Positions 1 to 64,000 of a stretch of DNA of 64,000 bases are shown in pieces. Position 1 is the stretch's first letter; each line of letters starts with the position of its first letter. The position numbers were made by a program, and so were the translations under genes. The DNA comes from an uncultured Chloroflexia bacterium (GTDB lineage Bacteria; Chloroflexota; Limnocylindria; Limnocylindrales; CSP1-4), in NCBI GenBank assembly GCA_963828165.1, contig CAWHDR010000005.1, positions 1 to 64,000 on the forward strand. Direction: 5' to 3'. The notes beneath the pieces were generated by a model. It searched no databases. It saw only the letters and a list, made by a program, of their open reading frames with translations, and was not told where the DNA came from.

Positions 1-737
1 TCGCCGCGTCCGCGACCCAGACGCTCGCCGAGGCGCTCGCGGGCATGGCGTTCTGCCGGATCGTGCGACCCGGGGCGCCGGTGATCTTCGGGTCGTTCGC
101 GTCATCGATGTCGATGCAGACGGGCGCGCCCACGTTCGGCGCGCCGGAGCCCGGGCTCGTTGCTGTTCGTCCTTGCCGGCCTCTCCCAACGACTGGGCGT
201 CCCCTTCCGGAGCGGCGGCAACTTCACCGCCTCGAAGCTCCCCGACTACCAGGCCGCGTACGAGAGCGCGATCAGCTTCATGTCCACGATGCAGGCCGGC
301 GTCAACTTCAACCTGCACGCGCAAGCTTGCTGGTGCACGCCTCGAAGGCGGACTCGCCCATCGGCTACGAGAAGTTCATGCTCGATGAGGACCAGGCCTC
401 GATGGCCGGCGCCTACCTCGCCGGCGTGGATCTCACCGACAACGGTCTCGCGCTCCAGGCCATGCTCGACGGCGGGCCCGGCCAGCACTTCCTCGGCTCG
501 CCGCACACGCTCGCGAACTTCGAGACCGCGTTCTGGCGCTCCGAGCTGTCGGACAACAACAGCTTCGAGCAATGGGAGTATCGATGGTGCGCGTGACGCC
601 GCGGTCCGGGCCAACGGCACGTGGAAGCGGCGGCTCGCCGCCTACGAGGAACCTGGGATGGATCCGGGGCGTTGCAGGAGGAACTGGTCGCGTGGATGGA
701 TCGCCGGAAGGCCAGCTTCCCCGACTCAGACGTCTGA
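1..737 (+). CDS. Trimethylamine/quaternary amine methyltransferase MttB family, 3' part, frameshifted
   Basis: Motifs PGAPVIFGSF-SMSMQTGAPTFGAPE, LGVPFRSGG-TASKLPDYQAAYES, YEKFMLDED and GPGQHFLGSPHT are spread over three frames; ends RKASFPDSDV* (TGA 735-737). Confidence 0.85.
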
Positions 738-774
738 CGCCGCGATGGCAGCCGAGGCGCTCGACCGGCCTCGA

Positions 775-2931
775 TCAGGCCCTCGGGGCGACGTCGGCCC
801 GATGGCCTCGCGCGGGGTGGTCAGGACGGAGGGCCGGAACGCCACAACTCCCCCCTCTCCCCCCCGCCCTCAACCTCCCCCTCCCTCCCTCCGATGTCCT
901 CGACTCCGGGGCCTGGTCTGGAGCCCGCGCAGCTCCTCGAGCGGGATGTGGCACTTCATCTCGTGCCCGGGCTCGACTTCGACGAGGGGTGGCTCGGTGA
1001 CCTCGCAGAGGTTCTGGATGAACCGGTGGCAGCGGGTGTGGAAGACGCAGCCAGTCGGCGGGTTCGAAGGGCTCGGGAACTCGCCCTCGAGCCGGATGCG
1101 CGACACCGGCTCGCCGTCGACGCTGGGCGCGGCGGAGAGGAGGGCCTCGGTGTAGGGATGGTTCGGGGTCCGGAACACGGTTTCCGAGTCCCCGACCTCC
1201 ATGATCCGCCCGAGGTACATGACCGCGATCCGGTCGCGAGGTAGCGAACGACGCCCAGGTCATGGGAGATCAGGAGATAGCCGGTCTTGCTCTCGGCCTG
1301 GAGGTCGGAGAGGACGTTGAGGATCGCGGCCTGGACCGAGACGTCGAGCGCGCTCGTCGGCTCGTCCGCGACCACGATGCGCGGGTCACCCGCGAACGCC
1401 CGGGCGATCGCGACACGCTGCTTGAGGCCACCAGAGAGCTGGCCCGGCTCAGGTCGAGGTGGCGCTGGGTCAGCCGCAGGTCGACGCGAGCTTGTCGACC
1501 CGGTCGTCTGCCGCCTTCCCTTCAGGCCGGTGAGCTTGCGCACGGAGCGGCCCAGGATCGCGCGCACGCTCCAGCCGCGATTGAGCGCCCAATCCGGGTT
1601 CTGGAAGACGATCTGGATGGAGCGCTTGGCGTCGACGGGGCGTCCTGCCGCGTTCGCCTCGGGCTCATGGTGGTCGAGCTTGATGTGCTCGCCGTCATCG
1701 GGACCTTCGATCCCGAGGATCGTCTTGGCCAGGGTGGACTTTCCCGAACCGGACTCCCGACGAGGCCGAGGGTCTCGCCGTCGTTGAGCGTCAGATCGAC
1801 CCCCACCAGCGCGGGGACGTGTGGCCGCCCTGATGGAAGGTCTTGGAGACGTTCGTCCGTGAGTGGACCTCGTCGCCCTCAGGGGAGATCTGCCCGACGC
1901 CCGCCTCGGCTCCGGATGTAGCCGATCCGGTCGTAGTGGTGGCACCGCGTCCAGTGGCCGCCGCCAACGTCCACGACCGGCGGCACGACCGTGCGACAGA
2001 GCTCGTCCGCGAGTGGACAGCGGTCGACGTAGACGCAGGTCGGCAGGTCCGAACCGATCTGTGGAAGCGTGCCCGGGATCGTCGCAAGGGCGCGCTGACT
2101 TGCGGACCCCGTGCCGCGGGAGCGAGCGCAGCAGGCCCACCGTATACGGGAACTGTGGCCGCTCGAACACCTCGACGGCGTTCCCTTCCTCCACGATCTG
2201 CCGGCGTACATAGGCCGACGCGGTCGCAGATCGAGCGGATCACGCCCAGGTTGTGCGCGATCAACAGGACCGCGGCGTTCGTCTCATTGCGCAGGGTCCG
2301 GACGAGGTCGAGGACGCTGGCTTCGACCGTCGCGTCCAGTCCGGTCGTGGGCTCGTCCAGGACCAACAGCTTGGGATCGGACGCCAGGGCCATCGCGATG
2401 ACGACGCGCTGCTGCATGCCGCCCGACAACTGGTGCGGATAGCGGTGGAAGACGCGCGTCGGATCGGCGATGTTAACCGGTCGAGGGCGGCCAGCGCGTT
2501 CTTGCTGCGCCTCGTCCTGGCTCTGGCCGAGGACCGTGAACGCCTCGATCGACCTGGGGCCCGATGCGGGTGCTCGGGTTCAGGGCGCCGCCCGGATCCT
2601 GGTACACCATCGAGGCGTGCTTGGCGCGGAACTGGCGAACCTCGTCTTCGCTCATCTTCGTGATATCGGCGCCGTCGACCAGGATCCGTCCTCCGGTGAT
2701 CCGGCCGTTGCGCGGGAGGTAGCGAACCGCCGCGTAGGCGGTCGTTGACTTGCCACAGCCGGACTCGCCGACCAGGCCGTACGCCTCGCCCGGCGCGATC
2801 TCGAAGGAGACGCCCCGCAGCACCGGCCGCGGGATGCCTCGAACGAGGTAGGCCAGCGAGAGGTCCTCGACCTTGAGGACGGCCGTGGTGCCAGGTCCGG
2901 GTGCCGGGGCCTCCGGCATCGTCACCGTCAT
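775..2931 (-). CDS. Oligopeptide/dipeptide ABC transporter ATP-binding protein with two fused ATPase domains, frameshifted
   Basis: [51 protein letters not shown] and HPYTEALL..C-terminal Cys motif; 3' end approximate. Confidence 0.9.
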
Positions 2932-3834
2932 TCGGACAGGACCGACTGCAGGCCGTCGGCGATGAGGTTCACCGCGACCACGGTCGTCGCGATGGCCAGT
3001 GCGGGAAACACCGTCGGCCACCAGACACCGGTGATCATGTCCGAGTACTCCTGGCTGACCGAGAGTCCCCAGTCAGGCGATGGTGGCTGGAGCCCACGCC
3101 AAGGAAGGAGAGCGTCGCCACGGTGAAGATCGCGTACCCGAATCGGACCGTCAGCTCGACGATGATCGGGCCGAGGATATTCGGGAAGGATCTCGCGGAC
3201 CATGATGAACGCCCCGGACTCACCACGGAGCCGGGCCGCCGTCACGTAGTCGAGCTGGCCCTCGGCGAGGACCGCCGAGCGGACCGTCCGCGCGACGATC
3301 GGGGTGAACAGTACGCCGACGACGCCGATGACGACGATCGAGGACGACCCGAGGACCACGAGCGTCAGCAGCGCCACCATGATGACCGGCAGCGAGAGGA
3401 ACGCCTCGACGATCCGGCTGAGGACGTCGTCGAGAGCCCCCGGTAGAACCCCATGACGAGGCCGATGATGGTCCCGAGGACCCCCGATGAGCGCCGCGGG
3501 CGGGGCGACGGTGAAGACGTCGCGAGCCCCGTAAGGACCCGCGAAAAGACGTCGCGTCCCAGCCGGTCCGTGCCCAAGAGGTGCGCGGTGAAGGCGGGGC
3601 CGGATTGTCGATCGAGAGGTCGTAACCATCGAATGGATCCCACGGCGTGTACGGCACCTCGAACATCGCGAGGATGGCGCAGGTGAGCCAGAACGCGAGG
3701 ATCACCATGCCGACCACGAAGCCCGGCCGGTGGAGCAGGAGTTTGAGCGTTTCACGCCGTGCCTGGGCGCGTTCCGACGCGGGCGCCGCCGCGGCGGGTG
3801 CCGGTCCGGGAGCGTTGGTCACCGATACCGCCAT
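2928..3834 (-). CDS. Peptide ABC transporter permease (DppC/OppC-like), frameshifted
   Basis: HLLGTDRLGRDVFSR, DYVTAARLRGES, PPSPDWG, WWPTVFPALAI. Confidence 0.9.
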
Positions 3835-4788
3835 CAGCGTCCCTCATCCAGGCGCACGCGCGGGTTCATCCACGCGATGATGAGATCGGCGATGAGCGTC
3901 GCCACCATGTAGACGATGCCGATGACTACGGCGCCAGCCGTGAGCATGGGGATGTCCTTGCGTTGGGCAGCGAACAGCATCAGCTGTCCCATGCCGTTGT
4001 AGTTGAAGATCTTCTCGACCCCGATGATGCCGCCGAACAGGTAGCCGATCTGGACGCCGATGACGGCGACGGTCGGGACCAGCGAATTGCGCAGGACGTG
4101 GCGCCGGATGACCTGATCGGTCGAAAGGCCCTTCATCGTCGCGGTCCGCACATAGTCGGACTGGAGAACCTCGATCGTGCCCGCCCGTGCCATGCGCGCG
4201 ATGTACCCGAAGTACACGATCGCCATGGCCATGGCGGGCATCAGCAGGTATCTGCACCGTGGTGATGAGGCCGGCGCCCGGGGGTGGGTTGGCGAGGACC
4301 GGCAGCCAGCCGAGGCCGACGCCCACGACGACCACCAGGAACGTCGCGGTGACGAATTCGGGGATCGAGGACGATGTGACGCCGAACAGGACGATGGCCC
4401 GGTCGCTCAGGCGATCCCGCCGGCGCGCGGCGTAGACACCGGCGACGATGCTGATCGGGATCGTCAGCAGCAGGGCCAGCGCCGCCAGCTGGGCGGAACG
4501 ACCCATCGCCGCGAGGAGCGTGGGCATGACCGGCGCCCCGGACTGGAAGGATTTACCGAAGTCCAGGGTGACCAGGTTGCGCATCGACCGCGCGTACTGC
4601 ACGAGGATGGGGTCGTTGGTCCCGAGCCGTTCGTTGAGGGCGTCGACCGTCTGCTGCGACGCGAACGGGCCCAGGATCGTTCTCCCGATGTCGGTCGGCA
4701 GGACGTTGGCGATCACGAACACGATCGTGGCGAGGAGCCACAGCGTGACGAGCGACAGGGCGAGTCGGCGGACGAGGAACCGGGCCAT
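3834..4788 (-). CDS. Peptide ABC transporter permease (DppB/OppB-like), one frameshift
   Basis: MARFLVRRL, LDFGKSF, DYVRTATMKGL, RHVLRNSLVP, DLIIAWMNPRVR. Confidence 0.9.
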
Positions 4789-4865
4789 CGACGACGTCGC
4801 CCCTCCCTAGCGGGTGGATGGGGGCGCGGGGACAGCGGCGAGCCGTCCCCGCTTATGGCCCTCGG

Positions 4866-6599
4866 TCAGACCCTTGACGCGGTCTGGAAGAACATCTGCC
4901 CGAGCGCGCTCGAGTAGACGCCCTGGAACTTCTTCGAGAACCCGGACAGGAAGTCGTAGGTGTACGCGATCCCGGCGGGGGTGTCCTCGAGCATGATCGT
5001 CTCGATGCGGTTGGCGGCGGCCTTCTGCGCGTCGACGCCGACGGCGGTCTGGAAGTCGACGAACGCGGCGTCGAATTCCGGGGACGAGTACTGCGACGAG
5101 TTCCAGGCGCCCTTCGTCCTGAAGGCCGAGTTGAGGAACACGTCCGGCGAACCGCGGTGCCCGTAGTCGACGATGCCGAGTTCGGCCGCACCGGAGCAGG
5201 GCGGATCTGCGGGCTCGGCGGGGCACCACTGGGCCCCGTAGAACGTGCCGAGCTCCTCGACCGCCGGGGTGAGCTCGATCCCCGCCTCCTTGGCGTTGCT
5301 CTGGATGAGCACCGCGAGGTCCGGGACCTCCTGGAGGACGGCCGCGTGGAGCGTCGCCGTCAGGCCGGTGGCGCCGGCGTCGGCCAGCAGCTGCTTGGCC
5401 TTTTCGACGTCGCGCGTCCGCTGCGGGACAGACGGATCGAAGTACGGGTACAGGGAGAAGATGACATGGTCGTTGGCCACCTGGCCCTGGCCCTTGAAGA
5501 GCTGCTGCACCATCGCTTCCCGATCGAGGGTGAGCGCCAGCGCCTGGCGGACCCGCTTGTCCGTGAACTGGCCGGTATCGCAGCGCATCCAGATCTGCCG
5601 ATGGTTCGTCGTTTGCGCACTGAGGGCGTTGAAGTTGGCGTCGTCGAAGAGGACTGCGCCCGAGTTGACGTCGAACTGGTTGATGGCGTCGATCTGGTCG
5701 CCCTGGTAGGCCGTGACCATCGGCCCCGGCTCATCGAAGAAGGTGAATTCGACGGTGTCGAGCGGCGTGCTGCCGCCCCACCAGGTCTCATTCCGGGAGT
5801 ACTTGGCCCCGGTGGCCTGGTCGTAGCTGTCGAGCTTCCACGGGCCGGTGCCGTCGGGCATACCGTCTTGCGTCGTGCCGGCGGCGTAGGCCACCGGTGT
5901 GATGAGCGACTGGGCGTTGAATACCGACACGAGGTACGGGAAGTTGCCGTTCGCACCGAGCAGCGTGAACTCCACCGTGGTGGGGTCGACCGCCTTGGTC
6001 GAGCCCTTCTCGATCACGCCACCCAGGCCGGCGTTACCAGCCTCAGCGAGGCGGTCCATCGTCGCGACGACGTCGTCGGCCGTGAAGTCGCCGCCGTTCT
6101 GCCACTTCACGCCAGTGCGGAGCTTGAACGTCCAGGCGGTGTTGTCGTCATTGGGCGTCCACTCGGTCGCGAGACCGGGTCCGATGTCACTGGTTGCGGG
6201 GTCGAGGGCGACCAGGAACTCGAACGACTGGGCGAGGAGGCCATACGCCGAGAGGTCCTGCATCGCGATCGGGTCGAGCGTCGCGGCCGGGCGCTGGACG
6301 GCGACCCGGATCGTGCCGCCTGTCTGGCCCGGCGAGGCGGCGCCGGCGCTGGCGGATGCCCCGGGGCTTCCTGCGGGGGTTGTCGCCGCCGAACCGGCCG
6401 GTGGGGTGTCGCAGGCGATCAGGATCGCCGAGATCGAGGCCATGCTGAGACCGACGACCGTGCCTCGCTTGATGAACTCGCGTCGCGACAGGCGCCCTCG
6501 GGCGAAGGCCTCGACGACGTCCAGCTGTGGCGGTGTGGTCGACCGGCGGACCCGATCGTAGCGGGTGTAGTCCATGGCGGTGTTCTCCTCCTCGACCAC
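4866..6599 (-). CDS. Peptide ABC transporter substrate-binding protein (family 5) with Tat-like/lipoprotein signal
   Basis: SRREFIK twin-arginine motif, ILIAC, WTFKLRTGVKWQNG, FTADDVVAT, GTGPW. Confidence 0.92.
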   Translation of the reverse strand: MVEEENTAMDYTRYDRVRRSTTPPQLDVVEAFARGRLSRREFIKRGTVVGLSMASISAILIACDTPPAGSAATTPAGSPGASASAGAASPGQTGGTIRVAVQRPAATLDPIAMQDLSAYGLLAQSFEFLVALDPATSDIGPGLATEWTPNDDNTAWTFKLRTGVKWQNGGDFTADDVVATMDRLAEAGNAGLGGVIEKGSTKAVDPTTVEFTLLGANGNFPYLVSVFNAQSLITPVAYAAGTTQDGMPDGTGPWKLDSYDQATGAKYSRNETWWGGSTPLDTVEFTFFDEPGPMVTAYQGDQIDAINQFDVNSGAVLFDDANFNALSAQTTNHRQIWMRCDTGQFTDKRVRQALALTLDREAMVQQLFKGQGQVANDHVIFSLYPYFDPSVPQRTRDVEKAKQLLADAGATGLTATLHAAVLQEVPDLAVLIQSNAKEAGIELTPAVEELGTFYGAQWCPAEPADPPCSGAAELGIVDYGHRGSPDVFLNSAFRTKGAWNSSQYSSPEFDAAFVDFQTAVGVDAQKAAANRIETIMLEDTPAGIAYTYDFLSGFSKKFQGVYSSALGQMFFQTASRV

Positions 6600-6698
6600 G
6601 CGACAGATCCGTCGGCGTGCAGTGCACCCTCATCCGGCGGCTCGGTCAGCGCGATCCCCGCCGGAGGTGGCCACGGTACTGGTCCCCTCTTCCGGCTG

Positions 6699-8367
6699 TC
6701 AACGCATCGGCGCATCCGAGATGGGGACGATGCTGTCCACGAAGGGCGTACGGCCCGGCGTACACGACCCGCACCGTGACCTCCCCACCGACCAGGTCGG
6801 GGCCGCCCACCAGGTGAACGAGCTTGTTGCCGCGAGTACGGCCGGCGACCCGTGGCAGGTCGGTGGGCTCGTCGCCGTGCGCGTGGGCGCGTGCCGGTGC
6901 CACCGAATCCACGAGGACCTCGACGTCCCTGCCGATCCACGCCTCGTTCCGTTCCAGGCCGATCGCCTCCTGGACGGCGAGCAGCTCGTTGAGCCGGCGT
7001 CGCTTGGTATCGGGCGGGACGTCGTCGGCGAGGCGCGTCGCGGGCGTGCCCGGCCGCGGCGAGTACGCCGCGGCGAACACCTGGTCGTAGCGCACGGTCT
7101 CCAGCAGCTCGAGCGTTCGATGGAATTGCTCCTCGGTCTCGCCACAGAACCCGACGATGATGTCGGTCGAGATCGTGATCCCGGGTACGGCCTCGCGGAT
7201 CCGGGCCAGCCGCTCGCGGTAGTGCTCGATCGTGTACTGACGGCCCATCCTGCGGAGGACCTCGTCGTCGCCGGACTGGACGGGCAGATGGAGGTGCTCG
7301 CAGACGCTCGGGCAGTCGGCCAGGGCGGCGATCAGCCGGTCCGACAGGTCCCAGGGGTGGGACGTCACGAAGCGCAGCCGCGGGATCGCCGGATGCCCGT
7401 CGGCGGTGCGCAGTCCGTCGATGGTGCGGATGAGCTCGGCGAGGTCCGGCCGGCCGTGGAGGTCCAGGCGCCGGCCGGCCCAACGCTCGGGGTCCACGTG
7501 GGCGAAGCGGGGATCGGGTTCCAAATCGTGCCCGTACGAGTTCACGTTCTGGCCGAGCAATGTGACCTCGCGATACCCGGCCGCGGCCAGGGCGCGCGCC
7601 TCGTCGACGATGTCGTCGAACGGGCGGCTGCGTTCCGGCCCGCGGCTGAACGGGACGATGCAGTAGGTGCAGGTCTTGTCGCAGCCGTAGATGATCGGGA
7701 GCCAGGCACTGATCGCGGAGCCGCGGGCAACGGTCCCCTCCCCGATGGCCCGGGCACGGGTCGCCGAGAGCCCGTCGGCAACGCCGACGACCGTACGCCC
7801 GACCGTGGTCGTGGCCCCGACCGGCCCGACCGCCCCCATCGAGTCGAACGAGCCGATCGCGCCCTGGGCCGAGGCCAACCCGAGGCGGTCAACGAGCTCC
7901 GGTTCCTCGTCCGGTCGCAGGAACAGGTCGACGGCCGGAAAGCGCCGGCGGAGCCCGCCCCGATCCGGTTCACGGACGGAACAGCCTGTCAGTACCACTC
8001 GCAGACCCGGGTTCGCGGCCTTCAGCTTGGTCAGGTGTCCCTGCCGGCCGATGACCTTTTGCTCTGCCCCCTCCCGGATCGCGCAGGTATTGATCACGAC
8101 CAGGTCGGCCGTGTCCATCGACGGCGCCTCCGCGCAGCCCGCCGCGAGTAGTCGACCGGCCATCTCCTCCGAGTCGCTGCGGTTCATCTGGCAGCCAAGC
8201 GTCCAGACGTGGAAGCGCGGCAACGATGCGAGATCCGGGACGTATTCGGCGAGGCGGGCATCGGCTGGCGCCTCGGGGCTCCGCGGAGCCGCCCTCGTTG
8301 TCGGCGCGCTCGCCGGCAGGACTTCGAGCACCGGCAGCGAACGCGGCGATAGGCGGGTGTCACTCAC
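6699..8367 (-). CDS. miaB: tRNA-2-methylthio-N6-dimethylallyladenosine synthase
   Basis: TLGCQMNRSDSE, NTCAIRE, GCDKTCTYCIVPFSRG radical SAM motif, TRAM domain; C-terminus probably frameshifted (ORF track end 6646). Confidence 0.95.
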
Positions 8368-8420
8368 AGCGGCGCCATGGTACCTCCGAGCGCCGGCATC
8401 CCCGCTATGCTCGGCAAGAC

Positions 8421-9198
8421 ATGGACCTCATCGCCCTGTTCACATCCCCCGAGACCTGGGTCGCCCTGCTGACGCTGACGGTGCTCGAGATCGTCCTCGG
8501 CATCGACAACGTCATCTTCATCTCGATCCTCGTGCAGCGGCTTCCGGCGCACCAGCGCGATCAGGCCCGATACATCGGCCTGGGGTTGGCCATGGGAATG
8601 CGGATCCTGTTGCTGCTGACGATCTCGTGGATCATCGGCCTGACGCAGCCGCTGGTCACGCTGTTCGATCGTGACTTCTCGTGGCGCGACGTCATCCTCA
8701 TCGGTGGCGGCGTCTTCCTGCTCTGGAAGGCCACCACCGAGATCCACGAGACGCTCGAGGGCGATGAGGCGCATGCGGCAACGGGCGCAGGCACGGCCGC
8801 TCTGGGCGGCGTGCTCGTGCAGATCGTCCTGCTCGATATCGTGTTCTCGCTCGAATTCGGTCCTGACCGCGGTCGGCCTGGTCGATGAGGTGGCGATCAT
8901 GATCGTCGCCATCGTCGTCGCCGTCGGCGTGATGTTGGTCGCGTCCGGGCCACTCTCGAGGTTCGTCCACGACCATCCATCGGTCAAGATCCTCGCCCTC
9001 TCGTTCCTGCTGCTCATCGGCGTCACGCTCATCGCGGACGGCTTCGGCTTCCACATCGACAAGGCCTACATCTACGCGGCCATGGCCTTCAGCGTCTTCG
9101 TCGAGGCGCTGAACCTGCGGCGCCGGAGCAAGAGCAAGGCGATCGAGCTTCGCCCGACCTACCGCGTCAAGGACGACGCAGACCCGGCGGCGAGCTGA
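8421..9198 (+). CDS. TerC family membrane protein, one frameshift near 8855
   Basis: LEIVLGIDNVIFISI, QIVLLDIVFSL, HPSVKILALSFLLLIG, YIYAAMAFS. Confidence 0.92.
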
Positions 9199-9199
9199 G

Positions 9200-10123
9200 C
9201 TACCCCGGGATCGCCTGAAGGAGCTCCTCGCCGACCTCGGGCGGCACCCACAGGGACGTATGCGCCTCGGCGTAGGTGCCGAGGTCGCCGTGGTAGTCAC
9301 TGCCGCCGGTCGAGATGAGCCCGAGGTCGCGTGCGACCGCCCTGACGGCCTCGACGGTAGCCGCGTCGAAGGTTCGGTAGTACACCTCCAAGCCGCGTAA
9401 TCCCGCTTCGGCCAGTTCGCGCATCACGTCCAGCCGGGTCGGCGCCTCACGGAAATGCGCCAGCACCGGGATCCCACCGGCAGCCGCGATCGTGGCGATC
9501 GCCTCCTCAGGGCCCAGACCCTCACGCCGGACATATCCGGGCGCCCCGTGCCCGATGATCCGGCCGAACGCGTCCTCGACCGTCGTCGCGAACCCCGCCG
9601 CGATGAGCGCCCTCGCAATGGTCGGCCGGCCCAGGGCGTCGTCGGCACCGACATCGAGGGCCGCCACCTGGGCATCGATGGGCAGCCCGAGCTCCCGCAA
9701 GAGCGCCACGGTCCGATCGAATCGCTTGCGCCGCGCGTCCCGCTGCGCCGAGAGCGCCGCCTCAAAGGCCTCATTCCCGGGGTCCATCCCGAACCCCAGG
9801 ATGTGCAGCTCCCCTTCCCACAACCCCAGATCCCGAGTGACGAGAGCATTGATCTCGACCCCGGGAATGAGCTGGAGCCCAGCGGGTAGCTCCGCGGCGG
9901 CCAGCTCCCGATAGCCCGCCAACGTGTCGTGGTCCGTGAGCGAGAACGTCCGCACACCGGCGGCTGCGACGGCCTCAACGAGCGCCGCAGGCGCAAGCAC
10001 TCCATCCGACCGCGTCGAATGGGAGTGGAGGTCGACCGTCGATGGCCCCGCCGGCACCACTGCGCCATCGAGCGCTCGCGGGTCATGGCGGCGTCGAGGT
10101 CGGTGCGGTACAGCGCCGGGCAT
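9200..10123 (-). CDS. PHP domain metal-dependent phosphoesterase (TrpH/YciV-like)
   Basis: DLHSHSTRSDG, LTDHDT, GVEI, LHILG, VLAH, TGGSDYHG. Confidence 0.92.
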   Translation of the reverse strand: MPGAVPHRPRRRHDPRALDGAVVPAGPSTVDLHSHSTRSDGVLAPAALVEAVAAAGVRTFSLTDHDTLAGYRELAAAELPAGLQLIPGVEINALVTRDLGLWEGELHILGFGMDPGNEAFEAALSAQRDARRKRFDRTVALLRELGLPIDAQVAALDVGADDALGRPTIARALIAAGFATTVEDAFGRIIGHGAPGYVRREGLGPEEAIATIAAAGGIPVLAHFREAPTRLDVMRELAEAGLRGLEVYYRTFDAATVEAVRAVARDLGLISTGGSDYHGDLGTYAEAHTSLWVPPEVGEELLQAIPG

Positions 10124-10181
10124 CGTGCGAGCCTACCAATCCCGTGCCGGAACAGCCGCGTCCAGCCGGCCCGGCAATCTC

Positions 10182-10206
10182 GTCGCGAGACAGGACGCTT
10201 TGCGAC
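10182..10206 (+). other. Hybrid recombination-site candidate (attL/attI-like) GTCGCGAGACAGGACGCTTTGCGAC
   Basis: Right 14 nt GGACGCTTTGCGAC match the cassette-site consensus; left arm differs but GTCGCG is nearly the reverse complement of TGCGAC at the same spacing. Confidence 0.7.
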
Positions 10207-10210
10207 AATA

Positions 10211-11631
10211 GTGTGTGCTAATGTTCCTTGGTGCCGAACTGCCGCCGCCGTCTATGCCCGCATCTCGTCCGACCCTGGCGGTGATCGGCTTGGCGTCACG
10301 CGCCAGATCGAGGACTGTCAGGGGTTCGCAGACCGTCGCGGCTGGCCCGTCCGCGAGGTCTACATCGACGACGACCGGAGCGCCTACTCCGGCAAGCTGC
10401 GACCCGAGTACCGGCGGATGCTCGATGACATCCGCGCAGGCGACGTCGATGCCGTGGTCGTCTGGCACCTCGATCGCCTGCACCGCCAGCCCAAGGAGCT
10501 CGAGGAGTTCTTCGAGGTCTGCAAGGAAGCGCGCCTGACCTCGCTGGCCTCGGTCACCGGCGACACCGACCTCGCGACCCACGACGGCCAGTTCCTCGCG
10601 CGTATCCTCGGAGCCGTGGCCAAGAAGGAGAGCGACGACAAGAGCCGTCGGATCAGCCGCAAGCACCAGGAGCTGGCCCAGGCGGGCAAGCTGGCCGGTG
10701 GCGGCGACCGGCCGTTCGGCTACCGCTCCGATCGGCGCACCGTCGAGCCAACCGAGGCGGCCGCGATCCGCGAGGCTGCCGCGCGCGTCCGCGCTGGCGA
10801 CAGCCTCCGCGCCATCGCGTCCGACTGGAACGCCCGAGGGATCACGGCGGTCCGGGGCGGCGCGTGGTCCAACCAGGTCCTCCGTCGGATGCTGCTCAGC
10901 CCGCGGCTGTCCGGCCAGCGGGCCTACCAGGGCGAGATCGTGGCGAAGGGCGAGTGGGAGTCGATCCTGACGCCCGATGACACGTCCCAGCTGTCCGCGA
11001 TCCTCGGCGATCCGGCTCGGCTGACCCGTCGCACCGTTCGTCGCTACCTGCTGTCGGGCGGCCTGCTCCGCTGCTCGTTCTGTGACGCCGTGCTCGTGGC
11101 TCGACCACGCGGCGACGGCACGCGCCGGTACGTCTGCGCCAAAGGCCCGGGACTCCCGGCTGCGGCCGCATCGCGATCCTCTCCGAGCCGCTCGAAGCGC
11201 TGGTCACCGAGGCCGTGCTGTACCGCCTGGACACGCCCGAGCTGGCCGCGGCCCTGGCTGGCGCAGCGAGCAAGGATGCGGAGGCCGATGCCGCCCACGC
11301 GTCCGTGACGGCCGACCGTGCCCAGCTGGAGGAGCTTGCCCGCGCCTATGGCGAGCGCCAGATCACGTTCCCGGAGTTCCTCGCCGCCCGCAAGCCGATC
11401 GAGGCGCGGATCGACGCGGGGCAGCGCAAGGTCAGCCGGTTGACCCAGACCAGCGCGATCGCCGGCTACGTCGGCGACGGCGAGGCGTTGCGCGAGGGCT
11501 GGGCCGAGTTGCCGCTCACCCGTCAGCGAGCGATCGTGGAAGCCGTCCTGGATCGTGCTGTGATCCGGCCAGCGGTCCGCGGGCGGACCCGTTTCGACCC
11601 CGACCGCGTCGATCCCGTCTGGCGGCTCTGA
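10211..11631 (+). CDS. Large serine recombinase (resolvase + recombinase + zinc-ribbon + coiled-coil), frameshift near 11160
   Basis: AVYARISSD catalytic Ser, SAYSGKLRPEY, WHLDRLHR, GDRPFGY, LLRCSFC...RYVC...GCG zinc ribbon; continues in ORF 11215-11631; alternative start GTG 10231 behind TGcTAATGT would need an indel. Confidence 0.93.
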
Positions 11632-11753
11632 CCGAGCAACACCACGATCGAACCGATCGCTGCTCGGTCGACGACCTTCACCGACACGCCCTGCGCCTCA
11701 CATGTCCGCTCCGCCCACCGCCTGGCCATGTCGCGCGCCTCCGGGGCGCTCAT
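11523..11753 (-). CDS. Small basic protein coupled to rep and antisense-overlapping the recombinase 3' end
   Basis: MSAPEARDMARRWAERTCEAQGVSVKVVDRAAIGSIVVLLG; ATG overlaps the corrected rep stop (ATGA at 11750-11753). Confidence 0.55.
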   Translation of the reverse strand: MSAPEARDMARRWAERTCEAQGVSVKVVDRAAIGSIVVLLGQSRQTGSTRSGSKRVRPRTAGRITARSRTASTIAR

Positions 11754-12527
11754 GCCCACGATGCCCACACCGCGGGCGGTCCGTCCCACCGCTCCTCATC
11801 ACGCGACCGCCAGACCCGCTCGGCTGGCGATGCCCATGTACGTCTCCGCCCACCCGATCACCTCGTCCGCCGATGCCCCGCGGATAGGCACCGTCCTTGG
11901 TTGGAAACCTTGGCCGACCTCATAGCGGTGCAGCCCGCTGCCGTCGACCCGGCCGAGATCCTTGCCCATGTACTTGGACAGGTAGCCCGCCGCTTTGCGT
12001 GCCTCGCCCAACGTCCCCGCGCCGACCGGTAGGTCGCCGAGCAGGGTGATGTGTACGAAGCCGTGGCCCCAGGCACGACGGATGGCGGTGTAGTGGATGT
12101 ACCGGCCAAGCGCGAAATGCAGGTGAAAGCGCTCCCCGTCGGCGTGCAGCTCCGGAACCCAGACGTACGGGAACGCCTCTCCAACCTCGCGGCGCAGCCG
12201 CCGGACAAACTCGGCGACGTCGCGTCGCAGCCGTCCCGGGTCGGTGCAGAACGGAGGCCCGTACGTAAGCGTGCCAAGCCGGTTTAGGCGGTTCGCCGCG
12301 CAGTACCGGCGCACCTTCGCCCTGGCTCGACGCGCTGCGTCGGAGGCGTTGCGATCCGGGTCCGCCCCGGGTGCTCCAGGGCCCGGGTCCTCGCGCCTAA
12401 CAGATCGGAAGGAGCCGCCACCCTCGGCCGCCTCTGGGTAGAGAGCGAAGCTCCATCGGGCCTCTTTCGGGCCCACGAGTTTCGTCCCAGATTCAAGTGA
12501 AGACCGGGTACGGGGATGACGAGTCAC
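11750..12527 (-). CDS. Rolling-circle replication initiator (HUH endonuclease)
   Basis: Motif 1 GTLTY, motif 2 PELH..RFHLHF, motif 3 YLSKY; SD AGGAG/GAGGT before GTG 12527; a 1-nt indel near 11830 gives C-terminus SPAERVWRSRDEERWDGPPAVWASWA*. Confidence 0.85.
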
Positions 12528-12880
12528 ACCTCAGCTCCTGACACGCAAACGGACCCTTTCGGGTCCGTTCCGTTCAGGGCGGCTAGCTAGTCATCAGTCA
12601 GTCGACTTACACGAGGGCTGTCCCTGCGGGATAGCGTGTCCCTCGTTGCGGCGCGCCCCCGCGCTATCGGGGTTTGGCAGGCCCTAACCACCTAGACCTG
12701 CAAGCGCTGTCATTCAATCCGCTGGGCGACCCGTTCGCCGTATCCGATCCTACGCGATAGCGGCGCTTTGCTCAAGGACCGGTGCCTGGCGACGCCGGTC
12801 AATCCATCGTGCGCCGTCGGCCGCGCGTCAAGGGTCCGCGGGCTTCGCCCGCCAGGCCCATACCTGCCCTTGACCCGCTC
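12490..12880. other. Hairpin-rich non-coding region, candidate rolling-circle origin (dso/sso)
   Basis: Stems AACGGACCC-TTTC-GGGTCCGTT (~12549-12570), ACGAGGG..CCCTCGT (~12611-12646), GCGGGC-TTC-GCCCGC (12838-12852), GTCAAGGG..CCCTTGAC (12827-12874). Confidence 0.5.
12707..12730 (+). other. Degenerate cassette-site copy CTGTCATTCAATCCGCTGGGCGAC
   Basis: Left half CTGTCATTCA fits the consensus; right half divergent but ends GCGAC. Confidence 0.4.
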
Positions 12881-12940
12881 CGCCCTGCGATCGATTAGAG
12901 GTGACGCGCCGGCGGGCATGGACTCTCGGTGACGCGGACG

Positions 12941-13303
12941 CTACGGCCCGCACGGATCCTCGCCAGGGCATGAAGCATCACCACTTTCACCCCGGAGGTT
13001 CTCGGGCACATGAGCGTTCGGCGGTTCGTATGGGACCTGGCCGGTCCGCACGACCTCGTGATCCGAGGACACCTGCTCCGGCGGCCAATCACTCGGGCGC
13101 CTTGGAAGCCGTTGCACGTCGACTGACACGCCGAGCCAGTCCGAGACCGGGCCAGCCATGGGAGGGGAACGGTCGTGATGAGTCCTAGCGCTCGCCCCTT
13201 CCGCCTCGAAAACGCAGGGCGGCTGCGGGGCGCTGGACGCACTCGCCGTGGGGACAGCTCCTGCCAGCACCACAAGCAGCAGAATGCGCAATGTCCCGCT
13301 CAT
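12941..13303 (-). CDS. Hypothetical secreted protein (cassette 0)
   Basis: MSGTLRILLLVVLAGAVPTASA signal peptide; TAGGAT 9 nt upstream. Confidence 0.5.
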   Translation of the reverse strand: MSGTLRILLLVVLAGAVPTASASSAPQPPCVFEAEGASARTHHDRSPPMAGPVSDWLGVSVDVQRLPRRPSDWPPEQVSSDHEVVRTGQVPYEPPNAHVPENLRGESGDASCPGEDPCGP

Positions 13304-13495
13304 GATCGCCACATCCTAGACCCAGGCATCGCTCGCTACAACAGTCGAAAGGCGCGCGCTCTCTAGCCTCCACAGCCCATCAAGTGACTTTCCGGGACAC
13401 GTTGCGACCCTGACCGCCCTCTCGCCGCCTGCCGCCTACCGTGCGGCGCGCACGATGACGCCCACGACGCAGCCAGTGCCGTTACCCTGCCCCCA

Positions 13496-14131
13496 ATGGA
13501 ACCGCGAACCCAATCGGAGCAAACCGAGAAGGTCGCATGCGGCAGCCGCATCACCGTCCGCGCGGCCGCCTTCCGTGTGGCCGGCACGATACTGGCGTTG
13601 GCTATCGGTCTCACCGGATGCGCTTGGCCGCAATCGGGCCCGAGTACCTCACCGCCGGCGACATTGGCGGAGTTGGGGGTTCCAGCGGCGGACGCGCTGC
13701 CGCCGCTCCAAGCGGAGGCATTGGCGGATGGCGCCGTTACGCGGGAGGAGTACGCACAGGGGTTCGCCGCATTTGCCCGATGCGCCGACGACCGGGGAGA
13801 CCCGTTGGATGTGATGGGAATCGACCCTTCGACGGGATTGGTCCGGTACGGCACCACGCAGCTGTTGGGTGTCCCTGGCAAGCCTGGTGGCGGGCCACAA
13901 GGAGGATGTTACGAGGAGACCTTCTCCTGGATCGAGTTGGTGTTCCAGGTAAGCGACCCGGCAGTCCTGGAAAAAGGCTACGCCGACCAGGACGCGCTGT
14001 ATGCGGCGGAGGGAGCGGCTTGCCTGGCGCGAAACGGGATCGATGCGCCCTCCGAGGTGGACACCCGCACACCAGAGGGACTCGAGTGGCTCGGCCGATA
14101 CGCTGAGCTCGCCTCCGATCAGAAGTGCTGA
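13496..14131 (+). CDS. Cassette 1: putative lipoprotein
   Basis: ILALAIGLTGC lipobox; QAEALADGAVTREEY; several Cys. Confidence 0.75.
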   Translation: MEPRTQSEQTEKVACGSRITVRAAAFRVAGTILALAIGLTGCAWPQSGPSTSPPATLAELGVPAADALPPLQAEALADGAVTREEYAQGFAAFARCADDRGDPLDVMGIDPSTGLVRYGTTQLLGVPGKPGGGPQGGCYEETFSWIELVFQVSDPAVLEKGYADQDALYAAEGAACLARNGIDAPSEVDTRTPEGLEWLGRYAELASDQKC

Positions 14132-14298
14132 TGGCAGCGGGGGTCGTCGTTCGTGCCAACCATCGTCTGGTGTCATTGGCGCACGCTTTGCGACGCTTCC
14201 GTGGTCTACACGGGAAGGTGACGACGATCACTCGGGCTCCGATTCGGGCCAGCCGGGCGCGCCTTGACATGGATTCCGCACGCCGGCAGGCGCGTGGC

Positions 14299-14712
14299 TC
14301 ATGTCATCGCAAACAGTTCCCCGGTGTATGAGCGGCTGACCCAGAATCCGAGCGCTTCGAGGGCGGCCTCCAGTTCGTCGAGCTCTGCAAGGGTGTCCGC
14401 TGACGGAAACAGGACTCCGTAGATCCTCAGAGCGTCGACGTCCGTCTCGATCCGTCCGCCGAGCGGTTCGATGGCGCGTTCGAGGTCCGCGCGAGATTTG
14501 CCGCCGAAACGCGCGCCGGTCATGACGATGAGCGTACCTCGGGCCATGCAATCGCCTTCGGAATCGAGCATGAACTCTGGCGCCGGACAATCCGCGTCGA
14601 CCACCACATGAGGCCAGCTCGTCGGGCCGAGGGTCACGAGGCTGACGGAGAGGACCACGAGCACAGCCAGGAGCCACGGCGACCTGCCACCGTGCGCGAC
14701 GTGGCGAGGCAT
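14299..14712 (-). CDS. Cassette 2: hypothetical membrane-anchored or secreted protein (reverse orientation)
   Basis: WLLAVLVVLSVSLVTLG hydrophobic stretch followed by a globular domain; start uncertain. Confidence 0.65.
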   Translation of the reverse strand: MPRHVAHGGRSPWLLAVLVVLSVSLVTLGPTSWPHVVVDADCPAPEFMLDSEGDCMARGTLIVMTGARFGGKSRADLERAIEPLGGRIETDVDALRIYGVLFPSADTLAELDELEAALEALGFWVSRSYTGELFAMT

Positions 14713-14917
14713 CCTGTCAGACGGTCTTGTAGCGGGCGGGGGCATCCCGGTCCTTCGATCTCGGAGCGCTACCGTTGAGCATGAGTCGAAGAGCCCCCAC
14801 ATGCAACGACCCACCGCGATGCCTGGTGCGAGCAGGCACGCGTACACACTACTTCTCCATCTTCGTCAGGTGACATTCCCGCACGCAGTGCGACCGTGCG
14901 GTGATACGGTCAGGCAG

Positions 14918-15196
14918 ATGGGAGCGACGACCGAGCGCTTGGACTGGCCGCACGTCTATCGCGTCACTCTGCAGGGACTCAATGGAGAGGCCCGCGCGCA
15001 GACCGTGCTCACATTCTTCGGCGAGTTGAAGGCCGTCGCGATGGTCGTCCAGGGGCACTCGACCGGTTGGCTGGGACCGAAGAGGACGTGGCCGGTCTAC
15101 GCCGTCGAGGTGGACGACCTTGGACCGGCGCCGAAGAACAAGGACGGCACGGTTGGCTGCCCTAAGGGTTGCTGGGACGATCGAAGCGAGTTCTAG
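14918..15196 (+). CDS. Cassette 3: hypothetical protein
   Basis: 92 aa ORF filling the inter-site interval; TACGGT 7 nt before ATG. Confidence 0.7.
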   Translation: MGATTERLDWPHVYRVTLQGLNGEARAQTVLTFFGELKAVAMVVQGHSTGWLGPKRTWPVYAVEVDDLGPAPKNKDGTVGCPKGCWDDRSEF

Positions 15197-15312
15197 GTCA
15201 GGGGCGCTGCAGACCCCCACCCGACGGCGACGATGCCGCAGGCCTCGGTCAAGGGTCATTGGCGGACACTGTGCGACGCGGGCGATACCATCCCGCAGAC
15301 GTAGGAGTAGCG

Positions 15313-15999
15313 TTGACTGACCACGCGCGCGCATATGTTGCCGCTCTCCTTGATGCATGGCAGGCGGGTACGAAGCGACCCCAGGATGTGTTCCGAGACG
15401 CCCGGGCGTCCTGGCTCTCCGGAGCCTGGCCGAAGGCGTCTCAGCCCGGCCACGACGCGATCGGCATGGCAGTCCTCTACATCCTTGCGACCGCCCGTGA
15501 TGCGGGACTGACCGACGGGGATATTCCCCATCTGCGTGCCTATCTGGCCGCGCGCGATCCGGCGAAGGCACAGGAGCAGTTCTTCGCCCACTGGGAGGCG
15601 ACCGGAACGGCGGTCCGCGAGGCTGCGAGCCGGCGCGAGGACTACTACGGACCGGCGCCGACGGATGGCGTGGACGACATGGAGTTCACGTTCTCCGACC
15701 CCGACGACCGCCGACTGCATCAACTGGTGCGAGAGGACCCCGAGACGGCTTGGCCCGATGTCCGAGCACGCCTCTGTGCGGCGCCGCCTCGGGACGAACT
15801 CTTTCTACACGACCTTGTCGAGGACCTGATGTTCAACGACCCGGACCGGTTCATCGACCGCATCGAGGCCCTCGCGGGGCAGTGCCCCGCGGCACGCGAG
15901 CCTATCGCGCGTGCGTATGTCGGTGGCCGTGCGAGCTCACCCGGTCTCGAGCGCTTCTGGACCCTTCAGGAACGGCTCGGTGGCTGGGGATCGGGGTAA
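15313..15999 (+). CDS. Cassette 4: two-domain hypothetical protein, C-terminal domain DUF6869-like
   Basis: SD AGGAG before TTG; EDPETAW...LVEDLM..DPDRFIDRIE; family name is from memory. Confidence 0.7.
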   Translation: MTDHARAYVAALLDAWQAGTKRPQDVFRDARASWLSGAWPKASQPGHDAIGMAVLYILATARDAGLTDGDIPHLRAYLAARDPAKAQEQFFAHWEATGTAVREAASRREDYYGPAPTDGVDDMEFTFSDPDDRRLHQLVREDPETAWPDVRARLCAAPPRDELFLHDLVEDLMFNDPDRFIDRIEALAGQCPAAREPIARAYVGGRASSPGLERFWTLQERLGGWGSG

Positions 16000-16044
16000 G
16001 CCCTCGGGTGACATTCCCGGACACTTTGCGAAGTTGCCGACTTG

Positions 16045-16431
16045 TTACGGCGAACTCGGGGCGCTGAACGACGGGCCGACGACGACCGGCCGCTCGGGAA
16101 CGACCCCCGGGTCGACACCCAACGGGACGAATCCTCGCCCCGGCACGTCATGGCCGATGATCGTCTCAAGGTTGTCCGCGTAGACCGGGATCGGGTCGCA
16201 CTGCGGCCCGCGGCAGCGTTGCTCGGACTCGAGCAGGAACGACTTCGGAACCCAGCCGATGATCCGATCGGTGCGGCCGACGTATGCGATGAAGTCGGGA
16301 ACCGCGCTCGGATCGACCTCCCCCTCGGCGTTCGCTGGCGGCATCGTTCCGCGGGAGGGACCGAGATGACATGCCGACGAGCCAAGGAGGATGATCATGA
16401 GCCCGACCGCCATCGTCACCCAACGCGCCAT
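16045..16431 (-). CDS. Cassette 5: putative lipoprotein (reverse orientation)
   Basis: MIILLGSSAC lipobox-like; VPDFIAY..IIGWVPK..IPVYADNLETIIGH; TAGAGT 7 nt before ATG. Confidence 0.75.
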   Translation of the reverse strand: MARWVTMAVGLMIILLGSSACHLGPSRGTMPPANAEGEVDPSAVPDFIAYVGRTDRIIGWVPKSFLLESEQRCRGPQCDPIPVYADNLETIIGHDVPGRGFVPLGVDPGVVPERPVVVGPSFSAPSSP

Positions 16432-16554
16432 GCCGCGGACTCTAGCAGCGCACGCGGGGCTCCCTGAATGCCACCATCCCCTGGTGTCATTCACGAACAC
16501 TTTGCGACGCACTCATCCATCCGCTGGCCGCCGTCCGGGCCTATCCTCGGCGGT

Positions 16555-17067
16555 ATGCCGATAGTCCTCGCCAACGAAGACGGGTCGTACGTCGAACCAG
16601 TCAAGACATCGCGGGTCAGCTTGGTAGTGCTCTCCGATGAGTTGCGCCCGCAGCAGATCACGGCTGCGTTGGGCCTCCAGCCGGACGAATGGGCGTTGCG
16701 CGGCGAGTTGGAGTCACACCCGCCCGGACGGTGGAAACGGAGCCGCCCGCATCCGCACCACACTTGGAAGCTGGCATCCCGGCTTCCCGAAAGCGCCGAG
16801 CCGGAGGCCCACCTCGCCGACGTCCTTGACCGTCTCGGCTCTGCTGCCGATCGCGTCGCGGACCTCAAATCGGACCTCCGAATCCACAGCGTTCGCCTGT
16901 GGCTCTTCTTGCAGATCGACAACGAGAACCCCGGTATCGGGCTCGATGCGACCCTCCTTAGTCGCCTGGCCGAGCTTGGCACGGGCCTCGACATCGACGT
17001 CTACGTCGACCTCGCCGACGCCGGGCAGTCTGACGCGACCGCCACTGACACTGTCGCGACCGAGTGA
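16555..17067 (+). CDS. Cassette 6: DUF4279-like protein
   Basis: ITAALGLQPD...HTWKL...LLSRLAELGTGLDIDVY pattern; stop TGA lies inside the next repeat. Confidence 0.75.
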   Translation: MPIVLANEDGSYVEPVKTSRVSLVVLSDELRPQQITAALGLQPDEWALRGELESHPPGRWKRSRPHPHHTWKLASRLPESAEPEAHLADVLDRLGSAADRVADLKSDLRIHSVRLWLFLQIDNENPGIGLDATLLSRLAELGTGLDIDVYVDLADAGQSDATATDTVATE

Positions 17068-17254
17068 CATTCGCGAACACTATGTGAGGCCACGAACCAG
17101 TCACACCCTCGGGCGGGTCAGACCCGTCTCACCTTGTCTGACCCGTCTCGACGGGCCTGAGCAGGTGCGGAGCCGGCGAGTTCTTCGACCGCGGATGGAC
17201 CATCCACTCGACGTTGACCGAGGATCGATGAGCTCCGGCGAGTATGCTCGGGGC

Positions 17255-17686
17255 ATGGATCGACTCGAGGTTCGCCTCGTACCGCACAAAGAGAAGAACG
17301 ATGCGAGGTGGGTTGCGGTTGACCTCCTTGTCAACGGCGAGAACCTGAAGGCTTTGGTCAAGTCTTACGAACAGGCCCGTCGCTACAAGCCGGCCGGCGG
17401 CTATGACTCCATCTCACTCGATGGGCTTCTGCCGGCGGCGGCTCGCCGCGCAGGGTCGTCGGACGACTGGCCCGAAGACGGCGAGACTGTCCTCCTAGTC
17501 TGCAAGAGTTGCCGGGAGGAGGGCTCCTGGCCGATCCTCGCCCGCGTGACCCTCTTTGAGGATCTCGTTGAATGGTCCGCCTTCGGTCAACCGACCTACC
17601 CGGAGCGCGACTACACGGGCCTCCACTTCACCTTCGATCGCCGGCAGTACGACGGTGAGATCCGTCGGGCATTCGGCCAGCCGTAA
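17255..17686 (+). CDS. Cassette 7: hypothetical protein
   Basis: LLVCKSCREEGSWPILARV..VEWSAF..FTFDRRQY; TATGCT 6 nt before ATG. Confidence 0.75.
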   Translation: MDRLEVRLVPHKEKNDARWVAVDLLVNGENLKALVKSYEQARRYKPAGGYDSISLDGLLPAAARRAGSSDDWPEDGETVLLVCKSCREEGSWPILARVTLFEDLVEWSAFGQPTYPERDYTGLHFTFDRRQYDGEIRRAFGQP

Positions 17687-17832
17687 CATCACTCGGGCCG
17701 TCGACCGCGGAACTCACGCGGATTCGTAGCGACGAGCCACGATGATCGTTCCCTTGACCAAGTGACATTGACGCACGCGTTGCGACGCGTCGACTATGTC
17801 GCCATCACTCACTGGCCAATAACATCCTGAAC

Positions 17833-18390
17833 GTGCCCTTCCGCGTCGCAACTACCGCCGCCCTCGCGTTCCTGCTCGTCACGGGATGCGCGGCGTTTTC
17901 GGCGCGGGAGGCGACGGTTGAACCGAGTGACTCCATCGGGATCATCAACGGCTTCTTACTTGCCACTGCCGCTGAAGCCCGAGCGATGGCCTTCGAGGAG
18001 ATCCCACTCCCCGCGGATGTTCCATCCGTGGAGTGGAAGAACATGGACCCCGTGAAGCTCGCCACCTTGGAGTCGATCCTCACAGGCGTTCCCTACGACG
18101 AGGTCATGGATCAAGGCGGAATGGACGCGATTTACGTCGGCGGCCAGGATGGGCCGTTCGCTTTTGGCGTTCGCACCGATCTCAGGGACGCCCTGGCGGC
18201 GACGCCATCGGATAAGTTGCATGACGTCTCGGCAGCTTGGCTTCAAACCGAGGAGTGGCAGATGCAGTACGGCGGCAAGGTGCGCGAGTCGGACATTGCA
18301 GAGGTTGCGAGCTTATTGGGCGAAGTGGTGACGCTGGCTGCGAGGGCGCGCGACACAGGAGCCAACCTCTACATTCTGGCAACCCTCTAG
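17833..18390 (+). CDS. Cassette 8: putative lipoprotein
   Basis: LAFLLVTGC lipobox; DPVKLATLESILTG..AAWLQTEEW..LAARARDTGANLY. Confidence 0.75.
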   Translation: MPFRVATTAALAFLLVTGCAAFSAREATVEPSDSIGIINGFLLATAAEARAMAFEEIPLPADVPSVEWKNMDPVKLATLESILTGVPYDEVMDQGGMDAIYVGGQDGPFAFGVRTDLRDALAATPSDKLHDVSAAWLQTEEWQMQYGGKVRESDIAEVASLLGEVVTLAARARDTGANLYILATL

Positions 18391-18446
18391 CCACCGGGTG
18401 TCATTGGCGGACACTAAGCGGCTTGAGGGACCAGTATCCTCGTGCC

Positions 18447-18665
18447 GTGACACTCTCGATGTTCCTGGCGATGCTCGACGAGCGACGCGTCGCTTACCGA
18501 CTCGATCGGGTCCGAGACTCGATCATGGTTGCCGTCGCCACCCCTGGCTCCCGATGGGAAGTCGAGTTCATGGACGGGGGAACCGTGGAGGTCGAGCGCT
18601 TCCGCAGTGACGGAACGATCGGGGACGAGCGAGCCATCGAGAAAATGCTCGCGGAGCTGGAGTAG
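18447..18665 (+). CDS. Cassette 9: small hypothetical protein
   Basis: DSIMVAVATPGSRWEVEFMDGGTVEVERFRSDG; TATCCT 6 nt before GTG. Confidence 0.75.
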   Translation: MTLSMFLAMLDERRVAYRLDRVRDSIMVAVATPGSRWEVEFMDGGTVEVERFRSDGTIGDERAIEKMLAELE

Positions 18666-18727
18666 CAGCTCCGTTCTGGTGACATTCCCGGACCCTTTGC
18701 GACCTCGCCGACCTGTAGTCTCGTTGG

Positions 18728-19145
18728 GTGGATGACCGAGCCCGAGCACATCAGATCGCTGAGTCGATTCCCGTGAAGCAGCGTGCGGCGTAGGTCGCGA
18801 AGGTTCTCGCTGCCGCCACCGACGCCTGGAACTGCCGCCCGATGTCCACCTGTTGACAGACCCTGACCTCGACTTTGTCAAAGCTGCGAACATCTTCCAC
18901 CGATTGCGCACCCTGACCTTGGACGTGGAGCGTGGCGCCAGGACGGACTTCGTTACCTCGTCCTGATGGCTGGAGAGAACGCTGCCAAGGTCGTGGCGGA
19001 CCCATGGGGCGAACGCTTCAACCCCGACTCAGCGGGTTGGTTTTGGCTGTGCGTTGAGGACCTTCTCGCAATCAGATCGATCGACTCGTTGACCCGCATC
19101 GTGACGCCGATGTTGGCCGAGGTCGTGGGCAGTCGGACCGGGTGA
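18728..19145 (+). pseudogene. Cassette 10: disrupted hypothetical gene
   Basis: GTG start behind TAGTCT, in-frame TAG after 21 codons plus frameshifts; 3' frame LVLMAGENAAKVVADPWGERFNPDSAGWFW ends at TGA inside the repeat at 19142. Confidence 0.55.
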
Positions 19146-19189
19146 CATTCCCGGACACTGTGCGACCACGCGGCCTGTACCCTCGTGAG

Positions 19190-19516
19190 GTGGAAGCAGA
19201 GAATGCCGATCAGTCCTGGGCCGTGATGCTCGCCTTCGTTGCGGAACACGGTGACAGCCTCGAGGCTGCCGCGCTCGTCGAAGACTTCATCGATCAACAC
19301 GCCGATGCATTCGCTCCTCGGATCGAAGAACAGGCGTGGAAGGATCCCTCCTTTGCAGCGCTCGTCGCCAACGCTCACCTGGGCGACATTTCCGGTCCAG
19401 GCGTTGGGCGGGTGGCTCGACTTCAGGATGCCCTGTTCGAGCGCGGCGACGTCGGCACCCGGTGGCGGGGCTGGATGCCTCTTGCGCCTGATCAGATCCC
19501 GCGAGACGACTCGTAG
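19190..19516 (+). CDS. Cassette 11: DUF6869-like protein, related to the C-terminal domain of cassette 4
   Basis: SWAVML..LVEDFIDQHADAFAPRIEEQAWKDPSF; TACCCT 6 nt before GTG. Confidence 0.7.
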   Translation: MEAENADQSWAVMLAFVAEHGDSLEAAALVEDFIDQHADAFAPRIEEQAWKDPSFAALVANAHLGDISGPGVGRVARLQDALFERGDVGTRWRGWMPLAPDQIPRDDS

Positions 19517-19598
19517 GCTTCGCCGCTGCTCAGGCGTCATTGGCGAACACAATGCGACCGAGGCATTTACTGCCCGGATGCGACGACAATGGGACGTC

Positions 19599-19919
19599 AT
19601 GGGCATTTCCGTCGTCGTCACCAAGGACGTGTTAGAGCCACTTCCCGATGGCCGGACATCGTTCGGCATACGTGACCCGGCCGCCCGCGCGTTGTGGCGG
19701 CAACCGGACGGCACGCTTTCCGGAGGAATAGATCCGGTGGGGATGACCGTGTTCAACCGAGGCCAAGTGTCGCGACTACTCCAGGAGTTCCGGGTTCTCG
19801 TCGCGCAGTCGGACGAGCGAACTCGTCAAGACCTGGAAGACGCCGCCGCCTTCATCGAGTCCGAGATGGCCGCGATCGGTGCGGGTCTCGAGTGCTACGT
19901 CGTATTCCTCGGAGACTGA
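19599..19919 (+). CDS. Cassette 12: hypothetical protein
   Basis: LSGGIDPVGMTVFNRGQVSRLLQE...YVVFLGD* pattern; alternative start 19578. Confidence 0.72.
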   Translation: MGISVVVTKDVLEPLPDGRTSFGIRDPAARALWRQPDGTLSGGIDPVGMTVFNRGQVSRLLQEFRVLVAQSDERTRQDLEDAAAFIESEMAAIGAGLECYVVFLGD

Positions 19920-19999
19920 TCGGCAAAGACTTTCAGGTGACATTCCGCACGCTTTGCGACATCCTGATCCCGTCGCCCGAGCGTTTCCCGCCTTTCCGG

Positions 20000-20482
20000 A
20001 TGCGGCTGGGCATCAAGTATCGTCAACCAATCAAAGCTGCCTTCCTTTGCTCGATCCTCATGTTCCTCTTGGCTGGCTGCGTCAGCGGGCCAAAGGCTGA
20101 CGAGCTGCGTGCCGATCCGGTGTTGGAAGTCACCTACCCCGACGACATCGAACTGGCGACCGATGCAGGAGACCCGGGGTGGGCACTCACCCACAACTAC
20201 TCTGGACATGTCACACGTCTCATGGCGTCGCAAGCCTCGCAACCCGACGTTCTCGCCTTTTACGGCGAGTCCTACGAGTCCGCCGGATGGCTGCCGACAG
20301 ACGGGTATCTGTCTGGGGACTGCTCCGGCTTTGCGGATACCCACTGGCAGAAGGGCGACCTAGAACTCAGCATCGGTTGGGTGGAAGAGTTGCCCTTCTA
20401 TCCCTGCGGCCTGACAGAGGAAGAACTCGCCCAGTACGTCACGGTCTACGAGATCACGATGCGATCCACGCGGCCCGAGTAG
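20000..20482 (+). CDS. Cassette 13: putative lipoprotein
   Basis: ILMFLLAGC lipobox; DVLAFYGESYESAGW. Confidence 0.75.
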   Translation: MRLGIKYRQPIKAAFLCSILMFLLAGCVSGPKADELRADPVLEVTYPDDIELATDAGDPGWALTHNYSGHVTRLMASQASQPDVLAFYGESYESAGWLPTDGYLSGDCSGFADTHWQKGDLELSIGWVEELPFYPCGLTEEELAQYVTVYEITMRSTRPE

Positions 20483-20542
20483 GCGCGAGCCAGGTGACAT
20501 TGACGCACGCTTTGCGACCGGTCGGCTCTGTACTCTGATGGA

Positions 20543-20857
20543 ATGCCAACGCGTCCGTGGTGGTTACGCCGGCCCACACCCGCACTTGCACGCGAGCGCC
20601 TCGCAGCAGGGTTTTGTCCGGGATGTGGTTCTAGCGATCACATTCCGATTCACTACGACGTGATGAGCCCCGACTACCGCGCGGCACAGCGCGGCGCGTT
20701 CATTGAGCGGCACGTCGGCGCTCCGGGTCCGAATCGAAGCTGCCGCAATTGCGGCTTCGCTTCACCATCCTGGCCTGTCCGAACGCTGGAAGCGGGTGTC
20801 ATTGGCGGACACTGTGCGAACGTGGCGCGCCCTCACAAGGCGCTCGTCGGCGAGTAG
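20543..20857 (+). CDS. Cassette 14: small zinc-ribbon protein that reads through the downstream site
   Basis: CPGCGS..IPIHY..CRNCG; TACTCT 6 nt before ATG; no stop before the site at 20796. Confidence 0.65.
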   Translation: MPTRPWWLRRPTPALARERLAAGFCPGCGSSDHIPIHYDVMSPDYRAAQRGAFIERHVGAPGPNRSCRNCGFASPSWPVRTLEAGVIGGHCANVARPHKALVGE

Positions 20858-20866
20858 AGTCGCTCG

Positions 20867-21263
20867 ATGAGGCCGCTGGCTGTGTTGTGGGTGCTCGTGC
20901 TGGTGCTCGCCTGCGCTCCGGCTCCGGCGCTGCAGCCTGATCGCGTCAGGTCCATCGACGCGGCAAGCCTCACGAACTGTAAAGACGCCTTCCGGATCTG
21001 GGTCGACGGTGCCCAGGCGCTGAACAGTGCAGACGTCGACCTGACGGAGACACTATTCGAGCAGGAGGTCGTGCAGCGTCGCGTTTTCGAGCTGTGCAGC
21101 TTGGCCGAAGCCGAGATGTACAACGTGGAGATGCTGTGGGAGCCGGCGCCGGGCATCAGTCAACCGCTGATCGAGCGCGATTTCCGCACATTCGCCGAAA
21201 TCGAATGCGTCGACGAGTCGCCTACTCGACGGGACGCGCCTCTGCGCCGAAGTGGGTTACTAG
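20867..21263 (+). CDS. Cassette 15: putative lipoprotein, frameshift near 21222
   Basis: VLVLVLAC lipobox; corrected C-terminus ECVDESPLLDGTRLCAEVGY* (TAG 21261-21263). Confidence 0.68.
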
Positions 21264-21414
21264 ACCGTCTGCTGGGTCCCTCGACAGGAGTCATTGGCGC
21301 ACGCTTTGCGACCAGGGCGTCCGCGTGCGGCCGCCGTCCAGGGCGTTCGGCCGCCCGTCGGTCGTCGACGGGCGCGTCAGTCAGGCTGGCGCGACCACGG
21401 GCTAGACTCGGCCC

Positions 21415-21744
21415 GTGGAACCAAGGCGATGGCCCATCCTTGGCTACGACGCGGAGCGCGACCTGCCCTTCTACCGGCTCGTCGTGAGCTTCCGCAACGC
21501 CGTCGAGCTGACGATGATGTCCCGCGGCTTGCCCCTCGACACCGACCACATCTTTTGGGGGTTTAGCGGGTACGAGCCTCCCCTACGACGGATCCGACAC
21601 GACGACGAATGGCCAGACGACGATGGCCTCGCCGCATCTCGGGTGCCGAAACGGCCATACGACGGCACGGGTTCCGCCAGCGTCGAGATAGAGCCGCCGG
21701 TCGAGGAATTCCTCGACGAGGGACGAGTCCAGCTCAGCTTGTAG
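21415..21744 (+). CDS. Cassette 16: hypothetical protein
   Basis: 109 aa ORF; TAGACT 6 nt before GTG. Confidence 0.68.
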   Translation: MEPRRWPILGYDAERDLPFYRLVVSFRNAVELTMMSRGLPLDTDHIFWGFSGYEPPLRRIRHDDEWPDDDGLAASRVPKRPYDGTGSASVEIEPPVEEFLDEGRVQLSL

Positions 21745-21922
21745 ACGGCCCTCCAGTGTCCCGGGGCTGATCTATCACCCTTCGGAAGCAATCAGTCCGA
21801 GGCCGTCGCTCGGCTGTCATTCCCGGACGCTTTCCCACCACGGGCTCCTCGCCCTGGGCGATGCCGGCACATCTGTCGCGTGATGCGCGTCCGATGCACA
21901 GCCACGGTCTCTCGGAGACTGG

Positions 21923-22615
21923 ATGACCACACGTACGACCCTGCGACTCGGTACGACCCTCATGTTGGTTTTCGCGGCCGCGCACTGGACAGCCGGTCCG
22001 GTCGCGGCCGAGTGCCCGTTCATCCCGCCGTTTCCGAGGGCCGAGCCAGCCATCCGTTCCGCCGAAGAGGTGATCATCGGCGAACTGGTCGGCGCCTCAG
22101 CAGCCGACTTCTACCTGGGACCGAACCAGGGCCCGCGCAGGATGGGCATACGCGTGACCGAGGTGCTGCGCGGCCCGAAGGCGCTCGGAGACCTCGTCGA
22201 CGTGCAGTACCTCCAGCCCAACTGGCCGTGGATCACGTATCCAGGCGGGAATGGCAAGGCCTTCCCATCATGCACTTACCTGTTGATGGAGGCGGACGTC
22301 GGGGACACGATCGCCCTCGCCCTGGGCGCGGTCCAGCCCCGACAGCGCATCGAGGTCCAGGGCGTGTCCTGGATGCAGCCCCGAACGACGTACAACGCGA
22401 TGAGCAGGATCCGAAGTCCGGCGAATCTCGCCGAGATCCGTAGGATCGCTGGATTGCCCGAGACCGATTCAGCTCCGAAGGTCACGGCCACCAGCGCGGC
22501 CCGTGTCGATCTGCCGCTACTTGTCGCCTTTGTTGTCGGGGTCATGGGCGGCGCGGTTGCTCTGTGGCGAACCGGGCGTCGCGAGCGGTCCGAGACCGGC
22601 CTCATCCGCAAGTGA
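21923..22615 (+). CDS. Cassette 17: secreted protein with a C-terminal LPETD-TM-basic sorting-like signal
   Basis: Signal peptide ending PVAA/EC; LPETD...LPLLVAFVVGVMGGAVALW-RTGRRER; stop TGA inside the last repeat. Confidence 0.78.
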   Translation: MTTRTTLRLGTTLMLVFAAAHWTAGPVAAECPFIPPFPRAEPAIRSAEEVIIGELVGASAADFYLGPNQGPRRMGIRVTEVLRGPKALGDLVDVQYLQPNWPWITYPGGNGKAFPSCTYLLMEADVGDTIALALGAVQPRQRIEVQGVSWMQPRTTYNAMSRIRSPANLAEIRRIAGLPETDSAPKVTATSAARVDLPLLVAFVVGVMGGAVALWRTGRRERSETGLIRK

Positions 22616-22677
22616 CATTGGCAAACGCTTGCGAATCACGACTCACGTTTCCCAGCACAGCACCTTGCGAGACCCAA

Positions 22678-22852
22678 ATATCGCCACTGGCGATGGTAGG
22701 TTCGGGCTGGATGCAGCGGCCGCCCCAGGCGCTTGAATTGGTTTGAGTCCCGCGGCAGATATCGCCCGGCGCAATATCTGGGAGCGTAAGTTGGCACCGG
22801 ATGCGTTGGAGGCGCGTCGGTTCGACTACGATCGCCCATGGCGATATCCGGG
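22678..22852. repeat. Cluster of three REP-like palindromes (ATATCGCC-N-GGCGAT type)
   Basis: Units at 22678, 22756 and 22831 (third inverted); same layout at 57641-57822. Confidence 0.6.
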
Positions 22853-23014
22853 TGACCGTGAGCTCCGACACGGCTTGGGCGAGGCCACACCAGGCAGGCC
22901 GTGGAGGGGTGGCACCGGGCGGAATCCGGGCGCGGAGCCCGCTAGCGGCGAAGCCGCGGAGGGCGGAGGCGCCCGGCATTCGCCCGGTGACAGGACCCCC
23001 GCAACGCCCCCGCC

Positions 23015-23813
23015 CTAGACCTCGACCAGTCTGCTGGATGCGCTCGATCGCCAGCGCCCGACCCGTCGCCGGATCGATATCGACCTGGGTCGCGTTGAAC
23101 ACCACGGGCCCGCTCCCCACCTCGAACCGGGTCGGCAAGGCGTTGATGAACCGCGGCAGCACCGTCGCCGGATCGAAGCCGATGACGCTCCACACCGGCC
23201 CCGTCATGCCGAGATCGGTCTGATACGCCGTTCCACCGGGCAGGATCCGCTCATCCCCGGTGACGATGTGGGTGTGGGTCCCCACGACCACGCTGACCCG
23301 CCCGTCGAGATACAGCCCGAACGCGTTCTTCTCGGACGTCAGCTCGCAATGGAAGTCGACCAGGCGGATCGGCGGGAGCGGCTCCGGCGAGGACGACTCG
23401 TCGAGCAGGGCATCCGCGTCGGTGAACGGGTTTTCGATCGGCTGCATGAACGTGCGGCCCTGCAGGTTGATGACCGCGACCTGCGACCCATCCAGGGCGT
23501 CGTACACGCCCAGGCCCCGCCCCGGCACCTCGTGCGAGCCGTAGTTGTGCGGTCGAAGCACCCGGTCCGTGGAATCGAGGTACGGATAGATCTCGCGCTT
23601 GTCCCAGATGTGATTGCCGCTCGTGATGACGTCGACGCCGGCGGCCAGGATCGCATCAGCCAACGACGGCGTCAGCCCCATCCCACCCGCGACGTTCTCG
23701 CCGTTGGCGGTGACGAAGTCGATCCCGCGGGCGGCGCGCAGCCCCGGCAGCACCTGCTCGATCGCGTGGCGACCCGGCTTGCCGATCAGGTCGCCGATCA
23801 TCAGGACGCGGCA
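23015..23813 (-). CDS. ymdB: YmdB/TIGR00282 family metallophosphoesterase
   Basis: MIGDLIGKPG, NGENVAGG, TSGNHIWDK, VDFHCELTSEK, GTHTH, TDLGMTG; probable true end IQRLVEV* after an indel; start uncertain. Confidence 0.9.
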
Positions 23814-23937
23814 CGCCCCGGGCGGACGCGGCGCATCGCCGTTGGGCGGGTTGCCCAGACGCGTGAGGCCGATCTGCGGGGGCGACGTCGGCGGCGAACG
23901 GTCTACGTCGCGTCCCCCATCACCATGAACGCGTCAC

Positions 23938-24864
23938 CTACGACGCCCGGTACAGCAGCCACGGAATCGTGCATCCGCTGCGCCTGCCCGGCCGTGAACT
24001 CCGTGTAGCAGGTGTCGAACGAGTAGTCCATGTAGTTGTGGATGGGGTCGGCGCCGGGAGCCGGGCATGTGTCCTTGCCGATCGGGCAGCCGGACGACGG
24101 CGTCTTCTGGGCGGGCGTGTCGTCAACGAAGTCGCCGGTCCTGTTGCAGGCGCCATAGAAGGTGTGCTCGAGGTTGAGCCAGTGTCCCGCCTCATGCGTG
24201 AGCGTCTCGCCCCGATCGAAGCTGCCCACATAGGCGTCCGAGGCTCCCGGCACGGTGCGCCAGTCGATCACGATCCCGTCCAGGTACGCCTGGGCCGTGT
24301 CGGTGATCTCGGGCAGGTAGGCCCAGCCCAGATACGCGCCGCCGCTGGTGGTGTAGACATTGAGCGCGTTGTCTCCGCCTTGCTTCAAGGCCTTCTTCAT
24401 CTTGTGCTCAGCGCCGCCCGAGCGCGAGGCATACCAGACCGCGTCATCGGTCCGAGTGACCCCGGCGAGCGAGAAGGAGAAGTTCGTCCGGAATCCGCCC
24501 TCGCCCCCGCCGAACGTCTTGTTCAGCACCGCGACCTGATCTTGGAGCTGCCGGTTCGCGTGAGATTCCCAAGCGCTCCGTCGGTGATGACATGGAAGTA
24601 CACCGGGACGGCCGCAGAGAAGTTCGTCTTGGCTTTGCCCTTGGCCGACGCCGGGAGGTCGCGGCGAACCTGGGTGTTGTCGGGTTCACGGAGCTTGCCA
24701 CCGCGGCCCTGGACCTCCGCCTGCGCCCCGGAACCCCCCGGATCGCAGAACACGGCCGAGGCCCCACCTGCCGACGTACTCGATGCAGCCACCGGCATCG
24801 CGGCGAGCGTGGCAGCAAGCACGTAGACGAGTACGAGAGCGATCAGTCGACGCATCACGCGCAT
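23938..24864 (-). CDS. Secreted zinc metalloprotease, M43 (pappalysin/ulilysin-like), frameshifted
   Basis: Signal peptide, VPVYFHVIT, HEAGHWLNLEHTF, DFVDDTP, HNYMDYS, FTAGQ. Confidence 0.9.
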
Positions 24865-24989
24865 GCGGCGGTCCTCCTCCAGGTTCGACGATGGTCTAGA
24901 TATGCGGCGGCATTCTGCGCGCCCCGAGGGCGTGTCGGATAGGGGCGGTTAGGGATTCGGTGGTGCGGTGCGACACCGGCCACGCGCGC

Positions 24990-26534
24990 CTACTTCGCGT
25001 ACTCCACGGCCCGCGTCTCGCGGATGACCGTGACCTTGATCTGACCTGGGTAGGTCAGCTGCTCCTCGATCTTCTTCACGATGTCTCGTGCCAATCGGGT
25101 GGCCGTGAGGTCGTCGATCTCCTCGGGCCGGACGAGGATGCGGACCTCGCGACCGGCCTGGACGGCGAACGAGCGCTCGACGCCACCGAAGCTCTCGGCG
25201 ATCGCCTGGAGGTCCTCGAGGCGCTTGACGTAGGTGTCCATGGTCTCGCCGCGAGCACCGGGGCGGGACGCGCTGATCGCGTCGGCCACCTGGACGATCG
25301 GGGCCTCCAAGCAGGCGTATTCGACCTCCTGGTGGTGGGCCGCGATGCCGTTGATGACCTTGAACGGCAGGTTGTGGCGCTGGGCGATCTGGGCACCGAT
25401 GGCCGCGTGCGGCCCTTCGACCTCGTGGTCCACGGCCTTGCCGATGTCGTGCAGCAGCCCGCCCATCTTGGCGATCTGCACGTCCGCACCGATCTCGGCC
25501 GCGATGACCGAGGCGAGGTTGCTCGTCTCGACCGAGTGCCGGAGCACGTTCTGGCCGTAGCTCGTGCGGTACTTGAGCCGGCCGAGCAGCTTGATGATCT
25601 CAGCGGGCAACCCCGGGACGCCCGCCTCGTAGGCGGCCGCCTCACCGGCCTGGCGCATGATGATGTCGACCTCGGCACGGGCCTTGGCGACGACTTCCTC
25701 GATGCGGCCGGGGTGGATGCGGCCGTCGGCGATGAGCTTCGTCAGGGCGATTCGCGCGACCTCGCGTCGGACGGGATCGAAGCCCGACAGGATCACGGTC
25801 TCGGGCGTGTCGTCGATGATCAGGTCGACGCCGGTCGCCTGCTCGAGCGCCCGGATGTTGCGGCCTTCACGGCCGATGATGCGGCCCTTCATCTCGTCGG
25901 ACGGGAGGTGGACGACGGACACCGTGTGCTCCGCCGTGTGGTCCGCAGCGACGCGCTGCATGGCGGTCAGCACGATGTCGCGAGCCTTGTCCTGGGCCTC
26001 TTCGCGGGCAGCGCGCTCGATCGCGCGGCCGAGCTTGACGGCGTCGTGCTCGGCTTCGGCACGCACGGCCTCGAGGAGCATGGCCTTGGCGTCCTCGGCG
26101 GCCAGCCCGGAGACCCGCTCGAGCGCCGCGATCTGTTCGTTGATCGCGCGACCGAGGTCCTCTTTGGCCTTCTCCAGTTCGCGCTCGCGATCCAGAAGCT
26201 TGCGGTCGCGCTCTTCGAGCATCTCCGCGCGCTGATCGAGCTGCTCGTCGCGCTGGACCAGACGACGTTCCTGCGCCGAGAGCTCGCCGCGCCGGGCGCG
26301 GGCCTCCTCTTCGGCCTCGCGGCCGAGCCGCAGCTTCTCGTCCTTCGCCTCGAGGATGAGCTCCTTCTGGCGGGCGCGCGCCTCCGCTTCGATGCGGCGA
26401 GCCTCCGATTGCGCCGCCTTCATGCCCTGGGATGCCCACATGCTGCGGGCCAATGCGCCGAGTACGGCTCCGCCGACGGCGGCCGCGAGGGCCACCGCCA
26501 CGAGGACCGGTGTGTCCATCGGTTGTCCTCCCAT
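24990..26534 (-). CDS. rny: Ribonuclease Y
   Basis: N-terminal TM, coiled coil, KH motif [18 protein letters not shown] motif LLHDIGK. Confidence 0.97.
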
Positions 26535-26883
26535 CCGGACCGGATCGTGCGGCCGGACGCGTCACTTGAGCGATGGCACGATCGCGTCGGGGTAGGTGAC
26601 CGGACCCAGAATGGGGTCGAGCCCGGCCCCGCGCCGTCAACACGACGGTCCGGGGCCCCTTCCGGTGGGCCGTGATCGGCCGATTTTCTGTCCGGAAACG
26701 CCATCACCGGCGGCTCCGGGAACGATCGCACGTAGCCTACGGCCGACGCTGCGGAGGGTCAACCGAGGGTTACCGGACGGTTGCGCTACCGCAACATGCG
26801 CGTTCCCCGCACGGGGCGCGGACGTGAAGAAGCGGCGCCGCTTTCGCGACGCCGCTCCGTCAAGGGCCGCCTGACTCTGGGGG

Positions 26884-27567
26884 TCAGTGGCCCTGCTTCG
26901 TCCTCGCGGCCTTCGCGGCGTGCCGCTCGGCATGCCTGGCCGCCTTCGCCGCTGCGCGCTCCGCCTTCCTGGTGTCGCGGGCGGAGGTGCGCTCGGCCTT
27001 GGCGGCGTCGCGCGGCCGCGCGTTCGCTCGGCTTTGGCGGTCGCGCGGGCCAGCCTTCGCTCGGCCTTGAGCGCGGCGCGGAGCTCGGCGGCCGCGGTCT
27101 TCTCGTGCTTCGCGGCCTCGAAGTCCGACGAGTCGGCCTCGGTGCACGCTTCGACTTCGGGCTCGGCGACGATCAGCTCGACCGCCGGTTCCGTCGAGGG
27201 CTCGTCCGGCGCGACCTCGCAGGCGACGTCCTGGTGGGCGATCCAGCTCACGTAGCCGCCGTGGTTGCAGTTCCTGCCGCCGATGCGGTCGCTGTGCGCG
27301 GCTTCGTCGTGGAGATGGCACCGTCGGCGTTCGCGTCGACGGCCATGTCGGCCGCCTCGGCAGCGTCCTCATCGGCGACCGCGACAACGTCCTGGCAATC
27401 GTCGTCGATGCCGTTGCCGTCGATGTCCTCGAAGGTCGCGGTCGTATCAACGACCTCGTCGGGGACCGCGTCCGGGCGGCGTCGCGCCGGCGGCGACTCC
27501 GCTCAGTGACAGGACCAGAAACAGGGCTCCGATCGTGCCAAGCCAGGTCGATCTTCGTTTCGAACAT
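26884..27567 (-). CDS. Hypothetical secreted acidic protein with Ca-binding-like loops and an Ala/Lys/Arg-rich tail, frameshifted
   Basis: Stitched frames: IGALFLVLSLSGVAA, DIDGNGIDDDC, DANADGAIS, NCNHGGYVSWIA, repeated AAKAER. Confidence 0.6.
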   Translation of the reverse strand: MFETKIDLAWHDRSPVSGPVTERSRRRRDAARTRSPTRSLIRPRPSRTSTATASTTIARTLSRSPMRTLPRRPTWPSTRTPTVPSPRRSRAQRPHRRQELQPRRLRELDRPPGRRLRGRAGRALDGTGGRADRRRARSRSVHRGRLVGLRGREAREDRGRRAPRRAQGRAKAGPRDRQSRANARPRDAAKAERTSARDTRKAERAAAKAARHAERHAAKAARTKQGH

Positions 27568-27813
27568 CGTTGCACTACCTCTCGCCCCGGCTGAAATGAT
27601 TGCGCCGGCATGCGCCGGAGGGCACGTCGCCCTGGGCCGAGTATCGACCGGGTTTGGCCCCTGCGGGCCCCCGACCTTGGTCCACAACGCGCCCCGGACG
27701 GTCGGGCCGACATCGCTCGGTGCGGGGCGGTTCGGAACCGTGGGCGGCATTGCGGGGTGGTGCCGTCCGGCAACCCCGGACATCCGTCGATCTGCGCGAT
27801 TCGTCGAGCGGCG

Positions 27814-28411
27814 TCAGTCCTCGGGAACCGCGAGGACGGAGGCGGCCACCTCGCGGCACGTCTCCGGATCGAAGCCGTGGCGCGCGAGCAGCGCGTAGGC
27901 GCGCTGGCGGCGCTGGCGCGGGTCCGCGACGCGGGCCAGAGCGCGGGCATTCTTCGCGAGCAGCCGTTCGGCCGCGGTTCGGTCCGCACTGATCGGCCGG
28001 ACGTCGTCACGATCCCCGTCCCCGCCGGTGCCCTCGCTCGCGGCGAGCGCTCGATCGCGTCGCTCCCCGAGTACGAGGTCGATGGTTTCGCGATCGATGC
28101 CCTTGGTGCGCAGCTCCTCGCGGATGGCTCGTTCGCCGCGCGGCCGGGCCCGGTCGCGGGACTCCACCCAGGCCCGGGCGAACGCCTCGTCGTCAAGCAT
28201 CCCGAGCTCGGTCATCCTGGCGATCGCGCCATCGACGAGGTCGGGCCGATAGCCCGCCCCGGCCAGGCGCCGCCGCACCTCATGGACCGAGCGCGAACGT
28301 GCCTCCAGGAAGCGCGCCGCCGCCTCGAGCACGACCGCGGGATCGTCGACCGCGGCCCGTCGCTCCCGACGCTCGGCGAACGACTCCCGTCGCGCCGGGA
28401 CGGCCGGCCAC
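27814..28411 (-). CDS. recX: Regulatory protein RecX
   Basis: ARSRSVHEVRRRL, LDDEAFARAW, ELRTKGID, LARHGFD; downstream of recA; start approximate. Confidence 0.9.
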
Positions 28412-28417
28412 GCCGGT

Positions 28418-29473
28418 CTACTCGGCCTCTTCGATGCCCTCGACGGGGATCGCGACCTCGTTGATCTTGCCGCGGATCTGGCGGTCGATGTCCGCCGCGA
28501 TCTCGGGGCTCGTCTTGAGGAAGTCCTTGGACGCCTCGCGGCCCTGGCCCAGGCGCGTCTCGCCGAAGTTGAACCAGGCGCCGGTCTTGGACACCACGTC
28601 CATCGCCACGCCGACGTCCAGCAGGCCGCCCTCCTTGGAGATGCCCTCGCCGTACATGATGTCGAACTCGGCGACGCGGAACGGCGCCGCGACCTTGTTC
28701 TTGACGACCTTCACCCGGGCCCGGTTGCCGACCGACTCGGTGCCGGTCTTGATGGTCTCGACGCGGCGGATGTCCAGCCGGACCGACGCGTAGAACTTCA
28801 GGGCGCGGCCGCCCGGCGTGACCTCCGGGTTGCCGAACATGACGCCGATCTTCTCGCGCAGCTGGTTCGTGAAGACGAGCGCCGTGTTCGAGCGCGAGAC
28901 GGCGCCGGTCAGCTTGCGCAGCGCCTGGCTCATGAGCCGGGCCTGGATGCCGACGAACGAGTCGCCCATCTCGCCCTCGATCTCGGCGCGTGGCACGAGC
29001 GCGGCGACCGAGTCGACGACGACGCAATCGATGCCGCCGGAGCGGATCAGGGTCTCGGTGATCTCGAGCGCCTGCTCACCGGTGTCCGGCTGCGAGACGA
29101 GCAGCTCGTCGACGTTGACGCCGCAGGCGCGGGCATAGGCCGGATCGAGCGCGTGCTCGACATCGATGAAGGCGACGACACCGCCGCGAGCCTGGGCCTC
29201 GGCGAGCACGTGCTGGCAGACCGTGGTCTTGCCCGACGACTCCGGACCGAAGATCTCCGTGATCCGGCCGCGCGGGATGCCACCGACGCCCAGGGCCAGG
29301 TCGAGCGCGATCGACCCCGTCGGGATCGAATCGACCGCCTGCCGCTCGGCCGAGCCGAGCTTCATGATCGCGCCGCGCCCGAACTGCTTCTCGATCGCAG
29401 AAAGGGCGGCATCCACAGCCTTGCCCCGCTCCGCGAGCGCTCGCTCCGCCGTCCGCTCGTCCGTCATCGCCAT
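28418..29473 (-). CDS. recA: Recombinase A
   Basis: [29 protein letters not shown]. Confidence 0.99.
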
Positions 29474-29546
29474 CCGTTCGTCACGCTCCTCATCGATCGG
29501 CTCGACCGGTCAGCGGAGCGGGCCACGATGGCATCCGTCCGGTCGA

Positions 29547-29717
29547 TCAGCCTTCTTCCGTGTCGTCCTCGACGACGACTGGCTTCTCCTTGCGCGGCTT
29601 CCGGATCACCTCGACGTTCTGCGGGTGGTTCCGACAGCGGCGACGAGGCTGCGGTTCGGCGAGCTTGGCCTTCTGCTTCTTCTTGGCCTCTTTGCCGGGT
29701 CGATCTCGCGAGCCCAT
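29547..29717 (-). CDS. Small basic hypothetical protein (56 aa)
   Basis: MGSRDRPGKEAKKKQKAK...VEVIRKPRKEKPVVVEDDTEEG*; GGAGG SD; below the ORF-track cutoff. Confidence 0.6.
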   Translation of the reverse strand: MGSRDRPGKEAKKKQKAKLAEPQPRRRCRNHPQNVEVIRKPRKEKPVVVEDDTEEG

Positions 29718-29759
29718 CGCTTCGCCTCCGCGTTGTCATGCAGCGTACCGAGCGATCCT

Positions 29760-30945
29760 TCACGCGGACTGCTCCGCGACTTCACCGCCACTTACCCGGC
29801 CCGCGCGCGAGCGCAGATCGGTCATATCGGCGGGGAACGTTCCGGCCCGGATCGAGGCTCGGATCCTGGCCATGAAGTCTAGGGTGAAGGTCAGGTTGTG
29901 ACAAGTCGCGAGCCGGTAGGCGAGCAGCTCCTTGGCGCGGAACAGATGGGCCAGATACGCCCGCGAGAAGCGCCGGCAGAACAGGCACGGACAGTCCTCC
30001 TGGACCGGCGCCGGATCGTCCAGGTGAGCTCGATTGCGCAGGTTCAATCGACCGCCCGGTACCCACAGCTGCCCGTTCCGTGCCACCCGCGCCGGGAGCA
30101 CGCTGTCGAACAGGTCGACCCCGCGGTGCACCGCCTCGAGCAGGTCGGCCGGAGAACCCAGGCCCATGAGGTAGCGCGGCCGCGGGTCGTCGGCCAGCAG
30201 CGGGATCGCGACATCGAGGGCCGCGTCGCGCTGCTCCGGCGTCTCGTCGCCGGCCAGCCCGCCGATGCAGATGCCATCGAATGGGAGGGCCGCGATGAAC
30301 CGTGTCGACGCCTCGCGCAACTCCGGGTCCAGGCCGCCCTGGACGATGCCGAACATCGCCTGGTCCTCGCGCGTGTGCGCGGCGAGCGACCGCTCCGCCC
30401 AGCGGTGCGTCCGCGCGGTCGCGTCGGCAACGACCTCGCGCGGCGAGCTCGGGTAGACCGGCTGGTCGAAGGCGACCGCGATGTCGGAGCCGAGCGACTC
30501 CTGGACGGCCGTCGCGTGCTCCGGAGTGAACCGGTGGATCGACCCGTCGAGGTGCGAGCGGAACGTCACCCCGTCCTCGTCGACGACCCGCAGGTCGCCG
30601 AGCGACACGACCTGGAACCCGCCCGAGTCGGTCAGGATCGGCCGGTCCCAGTCCATGAACCGGTGCAGTCCGCCGAGCCGCTCGATCCGCTCGTGGCCGG
30701 GCCGCAGGTACAGGTGGTAGGTGTTGCCCAGGATGATCGACGCGCCCGCGTCGCGGAGGTCGTCGGGGGTCAGGGCCTTGACCGTGGCGTTCGTGCCGAC
30801 CGGCATGAACTGCGGCGTCTCGACCATGCCATGGGTCAGCGTCAGCGGCCCGGCCCGTCGCCCGCGTCGAGCCATCGGCCGGCGGCGGGACCTCGACCTC
30901 GTACGGGCGGCACGACCGCGCGAACACGGTCTCAGGGCCGGTCAC
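29760..30945 (-). CDS. tgt: Queuine tRNA-ribosyltransferase
   Basis: TPQFMPVGT, GNTYHL, LTDSGGFQ, GIVQGG, RYLMG, C-x-C-xx-C; N-terminal indel. Confidence 0.96.
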
Positions 30946-32038
30946 CGAGCGTTCAGGCGCCCCGGCTCGATCCGTCGTCCCACAGCCCGACGGCATGCCG
31001 GGATCCGATCGGCGCGGCGGCGGGATCTCGTAGCCGAGCCCGGACAGGTGCGCCCGGCCGAGGTCGGTCGCGATGCGCCCCTGCGGTGTCCGGTCGATGA
31101 ACCCGAGGCGCAGGAGGAACGGCTCGTGGACGTCCTCGATGGTGTCGGTCTCCTCGGACAGGACCGCGGCCAGGGCGGCGACCCCGACCGGCCCCGAGGC
31201 GAACTTCTGGACGATCGCGGCGAGCAGCTTGCGGTCCGCCGAATCGAGCCCCTCGTCGTCGATCTCCATCATGCGCATGGCCGATCTGCGCGGTCGCTTC
31301 GTCGACCCGGCCGTCGCCGTGGACCTGGGCGTTGTCGCGGACCCGCTTGAGCAGCCGGTTGACGATCCGGGGCGTGCCCCGTCCGCGCCGGGCGATCGCC
31401 TCGCATCGCGGCCGCGTCGATCGGTGACGCCCAGGATCTCCGCCGAGCGCCGGACGATCGACGCCAGCTCGTCGTCGGTGTAGAAGTCGAGCCGGTAGGT
31501 CGCCCCGAAGCGGTCACGCAACGGGGAGCTGATGCGGCCCGCCCGGGTCGTGGCGCCGACGATCGTGAACGGCTTCAGGCTGAGCCGCAGGCTCCGGGCG
31601 CGAGGGACCCTTGCCGATCATCACGTCGAGGGCGTAGTCCTCCATCGCCGGGTAGAGGATCTCCTCGACGGCGCGATTGAGGCGGTGGACCTCGTCGATG
31701 AACAGGACGTCGCGTTCGTCGAGCGACGTCAGGATCGCGGCGAGGTCGCCGGCGCGCTCGATGGCCGGGCCGGACGTGTAGCGGACGTTGACCCCGAGCT
31801 CGCGCGCGACGATCGTCGCGAGGGTCGTCTTGCCGAGTCCGGGCGGGCCGTACAGCAGGATGTGGTCGGCCGCCTCTCCCCTGCCCTTCGCGGCCTGGAG
31901 CAGCACGGACAGGTTGGCCTTGACCTCCTGCTGACCGATGTATTCGGCGAGCGACCGCGGCCGAAGCGAGCCCTCGACGACGAGGTCCGCCTCGTCCTCG
32001 ATATCGCCGGACAGGATGTGCGAGACGTCGTCGACCAT
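30942..32038 (-). CDS. ruvB: Holliday junction branch migration helicase, frameshifted
   Basis: [45 protein letters not shown]; 3' end approximate. Confidence 0.95.
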
Positions 32039-32139
32039 CGCGCGTGATGGTAGCACAGCGCACGTCCATTTCGCACGGATGTTCGAACGTCTCGGAATGG
32101 CCACCACGCGACTAGGCATTCGGGTCTACCATGCCGCGC

Positions 32140-32616
32140 ATGCGACTGTCGCGCCGCTCCGAATACGGCCTCCGCGCGCTGGTCGACCTCGTCCGACACG
32201 ATGGCGCCGGACCGGTCGCCCTGGGCGCCCTGGCCCAGCGGAACAACCTGCCGACGAAGTTCCTCGAGCAGATCATGGCGACCCTCAAGCACGGCGGGGT
32301 CGTCCGCACGACGCTCGGGTCCCACGGTGGCTACGCGATGGCCGCCGACGCGTCGGCGGTGTCGATCGGGCGGGTCATCCGGCTGCTCGACGGGGCGCTG
32401 GCGCCGCTCCCCTGCGTCTCGCTGCGCTACTACGGGCGTTGTTCGTGTCCGGACGAGGCGACCTGCCCGCTACGCGACGTGATGATCGATGTCCGCGACG
32501 TCATGCTCGAGATCCTCGACAAGGAGAGCCTGGCCGAGCTCGCGGCCCGCGAGGGCCGGGCGTCCATCGACCCACGCGGGCTGCACGAGGACGCCCTGGC
32601 CGGCCGCCGGCCGTAG
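32140..32616 (+). CDS. Rrf2 family transcriptional regulator
   Basis: SEYGLRAL, FLEQIM, GSHGGY, Cys cluster PCVS..CSCPDEATC. Confidence 0.9.
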   Translation: MRLSRRSEYGLRALVDLVRHDGAGPVALGALAQRNNLPTKFLEQIMATLKHGGVVRTTLGSHGGYAMAADASAVSIGRVIRLLDGALAPLPCVSLRYYGRCSCPDEATCPLRDVMIDVRDVMLEILDKESLAELAAREGRASIDPRGLHEDALAGRRP

Positions 32617-32629
32617 GCTCGGGCCGGCG

Positions 32630-33226
32630 CTAGTCGCGGAGCAAGCTCCGCAGCGCCGCCTTGACCCGCTCCTCGAGGTTCGTGCCCACGCCGACGTCGG
32701 CAAGGGCCGTCCGCGACGCCTCGCGTGCCTCCGCCAGCGAGTAGCCCAGCGCCTGGAGCGCGGCCACGATCTCGCCCTCCCCGGCGGCGCCACCCGGCCC
32801 GGACGGGCCGAGCGCCGCGACCCCGGCCGCAGCGACCTTCTCCTTGAGCTCGAAGATGATCCGCTCGGCCAGCTTCTTGCCGATGCCCGGGATCGACACG
32901 AGCACGGCCTGATCCGCGGTCATGATCGCGAGCTGGAGATCCGCGATCGGCCGCGACCCGACGATCGCCAGCGCCACCTTGGGCCCGACGCTGTTCACGG
33001 TCAGCAGCAGGTTGAAGAACCCGAGCTCCTCCGCGGTCCGAAATCCGTACAGCGCCTGCTGGTCCTCGCGGACGAGGTGGTACGTGTGCAGCTTCAGCCG
33101 GCCCCCCGCCACGGCCGAGGCGATGATCGCCGGCGCCGCGAACACCCGGTACCCCATCCCGCCGACCTCGATGACGAGCGAATCGGCCGTGATCGCCCCG
33201 ACGACCCCCTCGACCGACGCGATCAC
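32630..33226 (-). CDS. ruvA: Holliday junction binding protein
   Basis: VGGMGY, VREDQQALYGF, VGPKVAL, IPGIGKKLAERI, ALQALGY. Confidence 0.96.
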   Translation of the reverse strand: MIASVEGVVGAITADSLVIEVGGMGYRVFAAPAIIASAVAGGRLKLHTYHLVREDQQALYGFRTAEELGFFNLLLTVNSVGPKVALAIVGSRPIADLQLAIMTADQAVLVSIPGIGKKLAERIIFELKEKVAAAGVAALGPSGPGGAAGEGEIVAALQALGYSLAEAREASRTALADVGVGTNLEERVKAALRSLLRD

Positions 33227-33233
33227 CTCGTCG

Positions 33234-33852
33234 CTACGACGCGGTGCGCTTGGCGGCGAGGGCGTCGGCCTTCTCGCGGGCGATCGCCTCGCGCACGGCG
33301 CGCTCGTAGCCCGAGCCACCGCGCGTGATGGGCGCGACGGCCGAGCGGTCCATCACGGCCGCCGTGGCCGCGCCGACCCCGGAGCTCTCCGTGTTCGCCG
33401 CCCAGACCGCGATCGCGAGCGCGTCCGCGGCGTCGTCCGGTCGGGGGCGCTCGGCCATCGCGAGCACGACCTGGACCATCCGCTGGACCTGCTCCTTGTC
33501 CGCCGCCCCGTAGCCCGCGATGGCCGACTTGACTTCGTTCGGGGTCGCTTCGCGGACCGGCACGGCGTGCTGGGCCGCCGCCAGCAGCACGACCCCGCGC
33601 GCCTGGCCGACCGCGAAGGCCGTCTGCACGTTCTTCGAGAAGAACAGGCGCTCGACGGCAACCACGTGTGGCTGGTGGAGCGCGATCAGCTCGTCGACGC
33701 AGGTGTGGATCGCGTGTAACCGCTCGGGCAGGGACGAATCAGGCTGACGTCACGAGGCAGCCGTGGTCCACCTCGCGCACGCGGCCGCGCGTCGCCTCCA
33801 CGATCCCGTAGCCCAGCGCCGCGGTCCCCGGGTCGATGCCCAGGACGATCAC
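33234..33852 (-). CDS. ruvC: Crossover junction endodeoxyribonuclease, frameshifted
   Basis: VLGIDPG, VERLFFSKN, GQARGV, GAADKEQV, DDAADALAIA. Confidence 0.95.
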
Positions 33853-34601
33853 CCGGCGACCTCGGCGAAGACCTCTTCGGGGATGTCGAAGTTGGCCGTC
33901 ACGCGCGATACGTCCTCGAGGTCCTCGAGCGACTCCACGAGCCGGAGGGCCTGACGCGCCTTCGCGACGTCCAGCTCGACGGTCTGTTTCGCGACCATCG
34001 TGGACTCGGCCGATTCGACGGGCACGCCGGCGCCTTCGAGGGCGGCCCGGACGGCCTCGAGCTCGGCGGGCGTCGTGTAGACCCCGATCGCCTCGTCGTC
34101 GTCGGTGTCGACGTCCTCGGCGCCGGCATCGATCGCGGACAGCGTGACCTCGTCCGCATCCAGCCCTGCGCGAGGCACCGTGATCAGGCCTCGCGGCTCG
34201 AACTGCCACGCGACCGCACCCGAGCCCGCGAGCTGGCCGCCGGACTTCGCGAACATCGAGCGGACTTCCGCCGCGGTCCGGTTGCGATTGTCGGTCTGGG
34301 CCTCGACGAGGACCGCCACACCGCCGGGGCCGTAGCCCTCGTAGACGATCTCTTCGTACTGCTCGGCCTCGCCGCCACCGGTCGCCTTGTCGATCGTCCG
34401 CTTGATGTTGTCGGACGGCATGTTCACCGAGCGCGCCTTCTCGATCGCGAGGCGGAGCCGGTAGTTCGCGTCAGGGTCGCCGCCGCCCTGCCGAGCGGCC
34501 ACGCTGATCTCGCGCGCGACCTTCGTGAAGAGCGCGCCGCGCTTGGCGTCGGTCACGCCTTTCTGGCGCTTGATCGTGGACCATTTGCTATGACCTGACA
34601 T
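33849..34601 (-). CDS. YebC/PmpR family protein
   Basis: MSGHSKWSTIK, YEGYGPGG, TDNRNRT. Confidence 0.96.
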   Translation of the reverse strand: MSGHSKWSTIKRQKGVTDAKRGALFTKVAREISVAARQGGGDPDANYRLRLAIEKARSVNMPSDNIKRTIDKATGGGEAEQYEEIVYEGYGPGGVAVLVEAQTDNRNRTAAEVRSMFAKSGGQLAGSGAVAWQFEPRGLITVPRAGLDADEVTLSAIDAGAEDVDTDDDEAIGVYTTPAELEAVRAALEGAGVPVESAESTMVAKQTVELDVAKARQALRLVESLEDLEDVSRVTANFDIPEEVFAEVAG

Positions 34602-34691
34602 CGCGGGCCGGAGTATAGCCGACTATCATGGCCGAACCCCGCTCCCTACCGGCCCCGGTCGCACCCTTCCACAGGAGGAACGTCTGGCCCG

Positions 34692-36788
34692 ATGACGATG
34701 AAGAGCGTCGACCTGCCCCACCTCCGAAGCGTCGTCCTGGCCGGCCACGCCGGCGGCGGCAAGACGACGCTCGCGGAGCAGTTGCTGTTCAACGCCGGAG
34801 CGATCCCGCGGCTGGGTCGCGTGGACGATGGCAGCGCCCACCTGGACTTCGAGCCCGAGGAGCAGAAGCGCCGCGAGTCGCTGAGCCTGGCGGTCGGGAC
34901 CTTCGAGCACGACGGCACCCGGATCTCGCTCGTCGACACGCCCGGCTACCCGGACTTCGTCGCCGATACGGTCGAGGGGTTCGCGGCGGCCGACGGCGCC
35001 CTGTTCGTCATGGACGCGTCCGCGGGCGTCGGGGCGGGGCTCGAGCAGGCGGTCGCCCTGGGTCGCAAGAGCGGGACGGCGGCATGCTTCTTCATCAACA
35101 AGTCCGACCGTGAGAACGCCGACCCGACGGCCGCGCTCGATGCCCTCCGAGCGACCTTCGGCGACAAGATCGCCCCGCTCCAGATCGCGATCGGGGCAGC
35201 CGATTCGTTCGACGGCCACATCGACCTCGTCCATCGGAAGGCCTACAAGTGGAACGGCACGGACGAAGTCGAGATCCCGATGCCCGAGGAGCTCGCCGAC
35301 GAGGTCGCGATGCGCCGCGACCAGCTCCTCGCAGCCGCGGCCGAGGCCGACGACGACGTGCTGGTCAAGTACCTCGACGGGGAGGACGTCTCCGACCCCG
35401 AGCTCGAGGCCTGCCTGCGCAAGGGCGTGAAGGAAAGCATCCTGGCGCCGGTCCTCGTGGGTTCGGCGGCCAAGGGCATCGGTCTGCGTGCGCTGCTCGA
35501 CGCCATCGTCCGCTACCTCCCCTCCCCGGCCGACGAGGCGCCCTCCCAGGCCATCGACAAGGGTGGCGCGGACGTCGAGATCCCCGCCGACGAGAACGGT
35601 CCCCTCCTGGTCCGGGTCTTCAAGACGACCGCGGACCCGTTCGTCGGCCGGCTCACCTATCTGCGGGTCCTCTCGGGCACGCTGCGCTCCCAGGCGCACG
35701 TCTGGAACACGACTCGCGACCAGGACGAGCGGATCGGGCAGCTCCTGCTGCTGCACGGCAAGGACCAGGAGCCCATCGGCGAGCTGAAGGCCGGCGAGAT
35801 CGGGGCGGTCGCCAAGCTGGCCGTGACCGAGACCGGCGACACGCTCGCCACGAAGGAGCGGCCGCTGCAGTTGCCGGCCCTCGAGTTCCCGGCTCCGTCG
35901 CTGCTGGTCGCCATCGAGCCGGTCTCCAAGCAGGACCTCGACAAGATGGGGCCTGCCCTCGCCCGGATGCTCGAGGAGGAGCCGACCGCTCGTCTCGAGC
36001 GCTCGGACACCGGCGAGCAGGTGCTCCGGACGATGGGCGAGGCCCACACCGCGGTGATCATCGAGCGGCTCAAGCGCAAGTTCGGGGCCGCGATCGCGAC
36101 CCACACCCCCAAGGTGCCGTACCGGGAGACGATCCGCGGGACGACCAAGGTCCACGGCCGCTACAAGAAGCAGACCGGTGGCCACGGGATGTTCGGCGAC
36201 GTCTGGCTGGAGCTGGAGCCGAATCCCGGCGCCGGCATCGAGTTCGCGGAGAAGGTCGTCGGCGGGTCGGTGCCCAAGGGGTTCTTCGCCGGCGTGGAGA
36301 AAGGGGTCCGCGAGGCGGCGGCCGAGGGCGTGCTCGCCGGCTATCCCCTGTCCGACTTCAAGGCCACCCTCTACGACGGCTCGTTCCACCCGGTCGACTC
36401 GAACGAGCTGTCGTTCAAGATCGCGGCCTCGATGGCGCTCAAGGACGGCGTCCAGCAGGCGCATCCGGCCCTGCTCGAGCCGATCATGGCGGTCGAGATC
36501 CGGGTGCCCGAGCAGTACATGGGCGAGGTCAATCGCGACCTGAACGGGAAGCGCGGCCGGGTCCTGGGCATGGACACCGACGGCAGCGATCAGATCATCA
36601 CGGCGCACGTGCCCCAGGCCGAGCTGTTCTCGTACGCGACGGAGCTGCGGTCACTGGCGCACGGGCGCGGCTCGTTCACCGCGGTCCTCGACCACTACGA
36701 GGACGTGCCGGGCCACGTCGCGGAGAAGGTCATCGAGGAGCACCGCAAGACCGGCGACGGGTCGGGCGGCGGGCACGCCGGTCGCTGA
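34692..36788 (+). CDS. fusA: Elongation factor G paralogue (EF-G2-like)
   Basis: GHAGGGKTT, DTPGYPDF, NKSD, MGEAH, KKQTGGHG, HPVDS; G2 motif reads RESLSL instead of RGITI; outside the str operon. Confidence 0.88.
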   Translation: MTMKSVDLPHLRSVVLAGHAGGGKTTLAEQLLFNAGAIPRLGRVDDGSAHLDFEPEEQKRRESLSLAVGTFEHDGTRISLVDTPGYPDFVADTVEGFAAADGALFVMDASAGVGAGLEQAVALGRKSGTAACFFINKSDRENADPTAALDALRATFGDKIAPLQIAIGAADSFDGHIDLVHRKAYKWNGTDEVEIPMPEELADEVAMRRDQLLAAAAEADDDVLVKYLDGEDVSDPELEACLRKGVKESILAPVLVGSAAKGIGLRALLDAIVRYLPSPADEAPSQAIDKGGADVEIPADENGPLLVRVFKTTADPFVGRLTYLRVLSGTLRSQAHVWNTTRDQDERIGQLLLLHGKDQEPIGELKAGEIGAVAKLAVTETGDTLATKERPLQLPALEFPAPSLLVAIEPVSKQDLDKMGPALARMLEEEPTARLERSDTGEQVLRTMGEAHTAVIIERLKRKFGAAIATHTPKVPYRETIRGTTKVHGRYKKQTGGHGMFGDVWLELEPNPGAGIEFAEKVVGGSVPKGFFAGVEKGVREAAAEGVLAGYPLSDFKATLYDGSFHPVDSNELSFKIAASMALKDGVQQAHPALLEPIMAVEIRVPEQYMGEVNRDLNGKRGRVLGMDTDGSDQIITAHVPQAELFSYATELRSLAHGRGSFTAVLDHYEDVPGHVAEKVIEEHRKTGDGSGGGHAGR

Positions 36789-37029
36789 GGCGTCCCGCGC
36801 GGTCCGGCGGCGGCCGCCCGGTTCCGGGCGACGTCAGCCCCAGGCACATCCCTGGCACAGGCGAGCGTGACCGAGCGCTTCGAACGCCCGATAGCGCGAT
36901 CTGGGCGCCGGTTCGTGCACGGCTGTCGCGAGATCGTGCCTGGTGATGACGGTCATGATCGGCCGCCGCACGGCTGTGCCGAGAACGTGTCTCGTGGTGA
37001 CGCGGGCTGGACCTGATCGGGGGCCGACG

Positions 37030-37770
37030 TCACCGCGAACGGCCGCGCATGGCCTGAGCGAGTTCAAACCGACCCTCGTACAGCGCCCGGCCCACGATCG
37101 CCCCGGCACAGCCGAGCGCCTGGACCACGTTGATGTCGTCAAGCGACGAAATCCCACCCGAAGCGATCACCTCGCCGCGACCGATGCGAAGCAGTCGTCC
37201 GAGGAGATCCACGTCCGGACCGCCGAGCCGGCCGTCCCGGTCGATGGCGGTCGCCTCGAACGTCGTTACGTCCTGGTCGGCGAGGGCGATCAAGGCATCC
37301 TCCGCGCGCACGCCCCGGGCGCCGGCGCGCCACCCCTCCCCGAGCGCCAGACCGTCTCGGACGTCCAGGGCGACCACGATCCGGTCGGGCCCGTGGGTCG
37401 CGACGAGGCGACCGGCAAATTCGGGGTCACGTAACGCCGCGGTGCCCACCACGGCGCGGGCGGCCCCCCCGGCGAGCACGGTGGCCACGGACTCGTCCGT
37501 CCGGAGGCCGCCCGCCACCTCGACCCGGAGCCGGTCCCCGACCGCTTCGACGATCCCGCGGATCACCGCGGTGTGTGCCGGTTCTCCGGTCCGGGCGCCG
37601 TCAAGGTCGACGACGTGGAGCCACCTCGCCCCGGCTTTCGCGAACGACCGGGCAACCGCCACCGGATCGTCGGAGAACGCGGTCTCCTGCTCGAAGTCGC
37701 CCTGCACGAGCCGAACCACGCGACCAGCGCGCAGGTCGATCGCGGGCAGGATCTCGAAGTCACTTGTCAC
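37030..37770 (-). CDS. hisA: ProFAR isomerase
   Basis: PAIDLRAGRVVRLVQG, LHVVDLDGA, GGLRT, IASGG. Confidence 0.95.
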   Translation of the reverse strand: MTSDFEILPAIDLRAGRVVRLVQGDFEQETAFSDDPVAVARSFAKAGARWLHVVDLDGARTGEPAHTAVIRGIVEAVGDRLRVEVAGGLRTDESVATVLAGGAARAVVGTAALRDPEFAGRLVATHGPDRIVVALDVRDGLALGEGWRAGARGVRAEDALIALADQDVTTFEATAIDRDGRLGGPDVDLLGRLLRIGRGEVIASGGISSLDDINVVQALGCAGAIVGRALYEGRFELAQAMRGRSR

Positions 37771-37785
37771 CGATGCCTCACCGTG

Positions 37786-37822
37786 TTATCGTTTTAGCAC
37801 GCTACTACGTTAGCACGATAGC
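37786..37822. promoter_or_regulatory. Candidate HisR (YerC/TrpR-like) operator between divergent hisA and yerC-his operon
   Basis: AT-rich patch with direct repeat TTAGCACGcTA (37794) / TTAGCACGaTA (37810); TAGC-AC-GCTA is palindromic. Confidence 0.6.
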
Positions 37823-37837
37823 GAGGTACCACGGGCG

Positions 37838-38126
37838 ATGGCCCAGGACTGGCGAACCCCCGACACGGAAGCGCTCTTCGACGCGATCCTCAGGCTCGAT
37901 ACGCCCGAGGAGGCCGAGCGCTACTTCCGCGACCTTCTGCACCCTGAAGGAGCTCCACGACATGGCCCAGCGCTGGGCGGTGGCGCGCCTCCTCGACCAG
38001 GGCATGCACTACGCCGAGATCTCGCGAACGACCGGCGCGAGCACCGCCACGATCACGCGGATCGCGTCGTGGCTCAACCACGGTGAGGGCGGCTACCGCG
38101 CGATGCTGGACAAGGCGAAGGCATGA
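37838..38126 (+). CDS. YerC/YecD family TrpR-like repressor, one frameshift
   Basis: LFDAILRL..YFRDL / CTLKELHDMAQRWAVA..GASTATITR..GEGGY. Confidence 0.9.
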
Positions 38127-38983
38127 GGGAGCGCCTCCGCCTTGCCGTCCCGAACAAGGGACGGATGGTCGAACCGACCCTTCGGCTCCTCCACGATGCC
38201 GGGCTCGTGTTCGACGAGCACGACCGCAGCCTCGTCGCCCGCGTCCAGAACCATGATCTCGACATCCTGTTCGTCCGGACCAACGACATCATCGAGTTCG
38301 TCGGCGACGGCGTGGCTGACCTCGGGATCACCGGGATCGACCTCCTGTCCGAGACCGGCGCCGAGCTACCGCGCATCCGCGAGCTGGGGTATGGCCGCTG
38401 CCGCCTGGCCGCCGCCGTCCCCAACGACACGCCCTATCGAACGGTCGAGGACCTGCGCGGGCTGCGCGTCGCGACCGCTCACCCCAACACCGCGCGTCGG
38501 TTCTTCGAAGCGCAGGGCATCGCGGTCGACATCATCCCGATCTCGGGTGCCGTGGAGGTCGCGCCACGCCTCGGTCTGGCCGAGGCCATCGTCGATCTCG
38601 TGTCCACCGGGTCCACCCTCGTCATGAACGGCCTGCGCCAGATCGGCGACGTCCTCGAGTCGGAAGCCGTCCTCGTCGCCAACTCGACGGCCGACCGTGA
38701 GCGCCGCGCCGACCTGGACGCGATCGACACGATGATCAGCGCCGTCATCGCCGCCCGCGGCCGGAAGTACGTGATGATGAACGCTCCCGCGGCCTGCCTG
38801 CCCGAGCTCGAGGCGCTCCTTCCGGCACTCGAATCCCCCACGGTCATCCCGCTCGCGCACGACGGCATGATCGCGATCCACTCGGTCGTCGGTGCGGACG
38901 ACGTCTGGGGGCTGCTCCCCCGCCTCAAGGCCTCGGGCGCATCCGGCATCCTCGTGCTCCCCATCGAGAAGATCGTCCCGTGA
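38123..38983 (+). CDS. hisG: ATP phosphoribosyltransferase (long form)
   Basis: LAVPNKGR, DLGITG, SGAVEVAP, DLVSTGSTL, C-terminal regulatory domain. Confidence 0.96.
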   Translation: MRERLRLAVPNKGRMVEPTLRLLHDAGLVFDEHDRSLVARVQNHDLDILFVRTNDIIEFVGDGVADLGITGIDLLSETGAELPRIRELGYGRCRLAAAVPNDTPYRTVEDLRGLRVATAHPNTARRFFEAQGIAVDIIPISGAVEVAPRLGLAEAIVDLVSTGSTLVMNGLRQIGDVLESEAVLVANSTADRERRADLDAIDTMISAVIAARGRKYVMMNAPAACLPELEALLPALESPTVIPLAHDGMIAIHSVVGADDVWGLLPRLKASGASGILVLPIEKIVP

Positions 38984-40384
38984 CCACGCCCGCCCCGGCG
39001 GAGACAGGGGTGGCGGCTCCGTCGTCGCCACTCCGTCTCCAACGCCTCGACCTGCGGGACGTGGCCGCGGGTGTGCCGGCGGCCGTCGCACATCGTCGCG
39101 CCCTCGTGCGACGGGGCGCGGTGCCCGATCCAGCCGTCCGCGAGGCGGCCCGCCAGACCCTCGCCGGCGTCCGCGAACGTGGCGACGCCGCGGTCCGTGA
39201 CGCCAACGCGCGGGTCGGTGGTGGCAGGGCCGATGGACGCCTCGTCGCCGAGCCAGCCGAGCTGCGCGCCGCGAGGGACGGCCTCGACAAGCGAACGCGC
39301 CGAGCCCTCGATCAGGCCATCGACCATGTCACCCGCTTCGCCGAGACCCAGCGACCGACCTCGACCCGCACGGAGATCGCGCCCGGGATCGAGATCGAAC
39401 GCCGCTGGGACCCGCTGGCCAGCGTCGGCGCCTACGTCCCGGGTGGTTCGGCGCCGTACCCGAGCTCCTTGATCATGACCGTCGTCCCGGCGCGCGTGGC
39501 CGGGGTCGATCGCGTCGTCGTCGCCAGCCCCGCGGACCGCGACGGCGTCACGAACCCCGTCCTGCTCGGCGTCTCCGGCCTGCTCGAGGTCGAAGCGTTC
39601 GTCGTCGCCGGTGGCGCCCAGGCGATCGGTGCCCTCGCCTACGGCCTGCCCGATGCCGGCCTGGACCCGGTCGACCGGATCGTCGGACCGGGCAACGCCT
39701 GGGTGACCGCGGCAAAGATCGAGGTCTGCGGCGAGGTCGGCATCGACCTGCCCGCGGGTCCATCCGAGGGCCTCGTCCTCGCCGCGCCGCCAGCCGATGC
39801 TCGCCGCGTGGCCCTGGACCTGCTGACCCAGGCCGAGCACGGCCCCGACTCCCCGGCCATCCTCGTCACGACCGACGCGGAGTTCGCGAAGGCGGTCGAA
39901 CGGGAGGTCGGCGCCCTGCTCGACACGGCGTCGCGCCGCGACATCCTCGCCCGTTCGCTCGCCGAGCACGGCCGGATCGTCCTCGCCCCGGACCTCGATG
40001 CCGCGATCGATTTCGTCAACGACTACGCGCCCGAGCATCTCTCGGTCGATGTCGAGCCGCTCGAACCGACCGTCGCTCGCCTACGCAATGCCGGCTCGCT
40101 GTTCGTCGGTCCGTGGGCGCCCGAATCGGCGGGTGACTACGCGACGGGTGCGAACCACGTGCTGCCGACCGGCGGGCTGGCTAGCTCGTCGGGCGGCGCT
40201 CTCGGTCGAGAGCTTCGGCAAGTTCGTCCAGGTCCAGCGGATCAGTCGCGACGGCCTGGCGAGCATCGCCGACACCATCACGACCCTGGCCGAGGCCGAG
40301 GGCCTGCTCGTCCACCGCGATGCCGTCACTCGCCGCTTCGAGGAGTCCGCATCCGCCGACGACCCGAACGGTACGGAACGATGA
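38980..40384 (+). CDS. hisD: Histidinol dehydrogenase, indel near 40200
   Basis: YVPGG, GGAQAI, GPGNAWV, AGPSE, QAEH, APEHL, GDYATGANHVLPT; C-terminus LAEAEGL..H lies in another frame. Confidence 0.95.
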
Positions 40385-41526
40385 GTCCGACACCCGTCAC
40401 GTTCACGTCGCCGACCGCACCCGCCTCGTACAGTTGGGAGGCGACGGACGAGGAGGTCTCGGCGCGCTACGGTGTGCCGATCGAGCGCGTGGTCCGTTTC
40501 GACCTGAACACGTCCCCGGCGCCGCCGGACCTGGCTGCACGCGTGCTGGCGGGGGGCCGGTTCGAGACACCCCTGTCCGAGTACGCCCCATCCGATTATC
40601 GGAGGCTCATCGCGGCCGCCGCCGACCGCTACGGCGTGGGGACCGACGAGATCATCGTCGGGGCGGGTGCCGATGAGATCCTCGACATCGTGGGCAAGGT
40701 CTACCTGCCACCTGGGAGTACCGCGGTCGTCCCGACCCCGAGCTACGCGATGTACCGCGTGATCACCGAGCAGCGCGGCGCCACGGTCGACGCCGTGCCA
40801 CGGCTCAGCGCCGCCGAGGGCTACGCCATGGACGTTTCGGCGGTCCGCGCGGCCGCGCGGACGGCCTCCGTCGTGTGGCTGTGCAGCCCCAACAACCCGA
40901 CCGCGCTGCCGGAACCCGACGGCGCGATCGACACCCTCCTCGCCGGTCTCGCGGAGGACGCCGCCAGCGATGCTCGCGAGCCGGCCATCGTCGTGCTCGA
41001 CGAGGCCTACGCCGAGTTCGTCGATCGATCGCTCGTCGGCCTGCGTGAGCGTCACTCGAACCTGATCGTCGCGCGTACCGCGAGCAAGGCCTACGGCCTC
41101 GCTGGATTGCGCGTCGGGTTCGGCATCGCGCGGCCCGAGGTCATCGCGCGGCTGAACCCGTTCCGACCGCCAGGCTCGGTGTCGACGGTCTCGGTGACCG
41201 TCGTGACGGAGGCCCTGCTCGATCCGACGGCGGCGGCGGCCAACATCGCGCGGGTCGTCGCCGAGCGCGAGCGGCTGCGCGCGGCGCTGTCGGCGCTGGG
41301 CTGGTCCGTGGGCCCTTCCGTCACCAACTTCGTGCTCGCGGACCTCGGGTCGACCGACCGGGCCGCCGCCGTCGCCGAGGGCCTCCTGCGCAAGGGGCTC
41401 GTGCCACGCACCTTCCCGGCCGGCCACCCGCTGGCGGACCACCTCCGGCTCACCGTGCGCGCCCCCGGCGAGAACGACCGGCTGATCGAGGCGGCCCGTG
41501 GCCTGGCCGAGGAGGCCACCGCATGA
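40381..41526 (+). CDS. hisC: Histidinol-phosphate aminotransferase
   Basis: FDLNTSP, GADE, CSPNNPT, LDEAY, RTASKAYGLAGLRVG. Confidence 0.93.
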   Translation: MSPTPVTFTSPTAPASYSWEATDEEVSARYGVPIERVVRFDLNTSPAPPDLAARVLAGGRFETPLSEYAPSDYRRLIAAAADRYGVGTDEIIVGAGADEILDIVGKVYLPPGSTAVVPTPSYAMYRVITEQRGATVDAVPRLSAAEGYAMDVSAVRAAARTASVVWLCSPNNPTALPEPDGAIDTLLAGLAEDAASDAREPAIVVLDEAYAEFVDRSLVGLRERHSNLIVARTASKAYGLAGLRVGFGIARPEVIARLNPFRPPGSVSTVSVTVVTEALLDPTAAAANIARVVAERERLRAALSALGWSVGPSVTNFVLADLGSTDRAAAVAEGLLRKGLVPRTFPAGHPLADHLRLTVRAPGENDRLIEAARGLAEEATA

Positions 41527-42149
41527 CGACCCCGGCCGGCGAGTACACGATCGGAGCCCGAGACGGCCGCCGCGTGTCGGTCGCGCGGACCACCCGCGAG
41601 ACTGACGTGACCGTCACGCTCGGCCTCGACGGCGCCGGCCACACCTCGATCGCCACGGGCATCGGCTTCTACGACCATCTCCTGGGGTCCTTCGGCCACC
41701 ACGGCCTGTTCGACCTGGCGATCACGGCCGACGGCGACCTGCAGGTCGACGAGCACCACACCGTCGAGGACGTGGCGCTGGTGCTCGGCGTCGCGTTCGC
41801 CGAGGCGCTGGGCGACCGCGCCGGGATCCAGCGATTCGGCCAGGCGAGCGTGCCCATGGACGAGGCGCTCGCCACGGCCGTCGTCGATGTCGGGGGCCGG
41901 CCGTACGCGGTCATCGACCTCCCCTTCCGTGGCGAACGGGTCGGGGCGCTGCCGCTCCAGCTCATCGAGCACGCCCTCGAAGCGTTCGCCGCGCGGTCCG
42001 GCACGACGCTGCATCTGCGTGGCAGCGGCCGGAACGACCATCACCTGGCCGAAGCGGCGTTCAAGTCGCTCGCGCGCGCCCTGCGCGCCGCGTGCGAGCC
42101 AGATCCACGGCGGAACGGCGTCGCCTCGACGAAGGGCACACTCGGATGA
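41523..42149 (+). CDS. hisB: Imidazoleglycerol-phosphate dehydratase
   Basis: RTTRET, DEHHTVED, PMDE, NDHHLAEA, STKG. Confidence 0.96.
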   Translation: MTTPAGEYTIGARDGRRVSVARTTRETDVTVTLGLDGAGHTSIATGIGFYDHLLGSFGHHGLFDLAITADGDLQVDEHHTVEDVALVLGVAFAEALGDRAGIQRFGQASVPMDEALATAVVDVGGRPYAVIDLPFRGERVGALPLQLIEHALEAFAARSGTTLHLRGSGRNDHHLAEAAFKSLARALRAACEPDPRRNGVASTKGTLG

Positions 42150-42811
42150 ACGACGAACGGCACGCGCCCAGGATCGCCGTCGTCGACTACGGGGCCGGCA
42201 ACCTCGTGAGCATCGAGCAGGCGCTGACGACCGTCGGGGCGTCCGTGACGGTGGCACGGGACGGCGAGGCGTTTCGCGACGCCGACGCCGTCGTCGTGCC
42301 CGGGGTGGGCGCGGCCGGACCGGCGATGACGCGCCTGGAGGTTCGCGGCCTCGTTGACCCCATCCGTGCCTGGATCGCCGCCGATCGGCCGTTCCTCGGG
42401 ATCTGCCTGGGCCTGCAGCTGCTGTTCGACGGGAGCGACGAGGACGGCGCCACGACCCTCGGCGTGCTGCCGGGTCGAACCGCGCGGCTCCTCGATGCCC
42501 CGACGCTACCGCACATCGGCTGGAACCAGGTGGTCAGGGTCCGGGAGCATCCGCTGTTCGATGGGATCGAGGACGGCGCGGACCTGTACTTCGTCCACTC
42601 GTACGCGGGCGTACCCGCGGTCGGGGCCGACGATGCGGTCCTGGCCCGGACCGAACACGGACGTCCCTTCGTGTCGGCCGTCGCGCGCGGCCGGCTCCTC
42701 GGAGTCCAGTTCCACCCGGAACGAAGCGGCACCGACGGGCTGCGGCTCCTGGAGAACTTCGTGGGGCTCGTGGGGGCCCTGACGGCTGCACCGGCCGGGG
42801 CGGCCACCTGA
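42146..42811 (+). CDS. hisH: IGP synthase glutaminase subunit
   Basis: DYGAGN, PGVG, GICLGLQ, PHIGWN, YFVHSY, QFHPE. Confidence 0.96.
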
Positions 42812-43602
42812 TGCTGCGCCGCCGCGTCATCCCATGTCTGGACGTCGCCGACGGCCGGGTGGTCAAGGGCACCCGCTTCGTCGATCTCGTGGACGAGGGG
42901 GACCCGCCGGAGCTTGCCGAACGCTACGCGCGCGAAGGGGCGGACGAGCTCGTCTTCCTTGATATCTCGGCCGCACCGGAGCGGCGCGGCACGCTCCTGG
43001 ACATCGTGGAGCGGACGGCGCGCCGGGCGTTCATCCCCCTGACGGTCGGTGGTGGGGTGCGCACCGTCGAGGAGATGCGCGACGTGCTTCGCGCCGGTGC
43101 CGACAAGGTCTCGCTCAACACCGCGGCCGTCGCCGACCCGACACTGATCGCGCGGTGTGCGGCCCGCTTCGGGAGCCAGGCGGTCGTCGTGGCCATCGAT
43201 GCGCGTCGGCGGCTGCGCGGCGACATGGCGGACGTCGCCTGGGACGTCGTCATCAAGGGCGGCCGCGAATCCACCGATCTCGAAGCGGTGGCCTGGGCGG
43301 AGCGGGTCGTCCAGCTCGGGGCCGGCGAGCTCCTGGTCACGTCGATCGATCGCGATGGAACAGGCACGGGCTTCGATACCGAACTGCTCCGCGCGATCGC
43401 GACGCGCGTCGGGGTTCCGGTCATCGCCTCTGGCGGTGCCGCTGGCCCCGCCGATTTCGTCGCCGCGGTCCGCGACGGCGGGGCGGACGCCGTTCTTGCC
43501 GCCTCGATCTTCCACCGCCGGATCCACTCGATCGCCGCGGTCAAGGCGGCGATGGCGCAGGCGGGGCTGCCAGTTCGCCTCGTGCCGGAGGTGGCTGCGT
43601 GA
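42811..43602 (+). CDS. hisF: IGP synthase cyclase subunit
   Basis: [34 protein letters not shown]. Confidence 0.97.
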
Positions 43603-44294
43603 GCGAGGTCGCCACAGCCGCCGCAGCCGCCGCGTCCATCGCACCGGCGAACGCTCCCGCGCCCGACGTGCGCTTCGGCCCCGACGGGCTCGTGCCCGCG
43701 ATCGTGCAGGACGCCGCCGACGGCCGGGTCCTCATGCTCGCCTGGATGGACGCCGAAGCCCTGGCCGCCACCGTCGAGACCGGCGACGTCCACTTTCACT
43801 CGCGCTCGCGCGGCCGACTCTGGCGCAAAGGCGAGACGAGCGGCAACGTCCTGCGGCTCGTCGACCTGGCCGTCGACTGCGACGGTGACGCGCTGCTCGT
43901 GACCGCCGACCCGGTGGGCCCGACCTGCCACCGGGATACGCGCTCGTGCTTCGATCCATCCGATGCGCCCGCCGAGCGCACCACGCAGGGGTTCGGGTGG
44001 CTCGAAACGCTGTGGTCCACCATCGCCTCACGCGCCGAGGAGCGCCCATCGGGGTCCTACACGACCAGCCTGCTCGACGGCGGCGTCGACGCGGTCGGTC
44101 GCAAGGTCACCGAGGAGGCCACCGAATTGCTGCTCGCAGCAAAGGACGATGCCACGGCCTCGTCGGATGCCACCAGGGCGGCATTGACCGGGGAGGCGGC
44201 GGATCTCCTCTACCACGCCCTCGTCCTGCTGGCCGAGCGCGGCGTCCCGCCGTCCGGCGTGCTCGCAACCCTGCGGAGCCGCCACGCGGAGTGA
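43599..44294 (+). CDS. hisIE: Bifunctional PR-AMP cyclohydrolase / PR-ATP pyrophosphatase
   Basis: [40 protein letters not shown]. Confidence 0.95.
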
Positions 44295-44408
44295 GCCGGC
44301 GGGGCCACGGTCGACGTTGGCGCCACGACCGTTCCAACCGACGCCGGAACGCGCCACATCCCGGTGTTCCCGCGTCGATCGGGGACGTCGTCCGGGGGCG
44401 GAAGGCCG

Positions 44409-45707
44409 TTAGCCTGCCCGGCGACCGATCTCGCGGCGGCGCTTGCCGATCCGGACCTCGAGCCACTCCCCGGCGATGGGTTCCGGGACGAACGCCGGGT
44501 CCGACACCCGTGTCCCGTTGATCGTCACACCGCCGCCGGCGATCGTCCGGCGTGCCTCGCCACGCGACGGGAAGACGCCGGCCTCGGCCAGGAAGGCGGC
44601 CGTCCCCATCGCGAGCGACGCCGGATCGAATCGAAAGCCGCCGGTCGACTCGAACAGCGACCGGAGCACCTCGGGGTCGTCGATCGGCCCGGACGAGAAC
44701 ATCGACTCGGAATCGCGGATCGCCTCGGCCGCGGCCGCCTCCCCGTGCGTTCGCGCCGTGATGTCGCGGGCGAGCGCCCGTTGCGCCGCGCGGGCATCCG
44801 GCCGAGCCCCGGATTCGGCCTCGAGCGCGTCGATCTCCTCGCGTCCGAGCTCGGTGAACCAGCGCAGGTACGTGCCGACATCGCGGTCGTCCGTGTTGAG
44901 CCAGTACTGGTAGAAGGCGTATGGCGTGGTCCGGCTCGGATCCAGCCACACCGAATCCCCGACGTCGCTCTTGCCGAACTTCGACCCTGATGGCGTCAGC
45001 AGGAGGTTGTAGGCCAGCCCATGCGCCGGATGGGCCTCCTCCCCGGCTCCGCTGGTCCGGCGGATCAGCTCCAGGCCGGCCGTGATGTTGCCCCACTGGT
45101 CGGCGCCGCCCATCTGCAGCTCGACGCCCAGCTCCCGATACAGGTGGGCGAAGTCGTAGGCCTGCAGCAGCATGTAGCTGAACTCGGTGAACGACAGCCC
45201 ACGCTCCAGACGCACCTGGACCGAGTCCTTCGCGAGCATGTACGGGATCGTGAAGTGCTTGCCCGTGTCGCGCAGGAAGTCGATCAGCGACAGGGAGCCA
45301 AGCCAATCGAGGTTGTTCACCATGCGGGCCGCGCCGGCGCCGGGCGAAAAGTCCAGGAACCGCTCCAGCTGCGCACGGATGGCGGCGAGGTTGCTTCCCA
45401 GCGTCTCGGTGTCGAGCAGGTTGCGTTCCGAGGACCGCCCGGACGGGTCTCCGATCATCCCGGTCCCGCCCCCGACGACCGCCACGGGCCGTCCCCCATG
45501 ACGCTGCAGCCGGAGCAGCCCGAAGATCGGGACCAGGTGCCCGACGTGCAGCGAATCGAAGGTCGGATCGAAGCCGATGTACCCGCTGATCGGCTCGCCC
45601 GACCCGAGGCGTGCGGGCAGCCCTGGCGTCGTGGCGTGCAGGATGCCTCGCCACTCGAGCTCCTCGAGCAGGCCCGAACCCGCGCCCGAGGGGCCCTCCG
45701 CCGTCAC
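44409..45707 (-). CDS. tyrS: Tyrosine--tRNA ligase
   Basis: GFDPT..HVGH, QMGGADQWGN, KFGKS, C-terminal S4-like domain. Confidence 0.97.
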   Translation of the reverse strand: MTAEGPSGAGSGLLEELEWRGILHATTPGLPARLGSGEPISGYIGFDPTFDSLHVGHLVPIFGLLRLQRHGGRPVAVVGGGTGMIGDPSGRSSERNLLDTETLGSNLAAIRAQLERFLDFSPGAGAARMVNNLDWLGSLSLIDFLRDTGKHFTIPYMLAKDSVQVRLERGLSFTEFSYMLLQAYDFAHLYRELGVELQMGGADQWGNITAGLELIRRTSGAGEEAHPAHGLAYNLLLTPSGSKFGKSDVGDSVWLDPSRTTPYAFYQYWLNTDDRDVGTYLRWFTELGREEIDALEAESGARPDARAAQRALARDITARTHGEAAAAEAIRDSESMFSSGPIDDPEVLRSLFESTGGFRFDPASLAMGTAAFLAEAGVFPSRGEARRTIAGGGVTINGTRVSDPAFVPEPIAGEWLEVRIGKRRREIGRRAG

Positions 45708-45790
45708 AGCGCGAGGCTCCAGGGCGTCCCTGAGCGGTGAGCCAAGTACGAACGTCCGTTCACGGACCCTATGCTATCGTGCGGACTTAG

Positions 45791-48532
45791 ATGCAGACCA
45801 CCCGTGCGCGGCGGCAGCGTCACAGACGCGCCCAGGGTCGCCGGCCCGTCAAGCGCGGGTCCGCCCTCCGTCGCATCCTCATCGCCATCCCGATCATCAT
45901 CCTCCTCGTCGGCGTGCTGCTGGCCGGGGCGGGTGCGTTGTTCACGGTGGCCGCGTACAACTACTACGCGGCGGGCCTGCCGGACCCCGAGGAAGCCCTC
46001 ACCGACCTCGACTTCGAGCAGCAGACGATCGTCTCCGACCGAACGGGCAAAGTCGAGCTCGCGCGCCTGGGCACCCTGCGCCGAGAGCTCGTCGAATTCG
46101 ACGAGATCCCGCGCGAGATGCTCGATGCGACGACCGCGATCGAGGACAAGGACTTCTGGATCAACGCCGGCTTCGACCCGCTCGGCATCATCAGCGCAGG
46201 GCTCGACACGATCTCCGGTCGACCGCGCGGTGCCTCGACCATCACCCAGCAGCTCGTCCGCAACCGGCTCCTGCCCGCGGAGGCCTTCGCGGACTCCACG
46301 TACGAGCGCAAGGTCCGCGAGATCATCCAGTCGATCCGCCTGACCGAAGCGTATCCGGGCGACACCGGCAAGCAGGAGATCATCACCGCGTACCTCAACA
46401 ACAACTTCTACGGCAACTCGACGTACGGGGTGAAGGCCGCGGCGAAGGGCTACTTCGGCAAGAAGCTCGAGGACCTGACCCTCGCCCAATACGCGATCCT
46501 GGCCGCCATCCCGCAGTCGCCGACCAGGTTCGACCTCGTGCGCAACGCGGAGGAGGTCTGCCTCGACGAGGTCGAGGAGGGTGCCGAGGCCGCCGCGGAC
46601 GCCGAAACGGTGGACTGCAAAGAGGTCCAGCTCGTCGTGCCCGACACGAGCGAGATCGTCCAGCGCCGCAACTACGTCCTGGACCTGATGCGCACGCGCA
46701 GCCCGTTGACCGGCACGAAGCACCGGCCGGCCGAGTACGAGGCCGCCAAGCTCGAGCCGGTCGTGATCGCGAAGCAGATCTCCGCCACCTGGCGGGCGCC
46801 CCATTTCGTGTGGCAGGTTCGCGAAGCTCTCTCCGCCATCGTGTGCCCGGAAAACCCCACCGATTGCACCAAGGTCGACACGGGCGGATATCGCGTCACG
46901 ACGAGCCTCGATTGGGACATGCAGAAGATCACGGAGAAATGGGTCTACGTCGGGTCCAGAGCGCCGCAATCCAAGAACACCCGCAAGATCCTCGATCAGA
47001 AGAAGATCCCCAATCGGGAGCGGGGCTGGATCATGAACCTCAAGGGCCGCAACCTCCACAACGCGGCGGCCGCCGTGATCGACTACCGCACCGGTGAGGT
47101 CCTCTCGTACGCCGGCAGCGCGAGCTACACGTCCAAGGGCACCAAGAAGTTCCAGCCACAGTTCGACGTGCTGAGCGACGGCTGGCGGCAGCCCGGATCA
47201 TCGATCAAGCCGATCGACTACGCCATCGGCATCGAGGACGAGGTCCTGACGGCCAGCACGATGTTCATGGACGTCGTGACCGACTTCGGCGGGAAGTTCA
47301 CCCCGACCCAGGCCGACAAGCTCGAGCGCGGACCCGTCCGCCTGCGCAGCGCCCTGCAGTTCTCCCTCAACATCCCCGCCATCAAGGCCACGATCATGCA
47401 GGGCCTCGATCACACCTACGAGCGGACCCAGGACTTCGGGCTGTCCTACCCGGACACGGCGACCCCGGTCCTCTCGATGGGCATCGGGACGCTGGAAACC
47501 CACCCGATCGACATGCTCAGTGCCTACGGCACGATCGCCAACGGCGGCGTCCGGATGCCACGCCAGATGATCATGAAGGTGGTCGACGAGGACGGGAAGC
47601 AGATCTGGCCGCTCGACGACCAGAAGCCCGAGGGCGTCGAGGTCATCAGCCCGCAGGCCGCCTACATCATCACGGACATCCTCGCCGGCAACACCCAGAC
47701 GAAGACCAACCCGTACTGGGGCGAGTTCGCCATCTACCGCAAGGGCGTTCGCCGACCCGCCGCCTACAAGACGGGCACCACCTCCGATAACCGCGACGTG
47801 CATGCCTATGGCTACCTGGCGCCCCCCAAGGACCCTGACCGGCCGGCGCTGGCGGCAGGCGTCTGGATGGGCAACAGCAACAACGAGCCGAACAAGGGCA
47901 GCCTCTCGCTCGATTCGTCGGCGCCGTTGTGGTCCGCGCTCCTGGAGGAAGTGAGCGCGAAATACGGCGTCTCCTCGTTCAAGGCGCCCGGTGGTCTTCA
48001 GACTGCGACCGTGGACGCCTTCACGGGCCTCAAACCCGGTCCGTTCACGAAGAAGACCGTCAAGGAGCTGTTCCTGAAGGGCACCGTCCCGACCGAGCGC
48101 GAGACCATCCGCGTCTCCCTCGCGGTCGATGACGCATCGGGCCTGCTGTGGCGGGACGGCTGCGTCGGGCCGAAGGTGCAGCGCGGCTTCTTCGATCTTC
48201 GCGAGGTGGAGAGCAACTATCCGGCCTGGCAGAAGGCCAACCGCAACTGGGCCTCGCGCGCAGCCCAGGGACCCGGCCGTCGCGGGGGCCCCGAGGGAAC
48301 CAGGACGTCCTACTTCTACAACAGCGGGTTCCGTCCGTTCGGCAGCTCGTGGGGGGCGCCGTTCGCCCCGCGCACCAAGTGCCCACTGGCGCCGCCGCCG
48401 GATCCGATCTGCGATCCGCTGGTGAGCCCGGCACCCAGCGTCCCGTGCATCCCGGCCCCGACCGATGACGAGGATGACGGCGGAGGCGGCAACAAACCGC
48501 CGAAGAAGACCCCGAAGCCGCCGGGAGGCTGA
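45791..48532 (+). CDS. Class A penicillin-binding protein (transglycosylase-transpeptidase)
   Basis: AIEDKDF, GASTITQQ, RKVRE, QPGSSIKP (SxxK), SLN, KTGT. Confidence 0.95.
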   Translation: MQTTRARRQRHRRAQGRRPVKRGSALRRILIAIPIIILLVGVLLAGAGALFTVAAYNYYAAGLPDPEEALTDLDFEQQTIVSDRTGKVELARLGTLRRELVEFDEIPREMLDATTAIEDKDFWINAGFDPLGIISAGLDTISGRPRGASTITQQLVRNRLLPAEAFADSTYERKVREIIQSIRLTEAYPGDTGKQEIITAYLNNNFYGNSTYGVKAAAKGYFGKKLEDLTLAQYAILAAIPQSPTRFDLVRNAEEVCLDEVEEGAEAAADAETVDCKEVQLVVPDTSEIVQRRNYVLDLMRTRSPLTGTKHRPAEYEAAKLEPVVIAKQISATWRAPHFVWQVREALSAIVCPENPTDCTKVDTGGYRVTTSLDWDMQKITEKWVYVGSRAPQSKNTRKILDQKKIPNRERGWIMNLKGRNLHNAAAAVIDYRTGEVLSYAGSASYTSKGTKKFQPQFDVLSDGWRQPGSSIKPIDYAIGIEDEVLTASTMFMDVVTDFGGKFTPTQADKLERGPVRLRSALQFSLNIPAIKATIMQGLDHTYERTQDFGLSYPDTATPVLSMGIGTLETHPIDMLSAYGTIANGGVRMPRQMIMKVVDEDGKQIWPLDDQKPEGVEVISPQAAYIITDILAGNTQTKTNPYWGEFAIYRKGVRRPAAYKTGTTSDNRDVHAYGYLAPPKDPDRPALAAGVWMGNSNNEPNKGSLSLDSSAPLWSALLEEVSAKYGVSSFKAPGGLQTATVDAFTGLKPGPFTKKTVKELFLKGTVPTERETIRVSLAVDDASGLLWRDGCVGPKVQRGFFDLREVESNYPAWQKANRNWASRAAQGPGRRGGPEGTRTSYFYNSGFRPFGSSWGAPFAPRTKCPLAPPPDPICDPLVSPAPSVPCIPAPTDDEDDGGGGNKPPKKTPKPPGG

Positions 48533-48547
48533 CGCCGACGAGCCTCG

Positions 48548-50903
48548 TCAGAGGCTGACGATCGTCGCCCCGTCTCCACCTTCACCGCGCTCCCCGGGGC
48601 GCGCGGAGCGCACCAATGGATGCGTCGCCACGGCCTCGCGGACCGCGTCGCGCAATGCCCCCGTGCCCATCCCGTGGACGACGGTGACCGCACCGAGTCC
48701 GGCCAGACTGGCGTCGTCGAGGTAGCGACCCAGCGCTTCGAGCGCCTCCTCGACACGGGCCCCGCGCAGGTCCAACGACGATGCCACGCTGCGGGCGCGA
48801 TCGAGCCGCAGGGCCGTCGCGTTCGTGCTGCCGGCGCCACCGGCAGTCTCGAGCGCAGGCGACGGCCGGCCGAGAGCCGGTTCGAGGTCGTCGAGGTCCA
48901 CCAGGACGCGCATCCCGCCGGCCTCCAGCGTCGCGCGCAGGCCACCCTTGTCCATCGCCGCGATGCGGCCTTCCCAGCCGCCCGAGCGGCTGCGTGCCCG
49001 GTCACCGACCTGCCACTGCCTGGGGTCTGATGGCGGCGGACCCGGTTCCGCCACGTCATTCACGGCCGGGAGCCGCGCGGCGATGGCCTCCGCTCGGTTG
49101 ACCGCCGCGTCCAGCGTGTCGGCGGTGACCGTCTCCCGCTCGAGGGCCCGACGCGTCTCCGCGAGCTCTGCCCGCAGGTCCTCCACCACGCGATCGGCTT
49201 CCAGGCGGGCCGCGCGAACGTGCTCGTCACGTTCGCTGCGGGCCTTGCGGCGCTCCTCTGCGGCCGTTCTCAGCGCGTCGGCGGCGCGAGCCTCCGCTGC
49301 GAGGGCCCGGTCGAGCGCCTCGCTCGTCTCGCCCTCGGTTGCCTTGATCGCGGCGAGGGTCGCCTCGAATGAGCGCTGCGCCTCGGTCAGTCGCGATCGG
49401 GCGTCGTCGACGATCGCTTCGGGAAGCCCCAGGCGCTCGGCGATGGCGAACGCCTGGCTGCCACCGGGCAGGCCGATCGTGAGGCGATAGGTCGGCGACA
49501 GCGTCTCGATGTCGAACTCGACGGCGGCGTTGCTCGCTCCGGGTGTCGTGTGAGCGTAGGCCTTCAGCTCGGCGTAGTGGGTCGTGGCCGCGACGACGGC
49601 CCCGGCCCGGATGAAGTGGTCAAGCAGCGCCTGGGCCAGGGCCGAGCCCTCGGTCGGATCCGTGCCCGCACCGAGCTCGTCGAGCAGGACGAGCGTGCCC
49701 CGACCGGCCTCGGCGACGATGCTCGTGATGCGGCGAAGATGGCCCGAGAACGTCGAGAGGGATTGCGCCACGGACTGCTCGTCACCGATGTCGGCGAAGA
49801 CGTCGCGCCAGACCGGCAGACGGCTCCCGGCCGCTGCCGGGATGTGCAGCCCGGACTGGTGCATGAGGCTGAGCAGCCCGAGCGTTCGCAGGGTCACGGT
49901 CTTGCCGCCCGTGTTGGGGCCGGTCACGACGAGCGCGGTGTAGCCGTCGCCGATCCGGATGTCGATCGGGACGACGGTGCCGGTGAGGCCCGGATGGCGC
50001 GCCGAGAGCAGGATCACCTCGGGTCGATCTGCTGTCTCCGCGCGTGTTCCATCCATGTCGGCACCGAGACTCGCCTTGGCCGCCCACAGGTCGAACCGGG
50101 CGAGCGCGTCGAGGGTCTCGCGCAGCGCTGCGGCATTTGCCCCGACGAGCGCCGACAGCTCGTCGAGGATCCGGGCGATCTCGTCCCCCTCGGCGAGCTG
50201 AGCCTCCCGCCACGCATTCCCGAGCTCGACCGCGACGAGCGGCTCGATGAACAGCGTCTGGCCGCTGCCCGAGGCGTCGTGGACGATGCCCTTGACCCTG
50301 GAACGGGCCTCGGCCTTGACCGGCACCACGTAGCGGCCGTTGCGCAACGTCACGATCGGTTCCTGCAGGGCGTTCCCGAGCTCGGCGCCGACGAGGGCGT
50401 CCAGACGGCGGCGCAGCCGGTCGTACGCCACCCTGACCGCGGCGCGCAAGCCCCCGAGCCGCGGCGAGGCCGTGTCGAGCATCTCGCCGACCGGGTCGAA
50501 GCTGCGCGCGAGCGTGCTCCGGATCGCCGGCAGGGCATGCAGCTCGCCGACCGAGGTCGCGCAGCAGCGATCGCCGCTCGTCGGCCAGGGACGTCGCAAG
50601 CCGCGCGGTCGCATCGAGCGTCTCGGCGAGCTCGAGGAACTGGGCGGCGTCGAGGCGACCGCCCCGGGCCGCTCGTTCGATCGAGGGGCCGATGTCGTGG
50701 GCCGCCCCGACCCCCACCCCAGGTCGATCTTCGATGAGCGATCGGGCCTGGTCGGTCTCGTCGAGCCGGCGGGCGACGATGACGGGGTCGGACGCCGGCT
50801 CGAGAGCTTCTGCGAGCCGGCGCGACGGAGGGAACGACGTGGCCGCCGCGAGCCGCTCGCGGACGAGCGGGAACTCGAGGAGCGCCTGCGAGCGTGCGTC
50901 CAT
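48548..50903 (-). CDS. mutS2: Endonuclease MutS2, indel near 50555
   Basis: MDARSQALLEF, GPNTGGKT, DIGDEQS, DELGAGTDP, Smr domain LDLRG..HGMGTG. Confidence 0.95.
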
Positions 50904-51640
50904 CAGCCGCGCGGGCGACCGACGGCCGGGTGGCCGCCATGCCGCCACGCCGAGGCCGGCCCGGAGACGGAGCGGTGACCCGCGATGGCGAACCGCCACG
51001 GACGCGCCGCCCAGGCCTCCCCGGCATAGGCGACCCCCACGCGGGTACCGATGGCGACCTGGTCCGGCGTGACGACGGCTGGGTCTTCCGGTGAACCAGC
51101 GTCCGACTCGAGGCGGAGCGGGCTGAACGGATCGCACAGGTCGGTCCCGGTCCACGTGGTGTCCATGCCGAAGGCGGCCCCCACGAGCCCAGGGCCGCTC
51201 GCCAGGCGATGATCGGGGGTCCGTTCCAGGCGCTGCCGCGCGGCCACGGCCCCAGCGTCGGTCCGACCAGCGCGCCGGCGACGATCCCAGGCCAGGCGAT
51301 CGGCCCGCATGCGCTCGATGCCGGCCAGCGGTTCGACGGCGCGAATGAGCACCGCAGACGGCCGGCCCGTCGGCTCGGTGACCACGTTCAGGCAGTCGTA
51401 CATCCCGTAGACAAGGTACACGTAGGCGAATCCCGGTGGCCCGGCCATGACCCGGTTGCGGACCGTCGACGCAAAACGGGCATGGGAGGCGAGGTCCTCA
51501 GGACCCCCATACGCCTCGACTTCGACGATCCGCGCTTCGCGCCGCCCGGTGGGGTCATCGCGAACCAGCCGCGCGCCGAGCAGCCCTGGGGCGACCTCCT
51601 CGGGCGGGCGGGCCAGCTTCCCTCGATCGACGACGGTCAG
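50903..51640 (-). CDS. DNA-3-methyladenine glycosylase (MPG family)
   Basis: IVEVEAY..DLASHA, YVYLVYGMY, AVLIRAVEP, SGPG, RVGV; start approximate. Confidence 0.92.
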   Translation of the reverse strand: MTVVDRGKLARPPEEVAPGLLGARLVRDDPTGRREARIVEVEAYGGPEDLASHARFASTVRNRVMAGPPGFAYVYLVYGMYDCLNVVTEPTGRPSAVLIRAVEPLAGIERMRADRLAWDRRRRAGRTDAGAVAARQRLERTPDHRLASGPGLVGAAFGMDTTWTGTDLCDPFSPLRLESDAGSPEDPAVVTPDQVAIGTRVGVAYAGEAWAARPWRFAIAGHRSVSGPASAWRHGGHPAVGRPRG

Positions 51641-52248
51641 GCCGGCGGGCTCGTGTAGTAGACCTCGATGGAGTCGGGGATGAACAGCCCGAACACCGTG
51701 AAGAAGCCCGGGATCAGCGTCGACTGGAAGTAGTCGACGATCTGCGAGGTCTCGAGCGCGTTCCACAACTCGCGCAGCCCAAGCAGCTCGTTCGGGTCCT
51801 GGGCGATGCCCGGCACCAGGAAGAACGAGCCTAGGATGATGATCGTCGCGCCCAGGATGATCCCGGCCTCGATCAACCCCAGCACGCCGCCGAGGATCTC
51901 ATCCGCCCAGCGGGCTTTCGCGAACAGCGGCTGCGGCTTGTACCAGCCCTGTGCGACGAGCGCGAATGCGATGACGGCGGCCAGGAACACCGTGCCGAAC
52001 CCGACCATGTAGGAGTACTGCCGCGAGAACTGCGACCAGTTGTTGGCCAGGAATGCGCCGAGCGGCTCGAACAGGTTGGCCGAGAGCAGGAACGAGAACA
52101 TGATCGCGCCGATGCCGATCACCCGGCGGATGGCGCCCTGGGCGAACCCGAGCACGAAGAACCCGATGAAAAAGAGGACGAGCAGCAGGTCGACCGTAGA
52201 CATCCCGCCGAGGAACTCCCCGAAGTCCACCGTCCCTCCTTGGAACAT
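51637..52248 (-). CDS. CvpA family membrane protein
   Basis: DLLLV..GFAQGAIR, DEILGGVLG; four TM segments. Confidence 0.8.
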   Translation of the reverse strand: MFQGGTVDFGEFLGGMSTVDLLLVLFFIGFFVLGFAQGAIRRVIGIGAIMFSFLLSANLFEPLGAFLANNWSQFSRQYSYMVGFGTVFLAAVIAFALVAQGWYKPQPLFAKARWADEILGGVLGLIEAGIILGATIIILGSFFLVPGIAQDPNELLGLRELWNALETSQIVDYFQSTLIPGFFTVFGLFIPDSIEVYYTSPPA

Positions 52249-52398
52249 GAGAATCCGCCCGAACCGTCCGGTCCGGGGCGGCGCAAGGGTAGCAGCGGCT
52301 CGCGACGCGTCGCAACCGGGACGAAGGTCGTGGGTGATGGGGACCGTCTGGTGTGGTCTGGGGCAGTCTGGTGGGGTCCGGAGACGAACCCGTTCGGT

Positions 52399-54885
52399 TT
52401 ACGTTCGGAGGTGGCCGTCCACGTCGCTGGCGAGGCCCTCGGCGACGTCCGTGACGGCGCGATCGACCTCGTCCTCGGTGAGCGTGCGGTCCCCCGCGGC
52501 GAACACCAGGCGGAACGCGAGACTGCGGCGCTCGTCGGGGAGCGGCCGGCCGCGATAGATGTCGAACAGCTCGACCGACGCAAGCAACGGCCCCGCATGG
52601 CGGTGGATGGCGGCCTCGACCTCACTCGCCGGTCGGGTGTCGGCGACGACCACGGCCAGGTCGCGCTCGACCACCGGATGGCGCGACGGCGTCCGTCCGA
52701 GCGGTACCGCCGGCTGACCCCCCGACAGGCCCGCCACGGCGAGCTCCGCCACGATGACTCGCTCCGCTCGCAACCCGAGCTCATCGATGAGCGCCGGATG
52801 TAGCTCGCCGACACGGCCCGCGATCGCGTCCGCAGCGACCGCGCCGGCGGCCCGACCGGGATGGAGCAACGGGTCGTCGATGAGGGGCGTGTACGCGGGC
52901 TGCGGCATGCCCAGCGAGCGGGCCACGAGGTCGATGAGGCCCTTGCCGTCGTCGAGGTCGTAGGGCCGGGCCGGGCGGTTCCAGGCGGGGATCTCGGCCG
53001 GACCGGTCAGGACGAAGCCGAGCCGCCACCACTCGTGGGTCCCTTCTCCATCGGCCTGCGCCGCGTACCCCTTGCCGATCTCGAAGATCCCGACGTCCGA
53101 TCCGCCCTGGCGGAGATTCGTGGCGGCCACCTCAAGGAGGCTCCCCAACAGCCGCTGGCGCATGACCGAGTGCTGGCTCGACAGCGGATTCGTCACCGTG
53201 ACCGGTCGGCCGCCGGCGGCACCCTCCCCGGCGATGACCGGGTCATCCACGGCCGGGAAGCGCTCGACCATCGCGGGCGACACGAGGGCGAACGACACCG
53301 CCTCGGACAGTCCCGCCCCGGCAAGGACCTCGCGCACCGTGTCCCGGAGGCGCAACGGCGATGGCCGGTACGACGGCATCGGCGTGTCCGGCAGGATGTC
53401 GGGGATGAGCTCGTAGCCACGGATCCGGGCGACTTCCTCGGTGACGTCCGCCTCGATCTCGAGGTCACGGCGCCAGGACGGGACGGTCGCCACGAGCACA
53501 TCCGCCTCGGAGGCGTCCACCTCGAGCGGGTTCGGGCCACCGGCCACGACCACCCGGGCGCCCGCGGTTGCCGGCTCCGTCGCGACACCGACCCGCGACA
53601 ACACGGCACGCTGCTCCTCGGCCGATACGTCCACGCCCAGCAGCCGACTGACGCGTGCCGGTCGGAACGGCACGCGCGTCGGCGACGGCTCCGTCGGGTT
53701 GCTGTCGATGACGCCCTTCGCCACGGCGCCGCCGGCCCATTCCTGGATGAGCCGGGCAGTCCGATCCGCCCCAAGCCGCGCGAGTCGATGCTCCTGGCCC
53801 TTTTCGAACCGGAGGCTCGCCTCGGAGCGGAGTGCGTAGCGGAAGGCGGTGCGGCGGATGCTGACCGGATCGAAGATCGCCGATTCGATGATGACGTCGG
53901 TCGTGGCGGCCGCGACCTCGGACGTGGCCGCGCCCATGACCCCCGCGATCCCCAGGGGCCCGGCAGGATCGGCGATGAGCAGGGTCTCCGGCTCGAGCTC
54001 GCGCTCGACGTGGTCGAGCGTCTCCATCCGTTCGCCCTCGCGTGCGAGGCGGACGATGATCCGGCCGTCGTGGACGGCGGTCGCGTCGAACACGTGGATC
54101 GGCTTGCCGAGCTCCAGCATCACGTAGTTGCTGACATCGACCACGTTGCTGACCGGCCGCTGACCGGCCGCCATGAGGCGCATCTGGACGTGATCGGGTG
54201 ACGGCCCGACCGTCACGCCGCTCACAGCCCGCGCCACGAACCTCGGACATAGTGCCGGTTCCTCGACGGCGACCGCCAGGCGACCCTCGATCGGATCGCC
54301 TCCCTCCGGTGGATCGGTCTCGGGAAAGCGGACGTCCGCTCCGGTCACTGCCGCGACCTCCCGGGCGAGCCCGATCATCGAGAGCGCGTCGCCGCGGTTC
54401 GGCTTGACGTCGACGTCGAGGACCACGTCGCCATAGAGGTCCGCCAACGCCAACCCGATCTGGGTCTCCGGCGGGAGGATGAGGATGCCGTCCCCATCGG
54501 CGGTCAGCCGCAGCTCGTCGCCGGAGCACAGCATGCCGTTGCTCGCGACACCCATCTTCTCGGTGCGCTCGATCCGACGGTCGCCCGGCAGGACCGCGCC
54601 CGGCAGCGCCACCGGCACGCGCTGCCCGGCGACGATGTTGGTGGCGCCGCACACGATCTCGAGCGGCTCACCGCTCCCCACGGACACCCGCGTGAGCGAC
54701 AGGCGGTCGGCTTGCGGATGGGGTTCCACGCTGAGAAGCTCGCCGACGACGACGTTCTCCCAGTCCGCGCCCCAGCGCTCGAGCCCCTTGACCTCCATCC
54801 CGAGCAGCGTCAACCGCTCGGCCAGCTGTTCCGGGGTCAGCTGGATATCGACGTAGTCGCGCAACCAGGAAAGCGGGACTCTCAC
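52399..54885 (-). CDS. pheT: Phenylalanine--tRNA ligase beta subunit
   Basis: VPLSWLRDY, HPQADRL, CGATN, PNRGD, PSWRRDL, RDLAVV. Confidence 0.97.
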   Translation of the reverse strand: MRVPLSWLRDYVDIQLTPEQLAERLTLLGMEVKGLERWGADWENVVVGELLSVEPHPQADRLSLTRVSVGSGEPLEIVCGATNIVAGQRVPVALPGAVLPGDRRIERTEKMGVASNGMLCSGDELRLTADGDGILILPPETQIGLALADLYGDVVLDVDVKPNRGDALSMIGLAREVAAVTGADVRFPETDPPEGGDPIEGRLAVAVEEPALCPRFVARAVSGVTVGPSPDHVQMRLMAAGQRPVSNVVDVSNYVMLELGKPIHVFDATAVHDGRIIVRLAREGERMETLDHVERELEPETLLIADPAGPLGIAGVMGAATSEVAAATTDVIIESAIFDPVSIRRTAFRYALRSEASLRFEKGQEHRLARLGADRTARLIQEWAGGAVAKGVIDSNPTEPSPTRVPFRPARVSRLLGVDVSAEEQRAVLSRVGVATEPATAGARVVVAGGPNPLEVDASEADVLVATVPSWRRDLEIEADVTEEVARIRGYELIPDILPDTPMPSYRPSPLRLRDTVREVLAGAGLSEAVSFALVSPAMVERFPAVDDPVIAGEGAAGGRPVTVTNPLSSQHSVMRQRLLGSLLEVAATNLRQGGSDVGIFEIGKGYAAQADGEGTHEWWRLGFVLTGPAEIPAWNRPARPYDLDDGKGLIDLVARSLGMPQPAYTPLIDDPLLHPGRAAGAVAADAIAGRVGELHPALIDELGLRAERVIVAELAVAGLSGGQPAVPLGRTPSRHPVVERDLAVVVADTRPASEVEAAIHRHAGPLLASVELFDIYRGRPLPDERRSLAFRLVFAAGDRTLTEDEVDRAVTDVAEGLASDVDGHLRT

Positions 54886-55922
54886 CGGAATTGCCCCAGG
54901 AAGCGCAGGTCGTTTTCCATGTAGAGGCGCAGGTCGCCGACGCTGTGGCGCAGATTTGCGATGCGCTCGACACCCATCCCGAACGCGAAACCCTGGTAGC
55001 GCTCGGGATCGAGCCCGCCGTACTGGAGCACGACCGGGTGGACCATTCCGGCGCCAAGGATCGTCATCCAGCCGGTGCGCGAGCAGGCAGGACACCCGGA
55101 CCCGCCGCAGACGACGCATTCGACGTCGAACGCCACAGACGGCTCAGTGAACGGGTAGTAGCCGGGGCGGAAGCGGGTCCGCTTGTCCGCCCCGTACATG
55201 GCCTTGGCGAACTGGTCGAGGAGGCCCTTGAGATCGGCCATCGTCGTGCCCTCGTCGACCATGAGGCCCTCGACCTGGAAGAACTCCGACGCGTGGCTCG
55301 CGTCGATCGCCTCGTAGCGGAAGCAGCGGCCCGGGAGCAGGGCACGGATCGGCGGGCGTTCCTCGTGCATGACCCGGATCTGGCCGGGCGACGTGTGCGT
55401 CCGCAGAAGGTGGCCCTCGACGTCGACATACAGCGTGTCCCACAGGTCGCGGGCCGGGTGGTCGGGCGGGATGTTGAGCATCTGGAAGTTGCGAACGTCA
55501 TCCTCGATCTCTGGGCCCTCGTACACGACGAAGCCGAAGCGCCCGAAGATCTCGGCGATCTCCGAGATCGTCTCGTTGATCGGGTGACGGCTGCCGCGCC
55601 GGATCGGGCGGCCGGGCGTGGTGACGTCGACCGCCTCGGCGACCAGCCGCGCCGTCAACTCCGAGCCGCGGAGTTCCGCGCCGCGCGCCGTCAGTGCTCC
55701 CGTGATGGCGCCCCGGACGGCGTTCGCGATCGCGCCCACCTGTGGCCGCTCCTCGGGCGGCAGGGCGCCGATCCCGCGCAGCACTCCGGTGAGGCGGCCC
55801 TTCTTGCCGAGGATGTCGAGTTCGAGCGCTTCGAGCGCGGCAACGTCCGCAGCGGCCGCGACCGCGGCCAACGCCTCCCCCTGGAGCGCCTCGAGATCGC
55901 GAGTCAGGTCGGCGAGGTCCAC
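54882..55922 (-). CDS. pheS: Phenylalanine--tRNA ligase alpha subunit
   Basis: HPARD, LRTHTS, FFQVEG, YPFTEPS, GFAFGMGVER. Confidence 0.98.
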   Translation of the reverse strand: MDLADLTRDLEALQGEALAAVAAAADVAALEALELDILGKKGRLTGVLRGIGALPPEERPQVGAIANAVRGAITGALTARGAELRGSELTARLVAEAVDVTTPGRPIRRGSRHPINETISEIAEIFGRFGFVVYEGPEIEDDVRNFQMLNIPPDHPARDLWDTLYVDVEGHLLRTHTSPGQIRVMHEERPPIRALLPGRCFRYEAIDASHASEFFQVEGLMVDEGTTMADLKGLLDQFAKAMYGADKRTRFRPGYYPFTEPSVAFDVECVVCGGSGCPACSRTGWMTILGAGMVHPVVLQYGGLDPERYQGFAFGMGVERIANLRHSVGDLRLYMENDLRFLGQFR

Positions 55923-56007
55923 GGTCTAATCCTCGGGCTGATGGCTCGCGGAGCGTCGCCTCGGTCTTCCGAGAGCGACTTCGCAGACGCTTGAGCCGCC
56001 CGGAGGC

Positions 56008-56358
56008 CTACGCGGTCTTGGCCAGCTCGACGATGCGACCGAACGTCTCGCTGTCGCGGACCGCGAGGTCGGCCAGGATCTTGCGGTCGATCTCGATCTT
56101 CGCCTTCTTGAGCCCGGCGATGAACTGCCCGTAGGTCAGCCCGTTCTGGCGGGCGGCCGCGTTGATCCTGACGATCCACAGCTCGCGCATCTGGCGCTTG
56201 CGCTGCTTCCGGTCGCGGGTCGCGTAAGCGAGCGCGTGCAGCAACGCCTCGCGGGCGGGCTTGATCAGCTTCGACTTCGTGCCCTTGCGGCCCTCGGCGG
56301 CCTTGAGCAGGCGCTTGTGGCGCTTGTGTGAGGTGACGCCTCGCTTGACTCGTGCCAT
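56008..56358 (-). CDS. rplT: 50S ribosomal protein L20
   Basis: [33 protein letters not shown]. Confidence 0.98.
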
Positions 56359-56374
56359 GTCGGTATTCGGGCTC

Positions 56375-56572
56375 CTAGAGGTACGGGAGCAGGCGGCGGA
56401 CCTGCCGTGCGTGGGAGTGCGGGATCAGGGCCTTGCCGGCGTACCGGCGCGTCCGTCGAGACGACTTGATCTCGAGATGGTGGCCACGCCATGCCTTGAC
56501 CCGGACGAACTTGCCGGAGCCGGTCGCGCCGATGCGCTTCTGGGCTGCCTTGTGGCTCTTCATCTTCGGCAC
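56375..56572 (-). CDS. rpmI: 50S ribosomal protein L35
   Basis: [22 protein letters not shown]. Confidence 0.95.
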
Positions 56573-56579
56573 GGTCGGC

Positions 56580-57464
56580 TCACTCTCCTGTCGGCACCGG
56601 CTCGGGCACCGGCTTCGATTCGCTTCTTGTCGCGGCGGGTGCCGGGGCCGCGGTCGCCGCGGCGGCCGGCGGGGCCGCTGGTTTCGTCTTCGTGGCCCCG
56701 TCTTCGGTCGGGGCCTTGGCCGGTGCTGCGTCGGTGGCCTTGGCCGGAGCCGACGCCGCTGTGGCCGTGGCCTTGGCGGGAGCCACGACCGCCTGTGCGG
56801 GCGCAGCCGGAGCCTTGGCCGGTGGTGCGGTCGCGGCCGGGGCCTCGACCGTGGCCGCCTCGGTTCCCTCCTCCGCCTCGGCCGGGATGGCCAGGGCGTC
56901 GGCGGGGACCTCGTCGACCGCGTGCTTGCGGTCCGGGGCATCGTGGCTCTTGGGCTTGTGGGTCGATGCCATCGTGATGTGCATCGACTTGCCTTCGAGC
57001 AACGGCGTCCGTTCCGCTACTCCGTGATCCTTGACTCGATCCACGAACCTGGTGATGAGGTTCCGCCCGATCTCCGGGTGGGTCAGCTCCCGACCGCGGA
57101 AGCGGACGGTCACCTTGATCCGATCACCATCTTCGAGGAATTCGATCGCGCGGTGGACCTTGGTATCGAAGTCACCGACGCCGATCTTGGGCGACAGGCG
57201 GACTTCCTTGAACGTCACCGAGCGCTGCTTGCGCTTGGCTTCCTTCTCCCGCTTCGTCAGCTCGTACTTGTACTGACCGAAATCGAGGAACTTGACCACC
57301 GGGGGTTGCGCCATCGGGGCGACCTCGACGAGATCGTATCCCCGCTCCTGCGCCATCTCGAGGGCTTGCGGCGTGGGCATGACGCCCAGCTGAGCACCCT
57401 CTTCATCGACCACCCGAACCTGTGGGATCCGGATCATCTGGTTTACGCGCAGGTCTCGACTGAT
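56580..57464 (-). CDS. infC: Translation initiation factor IF-3 with Ala/Pro-rich C-terminal extension
   Basis: LRVNQMIR, DLVEVAP, DFGQYKYE, KEVRL, FRGRE; in-frame ATC start after SD AGGGGTG. Confidence 0.95.
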   Translation of the reverse strand: MSRDLRVNQMIRIPQVRVVDEEGAQLGVMPTPQALEMAQERGYDLVEVAPMAQPPVVKFLDFGQYKYELTKREKEAKRKQRSVTFKEVRLSPKIGVGDFDTKVHRAIEFLEDGDRIKVTVRFRGRELTHPEIGRNLITRFVDRVKDHGVAERTPLLEGKSMHITMASTHKPKSHDAPDRKHAVDEVPADALAIPAEAEEGTEAATVEAPAATAPPAKAPAAPAQAVVAPAKATATAASAPAKATDAAPAKAPTEDGATKTKPAAPPAAAATAAPAPAATRSESKPVPEPVPTGE

Positions 57465-57640
57465 GGTTCACCCCTTGTTTACTGCTGGTCCATTCGACCG
57501 GCATGGGGGCATACGTCCCCCTACCGGGCGAGCCGGCAGGATAGCACACGGGTTCTGAACGCGACAACGGACGGGCTGGACGACGGCCTCGAAAATCCAA
57601 CCCGAGTTCCCATGCGATCAGCCCCGAACCGCCGGGCTTT

Positions 57641-57822
57641 CCCGGATATCGCCCGGAGCGATGCTACGCGTCGCCGAGCCAGCCCAAGGCCCCCGCGCGG
57701 GTGCTCGGCGGGCCGAACCCTGTCGGAATATCGCTCAGGGCGATCAGCGGTGGTGGAATCGCTCCCCCCGGAGGCATGCGCCGGTTCTCGCCGCGCGTTG
57801 CATCGCCGGTGGCGATATCCGG
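57641..57822. repeat. Cluster of three REP-like palindromes
   Basis: CCCGGATATCGCCCGGAGCGAT (57641), CGGAATATCGCTCAGGGCGAT (57724), inverted ATCGCCGGTGGCGATATCCGG (57802). Confidence 0.6.
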
Positions 57823-57893
57823 TAAGCCTCGGACGGTTGCGCCGCAACCTCGTGATCCCGACTCTTGATCAGTTCGTGGCGCGACCAGGCCCC

Positions 57894-59732
57894 CTACGCG
57901 ATCGTCCGCGCCCGGCTCTCCTCGGCCAGTCGGTCGGCGAACTCGTCCCACGGCTGGGGATCCTGCTGCTCCCCTGCCCTGGTCCGCGGCGAGGCCGTGC
58001 GAGCCTCGATCTCGCGGTCGCCCAGCACGACCATGTACGGCACCTTCTGCTCTTGCGCCGTCCGGATCTTGTACTGCATCCGGTTGGATGAGCCGTCGAC
58101 CTCCACTCGCAGGCCGCGCGAGCGCAGCACCGCGGCGAACTCCTCGGCCGCCTCGAGGTGGCGATCCGCGATGGGGATGACGACCGCCTGGACGGGCGCG
58201 AGCCACAGGGGAAACGCCCCCGCGAAGTGCTCCACGAGGATCCCGATGAACCGCTCGAGCGACCCGTAGATCGCCCGGTGGATGGCGATCGGGCGCTGCG
58301 GCTGGCCCGCCTCGTCGATGTAGGTCAGGTCGAAGCGCTCTGGCAGCATCACGAGGTCGCACTGGATCGTGGCCATCTGCCACTCGCGGCCCAGGGCGTC
58401 ATCGATGTAGATGTCGATCTTGGGCGCGTAGAACGTGCCGTCCTTGGGCTTGGTGACGAACGCGACGCCGGTTCGCATCAGCGTCGCGTGGATGAGCTCC
58501 TCGGCTCGCTCCCAGAGCGCGGGGTCGCCGATCGCCTTGTCCGGCTTGGTCGCGAACGCGAAGCGCGGCGTCAGGCCGAACCACGAGTACGCCTCCCTGA
58601 CCTCGCCGAGAATCGCCTCGAGCTCGTCCGACAGCTGGTCGGGGCGAACGTAGACATGCCCGTCGTCCTGGATGAACTGGCGGACCCGGGTCAGCCCGCT
58701 CAGTGCGCCGGAGCGCTCGTTGCGATGGAGCCGGCCGAACTCGCTGAAGCGGAGCGGCAGGTCCCGGTACGAGCGCAGCTTCGAGCGGTAGATGATCGTG
58801 GATTCGGGGCAGTTCATCGGCTTGAGGCTGAAGAGCTGCTTCTCGCTCTCGACGATGAACATGTTCTCCGCGTAGTGGTCCCAGTGCCCGGACTGGCGCC
58901 ACAGGCGCTCGCTGACCAGGATCGGCGTCGAGATCTCCTGGTAGCCGCGACGGTCCTGCAACTCGCGCATCGAGCTCTCCAGGGTCCGCCAGATTCGCTG
59001 GCCCTTGGGATGCCAGAAGGCCGAGCCCGGGGAGACGTCGTGGAACGAGTACAGGTCGAGCGCGACGCCGAGCCGGCGGTGATCGCGCTTCTTCGCCTCG
59101 GCCCGGCGCTCGAGGTAGAGGTCGAGCTCGTCCTGGGTCGCCCAGGCCGTCCCGTAGACGCGCTGGAGCATCGGCCGCTTCTCGTCGCCGCGCCAGTACG
59201 CTCCGGCCGTGCCGAGGAGCTTGAACGGACCGATCTTGCCGGTGCTGGCGACATGCGGGCCACGACAGAGGTCGATGAACGGACCCTGGCGGTAGAAGGT
59301 CGTCGGCGGCATGGGCGTGCCGTCGCGCTCCGCGGCGGCCGCAAGGTCGTCCACGATCTCGACCTTGAACGGCTGGTCGCGCTCGACGAGCGCGGCACGT
59401 GCCCCCTCCGGGGTCTCCTCGCTGAGCTCGAAGGGGTGGTCGGCGGCGATGCTCTCGCGCATCCGTGCCTCGATGGCGGGGAGATCCTCCGGGGTCAACG
59501 GCCGCGGCAGCAGGAAGTCGTAGTAGAAGCCGTCGTCGATGACGGGACCGATGCCGAGCTTCGTGCCTGGGAACAGGTCCAGGACGGCCTCTGCCAGGAC
59601 GTGTGCAGCGCTGTGACGCATCGGCCCGAGCTCACCCGCCGCGCCGTGGTCCATGAGTTCGTCCGCCTCGCGCCGCTCGGGCGCGTCCGGCAGCGCTTCC
59701 TCGACCTCGATCTCTTGTTCGTCCTCGACCAT
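57894..59732 (-). CDS. thrS: Threonine--tRNA ligase
   Basis: RHSAAH, DLCRGPH, GAYWRGD, KPMNCP, GLTRVR, HRAIYGSLERF. Confidence 0.98.
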   Translation of the reverse strand: MVEDEQEIEVEEALPDAPERREADELMDHGAAGELGPMRHSAAHVLAEAVLDLFPGTKLGIGPVIDDGFYYDFLLPRPLTPEDLPAIEARMRESIAADHPFELSEETPEGARAALVERDQPFKVEIVDDLAAAAERDGTPMPPTTFYRQGPFIDLCRGPHVASTGKIGPFKLLGTAGAYWRGDEKRPMLQRVYGTAWATQDELDLYLERRAEAKKRDHRRLGVALDLYSFHDVSPGSAFWHPKGQRIWRTLESSMRELQDRRGYQEISTPILVSERLWRQSGHWDHYAENMFIVESEKQLFSLKPMNCPESTIIYRSKLRSYRDLPLRFSEFGRLHRNERSGALSGLTRVRQFIQDDGHVYVRPDQLSDELEAILGEVREAYSWFGLTPRFAFATKPDKAIGDPALWERAEELIHATLMRTGVAFVTKPKDGTFYAPKIDIYIDDALGREWQMATIQCDLVMLPERFDLTYIDEAGQPQRPIAIHRAIYGSLERFIGILVEHFAGAFPLWLAPVQAVVIPIADRHLEAAEEFAAVLRSRGLRVEVDGSSNRMQYKIRTAQEQKVPYMVVLGDREIEARTASPRTRAGEQQDPQPWDEFADRLAEESRARTIA

Positions 59733-59749
59733 CAGGTCCTCCCTGGAAT

Positions 59750-59985
59750 CACGAAACCCCTCGTCCCTTGGCTGGACGAGAGGTCTGCTCCCGCGGTCCC
59801 ACCGGCCTTCACCGACGCCGATCGACGGCGGTGCGCTCGCGTGTCGCGCTAACGGGCGACGCCCGGATCGGTTCACCGATCGCTCACGGGTGGTGCCGTC
59901 CGTAGATCGATCGCCGGGTCTTGCAGCCCTGGGGCCCGGCTCTCTTTGGATCGTCCGGCTCGGAACGGCGTGTCCCGCTCGACGC
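59750..59985 (-). promoter_or_regulatory. T-box riboswitch (Thr) upstream of thrS
   Basis: Minus strand: AGAGAG and GGCTG stem I motifs, specifier ACC, T-box GGTGGGACCGCG, terminator CCTCTCGTCC..GGACGAGGGG-TTT. Confidence 0.85.
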
Positions 59986-60000
59986 TCTTTCGATTCGATG

Positions 60001-60077
60001 TGGTGGGCGACACTGGACTCGAACCAGTGACCTCTTGCATGTCAAGCAAGTGCTCTAACCAGCTGAGCTAGCCGCCC
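60001..60077 (-). tRNA. tRNA-Val(GAC)
   Basis: GGGCGGCTAGCTCAGCTGGTTAGAGC..CTTGC-TT-GAC-AT-GCAAG..GGTTCGAGTCC..CCA. Confidence 0.97.
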
Positions 60078-60273
60078 GCGTCGCGGGCCCATTTGCGTCA
60101 CGTCCTCGCATCTCGTTGGCTCACGGGGTGTTCCACGTCCCGCGACAAGATTCGTGACCTTGGCGTTCCTGAGCCTGCGGCCCGGGAATGCTACCAGAGG
60201 CCGGCGCGAGCCGACAACGACGGCGGCATCGGCCGAACCGGCGACCGAGGCCGCTAGCTCGCAGGCTGGCGAC

Positions 60274-60426
60274 CTAATAGGCCGGCTGCGAGACGACGCT
60301 CGGCGCGGGGGCGGTCGCGTCGGGTGCCGGCGCGCCTTGCGAACCGGCGCCGCCGCCCGACGGCGCCGTGCAAGCCGCCAGCAGCCCAACGACGATGATC
60401 ACGCACGCGATGAGGGATCGGCGCAT
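60274..60426 (-). CDS. Small putative lipoprotein (50 aa)
   Basis: MRRSLIACVIIVVGLLAAC lipobox; AGGAG SD. Confidence 0.6.
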   Translation of the reverse strand: MRRSLIACVIIVVGLLAACTAPSGGGAGSQGAPAPDATAPAPSVVSQPAY

Positions 60427-60515
60427 GAAGCGTTCTCCTTCTGGGTTCCGCCCCAACGTTCGTCTCGGATCCGGTACGACGGCCAGCGAGTCGCGGTTTC
60501 GGTGATGATGCCCCC

Positions 60516-61370
60516 GTGGACGGTTACGAGCTCATCGATGCCGGCGGGGGCGCTCGCCTGGAACGCTTCGGCGCGCACGTGATCGACCGGCCACATGGCG
60601 GTGCCTACGGCGAGCGGCGGGCGCCCGAGCGCTGGAGAGAGGCAGATCTGCGCTTCGATCGCGACGTGGGGTGGTCGGGGCCGGGTCTGGCGGAGGCCGG
60701 CGACGGCTGGGCCACCACGATCCAGGGACTGGAGATGAGCCTTCGGCCGACCGATTCCGGGCAGGTCGGCTGCTTTCCCGAGCATGCGGCCGTGCTGCCG
60801 TGGCTTCGAGAAGGTGTCGAGCTCCGGCGCGCGACGGCTCCGGACGACGCTGCCCCGGTGCGGCTGCTGCACCTCTTCGCGTACACGGGGCTCGCGACGC
60901 TGGCCGTGGCTGCCGCGGGAGCCGCGGTCGCGCACGTCGATTCGGCCCGGCCAGCCGTCGCCTGGGCGCGGCGCAACGCGGCGGCAAACGGTCTCGGGGA
61001 CGCCCCCATCCGCTGGCTCGTCGACGACGCCCGGGCGTACGTCGCGCGTGAGCGCCGACGCGGCAGCCGGTACGACGCGATCACGCTCGACCCGCCGACC
61101 TACGGCCACGGCGCCTCCGGAAGACCGTGGCGCCTTGACACCGACCTGGACCCGCTCCTCGCCGATTGCCGGGCGATCCTCTCGCCAGACGGATTCCTCC
61201 TGCTTACCGCCCACACGGAACACCTGGGTGAGGATCAGCTCGCCGGCCGCCTCGGGCTGGCCCTCCGCCGCGCGGCAGCCGACATCGAGACCGGGGACCT
61301 GCGCCTCGACGCGACGTCGGGCGCGAGTCTGGGGCTCGGTGTCTTCGCGCGCTGGGACGGCGCAAGATGA
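60516..61370 (+). CDS. Class I SAM-dependent methyltransferase (RlmI/YwbD-like)
   Basis: YELIDAG..RLERFG, VGCFPEH, LHLFAYTG, LDPPTYG. Confidence 0.9.
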   Translation: MDGYELIDAGGGARLERFGAHVIDRPHGGAYGERRAPERWREADLRFDRDVGWSGPGLAEAGDGWATTIQGLEMSLRPTDSGQVGCFPEHAAVLPWLREGVELRRATAPDDAAPVRLLHLFAYTGLATLAVAAAGAAVAHVDSARPAVAWARRNAAANGLGDAPIRWLVDDARAYVARERRRGSRYDAITLDPPTYGHGASGRPWRLDTDLDPLLADCRAILSPDGFLLLTAHTEHLGEDQLAGRLGLALRRAAADIETGDLRLDATSGASLGLGVFARWDGAR

Positions 61371-62197
61371 CGACGATGTCCGAAGCAGCGCTGGCGAGCC
61401 CGTCCAATCCTCGGATCAAGGCGGCCGCGCGCCTGCGGGAACGCCGGGAGCGGGACAAGCGGGGCCTGACGCTCGTCGATGGCGCGCGCGAGCTGCGACG
61501 CGCCCTCGAGGCGGGCGTCGAGGTCATGGAGGCATTCGTCTGCGAACCCCAGGTCGCCGGGGAGGACGCCCGGACCGCCTTGGACGAGCTCCGGTCCAGC
61601 AACGTGGCGGTGACGACCACCACCGAAGCCGCGTTCGCGAAGCTGGCATTCGGCGACCGGGCCGAGGGCCTCGTGGCCGTCGTACGTGCGCCGTCGCTCG
61701 CCCTCGACGACCTCACGTTGCCCGTGGACCCGCTGCTCGTCGTCATCGAAGGCGTGGAGAAGCCCGGCAACCTCGGTGCCGTGCTGCGCAGCGCGGACGG
61801 GGCCGGGGTCGACGCGCTGATCGCGGCCTCACCGCTCACAGACCTCGCGAACCCGAACGTCATCCGGGCGAGTGCCGGCACCATCTTCACGGTCCCCATG
61901 GCCGCCGCTCCCACGGACGAGGCGCTTCGCTGGCTGCGCGATCGCCGCATCCGCATCGTCGCGGCACGGGTCGATGCCACGGAGGCTTACACGGAGCTGG
62001 ATCTGACGGGCCCCGTCGCCATCGTGCTGGGCTCGGAGGCGGAGGGGCTCACGGACGCCTGGCTCGGACCGGACATCGAGGCGGTCCACCTCCCGATGCT
62101 GGGCGTCGCCGACAGCCTCAACGTCTCGGTGACGGCGGCAATCCTCGTGTACGAGGCGCGCCGGCAACGCACCGGTCATCCGAGGGAGGCAGACTGA
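61367..62197 (+). CDS. TrmH/SpoU family RNA methyltransferase
   Basis: SPSNPRIK, EKPGNLGAVLRSAD, GSEAEGL, DSLNVS. Confidence 0.94.
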   Translation: MTTMSEAALASPSNPRIKAAARLRERRERDKRGLTLVDGARELRRALEAGVEVMEAFVCEPQVAGEDARTALDELRSSNVAVTTTTEAAFAKLAFGDRAEGLVAVVRAPSLALDDLTLPVDPLLVVIEGVEKPGNLGAVLRSADGAGVDALIAASPLTDLANPNVIRASAGTIFTVPMAAAPTDEALRWLRDRRIRIVAARVDATEAYTELDLTGPVAIVLGSEAEGLTDAWLGPDIEAVHLPMLGVADSLNVSVTAAILVYEARRQRTGHPREAD

Positions 62198-62201
62198 CCC
62201 G

Positions 62202-63599
62202 ATGAGCACGTCCTTCGACTTCGTCGTCATCGGTGCCGGCCCCGGTGGCGAGGCCGCCGCGAACAAGGCCCGCGAGCTCGGGGCGACGGTCGCGATCGTG
62301 GACAACCGCTGGTTCGGTGGCAGCTGCCCGCATGTCGGCTGCATCCCGTCCAAGTCGCTGCTCCACGGGGCATACGAGCATGCGAAGAACCCGGCTGCCT
62401 ACGAATGGTCGCGCGCCTCTGCCCGACGCGACTACATGGTCAACCGCTCGACCGACGCCGACGAGCCTGACGACAGAAGCCACGTCGCGGCGCTCGAGAA
62501 GGCTGGGGCGACCGCATACCGCGGCGAAGGCCGCATCACGCGTCGCGGTGTCGTCACGGTCAGCCACGACGACGAGGCGCACGAGCTGACGACCAAGCAC
62601 GTGGTGGTCGCCGTGGGCTCGGTCTCGAAGCGGGTCGACATGCCGGGACTCGCCGAAACGAAGCCGTGGACGAACGAGGAAGCGACGCTGACCCGTGAGC
62701 TGCCACGCAGCCTGGTGGTCCTCGGGGGCGGCCCGACCGGGTGTGAGCTGGCCCAGGTCTATGCGCGGTTCGGGGTGCCGACGACGATCGTCCAGTCCGG
62801 TCCGCGGCTCGCCCCGACCGACCACCCGCGCAACTCCGACGTGATCCGCAAGACCCTCGAGGCGGACGGAGTCACCGTACGTACCGATGTCCGCGCCGTG
62901 AGAGCGCGTGCTGGCGAAGGTCGCGACGGAGCCCACGTGATCGAGCTCGGCGATGGCTCCTCCGTCGAGGGTCACGCGATCCTGACCGCGGTCGGTCGTC
63001 AGTTCCCGATCGACGACCTGGGCCTGGAGCACTACGGCCTGGACGCTTCAGGCCGGACGCCACTGTTCCCGCGTGACGGCCGCCTGCGGATCGCGGACGG
63101 CCTCTACGTCGTGGGCGACGCCGCCGGCCCCGAGCTGCACACACACCAGGCGCACTACCAGGGCGGGATGGCCGTTCGGATGGCGCTCGGTGAAGAGGTG
63201 ACGCCCGACTACCGCGCGCTGCCGCGCGCGACCTACACGGATCCGGAGGCGGCGTTCGTGGGGGTGACGGTCGAGGCCGCTCGGGAGGCGGGTACGGATG
63301 CCTTCGAGCTCGTCGCCGACTTCGCGACCAGCAGCCGCGGCTACGGCGTCGAGGCGTCGCTGGGCCACGTGACGATCGTGATCGACCGGGCGAACCGCCA
63401 GCTCGTGGGCGCTGCCATCGCGTGTCCCGATGCATCCGCTGCCATCCACGAGTGCGTCGTGGCCATCCAGGCACGCGTCCCGATGGACACCCTGGCAGCG
63501 GCAATCCACGCATTCCCGTCGACCTCGCGCATCCTCGACGGCCTCTACGCGGACGCGCTCCGCGAGCTCGAGCGTCCGGGGAGCGTGCTCAAAGGTTGA
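62202..63599 (+). CDS. Pyridine nucleotide-disulfide oxidoreductase (dihydrolipoamide dehydrogenase/mercuric reductase family)
   Basis: GAGPGG, GGSCPHVGCIPSK, GGGPTGCE, GD, IHAFPS. Confidence 0.92.
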   Translation: MSTSFDFVVIGAGPGGEAAANKARELGATVAIVDNRWFGGSCPHVGCIPSKSLLHGAYEHAKNPAAYEWSRASARRDYMVNRSTDADEPDDRSHVAALEKAGATAYRGEGRITRRGVVTVSHDDEAHELTTKHVVVAVGSVSKRVDMPGLAETKPWTNEEATLTRELPRSLVVLGGGPTGCELAQVYARFGVPTTIVQSGPRLAPTDHPRNSDVIRKTLEADGVTVRTDVRAVRARAGEGRDGAHVIELGDGSSVEGHAILTAVGRQFPIDDLGLEHYGLDASGRTPLFPRDGRLRIADGLYVVGDAAGPELHTHQAHYQGGMAVRMALGEEVTPDYRALPRATYTDPEAAFVGVTVEAAREAGTDAFELVADFATSSRGYGVEASLGHVTIVIDRANRQLVGAAIACPDASAAIHECVVAIQARVPMDTLAAAIHAFPSTSRILDGLYADALRELERPGSVLKG

Positions 63600-63606
63600 G
63601 CCGAGC

Positions 63607-64000
63607 TCAGGCTTCGAAGACGACCTCGCCGTCGAGCAGGACCATCGCCGGGACGTGTCGTCGACAGGGGGCCGCCGGGCGTGACCGGTTCGTCGATCGC
63701 GGCGGCCGGGATGACCACGACATCGGCACGCTGGCCGGCGATCAGGCGGCCGCGGTCGCGCTCGCGCGCGGACATCGCAGGGTCGACGCATGCGGCGCGC
63801 AACGCTCGGTCGAGGGTCAGGGACTGCTCCTCCGCGTAGATCGGGGTGCCGGCCGGCCAGCGTGGGTCCTCGCGGCGGACGGCCAGGGCGAGGCCCGGCC
63901 ACGGGTCGTACGACTCGACCGGCGCATCCGTCCCGAACGCCATGACGGCGCCGGTATCGGCGATCGACTTCCAGGTGTAGGCCGTCGCCTCGGCGCGGTC
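63607..64000 (-). CDS. Amidohydrolase (YtcJ-like), 3' part, truncated by the window end
   Basis: AYTWKSI..AFGTDAPVE, GRLIAGQRADVVV, LDGEVVF. Confidence 0.85.

Follow-up and report, generated by a model that had tools for sequence, protein, structure and literature searches.

A candidate large-serine-recombinase platform for single-gene cassette arrays in an uncultured Chloroflexia bacterium

Introduction

Which enzyme could have assembled a row of small single-gene units, separated by copies of one short repeat, between two flanking genes of an uncultured Chloroflexia bacterium? The window, i.e. the whole 64,000-nt stretch of contig CAWHDR010000005.1 that was analysed, carries such an island at about 10187-22636, and a first-pass annotation had proposed a distinct platform that belongs to neither the IntI/attC nor the Xer class and is probably worked by the serine recombinase beside it. 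In essence, though with corrections, that proposal is upheld here by the geometry of the sites, by the bounded position of the recombinase unit, by a 72:0 bias in the placement of sites around homologous recombinases and by cassettes that recur elsewhere. We consider it probable that the island is a tandem array of large-serine-recombinase (LSR) attachment-site junctions, the enzyme being encoded on an integrated replicon together with a rolling-circle replication initiator (LSR-Rep).

Results

The repeat and its units

Allowing at most three mismatches, a pattern search returned 16 copies of a 25-bp motif (13384-21838), on the plus strand only, against a mean of 0.00 in 100 dinucleotide-preserving shuffles; two further copies with a 1-nt deletion, at 19937 (GTGACATTCCGCACGCTTTGCGAC) and 22612 (GTGACATTGGCAAACGCTTGCGAA), were read in the sequence and as half-scores. 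The earlier count of 18 same-orientation copies in 17 units of 281-798 bp was thus reproduced over 13384-22636, the units measuring 786, 700, 383, 755, 476, 580, 698, 636, 281, 463, 392, 403, 557, 302, 492, 526 and 798 bp. In the repeated 25-mer GTGWCATT forms the outer motif and SACRCTKWGC the inner one, with four variable bases between the two and GA after the second. G+C content is 62-67% in the array region and about 70% around it. The flanks and the array proper comprise:

9200-10123, minus strand: core PHP-domain gene at the left island border (Pfam PHP, 1.3e-08)
13409-22611: 17 cassettes, 13 with plus-strand genes, two with minus-strand genes and two unclear
14170, 14870, 15253, 16008, 16484, 17064, 17762 and 18398 (motif starts), plus strand: first eight internal junctions, attR-like
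18679, 19142, 19534, 19937, 20494, 20796, 21288 and 21814 (to 21838), plus strand: further eight internal junctions, attR-like
22612-22636, plus strand: terminal junction, with a good outer motif and a 1-nt deletion in the inner part, followed by chromosomal sequence
22602-23801, minus strand: core gene ymdB at the right island border (Pfam YmdB, 1e-95, residues 1-255)

Homologues of the PHP gene occur in 55 of 60 genus genomes. Homology of ymdB to its relatives begins only near 22986-23021, and the real 3′ end of this gene therefore probably lies near 23020.

That each unit holds one gene stands for most of the array, a single plausible ORF being present in 15 of the 17 units, but units 10, 14 and 15 are ambiguous, with ORFs that are short, frame-broken or running through the next site. 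The description of stops as falling near or inside the next site was borne out: among the 13 plus-strand genes with clear stops, ten end 8-76 bp ahead of the next site and three within its GTGA (17067, 19145 and 22615). The minus-strand genes are in unit 2 (14299-14712) and unit 5 (16045-16431). Four cassettes encode lipoprotein or signal peptides, 16555-17067 carries a DUF4279 domain, and 15259-15999 and 19142-19516 show weak matches to DUF6869. More widely, cassette cargo includes GNAT acetyltransferases, glyoxalase-like proteins, aminoglycoside-modifying enzymes and immunity proteins (Barstar, Imm1, Imm26).

Anatomy of the sites

The 25-bp motif is a genuine recurrent element, but it is not the self-contained site that the annotation had described: by its layout it appears to be one arm of a roughly 46-bp LSR attachment site. 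Across 138 distinct junctions, a strong arm covering positions -4 to 24, with 14 columns conserved at ≥0.94, is mirrored by a weak downstream arm (G32 0.71, T33 0.42, T38 0.68, C41 0.70). ACRC at positions 14-17 pairs with GYGT at 30-33, which places the dyad centre at 23.5. A junction consists of a 22-nt long-spacing (attP-type) arm, the GA that occupies motif positions 23-24, and a short-spacing (attB′-type) arm, weak and made up of the first ~17 nt of the next cassette. Since an attP-type arm ends one cassette and an attB′-type arm opens the next, every internal junction would be attR-like (P-B′). When the reverse-complemented outer motif was scored at 64 offsets, a peak appeared at offset 34 (-17.3 against a background of about -25), which is 5 bp nearer the centre than on the left arm, while no peak was seen at the P′ offset in the same scan. 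Mutual information linked variable positions between -2 and 23 across the motif (e.g. 10-13, z 10.7; 4-20, z 5.6), and none of them to positions 25-29. The weakness of the short-spacing arms, in which most columns hold <0.5 bit, counts against an LSR site, and the T38/A39 signal could alternatively be the -10 box of leaderless transcripts.

The assertion that these are not IntI/attC sites was confirmed, in that six of six junctions folded no better than shuffles (z -1.39 to +0.67), showing no attC-like hairpin, and about 25 arrays all proved to be without an adjoining tyrosine recombinase; a search of 9000-24000 against Rfam matched no family. Could XerC/D or some other tyrosine recombinase instead act on them as dif-like sites, in the manner of pdif modules or the Bacteroidales rAID clusters? 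The conserved length of 28-29 bp is near that of an Xer site, XerC/D-like genes are present, and rAID clusters, as described in 10.1101/471110, combine an array of immunity genes with a recombinase of the tyrosine family. The 25-mer, however, has no inverted arm pair around a 6-8-bp spacer, its dyad partner lying outside it with the centre at positions 23-24. Of the three tyrosine recombinases in this genome two are XerC/D-like, and the third, found in 28 of 120 genus genomes, does not track the arrays, being undetected in the array-bearing G135, G042, G100 and G066. Together with the missing array-side enzyme, this makes a dif-like system very improbable.

The recombinase unit at the head of the array

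A serine recombinase and an HUH Rep had been noted directly upstream of 13384, and both are confirmed by Pfam matches. The head of the island contains:

10187-10205, plus strand: array-start arm, attB type, GAGACAG abutting GACGCTTTGC, then the putative crossover dinucleotide GA (10204-10205)
10206-10227, minus strand: inverted long-spacing (attP′-type) arm of 22 nt, overlapping the LSR start codon and forming the putative attL with 10187-10205
10211-11631, plus strand: LSR gene (Pfam Resolvase 2.8e-28, Recombinase 1.4e-09, Zn ribbon weak)
11799-12527, minus strand: rolling-circle replication initiator (HUH Rep; Pfam PF23343, 9.2e-15)
12528-13383: remainder of the LSR-Rep unit, comprising non-coding sequence and a doubtful minus-strand ORF (12895-13275)
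13384-13424, plus strand: putative attR closing the LSR-Rep unit, made up of a deviant long-spacing arm (GTGACTTTCCGGGACACGTTGC), GA and the start of cassette 1

The annotation had begun the island at 10182, where a half-length site (10182-10206) lies on which its text was silent; at the array-start site, scores are 20.6 bits for the right half and -30.1 for the left. This short-spacing start, G-N-GACA-K directly against SAC (the motif minus 5 bp), is seen in the window and at L003, L004, L017/L019, L016 and L030. In serine integrases, as set out in PMC3783163, the zinc-ribbon motif of attB sits 5 bp nearer the centre than that of attP, so that start arms with the outer motif displaced by the same 5 bp support LSR geometry. 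The reverse complement of the inverted arm (GGAACATTAGCACACACTATTG) matches the arm pattern with 0 mismatches and is as long as the arms of the array sites. With its order of B arm, GA and inverted 22-nt P′ arm, the left junction of the unit (10187-10227) reads as a textbook attL, and when attL was compared in five genomes of the family, all five junctions detected had a GAC centre and a short-spacing left arm. Furthermore, a second-strain contig (95.3% identical) stops exactly at 10206, one base beyond GA. On the right, the left half of the attR at 13384 has the lowest score of all sites (8.6 bits). Bounded by attL (B-P′) and attR (P-B′), the 3.2-kb LSR-Rep unit (10206-13383) would be a small replicon integrated in first position. 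What had been taken for an external integrase module thus appears, from its attachment sites, to be the array's first cassette; the array extent given earlier holds for the copies at 13384-22636, but the true start lies near 10187.

Apart from the LSR, the genome has no serine recombinase. Compared with homologues, the LSR gene has lost 1 nt near 11150, and the resulting break leaves two frames (10211-11308 and 11215-11631), which counts against LSR-driven movement; either a long-read error or a dead gene may explain it. Homologues with an intact frame (468-469 aa) match Resolvase, Recombinase and Zn_ribbon_recom, all above cut-offs. A Pfam search of 12528-13383 gave nothing above threshold.

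The recombinase lineage across genomes

We compared 32 loci with LSR homologues (35-88% identity) in Chloroflexota and Actinomycetota. A Rep homologue adjoins the LSR in 22 of them, 29 have an inverted P′ arm where the LSR begins, and ten have at least three arms. The arms are unevenly placed: on the strand of the LSR, the 236 kb downstream contain 72 and the 264 kb upstream none, and a single one was met elsewhere, in 530 kb of the other strand. Moreover, the centre of the site varies with LSR lineage, GA here and CA in the Actinomycetota loci. Arrays are linked with this recombinase lineage by the 72 arms against none, but the LSR is no constant partner: of 120 genus genomes, 56 carry the motif and only eight the LSR (E ≤ 1e-10). 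In this genome four of the five arrays have no LSR nearby, no LSR was found at E ≤ 1e-10 in the array-rich G078, G135, G042 and G066, in G100 and G123 it is far from the arrays, and the left junction of the window's LSR subtype was present in four of 350 family genomes. This rarity where arrays are common counts against LSR-driven arrays, although incomplete metagenome-assembled genomes and loss of mobile DNA in binning may account for part of it, not necessarily all. As most arrays lack it, the enzyme would be a visitor rather than a fixed integrase.

The same scarcity could suggest that another recombination system builds the arrays and that LSR-Rep is a parasite whose attP mimics the array site. 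We regard this as unlikely, though worth weighing. Array flanks have no gene family in common, as might fit such a parasite, but all internal junctions show the long-arm/short-arm asymmetry that an LSR attR should have, LSR homologues in two phyla are followed by arrays whose site consensus shifts with the LSR lineage, and this genome holds no other candidate enzyme, its third tyrosine recombinase being uncorrelated with arrays.

Other arrays, recurring cassettes and an empty locus

A genome scan detected four further arrays beside that of the window. The cassette at 14170-14869 occurs again at C1:971317-970600 (90.6%) and C1:1610440-1611178 (85.4%) with different neighbours, and four more site-bounded cassettes are common to different genomes. 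The right-hand arms of its three copies agree fully over positions 1-12 but show 2-5 differences among the ten positions 13-22; a cassette moving together with its complete 22-nt arm would be expected to show fewer, a point against the proposed movement. At the locus itself, the PHP-ymdB gap measures 11-438 bp in 15 of 15 relatives with both flanking genes on the fetched locus, and all 29 PHP loci (106 kb) contain 0 array sites. The island thus appears to have been acquired at a locus that is empty in relatives. At one orthologous array locus size varies from two sites in this genome to at least 13 in G135.

Arrays might also be fossil scars, in which LSR elements integrated serially at one attB and decayed, leaving their cargo genes with no present-day movement. 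Such a history, which we hold to be improbable, would suit the lack of an LSR at most arrays, the broken frame of the window LSR, the degenerate terminal sites and the orthologous arrays of G135 and G001, whose order is unchanged at 93-99% identity. However, the left ends of cassettes are short-spacing and not the long-spacing P′ arms of a decayed element, one cassette sits in three arrays of one genome among differing neighbours, and the 14 highly conserved columns argue for ongoing selection on the sites.

Finally, the motif might serve not in recombination but as a promoter or operator, shared by a regulon whose genes are small and of secreted and immunity-like kinds. Many genes start ~26-30 nt after it, a T-A/C-n-C signal lies 13 nt downstream, and 89 of 117 automatically called cassette ORFs run in the site direction; the other 28, like the genes of units 2 and 5, nevertheless leave site orientation unchanged, and the second-position A of the supposed -10 box reaches only 0.36. 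Strong copies (≥20 bits) are confined to arrays, with no isolated one in 3.3 Mb. The homology of repeated cassettes spans site to site, and the inverted arm at the LSR start and the 72-to-0 strand and side bias would be left unexplained. We give a purely regulatory role very little credence; a promoter role alongside recombination could exist.

Discussion

A cassette platform based on a serine recombinase is supported by structural and comparative evidence, and a literature search found no description of such arrays. Among known systems, SCC/SCCmec composite islands (CcrAB/CcrC) also use large serine recombinases and pile up tandem elements at one chromosomal attachment site, with direct site repeats between units, recombinase-less units moved in trans and one or several units excised. 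SCC units are several to tens of kb long, few per island and inserted at one conserved gene, whereas the present arrays comprise single-gene units of 0.3-0.8 kb with up to 18-21 junctions per array, occur at several different loci per genome, have their recombinase on a 3.2-kb rolling-circle replicon and are hosted by Chloroflexota and Actinomycetota. In streptococcal ICE accretion, recombinase-less att-flanked units (CIMEs) likewise gather beside an element that supplies the recombinase, and may be excised jointly with it, but the integrase is a tyrosine recombinase, the elements are large and the units few.

With integrons (IntI, attI, attC) the arrays share cassettes that are mostly single-gene and mostly same-direction, with a recombination site at the end of each, another type of site at the array head where the newest unit lies, recombinase-less examples (like CALINs) and the cargo classes listed above. 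They differ in having sites conserved in sequence and not in fold, no tyrosine recombinase, a serine recombinase inside the first cassette position on a replicon instead of a fixed divergent intI, and no evident common Pc-type promoter. Phage and plasmid serine integrases, as analysed in PMC3783163, resemble the present system in domains (Resolvase, Recombinase, Zn ribbon), in arms of ~22 nt around a 2-bp centre with the B-type outer motif 5 bp nearer to it, and in an integrase gene abutting P′; classically there is one attL and one attR, whereas here up to 18 attR-like junctions follow one attL. The rAID arrays of orphan immunity genes, as outlined in 10.1101/471110, are also repeat-separated and recombinase-associated, and Barstar, Imm1 and Imm26 occur here too, but their recombinase is a tyrosine recombinase and their cargo immunity-only, whereas cargo is broader here and the sites are of LSR type.

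How might such arrays grow? An LSR-Rep circle (attP, P-P′) would integrate at the B-B′ start site of an array, the LSR presumably cutting at GA. With a directionality factor, whose existence we infer, excision could pair attL with any downstream attR junction, so that the element would leave alone or carry the first n cassettes with it. To our knowledge, canonical LSRs do not recombine attR-type sites without such a factor, and that none has been identified here counts against the mechanism. So does the outcome of two metagenome pattern scans, which turned up nothing; neither a circle nor a deletion variant nor a free attP was seen. After reintegration elsewhere, excision at the element's own attR would deposit the carried cassettes, and arrays without an LSR-Rep element, four of five in this genome, would be such deposits; the way in which a new cassette first gains its arm we likewise infer. 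Through repeated cycles, single-gene cassettes would be stockpiled and redistributed, and the 12-kb island would in essence be an integron-like store of single-gene cassettes built on a different enzyme.

Organization of the array and of its locus

Scanning the window with the motif confirmed the set of repeats reported in the first-pass annotation: 16 copies with at most three mismatches lie between positions 13384 and 21838, all on the plus strand, compared to none in 100 dinucleotide-preserving shuffles, and two extra copies, at 19937 and 22612, each lack one nucleotide. Together these 18 sites mark off the 17 units of 281-798 bp that had been described. That each unit holds one gene was borne out for 15 of the 17, which have one plausible ORF, and was qualified by three units that are short or frame-broken. 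Unit 10 (18679-19141) contains short, conflicting ORFs only and the ORF of unit 15 (20796-21487) continues through the next site; both units look frame-shifted, being either decayed cassettes or affected by sequencing indels. Two unit ORFs (14299-14712 and 16045-16431) run opposite to the site orientation. Stop codons do fall close to the next site, 8-76 bp ahead of it or within its GTGA, and the first TGA of the site serves as the stop codon for three window cassettes. Across the genome, many variants of the site close all three reading frames, with TGA at position 2 and TGA or TAA at 18 and at 22 (for example ...CTGACTGAC). The G+C content of the array region is 62-67%, against about 70% for the genome.

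Upstream of the array, Pfam searches upheld the assignment of a large serine recombinase (LSR), with Resolvase and Recombinase domains, and of a rolling-circle Rep (PF23343). The array and these two genes are flanked by the following genes, both identified by Pfam.

9200-10123, minus strand: PHP-domain gene, upstream of the array
3′ of the array: ymdB

This locus is otherwise empty: among 29 fetched PHP loci of the genus, 15 hold both genes, which are 11-438 bp apart in all 15, and no site was found in the 29 loci (106 kb). The intergenic stretches of the 15 empty loci are too divergent to show an attB. Homology of ymdB to the relatives starts near 23020, and positions 22637-23020 (approximately 350-380 bp) have no counterpart in the 15 relatives; the 399-aa ymdB ORF probably extends too far at its 3′ end, and this stretch may be left over from an old cassette or from the original target.

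Anatomy of the sites

Over 138 distinct junctions, conservation extends from position -4 to position 24 of the site and reaches background level from position 25. A weak second block follows downstream (G32 0.71, T33 0.42, T36/G37, T38 0.68, C39/A39, C41 0.70), in which GYGT (30-33) mirrors ACRC (14-17), placing a dyad centre between positions 23 and 24 (G 0.85, A 0.99). When the reverse-complemented outer motif was slid over 64 offsets, it scored best at offset 34, at which it lies 5 bp nearer the centre than on the left arm. The sites that start arrays show the same displacement: their inner part is normal, and the outer motif G-N-GACA-K directly abuts it, 5 bp nearer the centre. Such arms were recognized at the start of six arrays, here called B-type (short spacing, as opposed to the long spacing of P-type arms; a prime denotes the opposite half):

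window, 10182-10206: array-start B-type arm
L003: array-start B-type arm
L004: array-start B-type arm
L017/L019: array-start B-type arm
L016: array-start B-type arm
L030: array-start B-type arm

According to Rutherford et al. (PMC3783163), serine integrases have the outer (zinc-ribbon) motif 5 bp nearer the centre in attB- than in attP-type arms. This 5-bp rule is obeyed by the start arms of the six arrays and by the averaged downstream arm, and a 40-50-bp attachment site with two inverted arms around a presumed 2-bp crossover is seen both at 10187-10227 and at internal junctions. The arm geometry and its match to serine integrases indicate that the repeated 25-mer is a P-type arm. The start arm would then be of B type, each cassette would begin with a weak B′-type arm, and each internal junction would be an attR-like P-B′ site.

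Mutual information links the variable positions -2 to 23 with one another and none of them with positions 25-29, in agreement with exchange at 23/24 rather than at 12/13. A crossover at 12/13 had first been inferred from three copies of one cassette (14170-14869) and from half-sites at array ends; it was dropped because the left-hand sites of the three copies are not co-inherited in either half, because the linkage spans 12/13 and because the dyad centre is at 23.5. One pattern counts against exchange at 23/24 and has no explanation under it, namely that the right-hand arm of the three copies is identical at positions 1-12 and differs at two to five of positions 13-22. The motif TAnnnT followed by a start codon, at first taken for a -10 box, was reread as mainly the mirrored outer motif, since A39 reaches only 0.36; it may have a dual role.

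The LSR-Rep unit as the first cassette

The left boundary of the unit carrying LSR and Rep (10206-13383) is composed of the following features.

10187-10205: B-type arm followed by GA, the presumed crossover dinucleotide (from the sequence anatomy)
10206-10227, other strand: inverted 22-nt P′ arm, with no mismatches to the arm pattern, overlapping the LSR start codon at 10211

Positions 10187-10227 thus form an attL made up of a 17-nt B arm, GA and the 22-nt inverted P′ arm. The unit ends at 13383, and the next site (13384), the most deviant of the array with a left half of 8.6 bits, is read as the unit's own P arm within an attR. Judged from these arms, the LSR-Rep unit is itself the first cassette of the array. 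Five left junctions were found for the LSR subtype of the window in 351 genomes of the family, all with a GAC centre and short-spacing left arms. Contig C6 of the same assembly (24.1 kb) is 95.3% identical to C5:892-10206 and breaks off precisely at the final base of the array-start site (10206), which suggests that it derives from a second strain in the bin, diverging, or branching in the assembly graph, at the crossover.

The window LSR matches Resolvase (2.8e-28) and Recombinase (1.4e-09) in Pfam, with the Zn ribbon below cut-off because of a frame break; all three domains clear the Pfam cut-offs in intact homologues of 458-469 aa, which thus show the three-domain composition of a large serine recombinase. 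The closest solved chain is that of an integrase (9iu2_A, 3.5e-14). Relative to two homologues, one base is missing near 11150, next to GGG (11140-11160), and this 1-nt deletion splits the gene into frames 10211-11308 and 11215-11631. As the assembly looks long-read, the break may be a sequencing error, or it may be a true inactivation. Another genome of the genus (G100:C2:967212-987676) holds a 5′-truncated LSR, reduced to residues 150-304, together with a partial Rep; the pair lies 247 kb from the array of that genome, with no arms nearby, and apparently represents a decayed element copy away from any array.

Distribution of the motif and its association with the LSR lineage

A weight matrix was built from 16 window sites and scanned over the source genome (3.31 Mb, 6 contigs), in which the window corresponds to C5:1-64000. 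All matches of at least 20 bits fall into five clusters, each in a single orientation:

C5:13384-21838: array cluster 1 (window)
C1:585583-591182: array cluster 2
C1:965241-971782: array cluster 3
C1:1609102-1611596: array cluster 4
C1:1778062-1778767: array cluster 5

Outside them are thirteen scattered matches of only 12-17 bits, which counts against the possibility, raised in the first-pass annotation, of a motif scattered genome-wide. Within the genus, the motif (at most three mismatches) occurs in 56 of 120 other genomes, with up to 16-17 matches per genome, and a reversed control pattern matched twice. In a scan of the class it was present in 30 of 91 genomes of its own family, spread over several genera, and gave only single weak matches in other families (1/12, 7/92, 7/103 and 0/2), similar to the five control matches. 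Contigs end within several arrays. The inner part of the arm is uniform within one genome and different between genomes, and in some genus genomes (G100:C2:726974-730166; G136:C4:169586-170711) the arms end in GCCA, not GCGA, making CA the presumed crossover dinucleotide, as in the actinomycetotal loci described below.

The source genome encodes only one serine recombinase, that of the window, and three tyrosine recombinases (PF00589; C5:119473, C5:160719 and C1:454536), none of them near an array. Two of the three are XerC/D-like; the third (C1:454536) was rejected as the array enzyme, its homologues (at most 43% identical) occurring in 28 of the 120 genus genomes and not tracking arrays. On the genus data alone the LSR also looked unlinked to arrays: it was detected (E ≤ 1e-10) in just eight of 120 genomes and is missing from most array-rich ones, and in two genomes (G100 and G123) it lies far away from the arrays. 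When 1119 ORFs around 25 arrays were clustered all against all, the array flanks had no gene family in common and showed only the synteny of orthologous loci.

A different picture emerged from 32 loci with LSR homologues of 35-88% identity, from metagenome-assembled genomes labelled Limnocylindrales/Chloroflexia, Thermoleophilia, Gaiellales, Acidimicrobiales and Actinomycetes, which were scanned with a degenerate arm pattern (at most one mismatch). These homologues also place the source organism of the window among Limnocylindria-like Chloroflexota.

Arms in 32 LSR loci
Inverted P′ arm at the LSR start: 29 of 32 loci
Arms downstream, LSR strand: 72 in 236 kb
Arms upstream, LSR strand: 0 in 264 kb
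Arms elsewhere, opposite strand: 1 in 530 kb
Loci with at least three downstream arms: 10 (maximum nine arms)

In many loci the first arm lies 3.1-3.9 kb past the LSR start, comparable to the 3.2-kb unit of the window, and a Rep homologue is found beside the LSR in 22 of the 32. Actinomycetota arms consist of GGGTCATTCCGGAACACTGGCC, then CA, then GGCGAG; the upstream TCAG is kept and the mirrored inner motif is clearer. Together with the arm distribution, this connects the LSR lineage with arrays built from P-type arms of its own. At L077, a Thermoleophilia locus, an inverted inner motif that is nearly perfect (ACACTCATATGGAGTG) comes after each of three arms (14610, 17220 and 20647), which have the appearance of full palindromic sites belonging to a second, related type of element. 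A 4.6-kb Thermoleophilia contig (L071) carries four arms directly after the LSR with no Rep homologue between, implying that the replicon module is not always present.

Cassette recurrence and cargo

The unit at 14170-14869, whose gene encodes a membrane protein on the minus strand, has two further copies in the source genome, C1:971317-970600 (90.6% over 723 bp) and C1:1610440-1611178 (85.4%), along with a fragment at C1:1778739; in these copies homology runs from flanking site to flanking site and the neighbours differ. Other site-bounded units are common to different genomes (L003/L023, L014/L022, L001/L002 and L020/window unit 17), and one orthologous locus has two sites in the source genome versus at least 13 in G135. 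Two pattern scans of JGI metagenome contigs for free attP and further left junctions gave no matches, and terminal overlap, looked for as a sign of circularity, was absent in six of six short LSR contigs.

Cargo was surveyed by automatically calling the longest coding-like ORF in each of 117 units from 25 arrays; 89 ORFs follow the site direction and 28 run against it. Pfam recognized 32 families, most ORFs having no match.

Immunity-type cargo (Pfam): Barstar (2 members), Imm1, Imm26, DUF4304 (2), DUF4265, DUF6881, DUF6228, DUF4279
Enzyme cargo (Pfam): several GNAT acetyltransferases, Glyoxalase_3 (2), APH(6), AadA_C, spermidine synthase, L-PSP

Among the window cassettes DUF4279 is the sole significant family, with a weaker match to DUF6869, and at least four encode lipoprotein or signal peptides.

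A proposed cycle

Starting from the observed site geometry, position of the element with its attL and attR, association of the LSR lineage with arrays, recurrence of cassettes and insertion into an otherwise empty locus, we infer the following cycle. The excised LSR-Rep circle, bearing attP (P-P′), would integrate at the B-B′ site heading an array. Large serine recombinases break and rejoin DNA at the central dinucleotide of their sites and depend on a directionality factor for excision. With such a factor, attL could then pair either with the attR of the element itself or with any attR-type junction further along, and the element would leave alone or with the first n cassettes. After the move, excision at its own attR would deposit the carried cassettes and restore the B-B′ head. 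Such a cycle would produce uniform site orientation, B-type array heads, P-B′ junctions, an element placed first in the array, LSR-less arrays and cassettes common to different arrays. It needs canonical pairings only (attP x attB and attL x attR), whereas a possible alternative, direct capture of single-cassette circles by recombination of P-B′ with B-B′, would involve a non-canonical pairing. Against the proposed cycle are the scarcity of the LSR relative to arrays, the frame-broken window LSR, the weakness of the B′ arms, the lack of any observed circle or variant and the right-hand arm pattern of the three cassette copies, and the cycle does not account for the origin of a gene's P arm. 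We put forward tentatively, with somewhat less than even confidence, that the system is a serine-recombinase counterpart of the integron, in which a 3-4-kb LSR-Rep shuttle takes up, accumulates and redistributes cassettes of one gene each (for immunity, drug modification and stress) within and between Chloroflexota and Actinomycetota, attL pairing with any of many attR-type junctions and the asymmetric P-B′ junction regenerating a usable attB at the array head in each cycle.

Relation to known systems and implications

The present system resembles integrons in architecture and cargo, but the IntI-type tyrosine recombinase that integrons have beside attI is not present at the window array. Integron attC sites are imperfect hairpins of 55-140 nt, conserved in structure and variable in sequence; here, in line with the expectation that attC would be lacking, six of six junctions fold no better than shuffles, and the array sites are conserved in sequence. 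In Xer/dif sites a 6-8-bp spacer separates two inverted arms of 11 bp, and XerC/D-type tyrosine recombinases act on them. Unlike these modules (pdif, IMEX), the array sites have no dyad within the conserved 29 bp, the partner arm lying beyond position 25, and a scan of the source genome with short dif-like motifs gave no convincing dif. In its working the system is closest to SCC composite islands, and the likeness is in working principle only (an LSR, tandem units and trans-mobilised units): SCC uses a Ccr-family LSR and integrates at the 3′ end of rlmH (orfX), and the presence of our arrays at several unrelated loci means that the target differs. At the sequence level, the domains, two-arm sites and 5-bp spacing are those of serine integrase systems. 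A search of the full-text literature, judged from listings and abstracts, found no description of LSR-associated arrays of single-gene cassettes. The system is rated a site-specific cassette array using a serine integrase on a small replicon. The initial proposal of a distinct platform, probably driven by the adjacent recombinase, is supported as regards LSR-type sites, which are neither IntI/attC nor Xer, and needs amending as regards the LSR, which is carried in the first cassette and is missing near most arrays.

To our knowledge, the gene-cassette arrays described to date are linked with the tyrosine recombinase IntI and with folded attC sites, and we know of essentially none in Actinomycetota and Chloroflexota. 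The present arrays point to a second, mechanistically independent route to cassette-array architecture in abundant soil bacteria, with a cargo overlapping that of integrons (immunity proteins, acetyltransferases and aminoglycoside-modifying enzymes). As the sites can be recognised from their sequence, simply searching for the motif together with the LSR could map the system. Cassette arrays would also explain breaks of metagenome assemblies in such regions, several arrays being located at contig ends. Finally, they offer a natural case of a serine integrase acting on many attR-type sites, which bears on directionality control and on multiplex engineering use.
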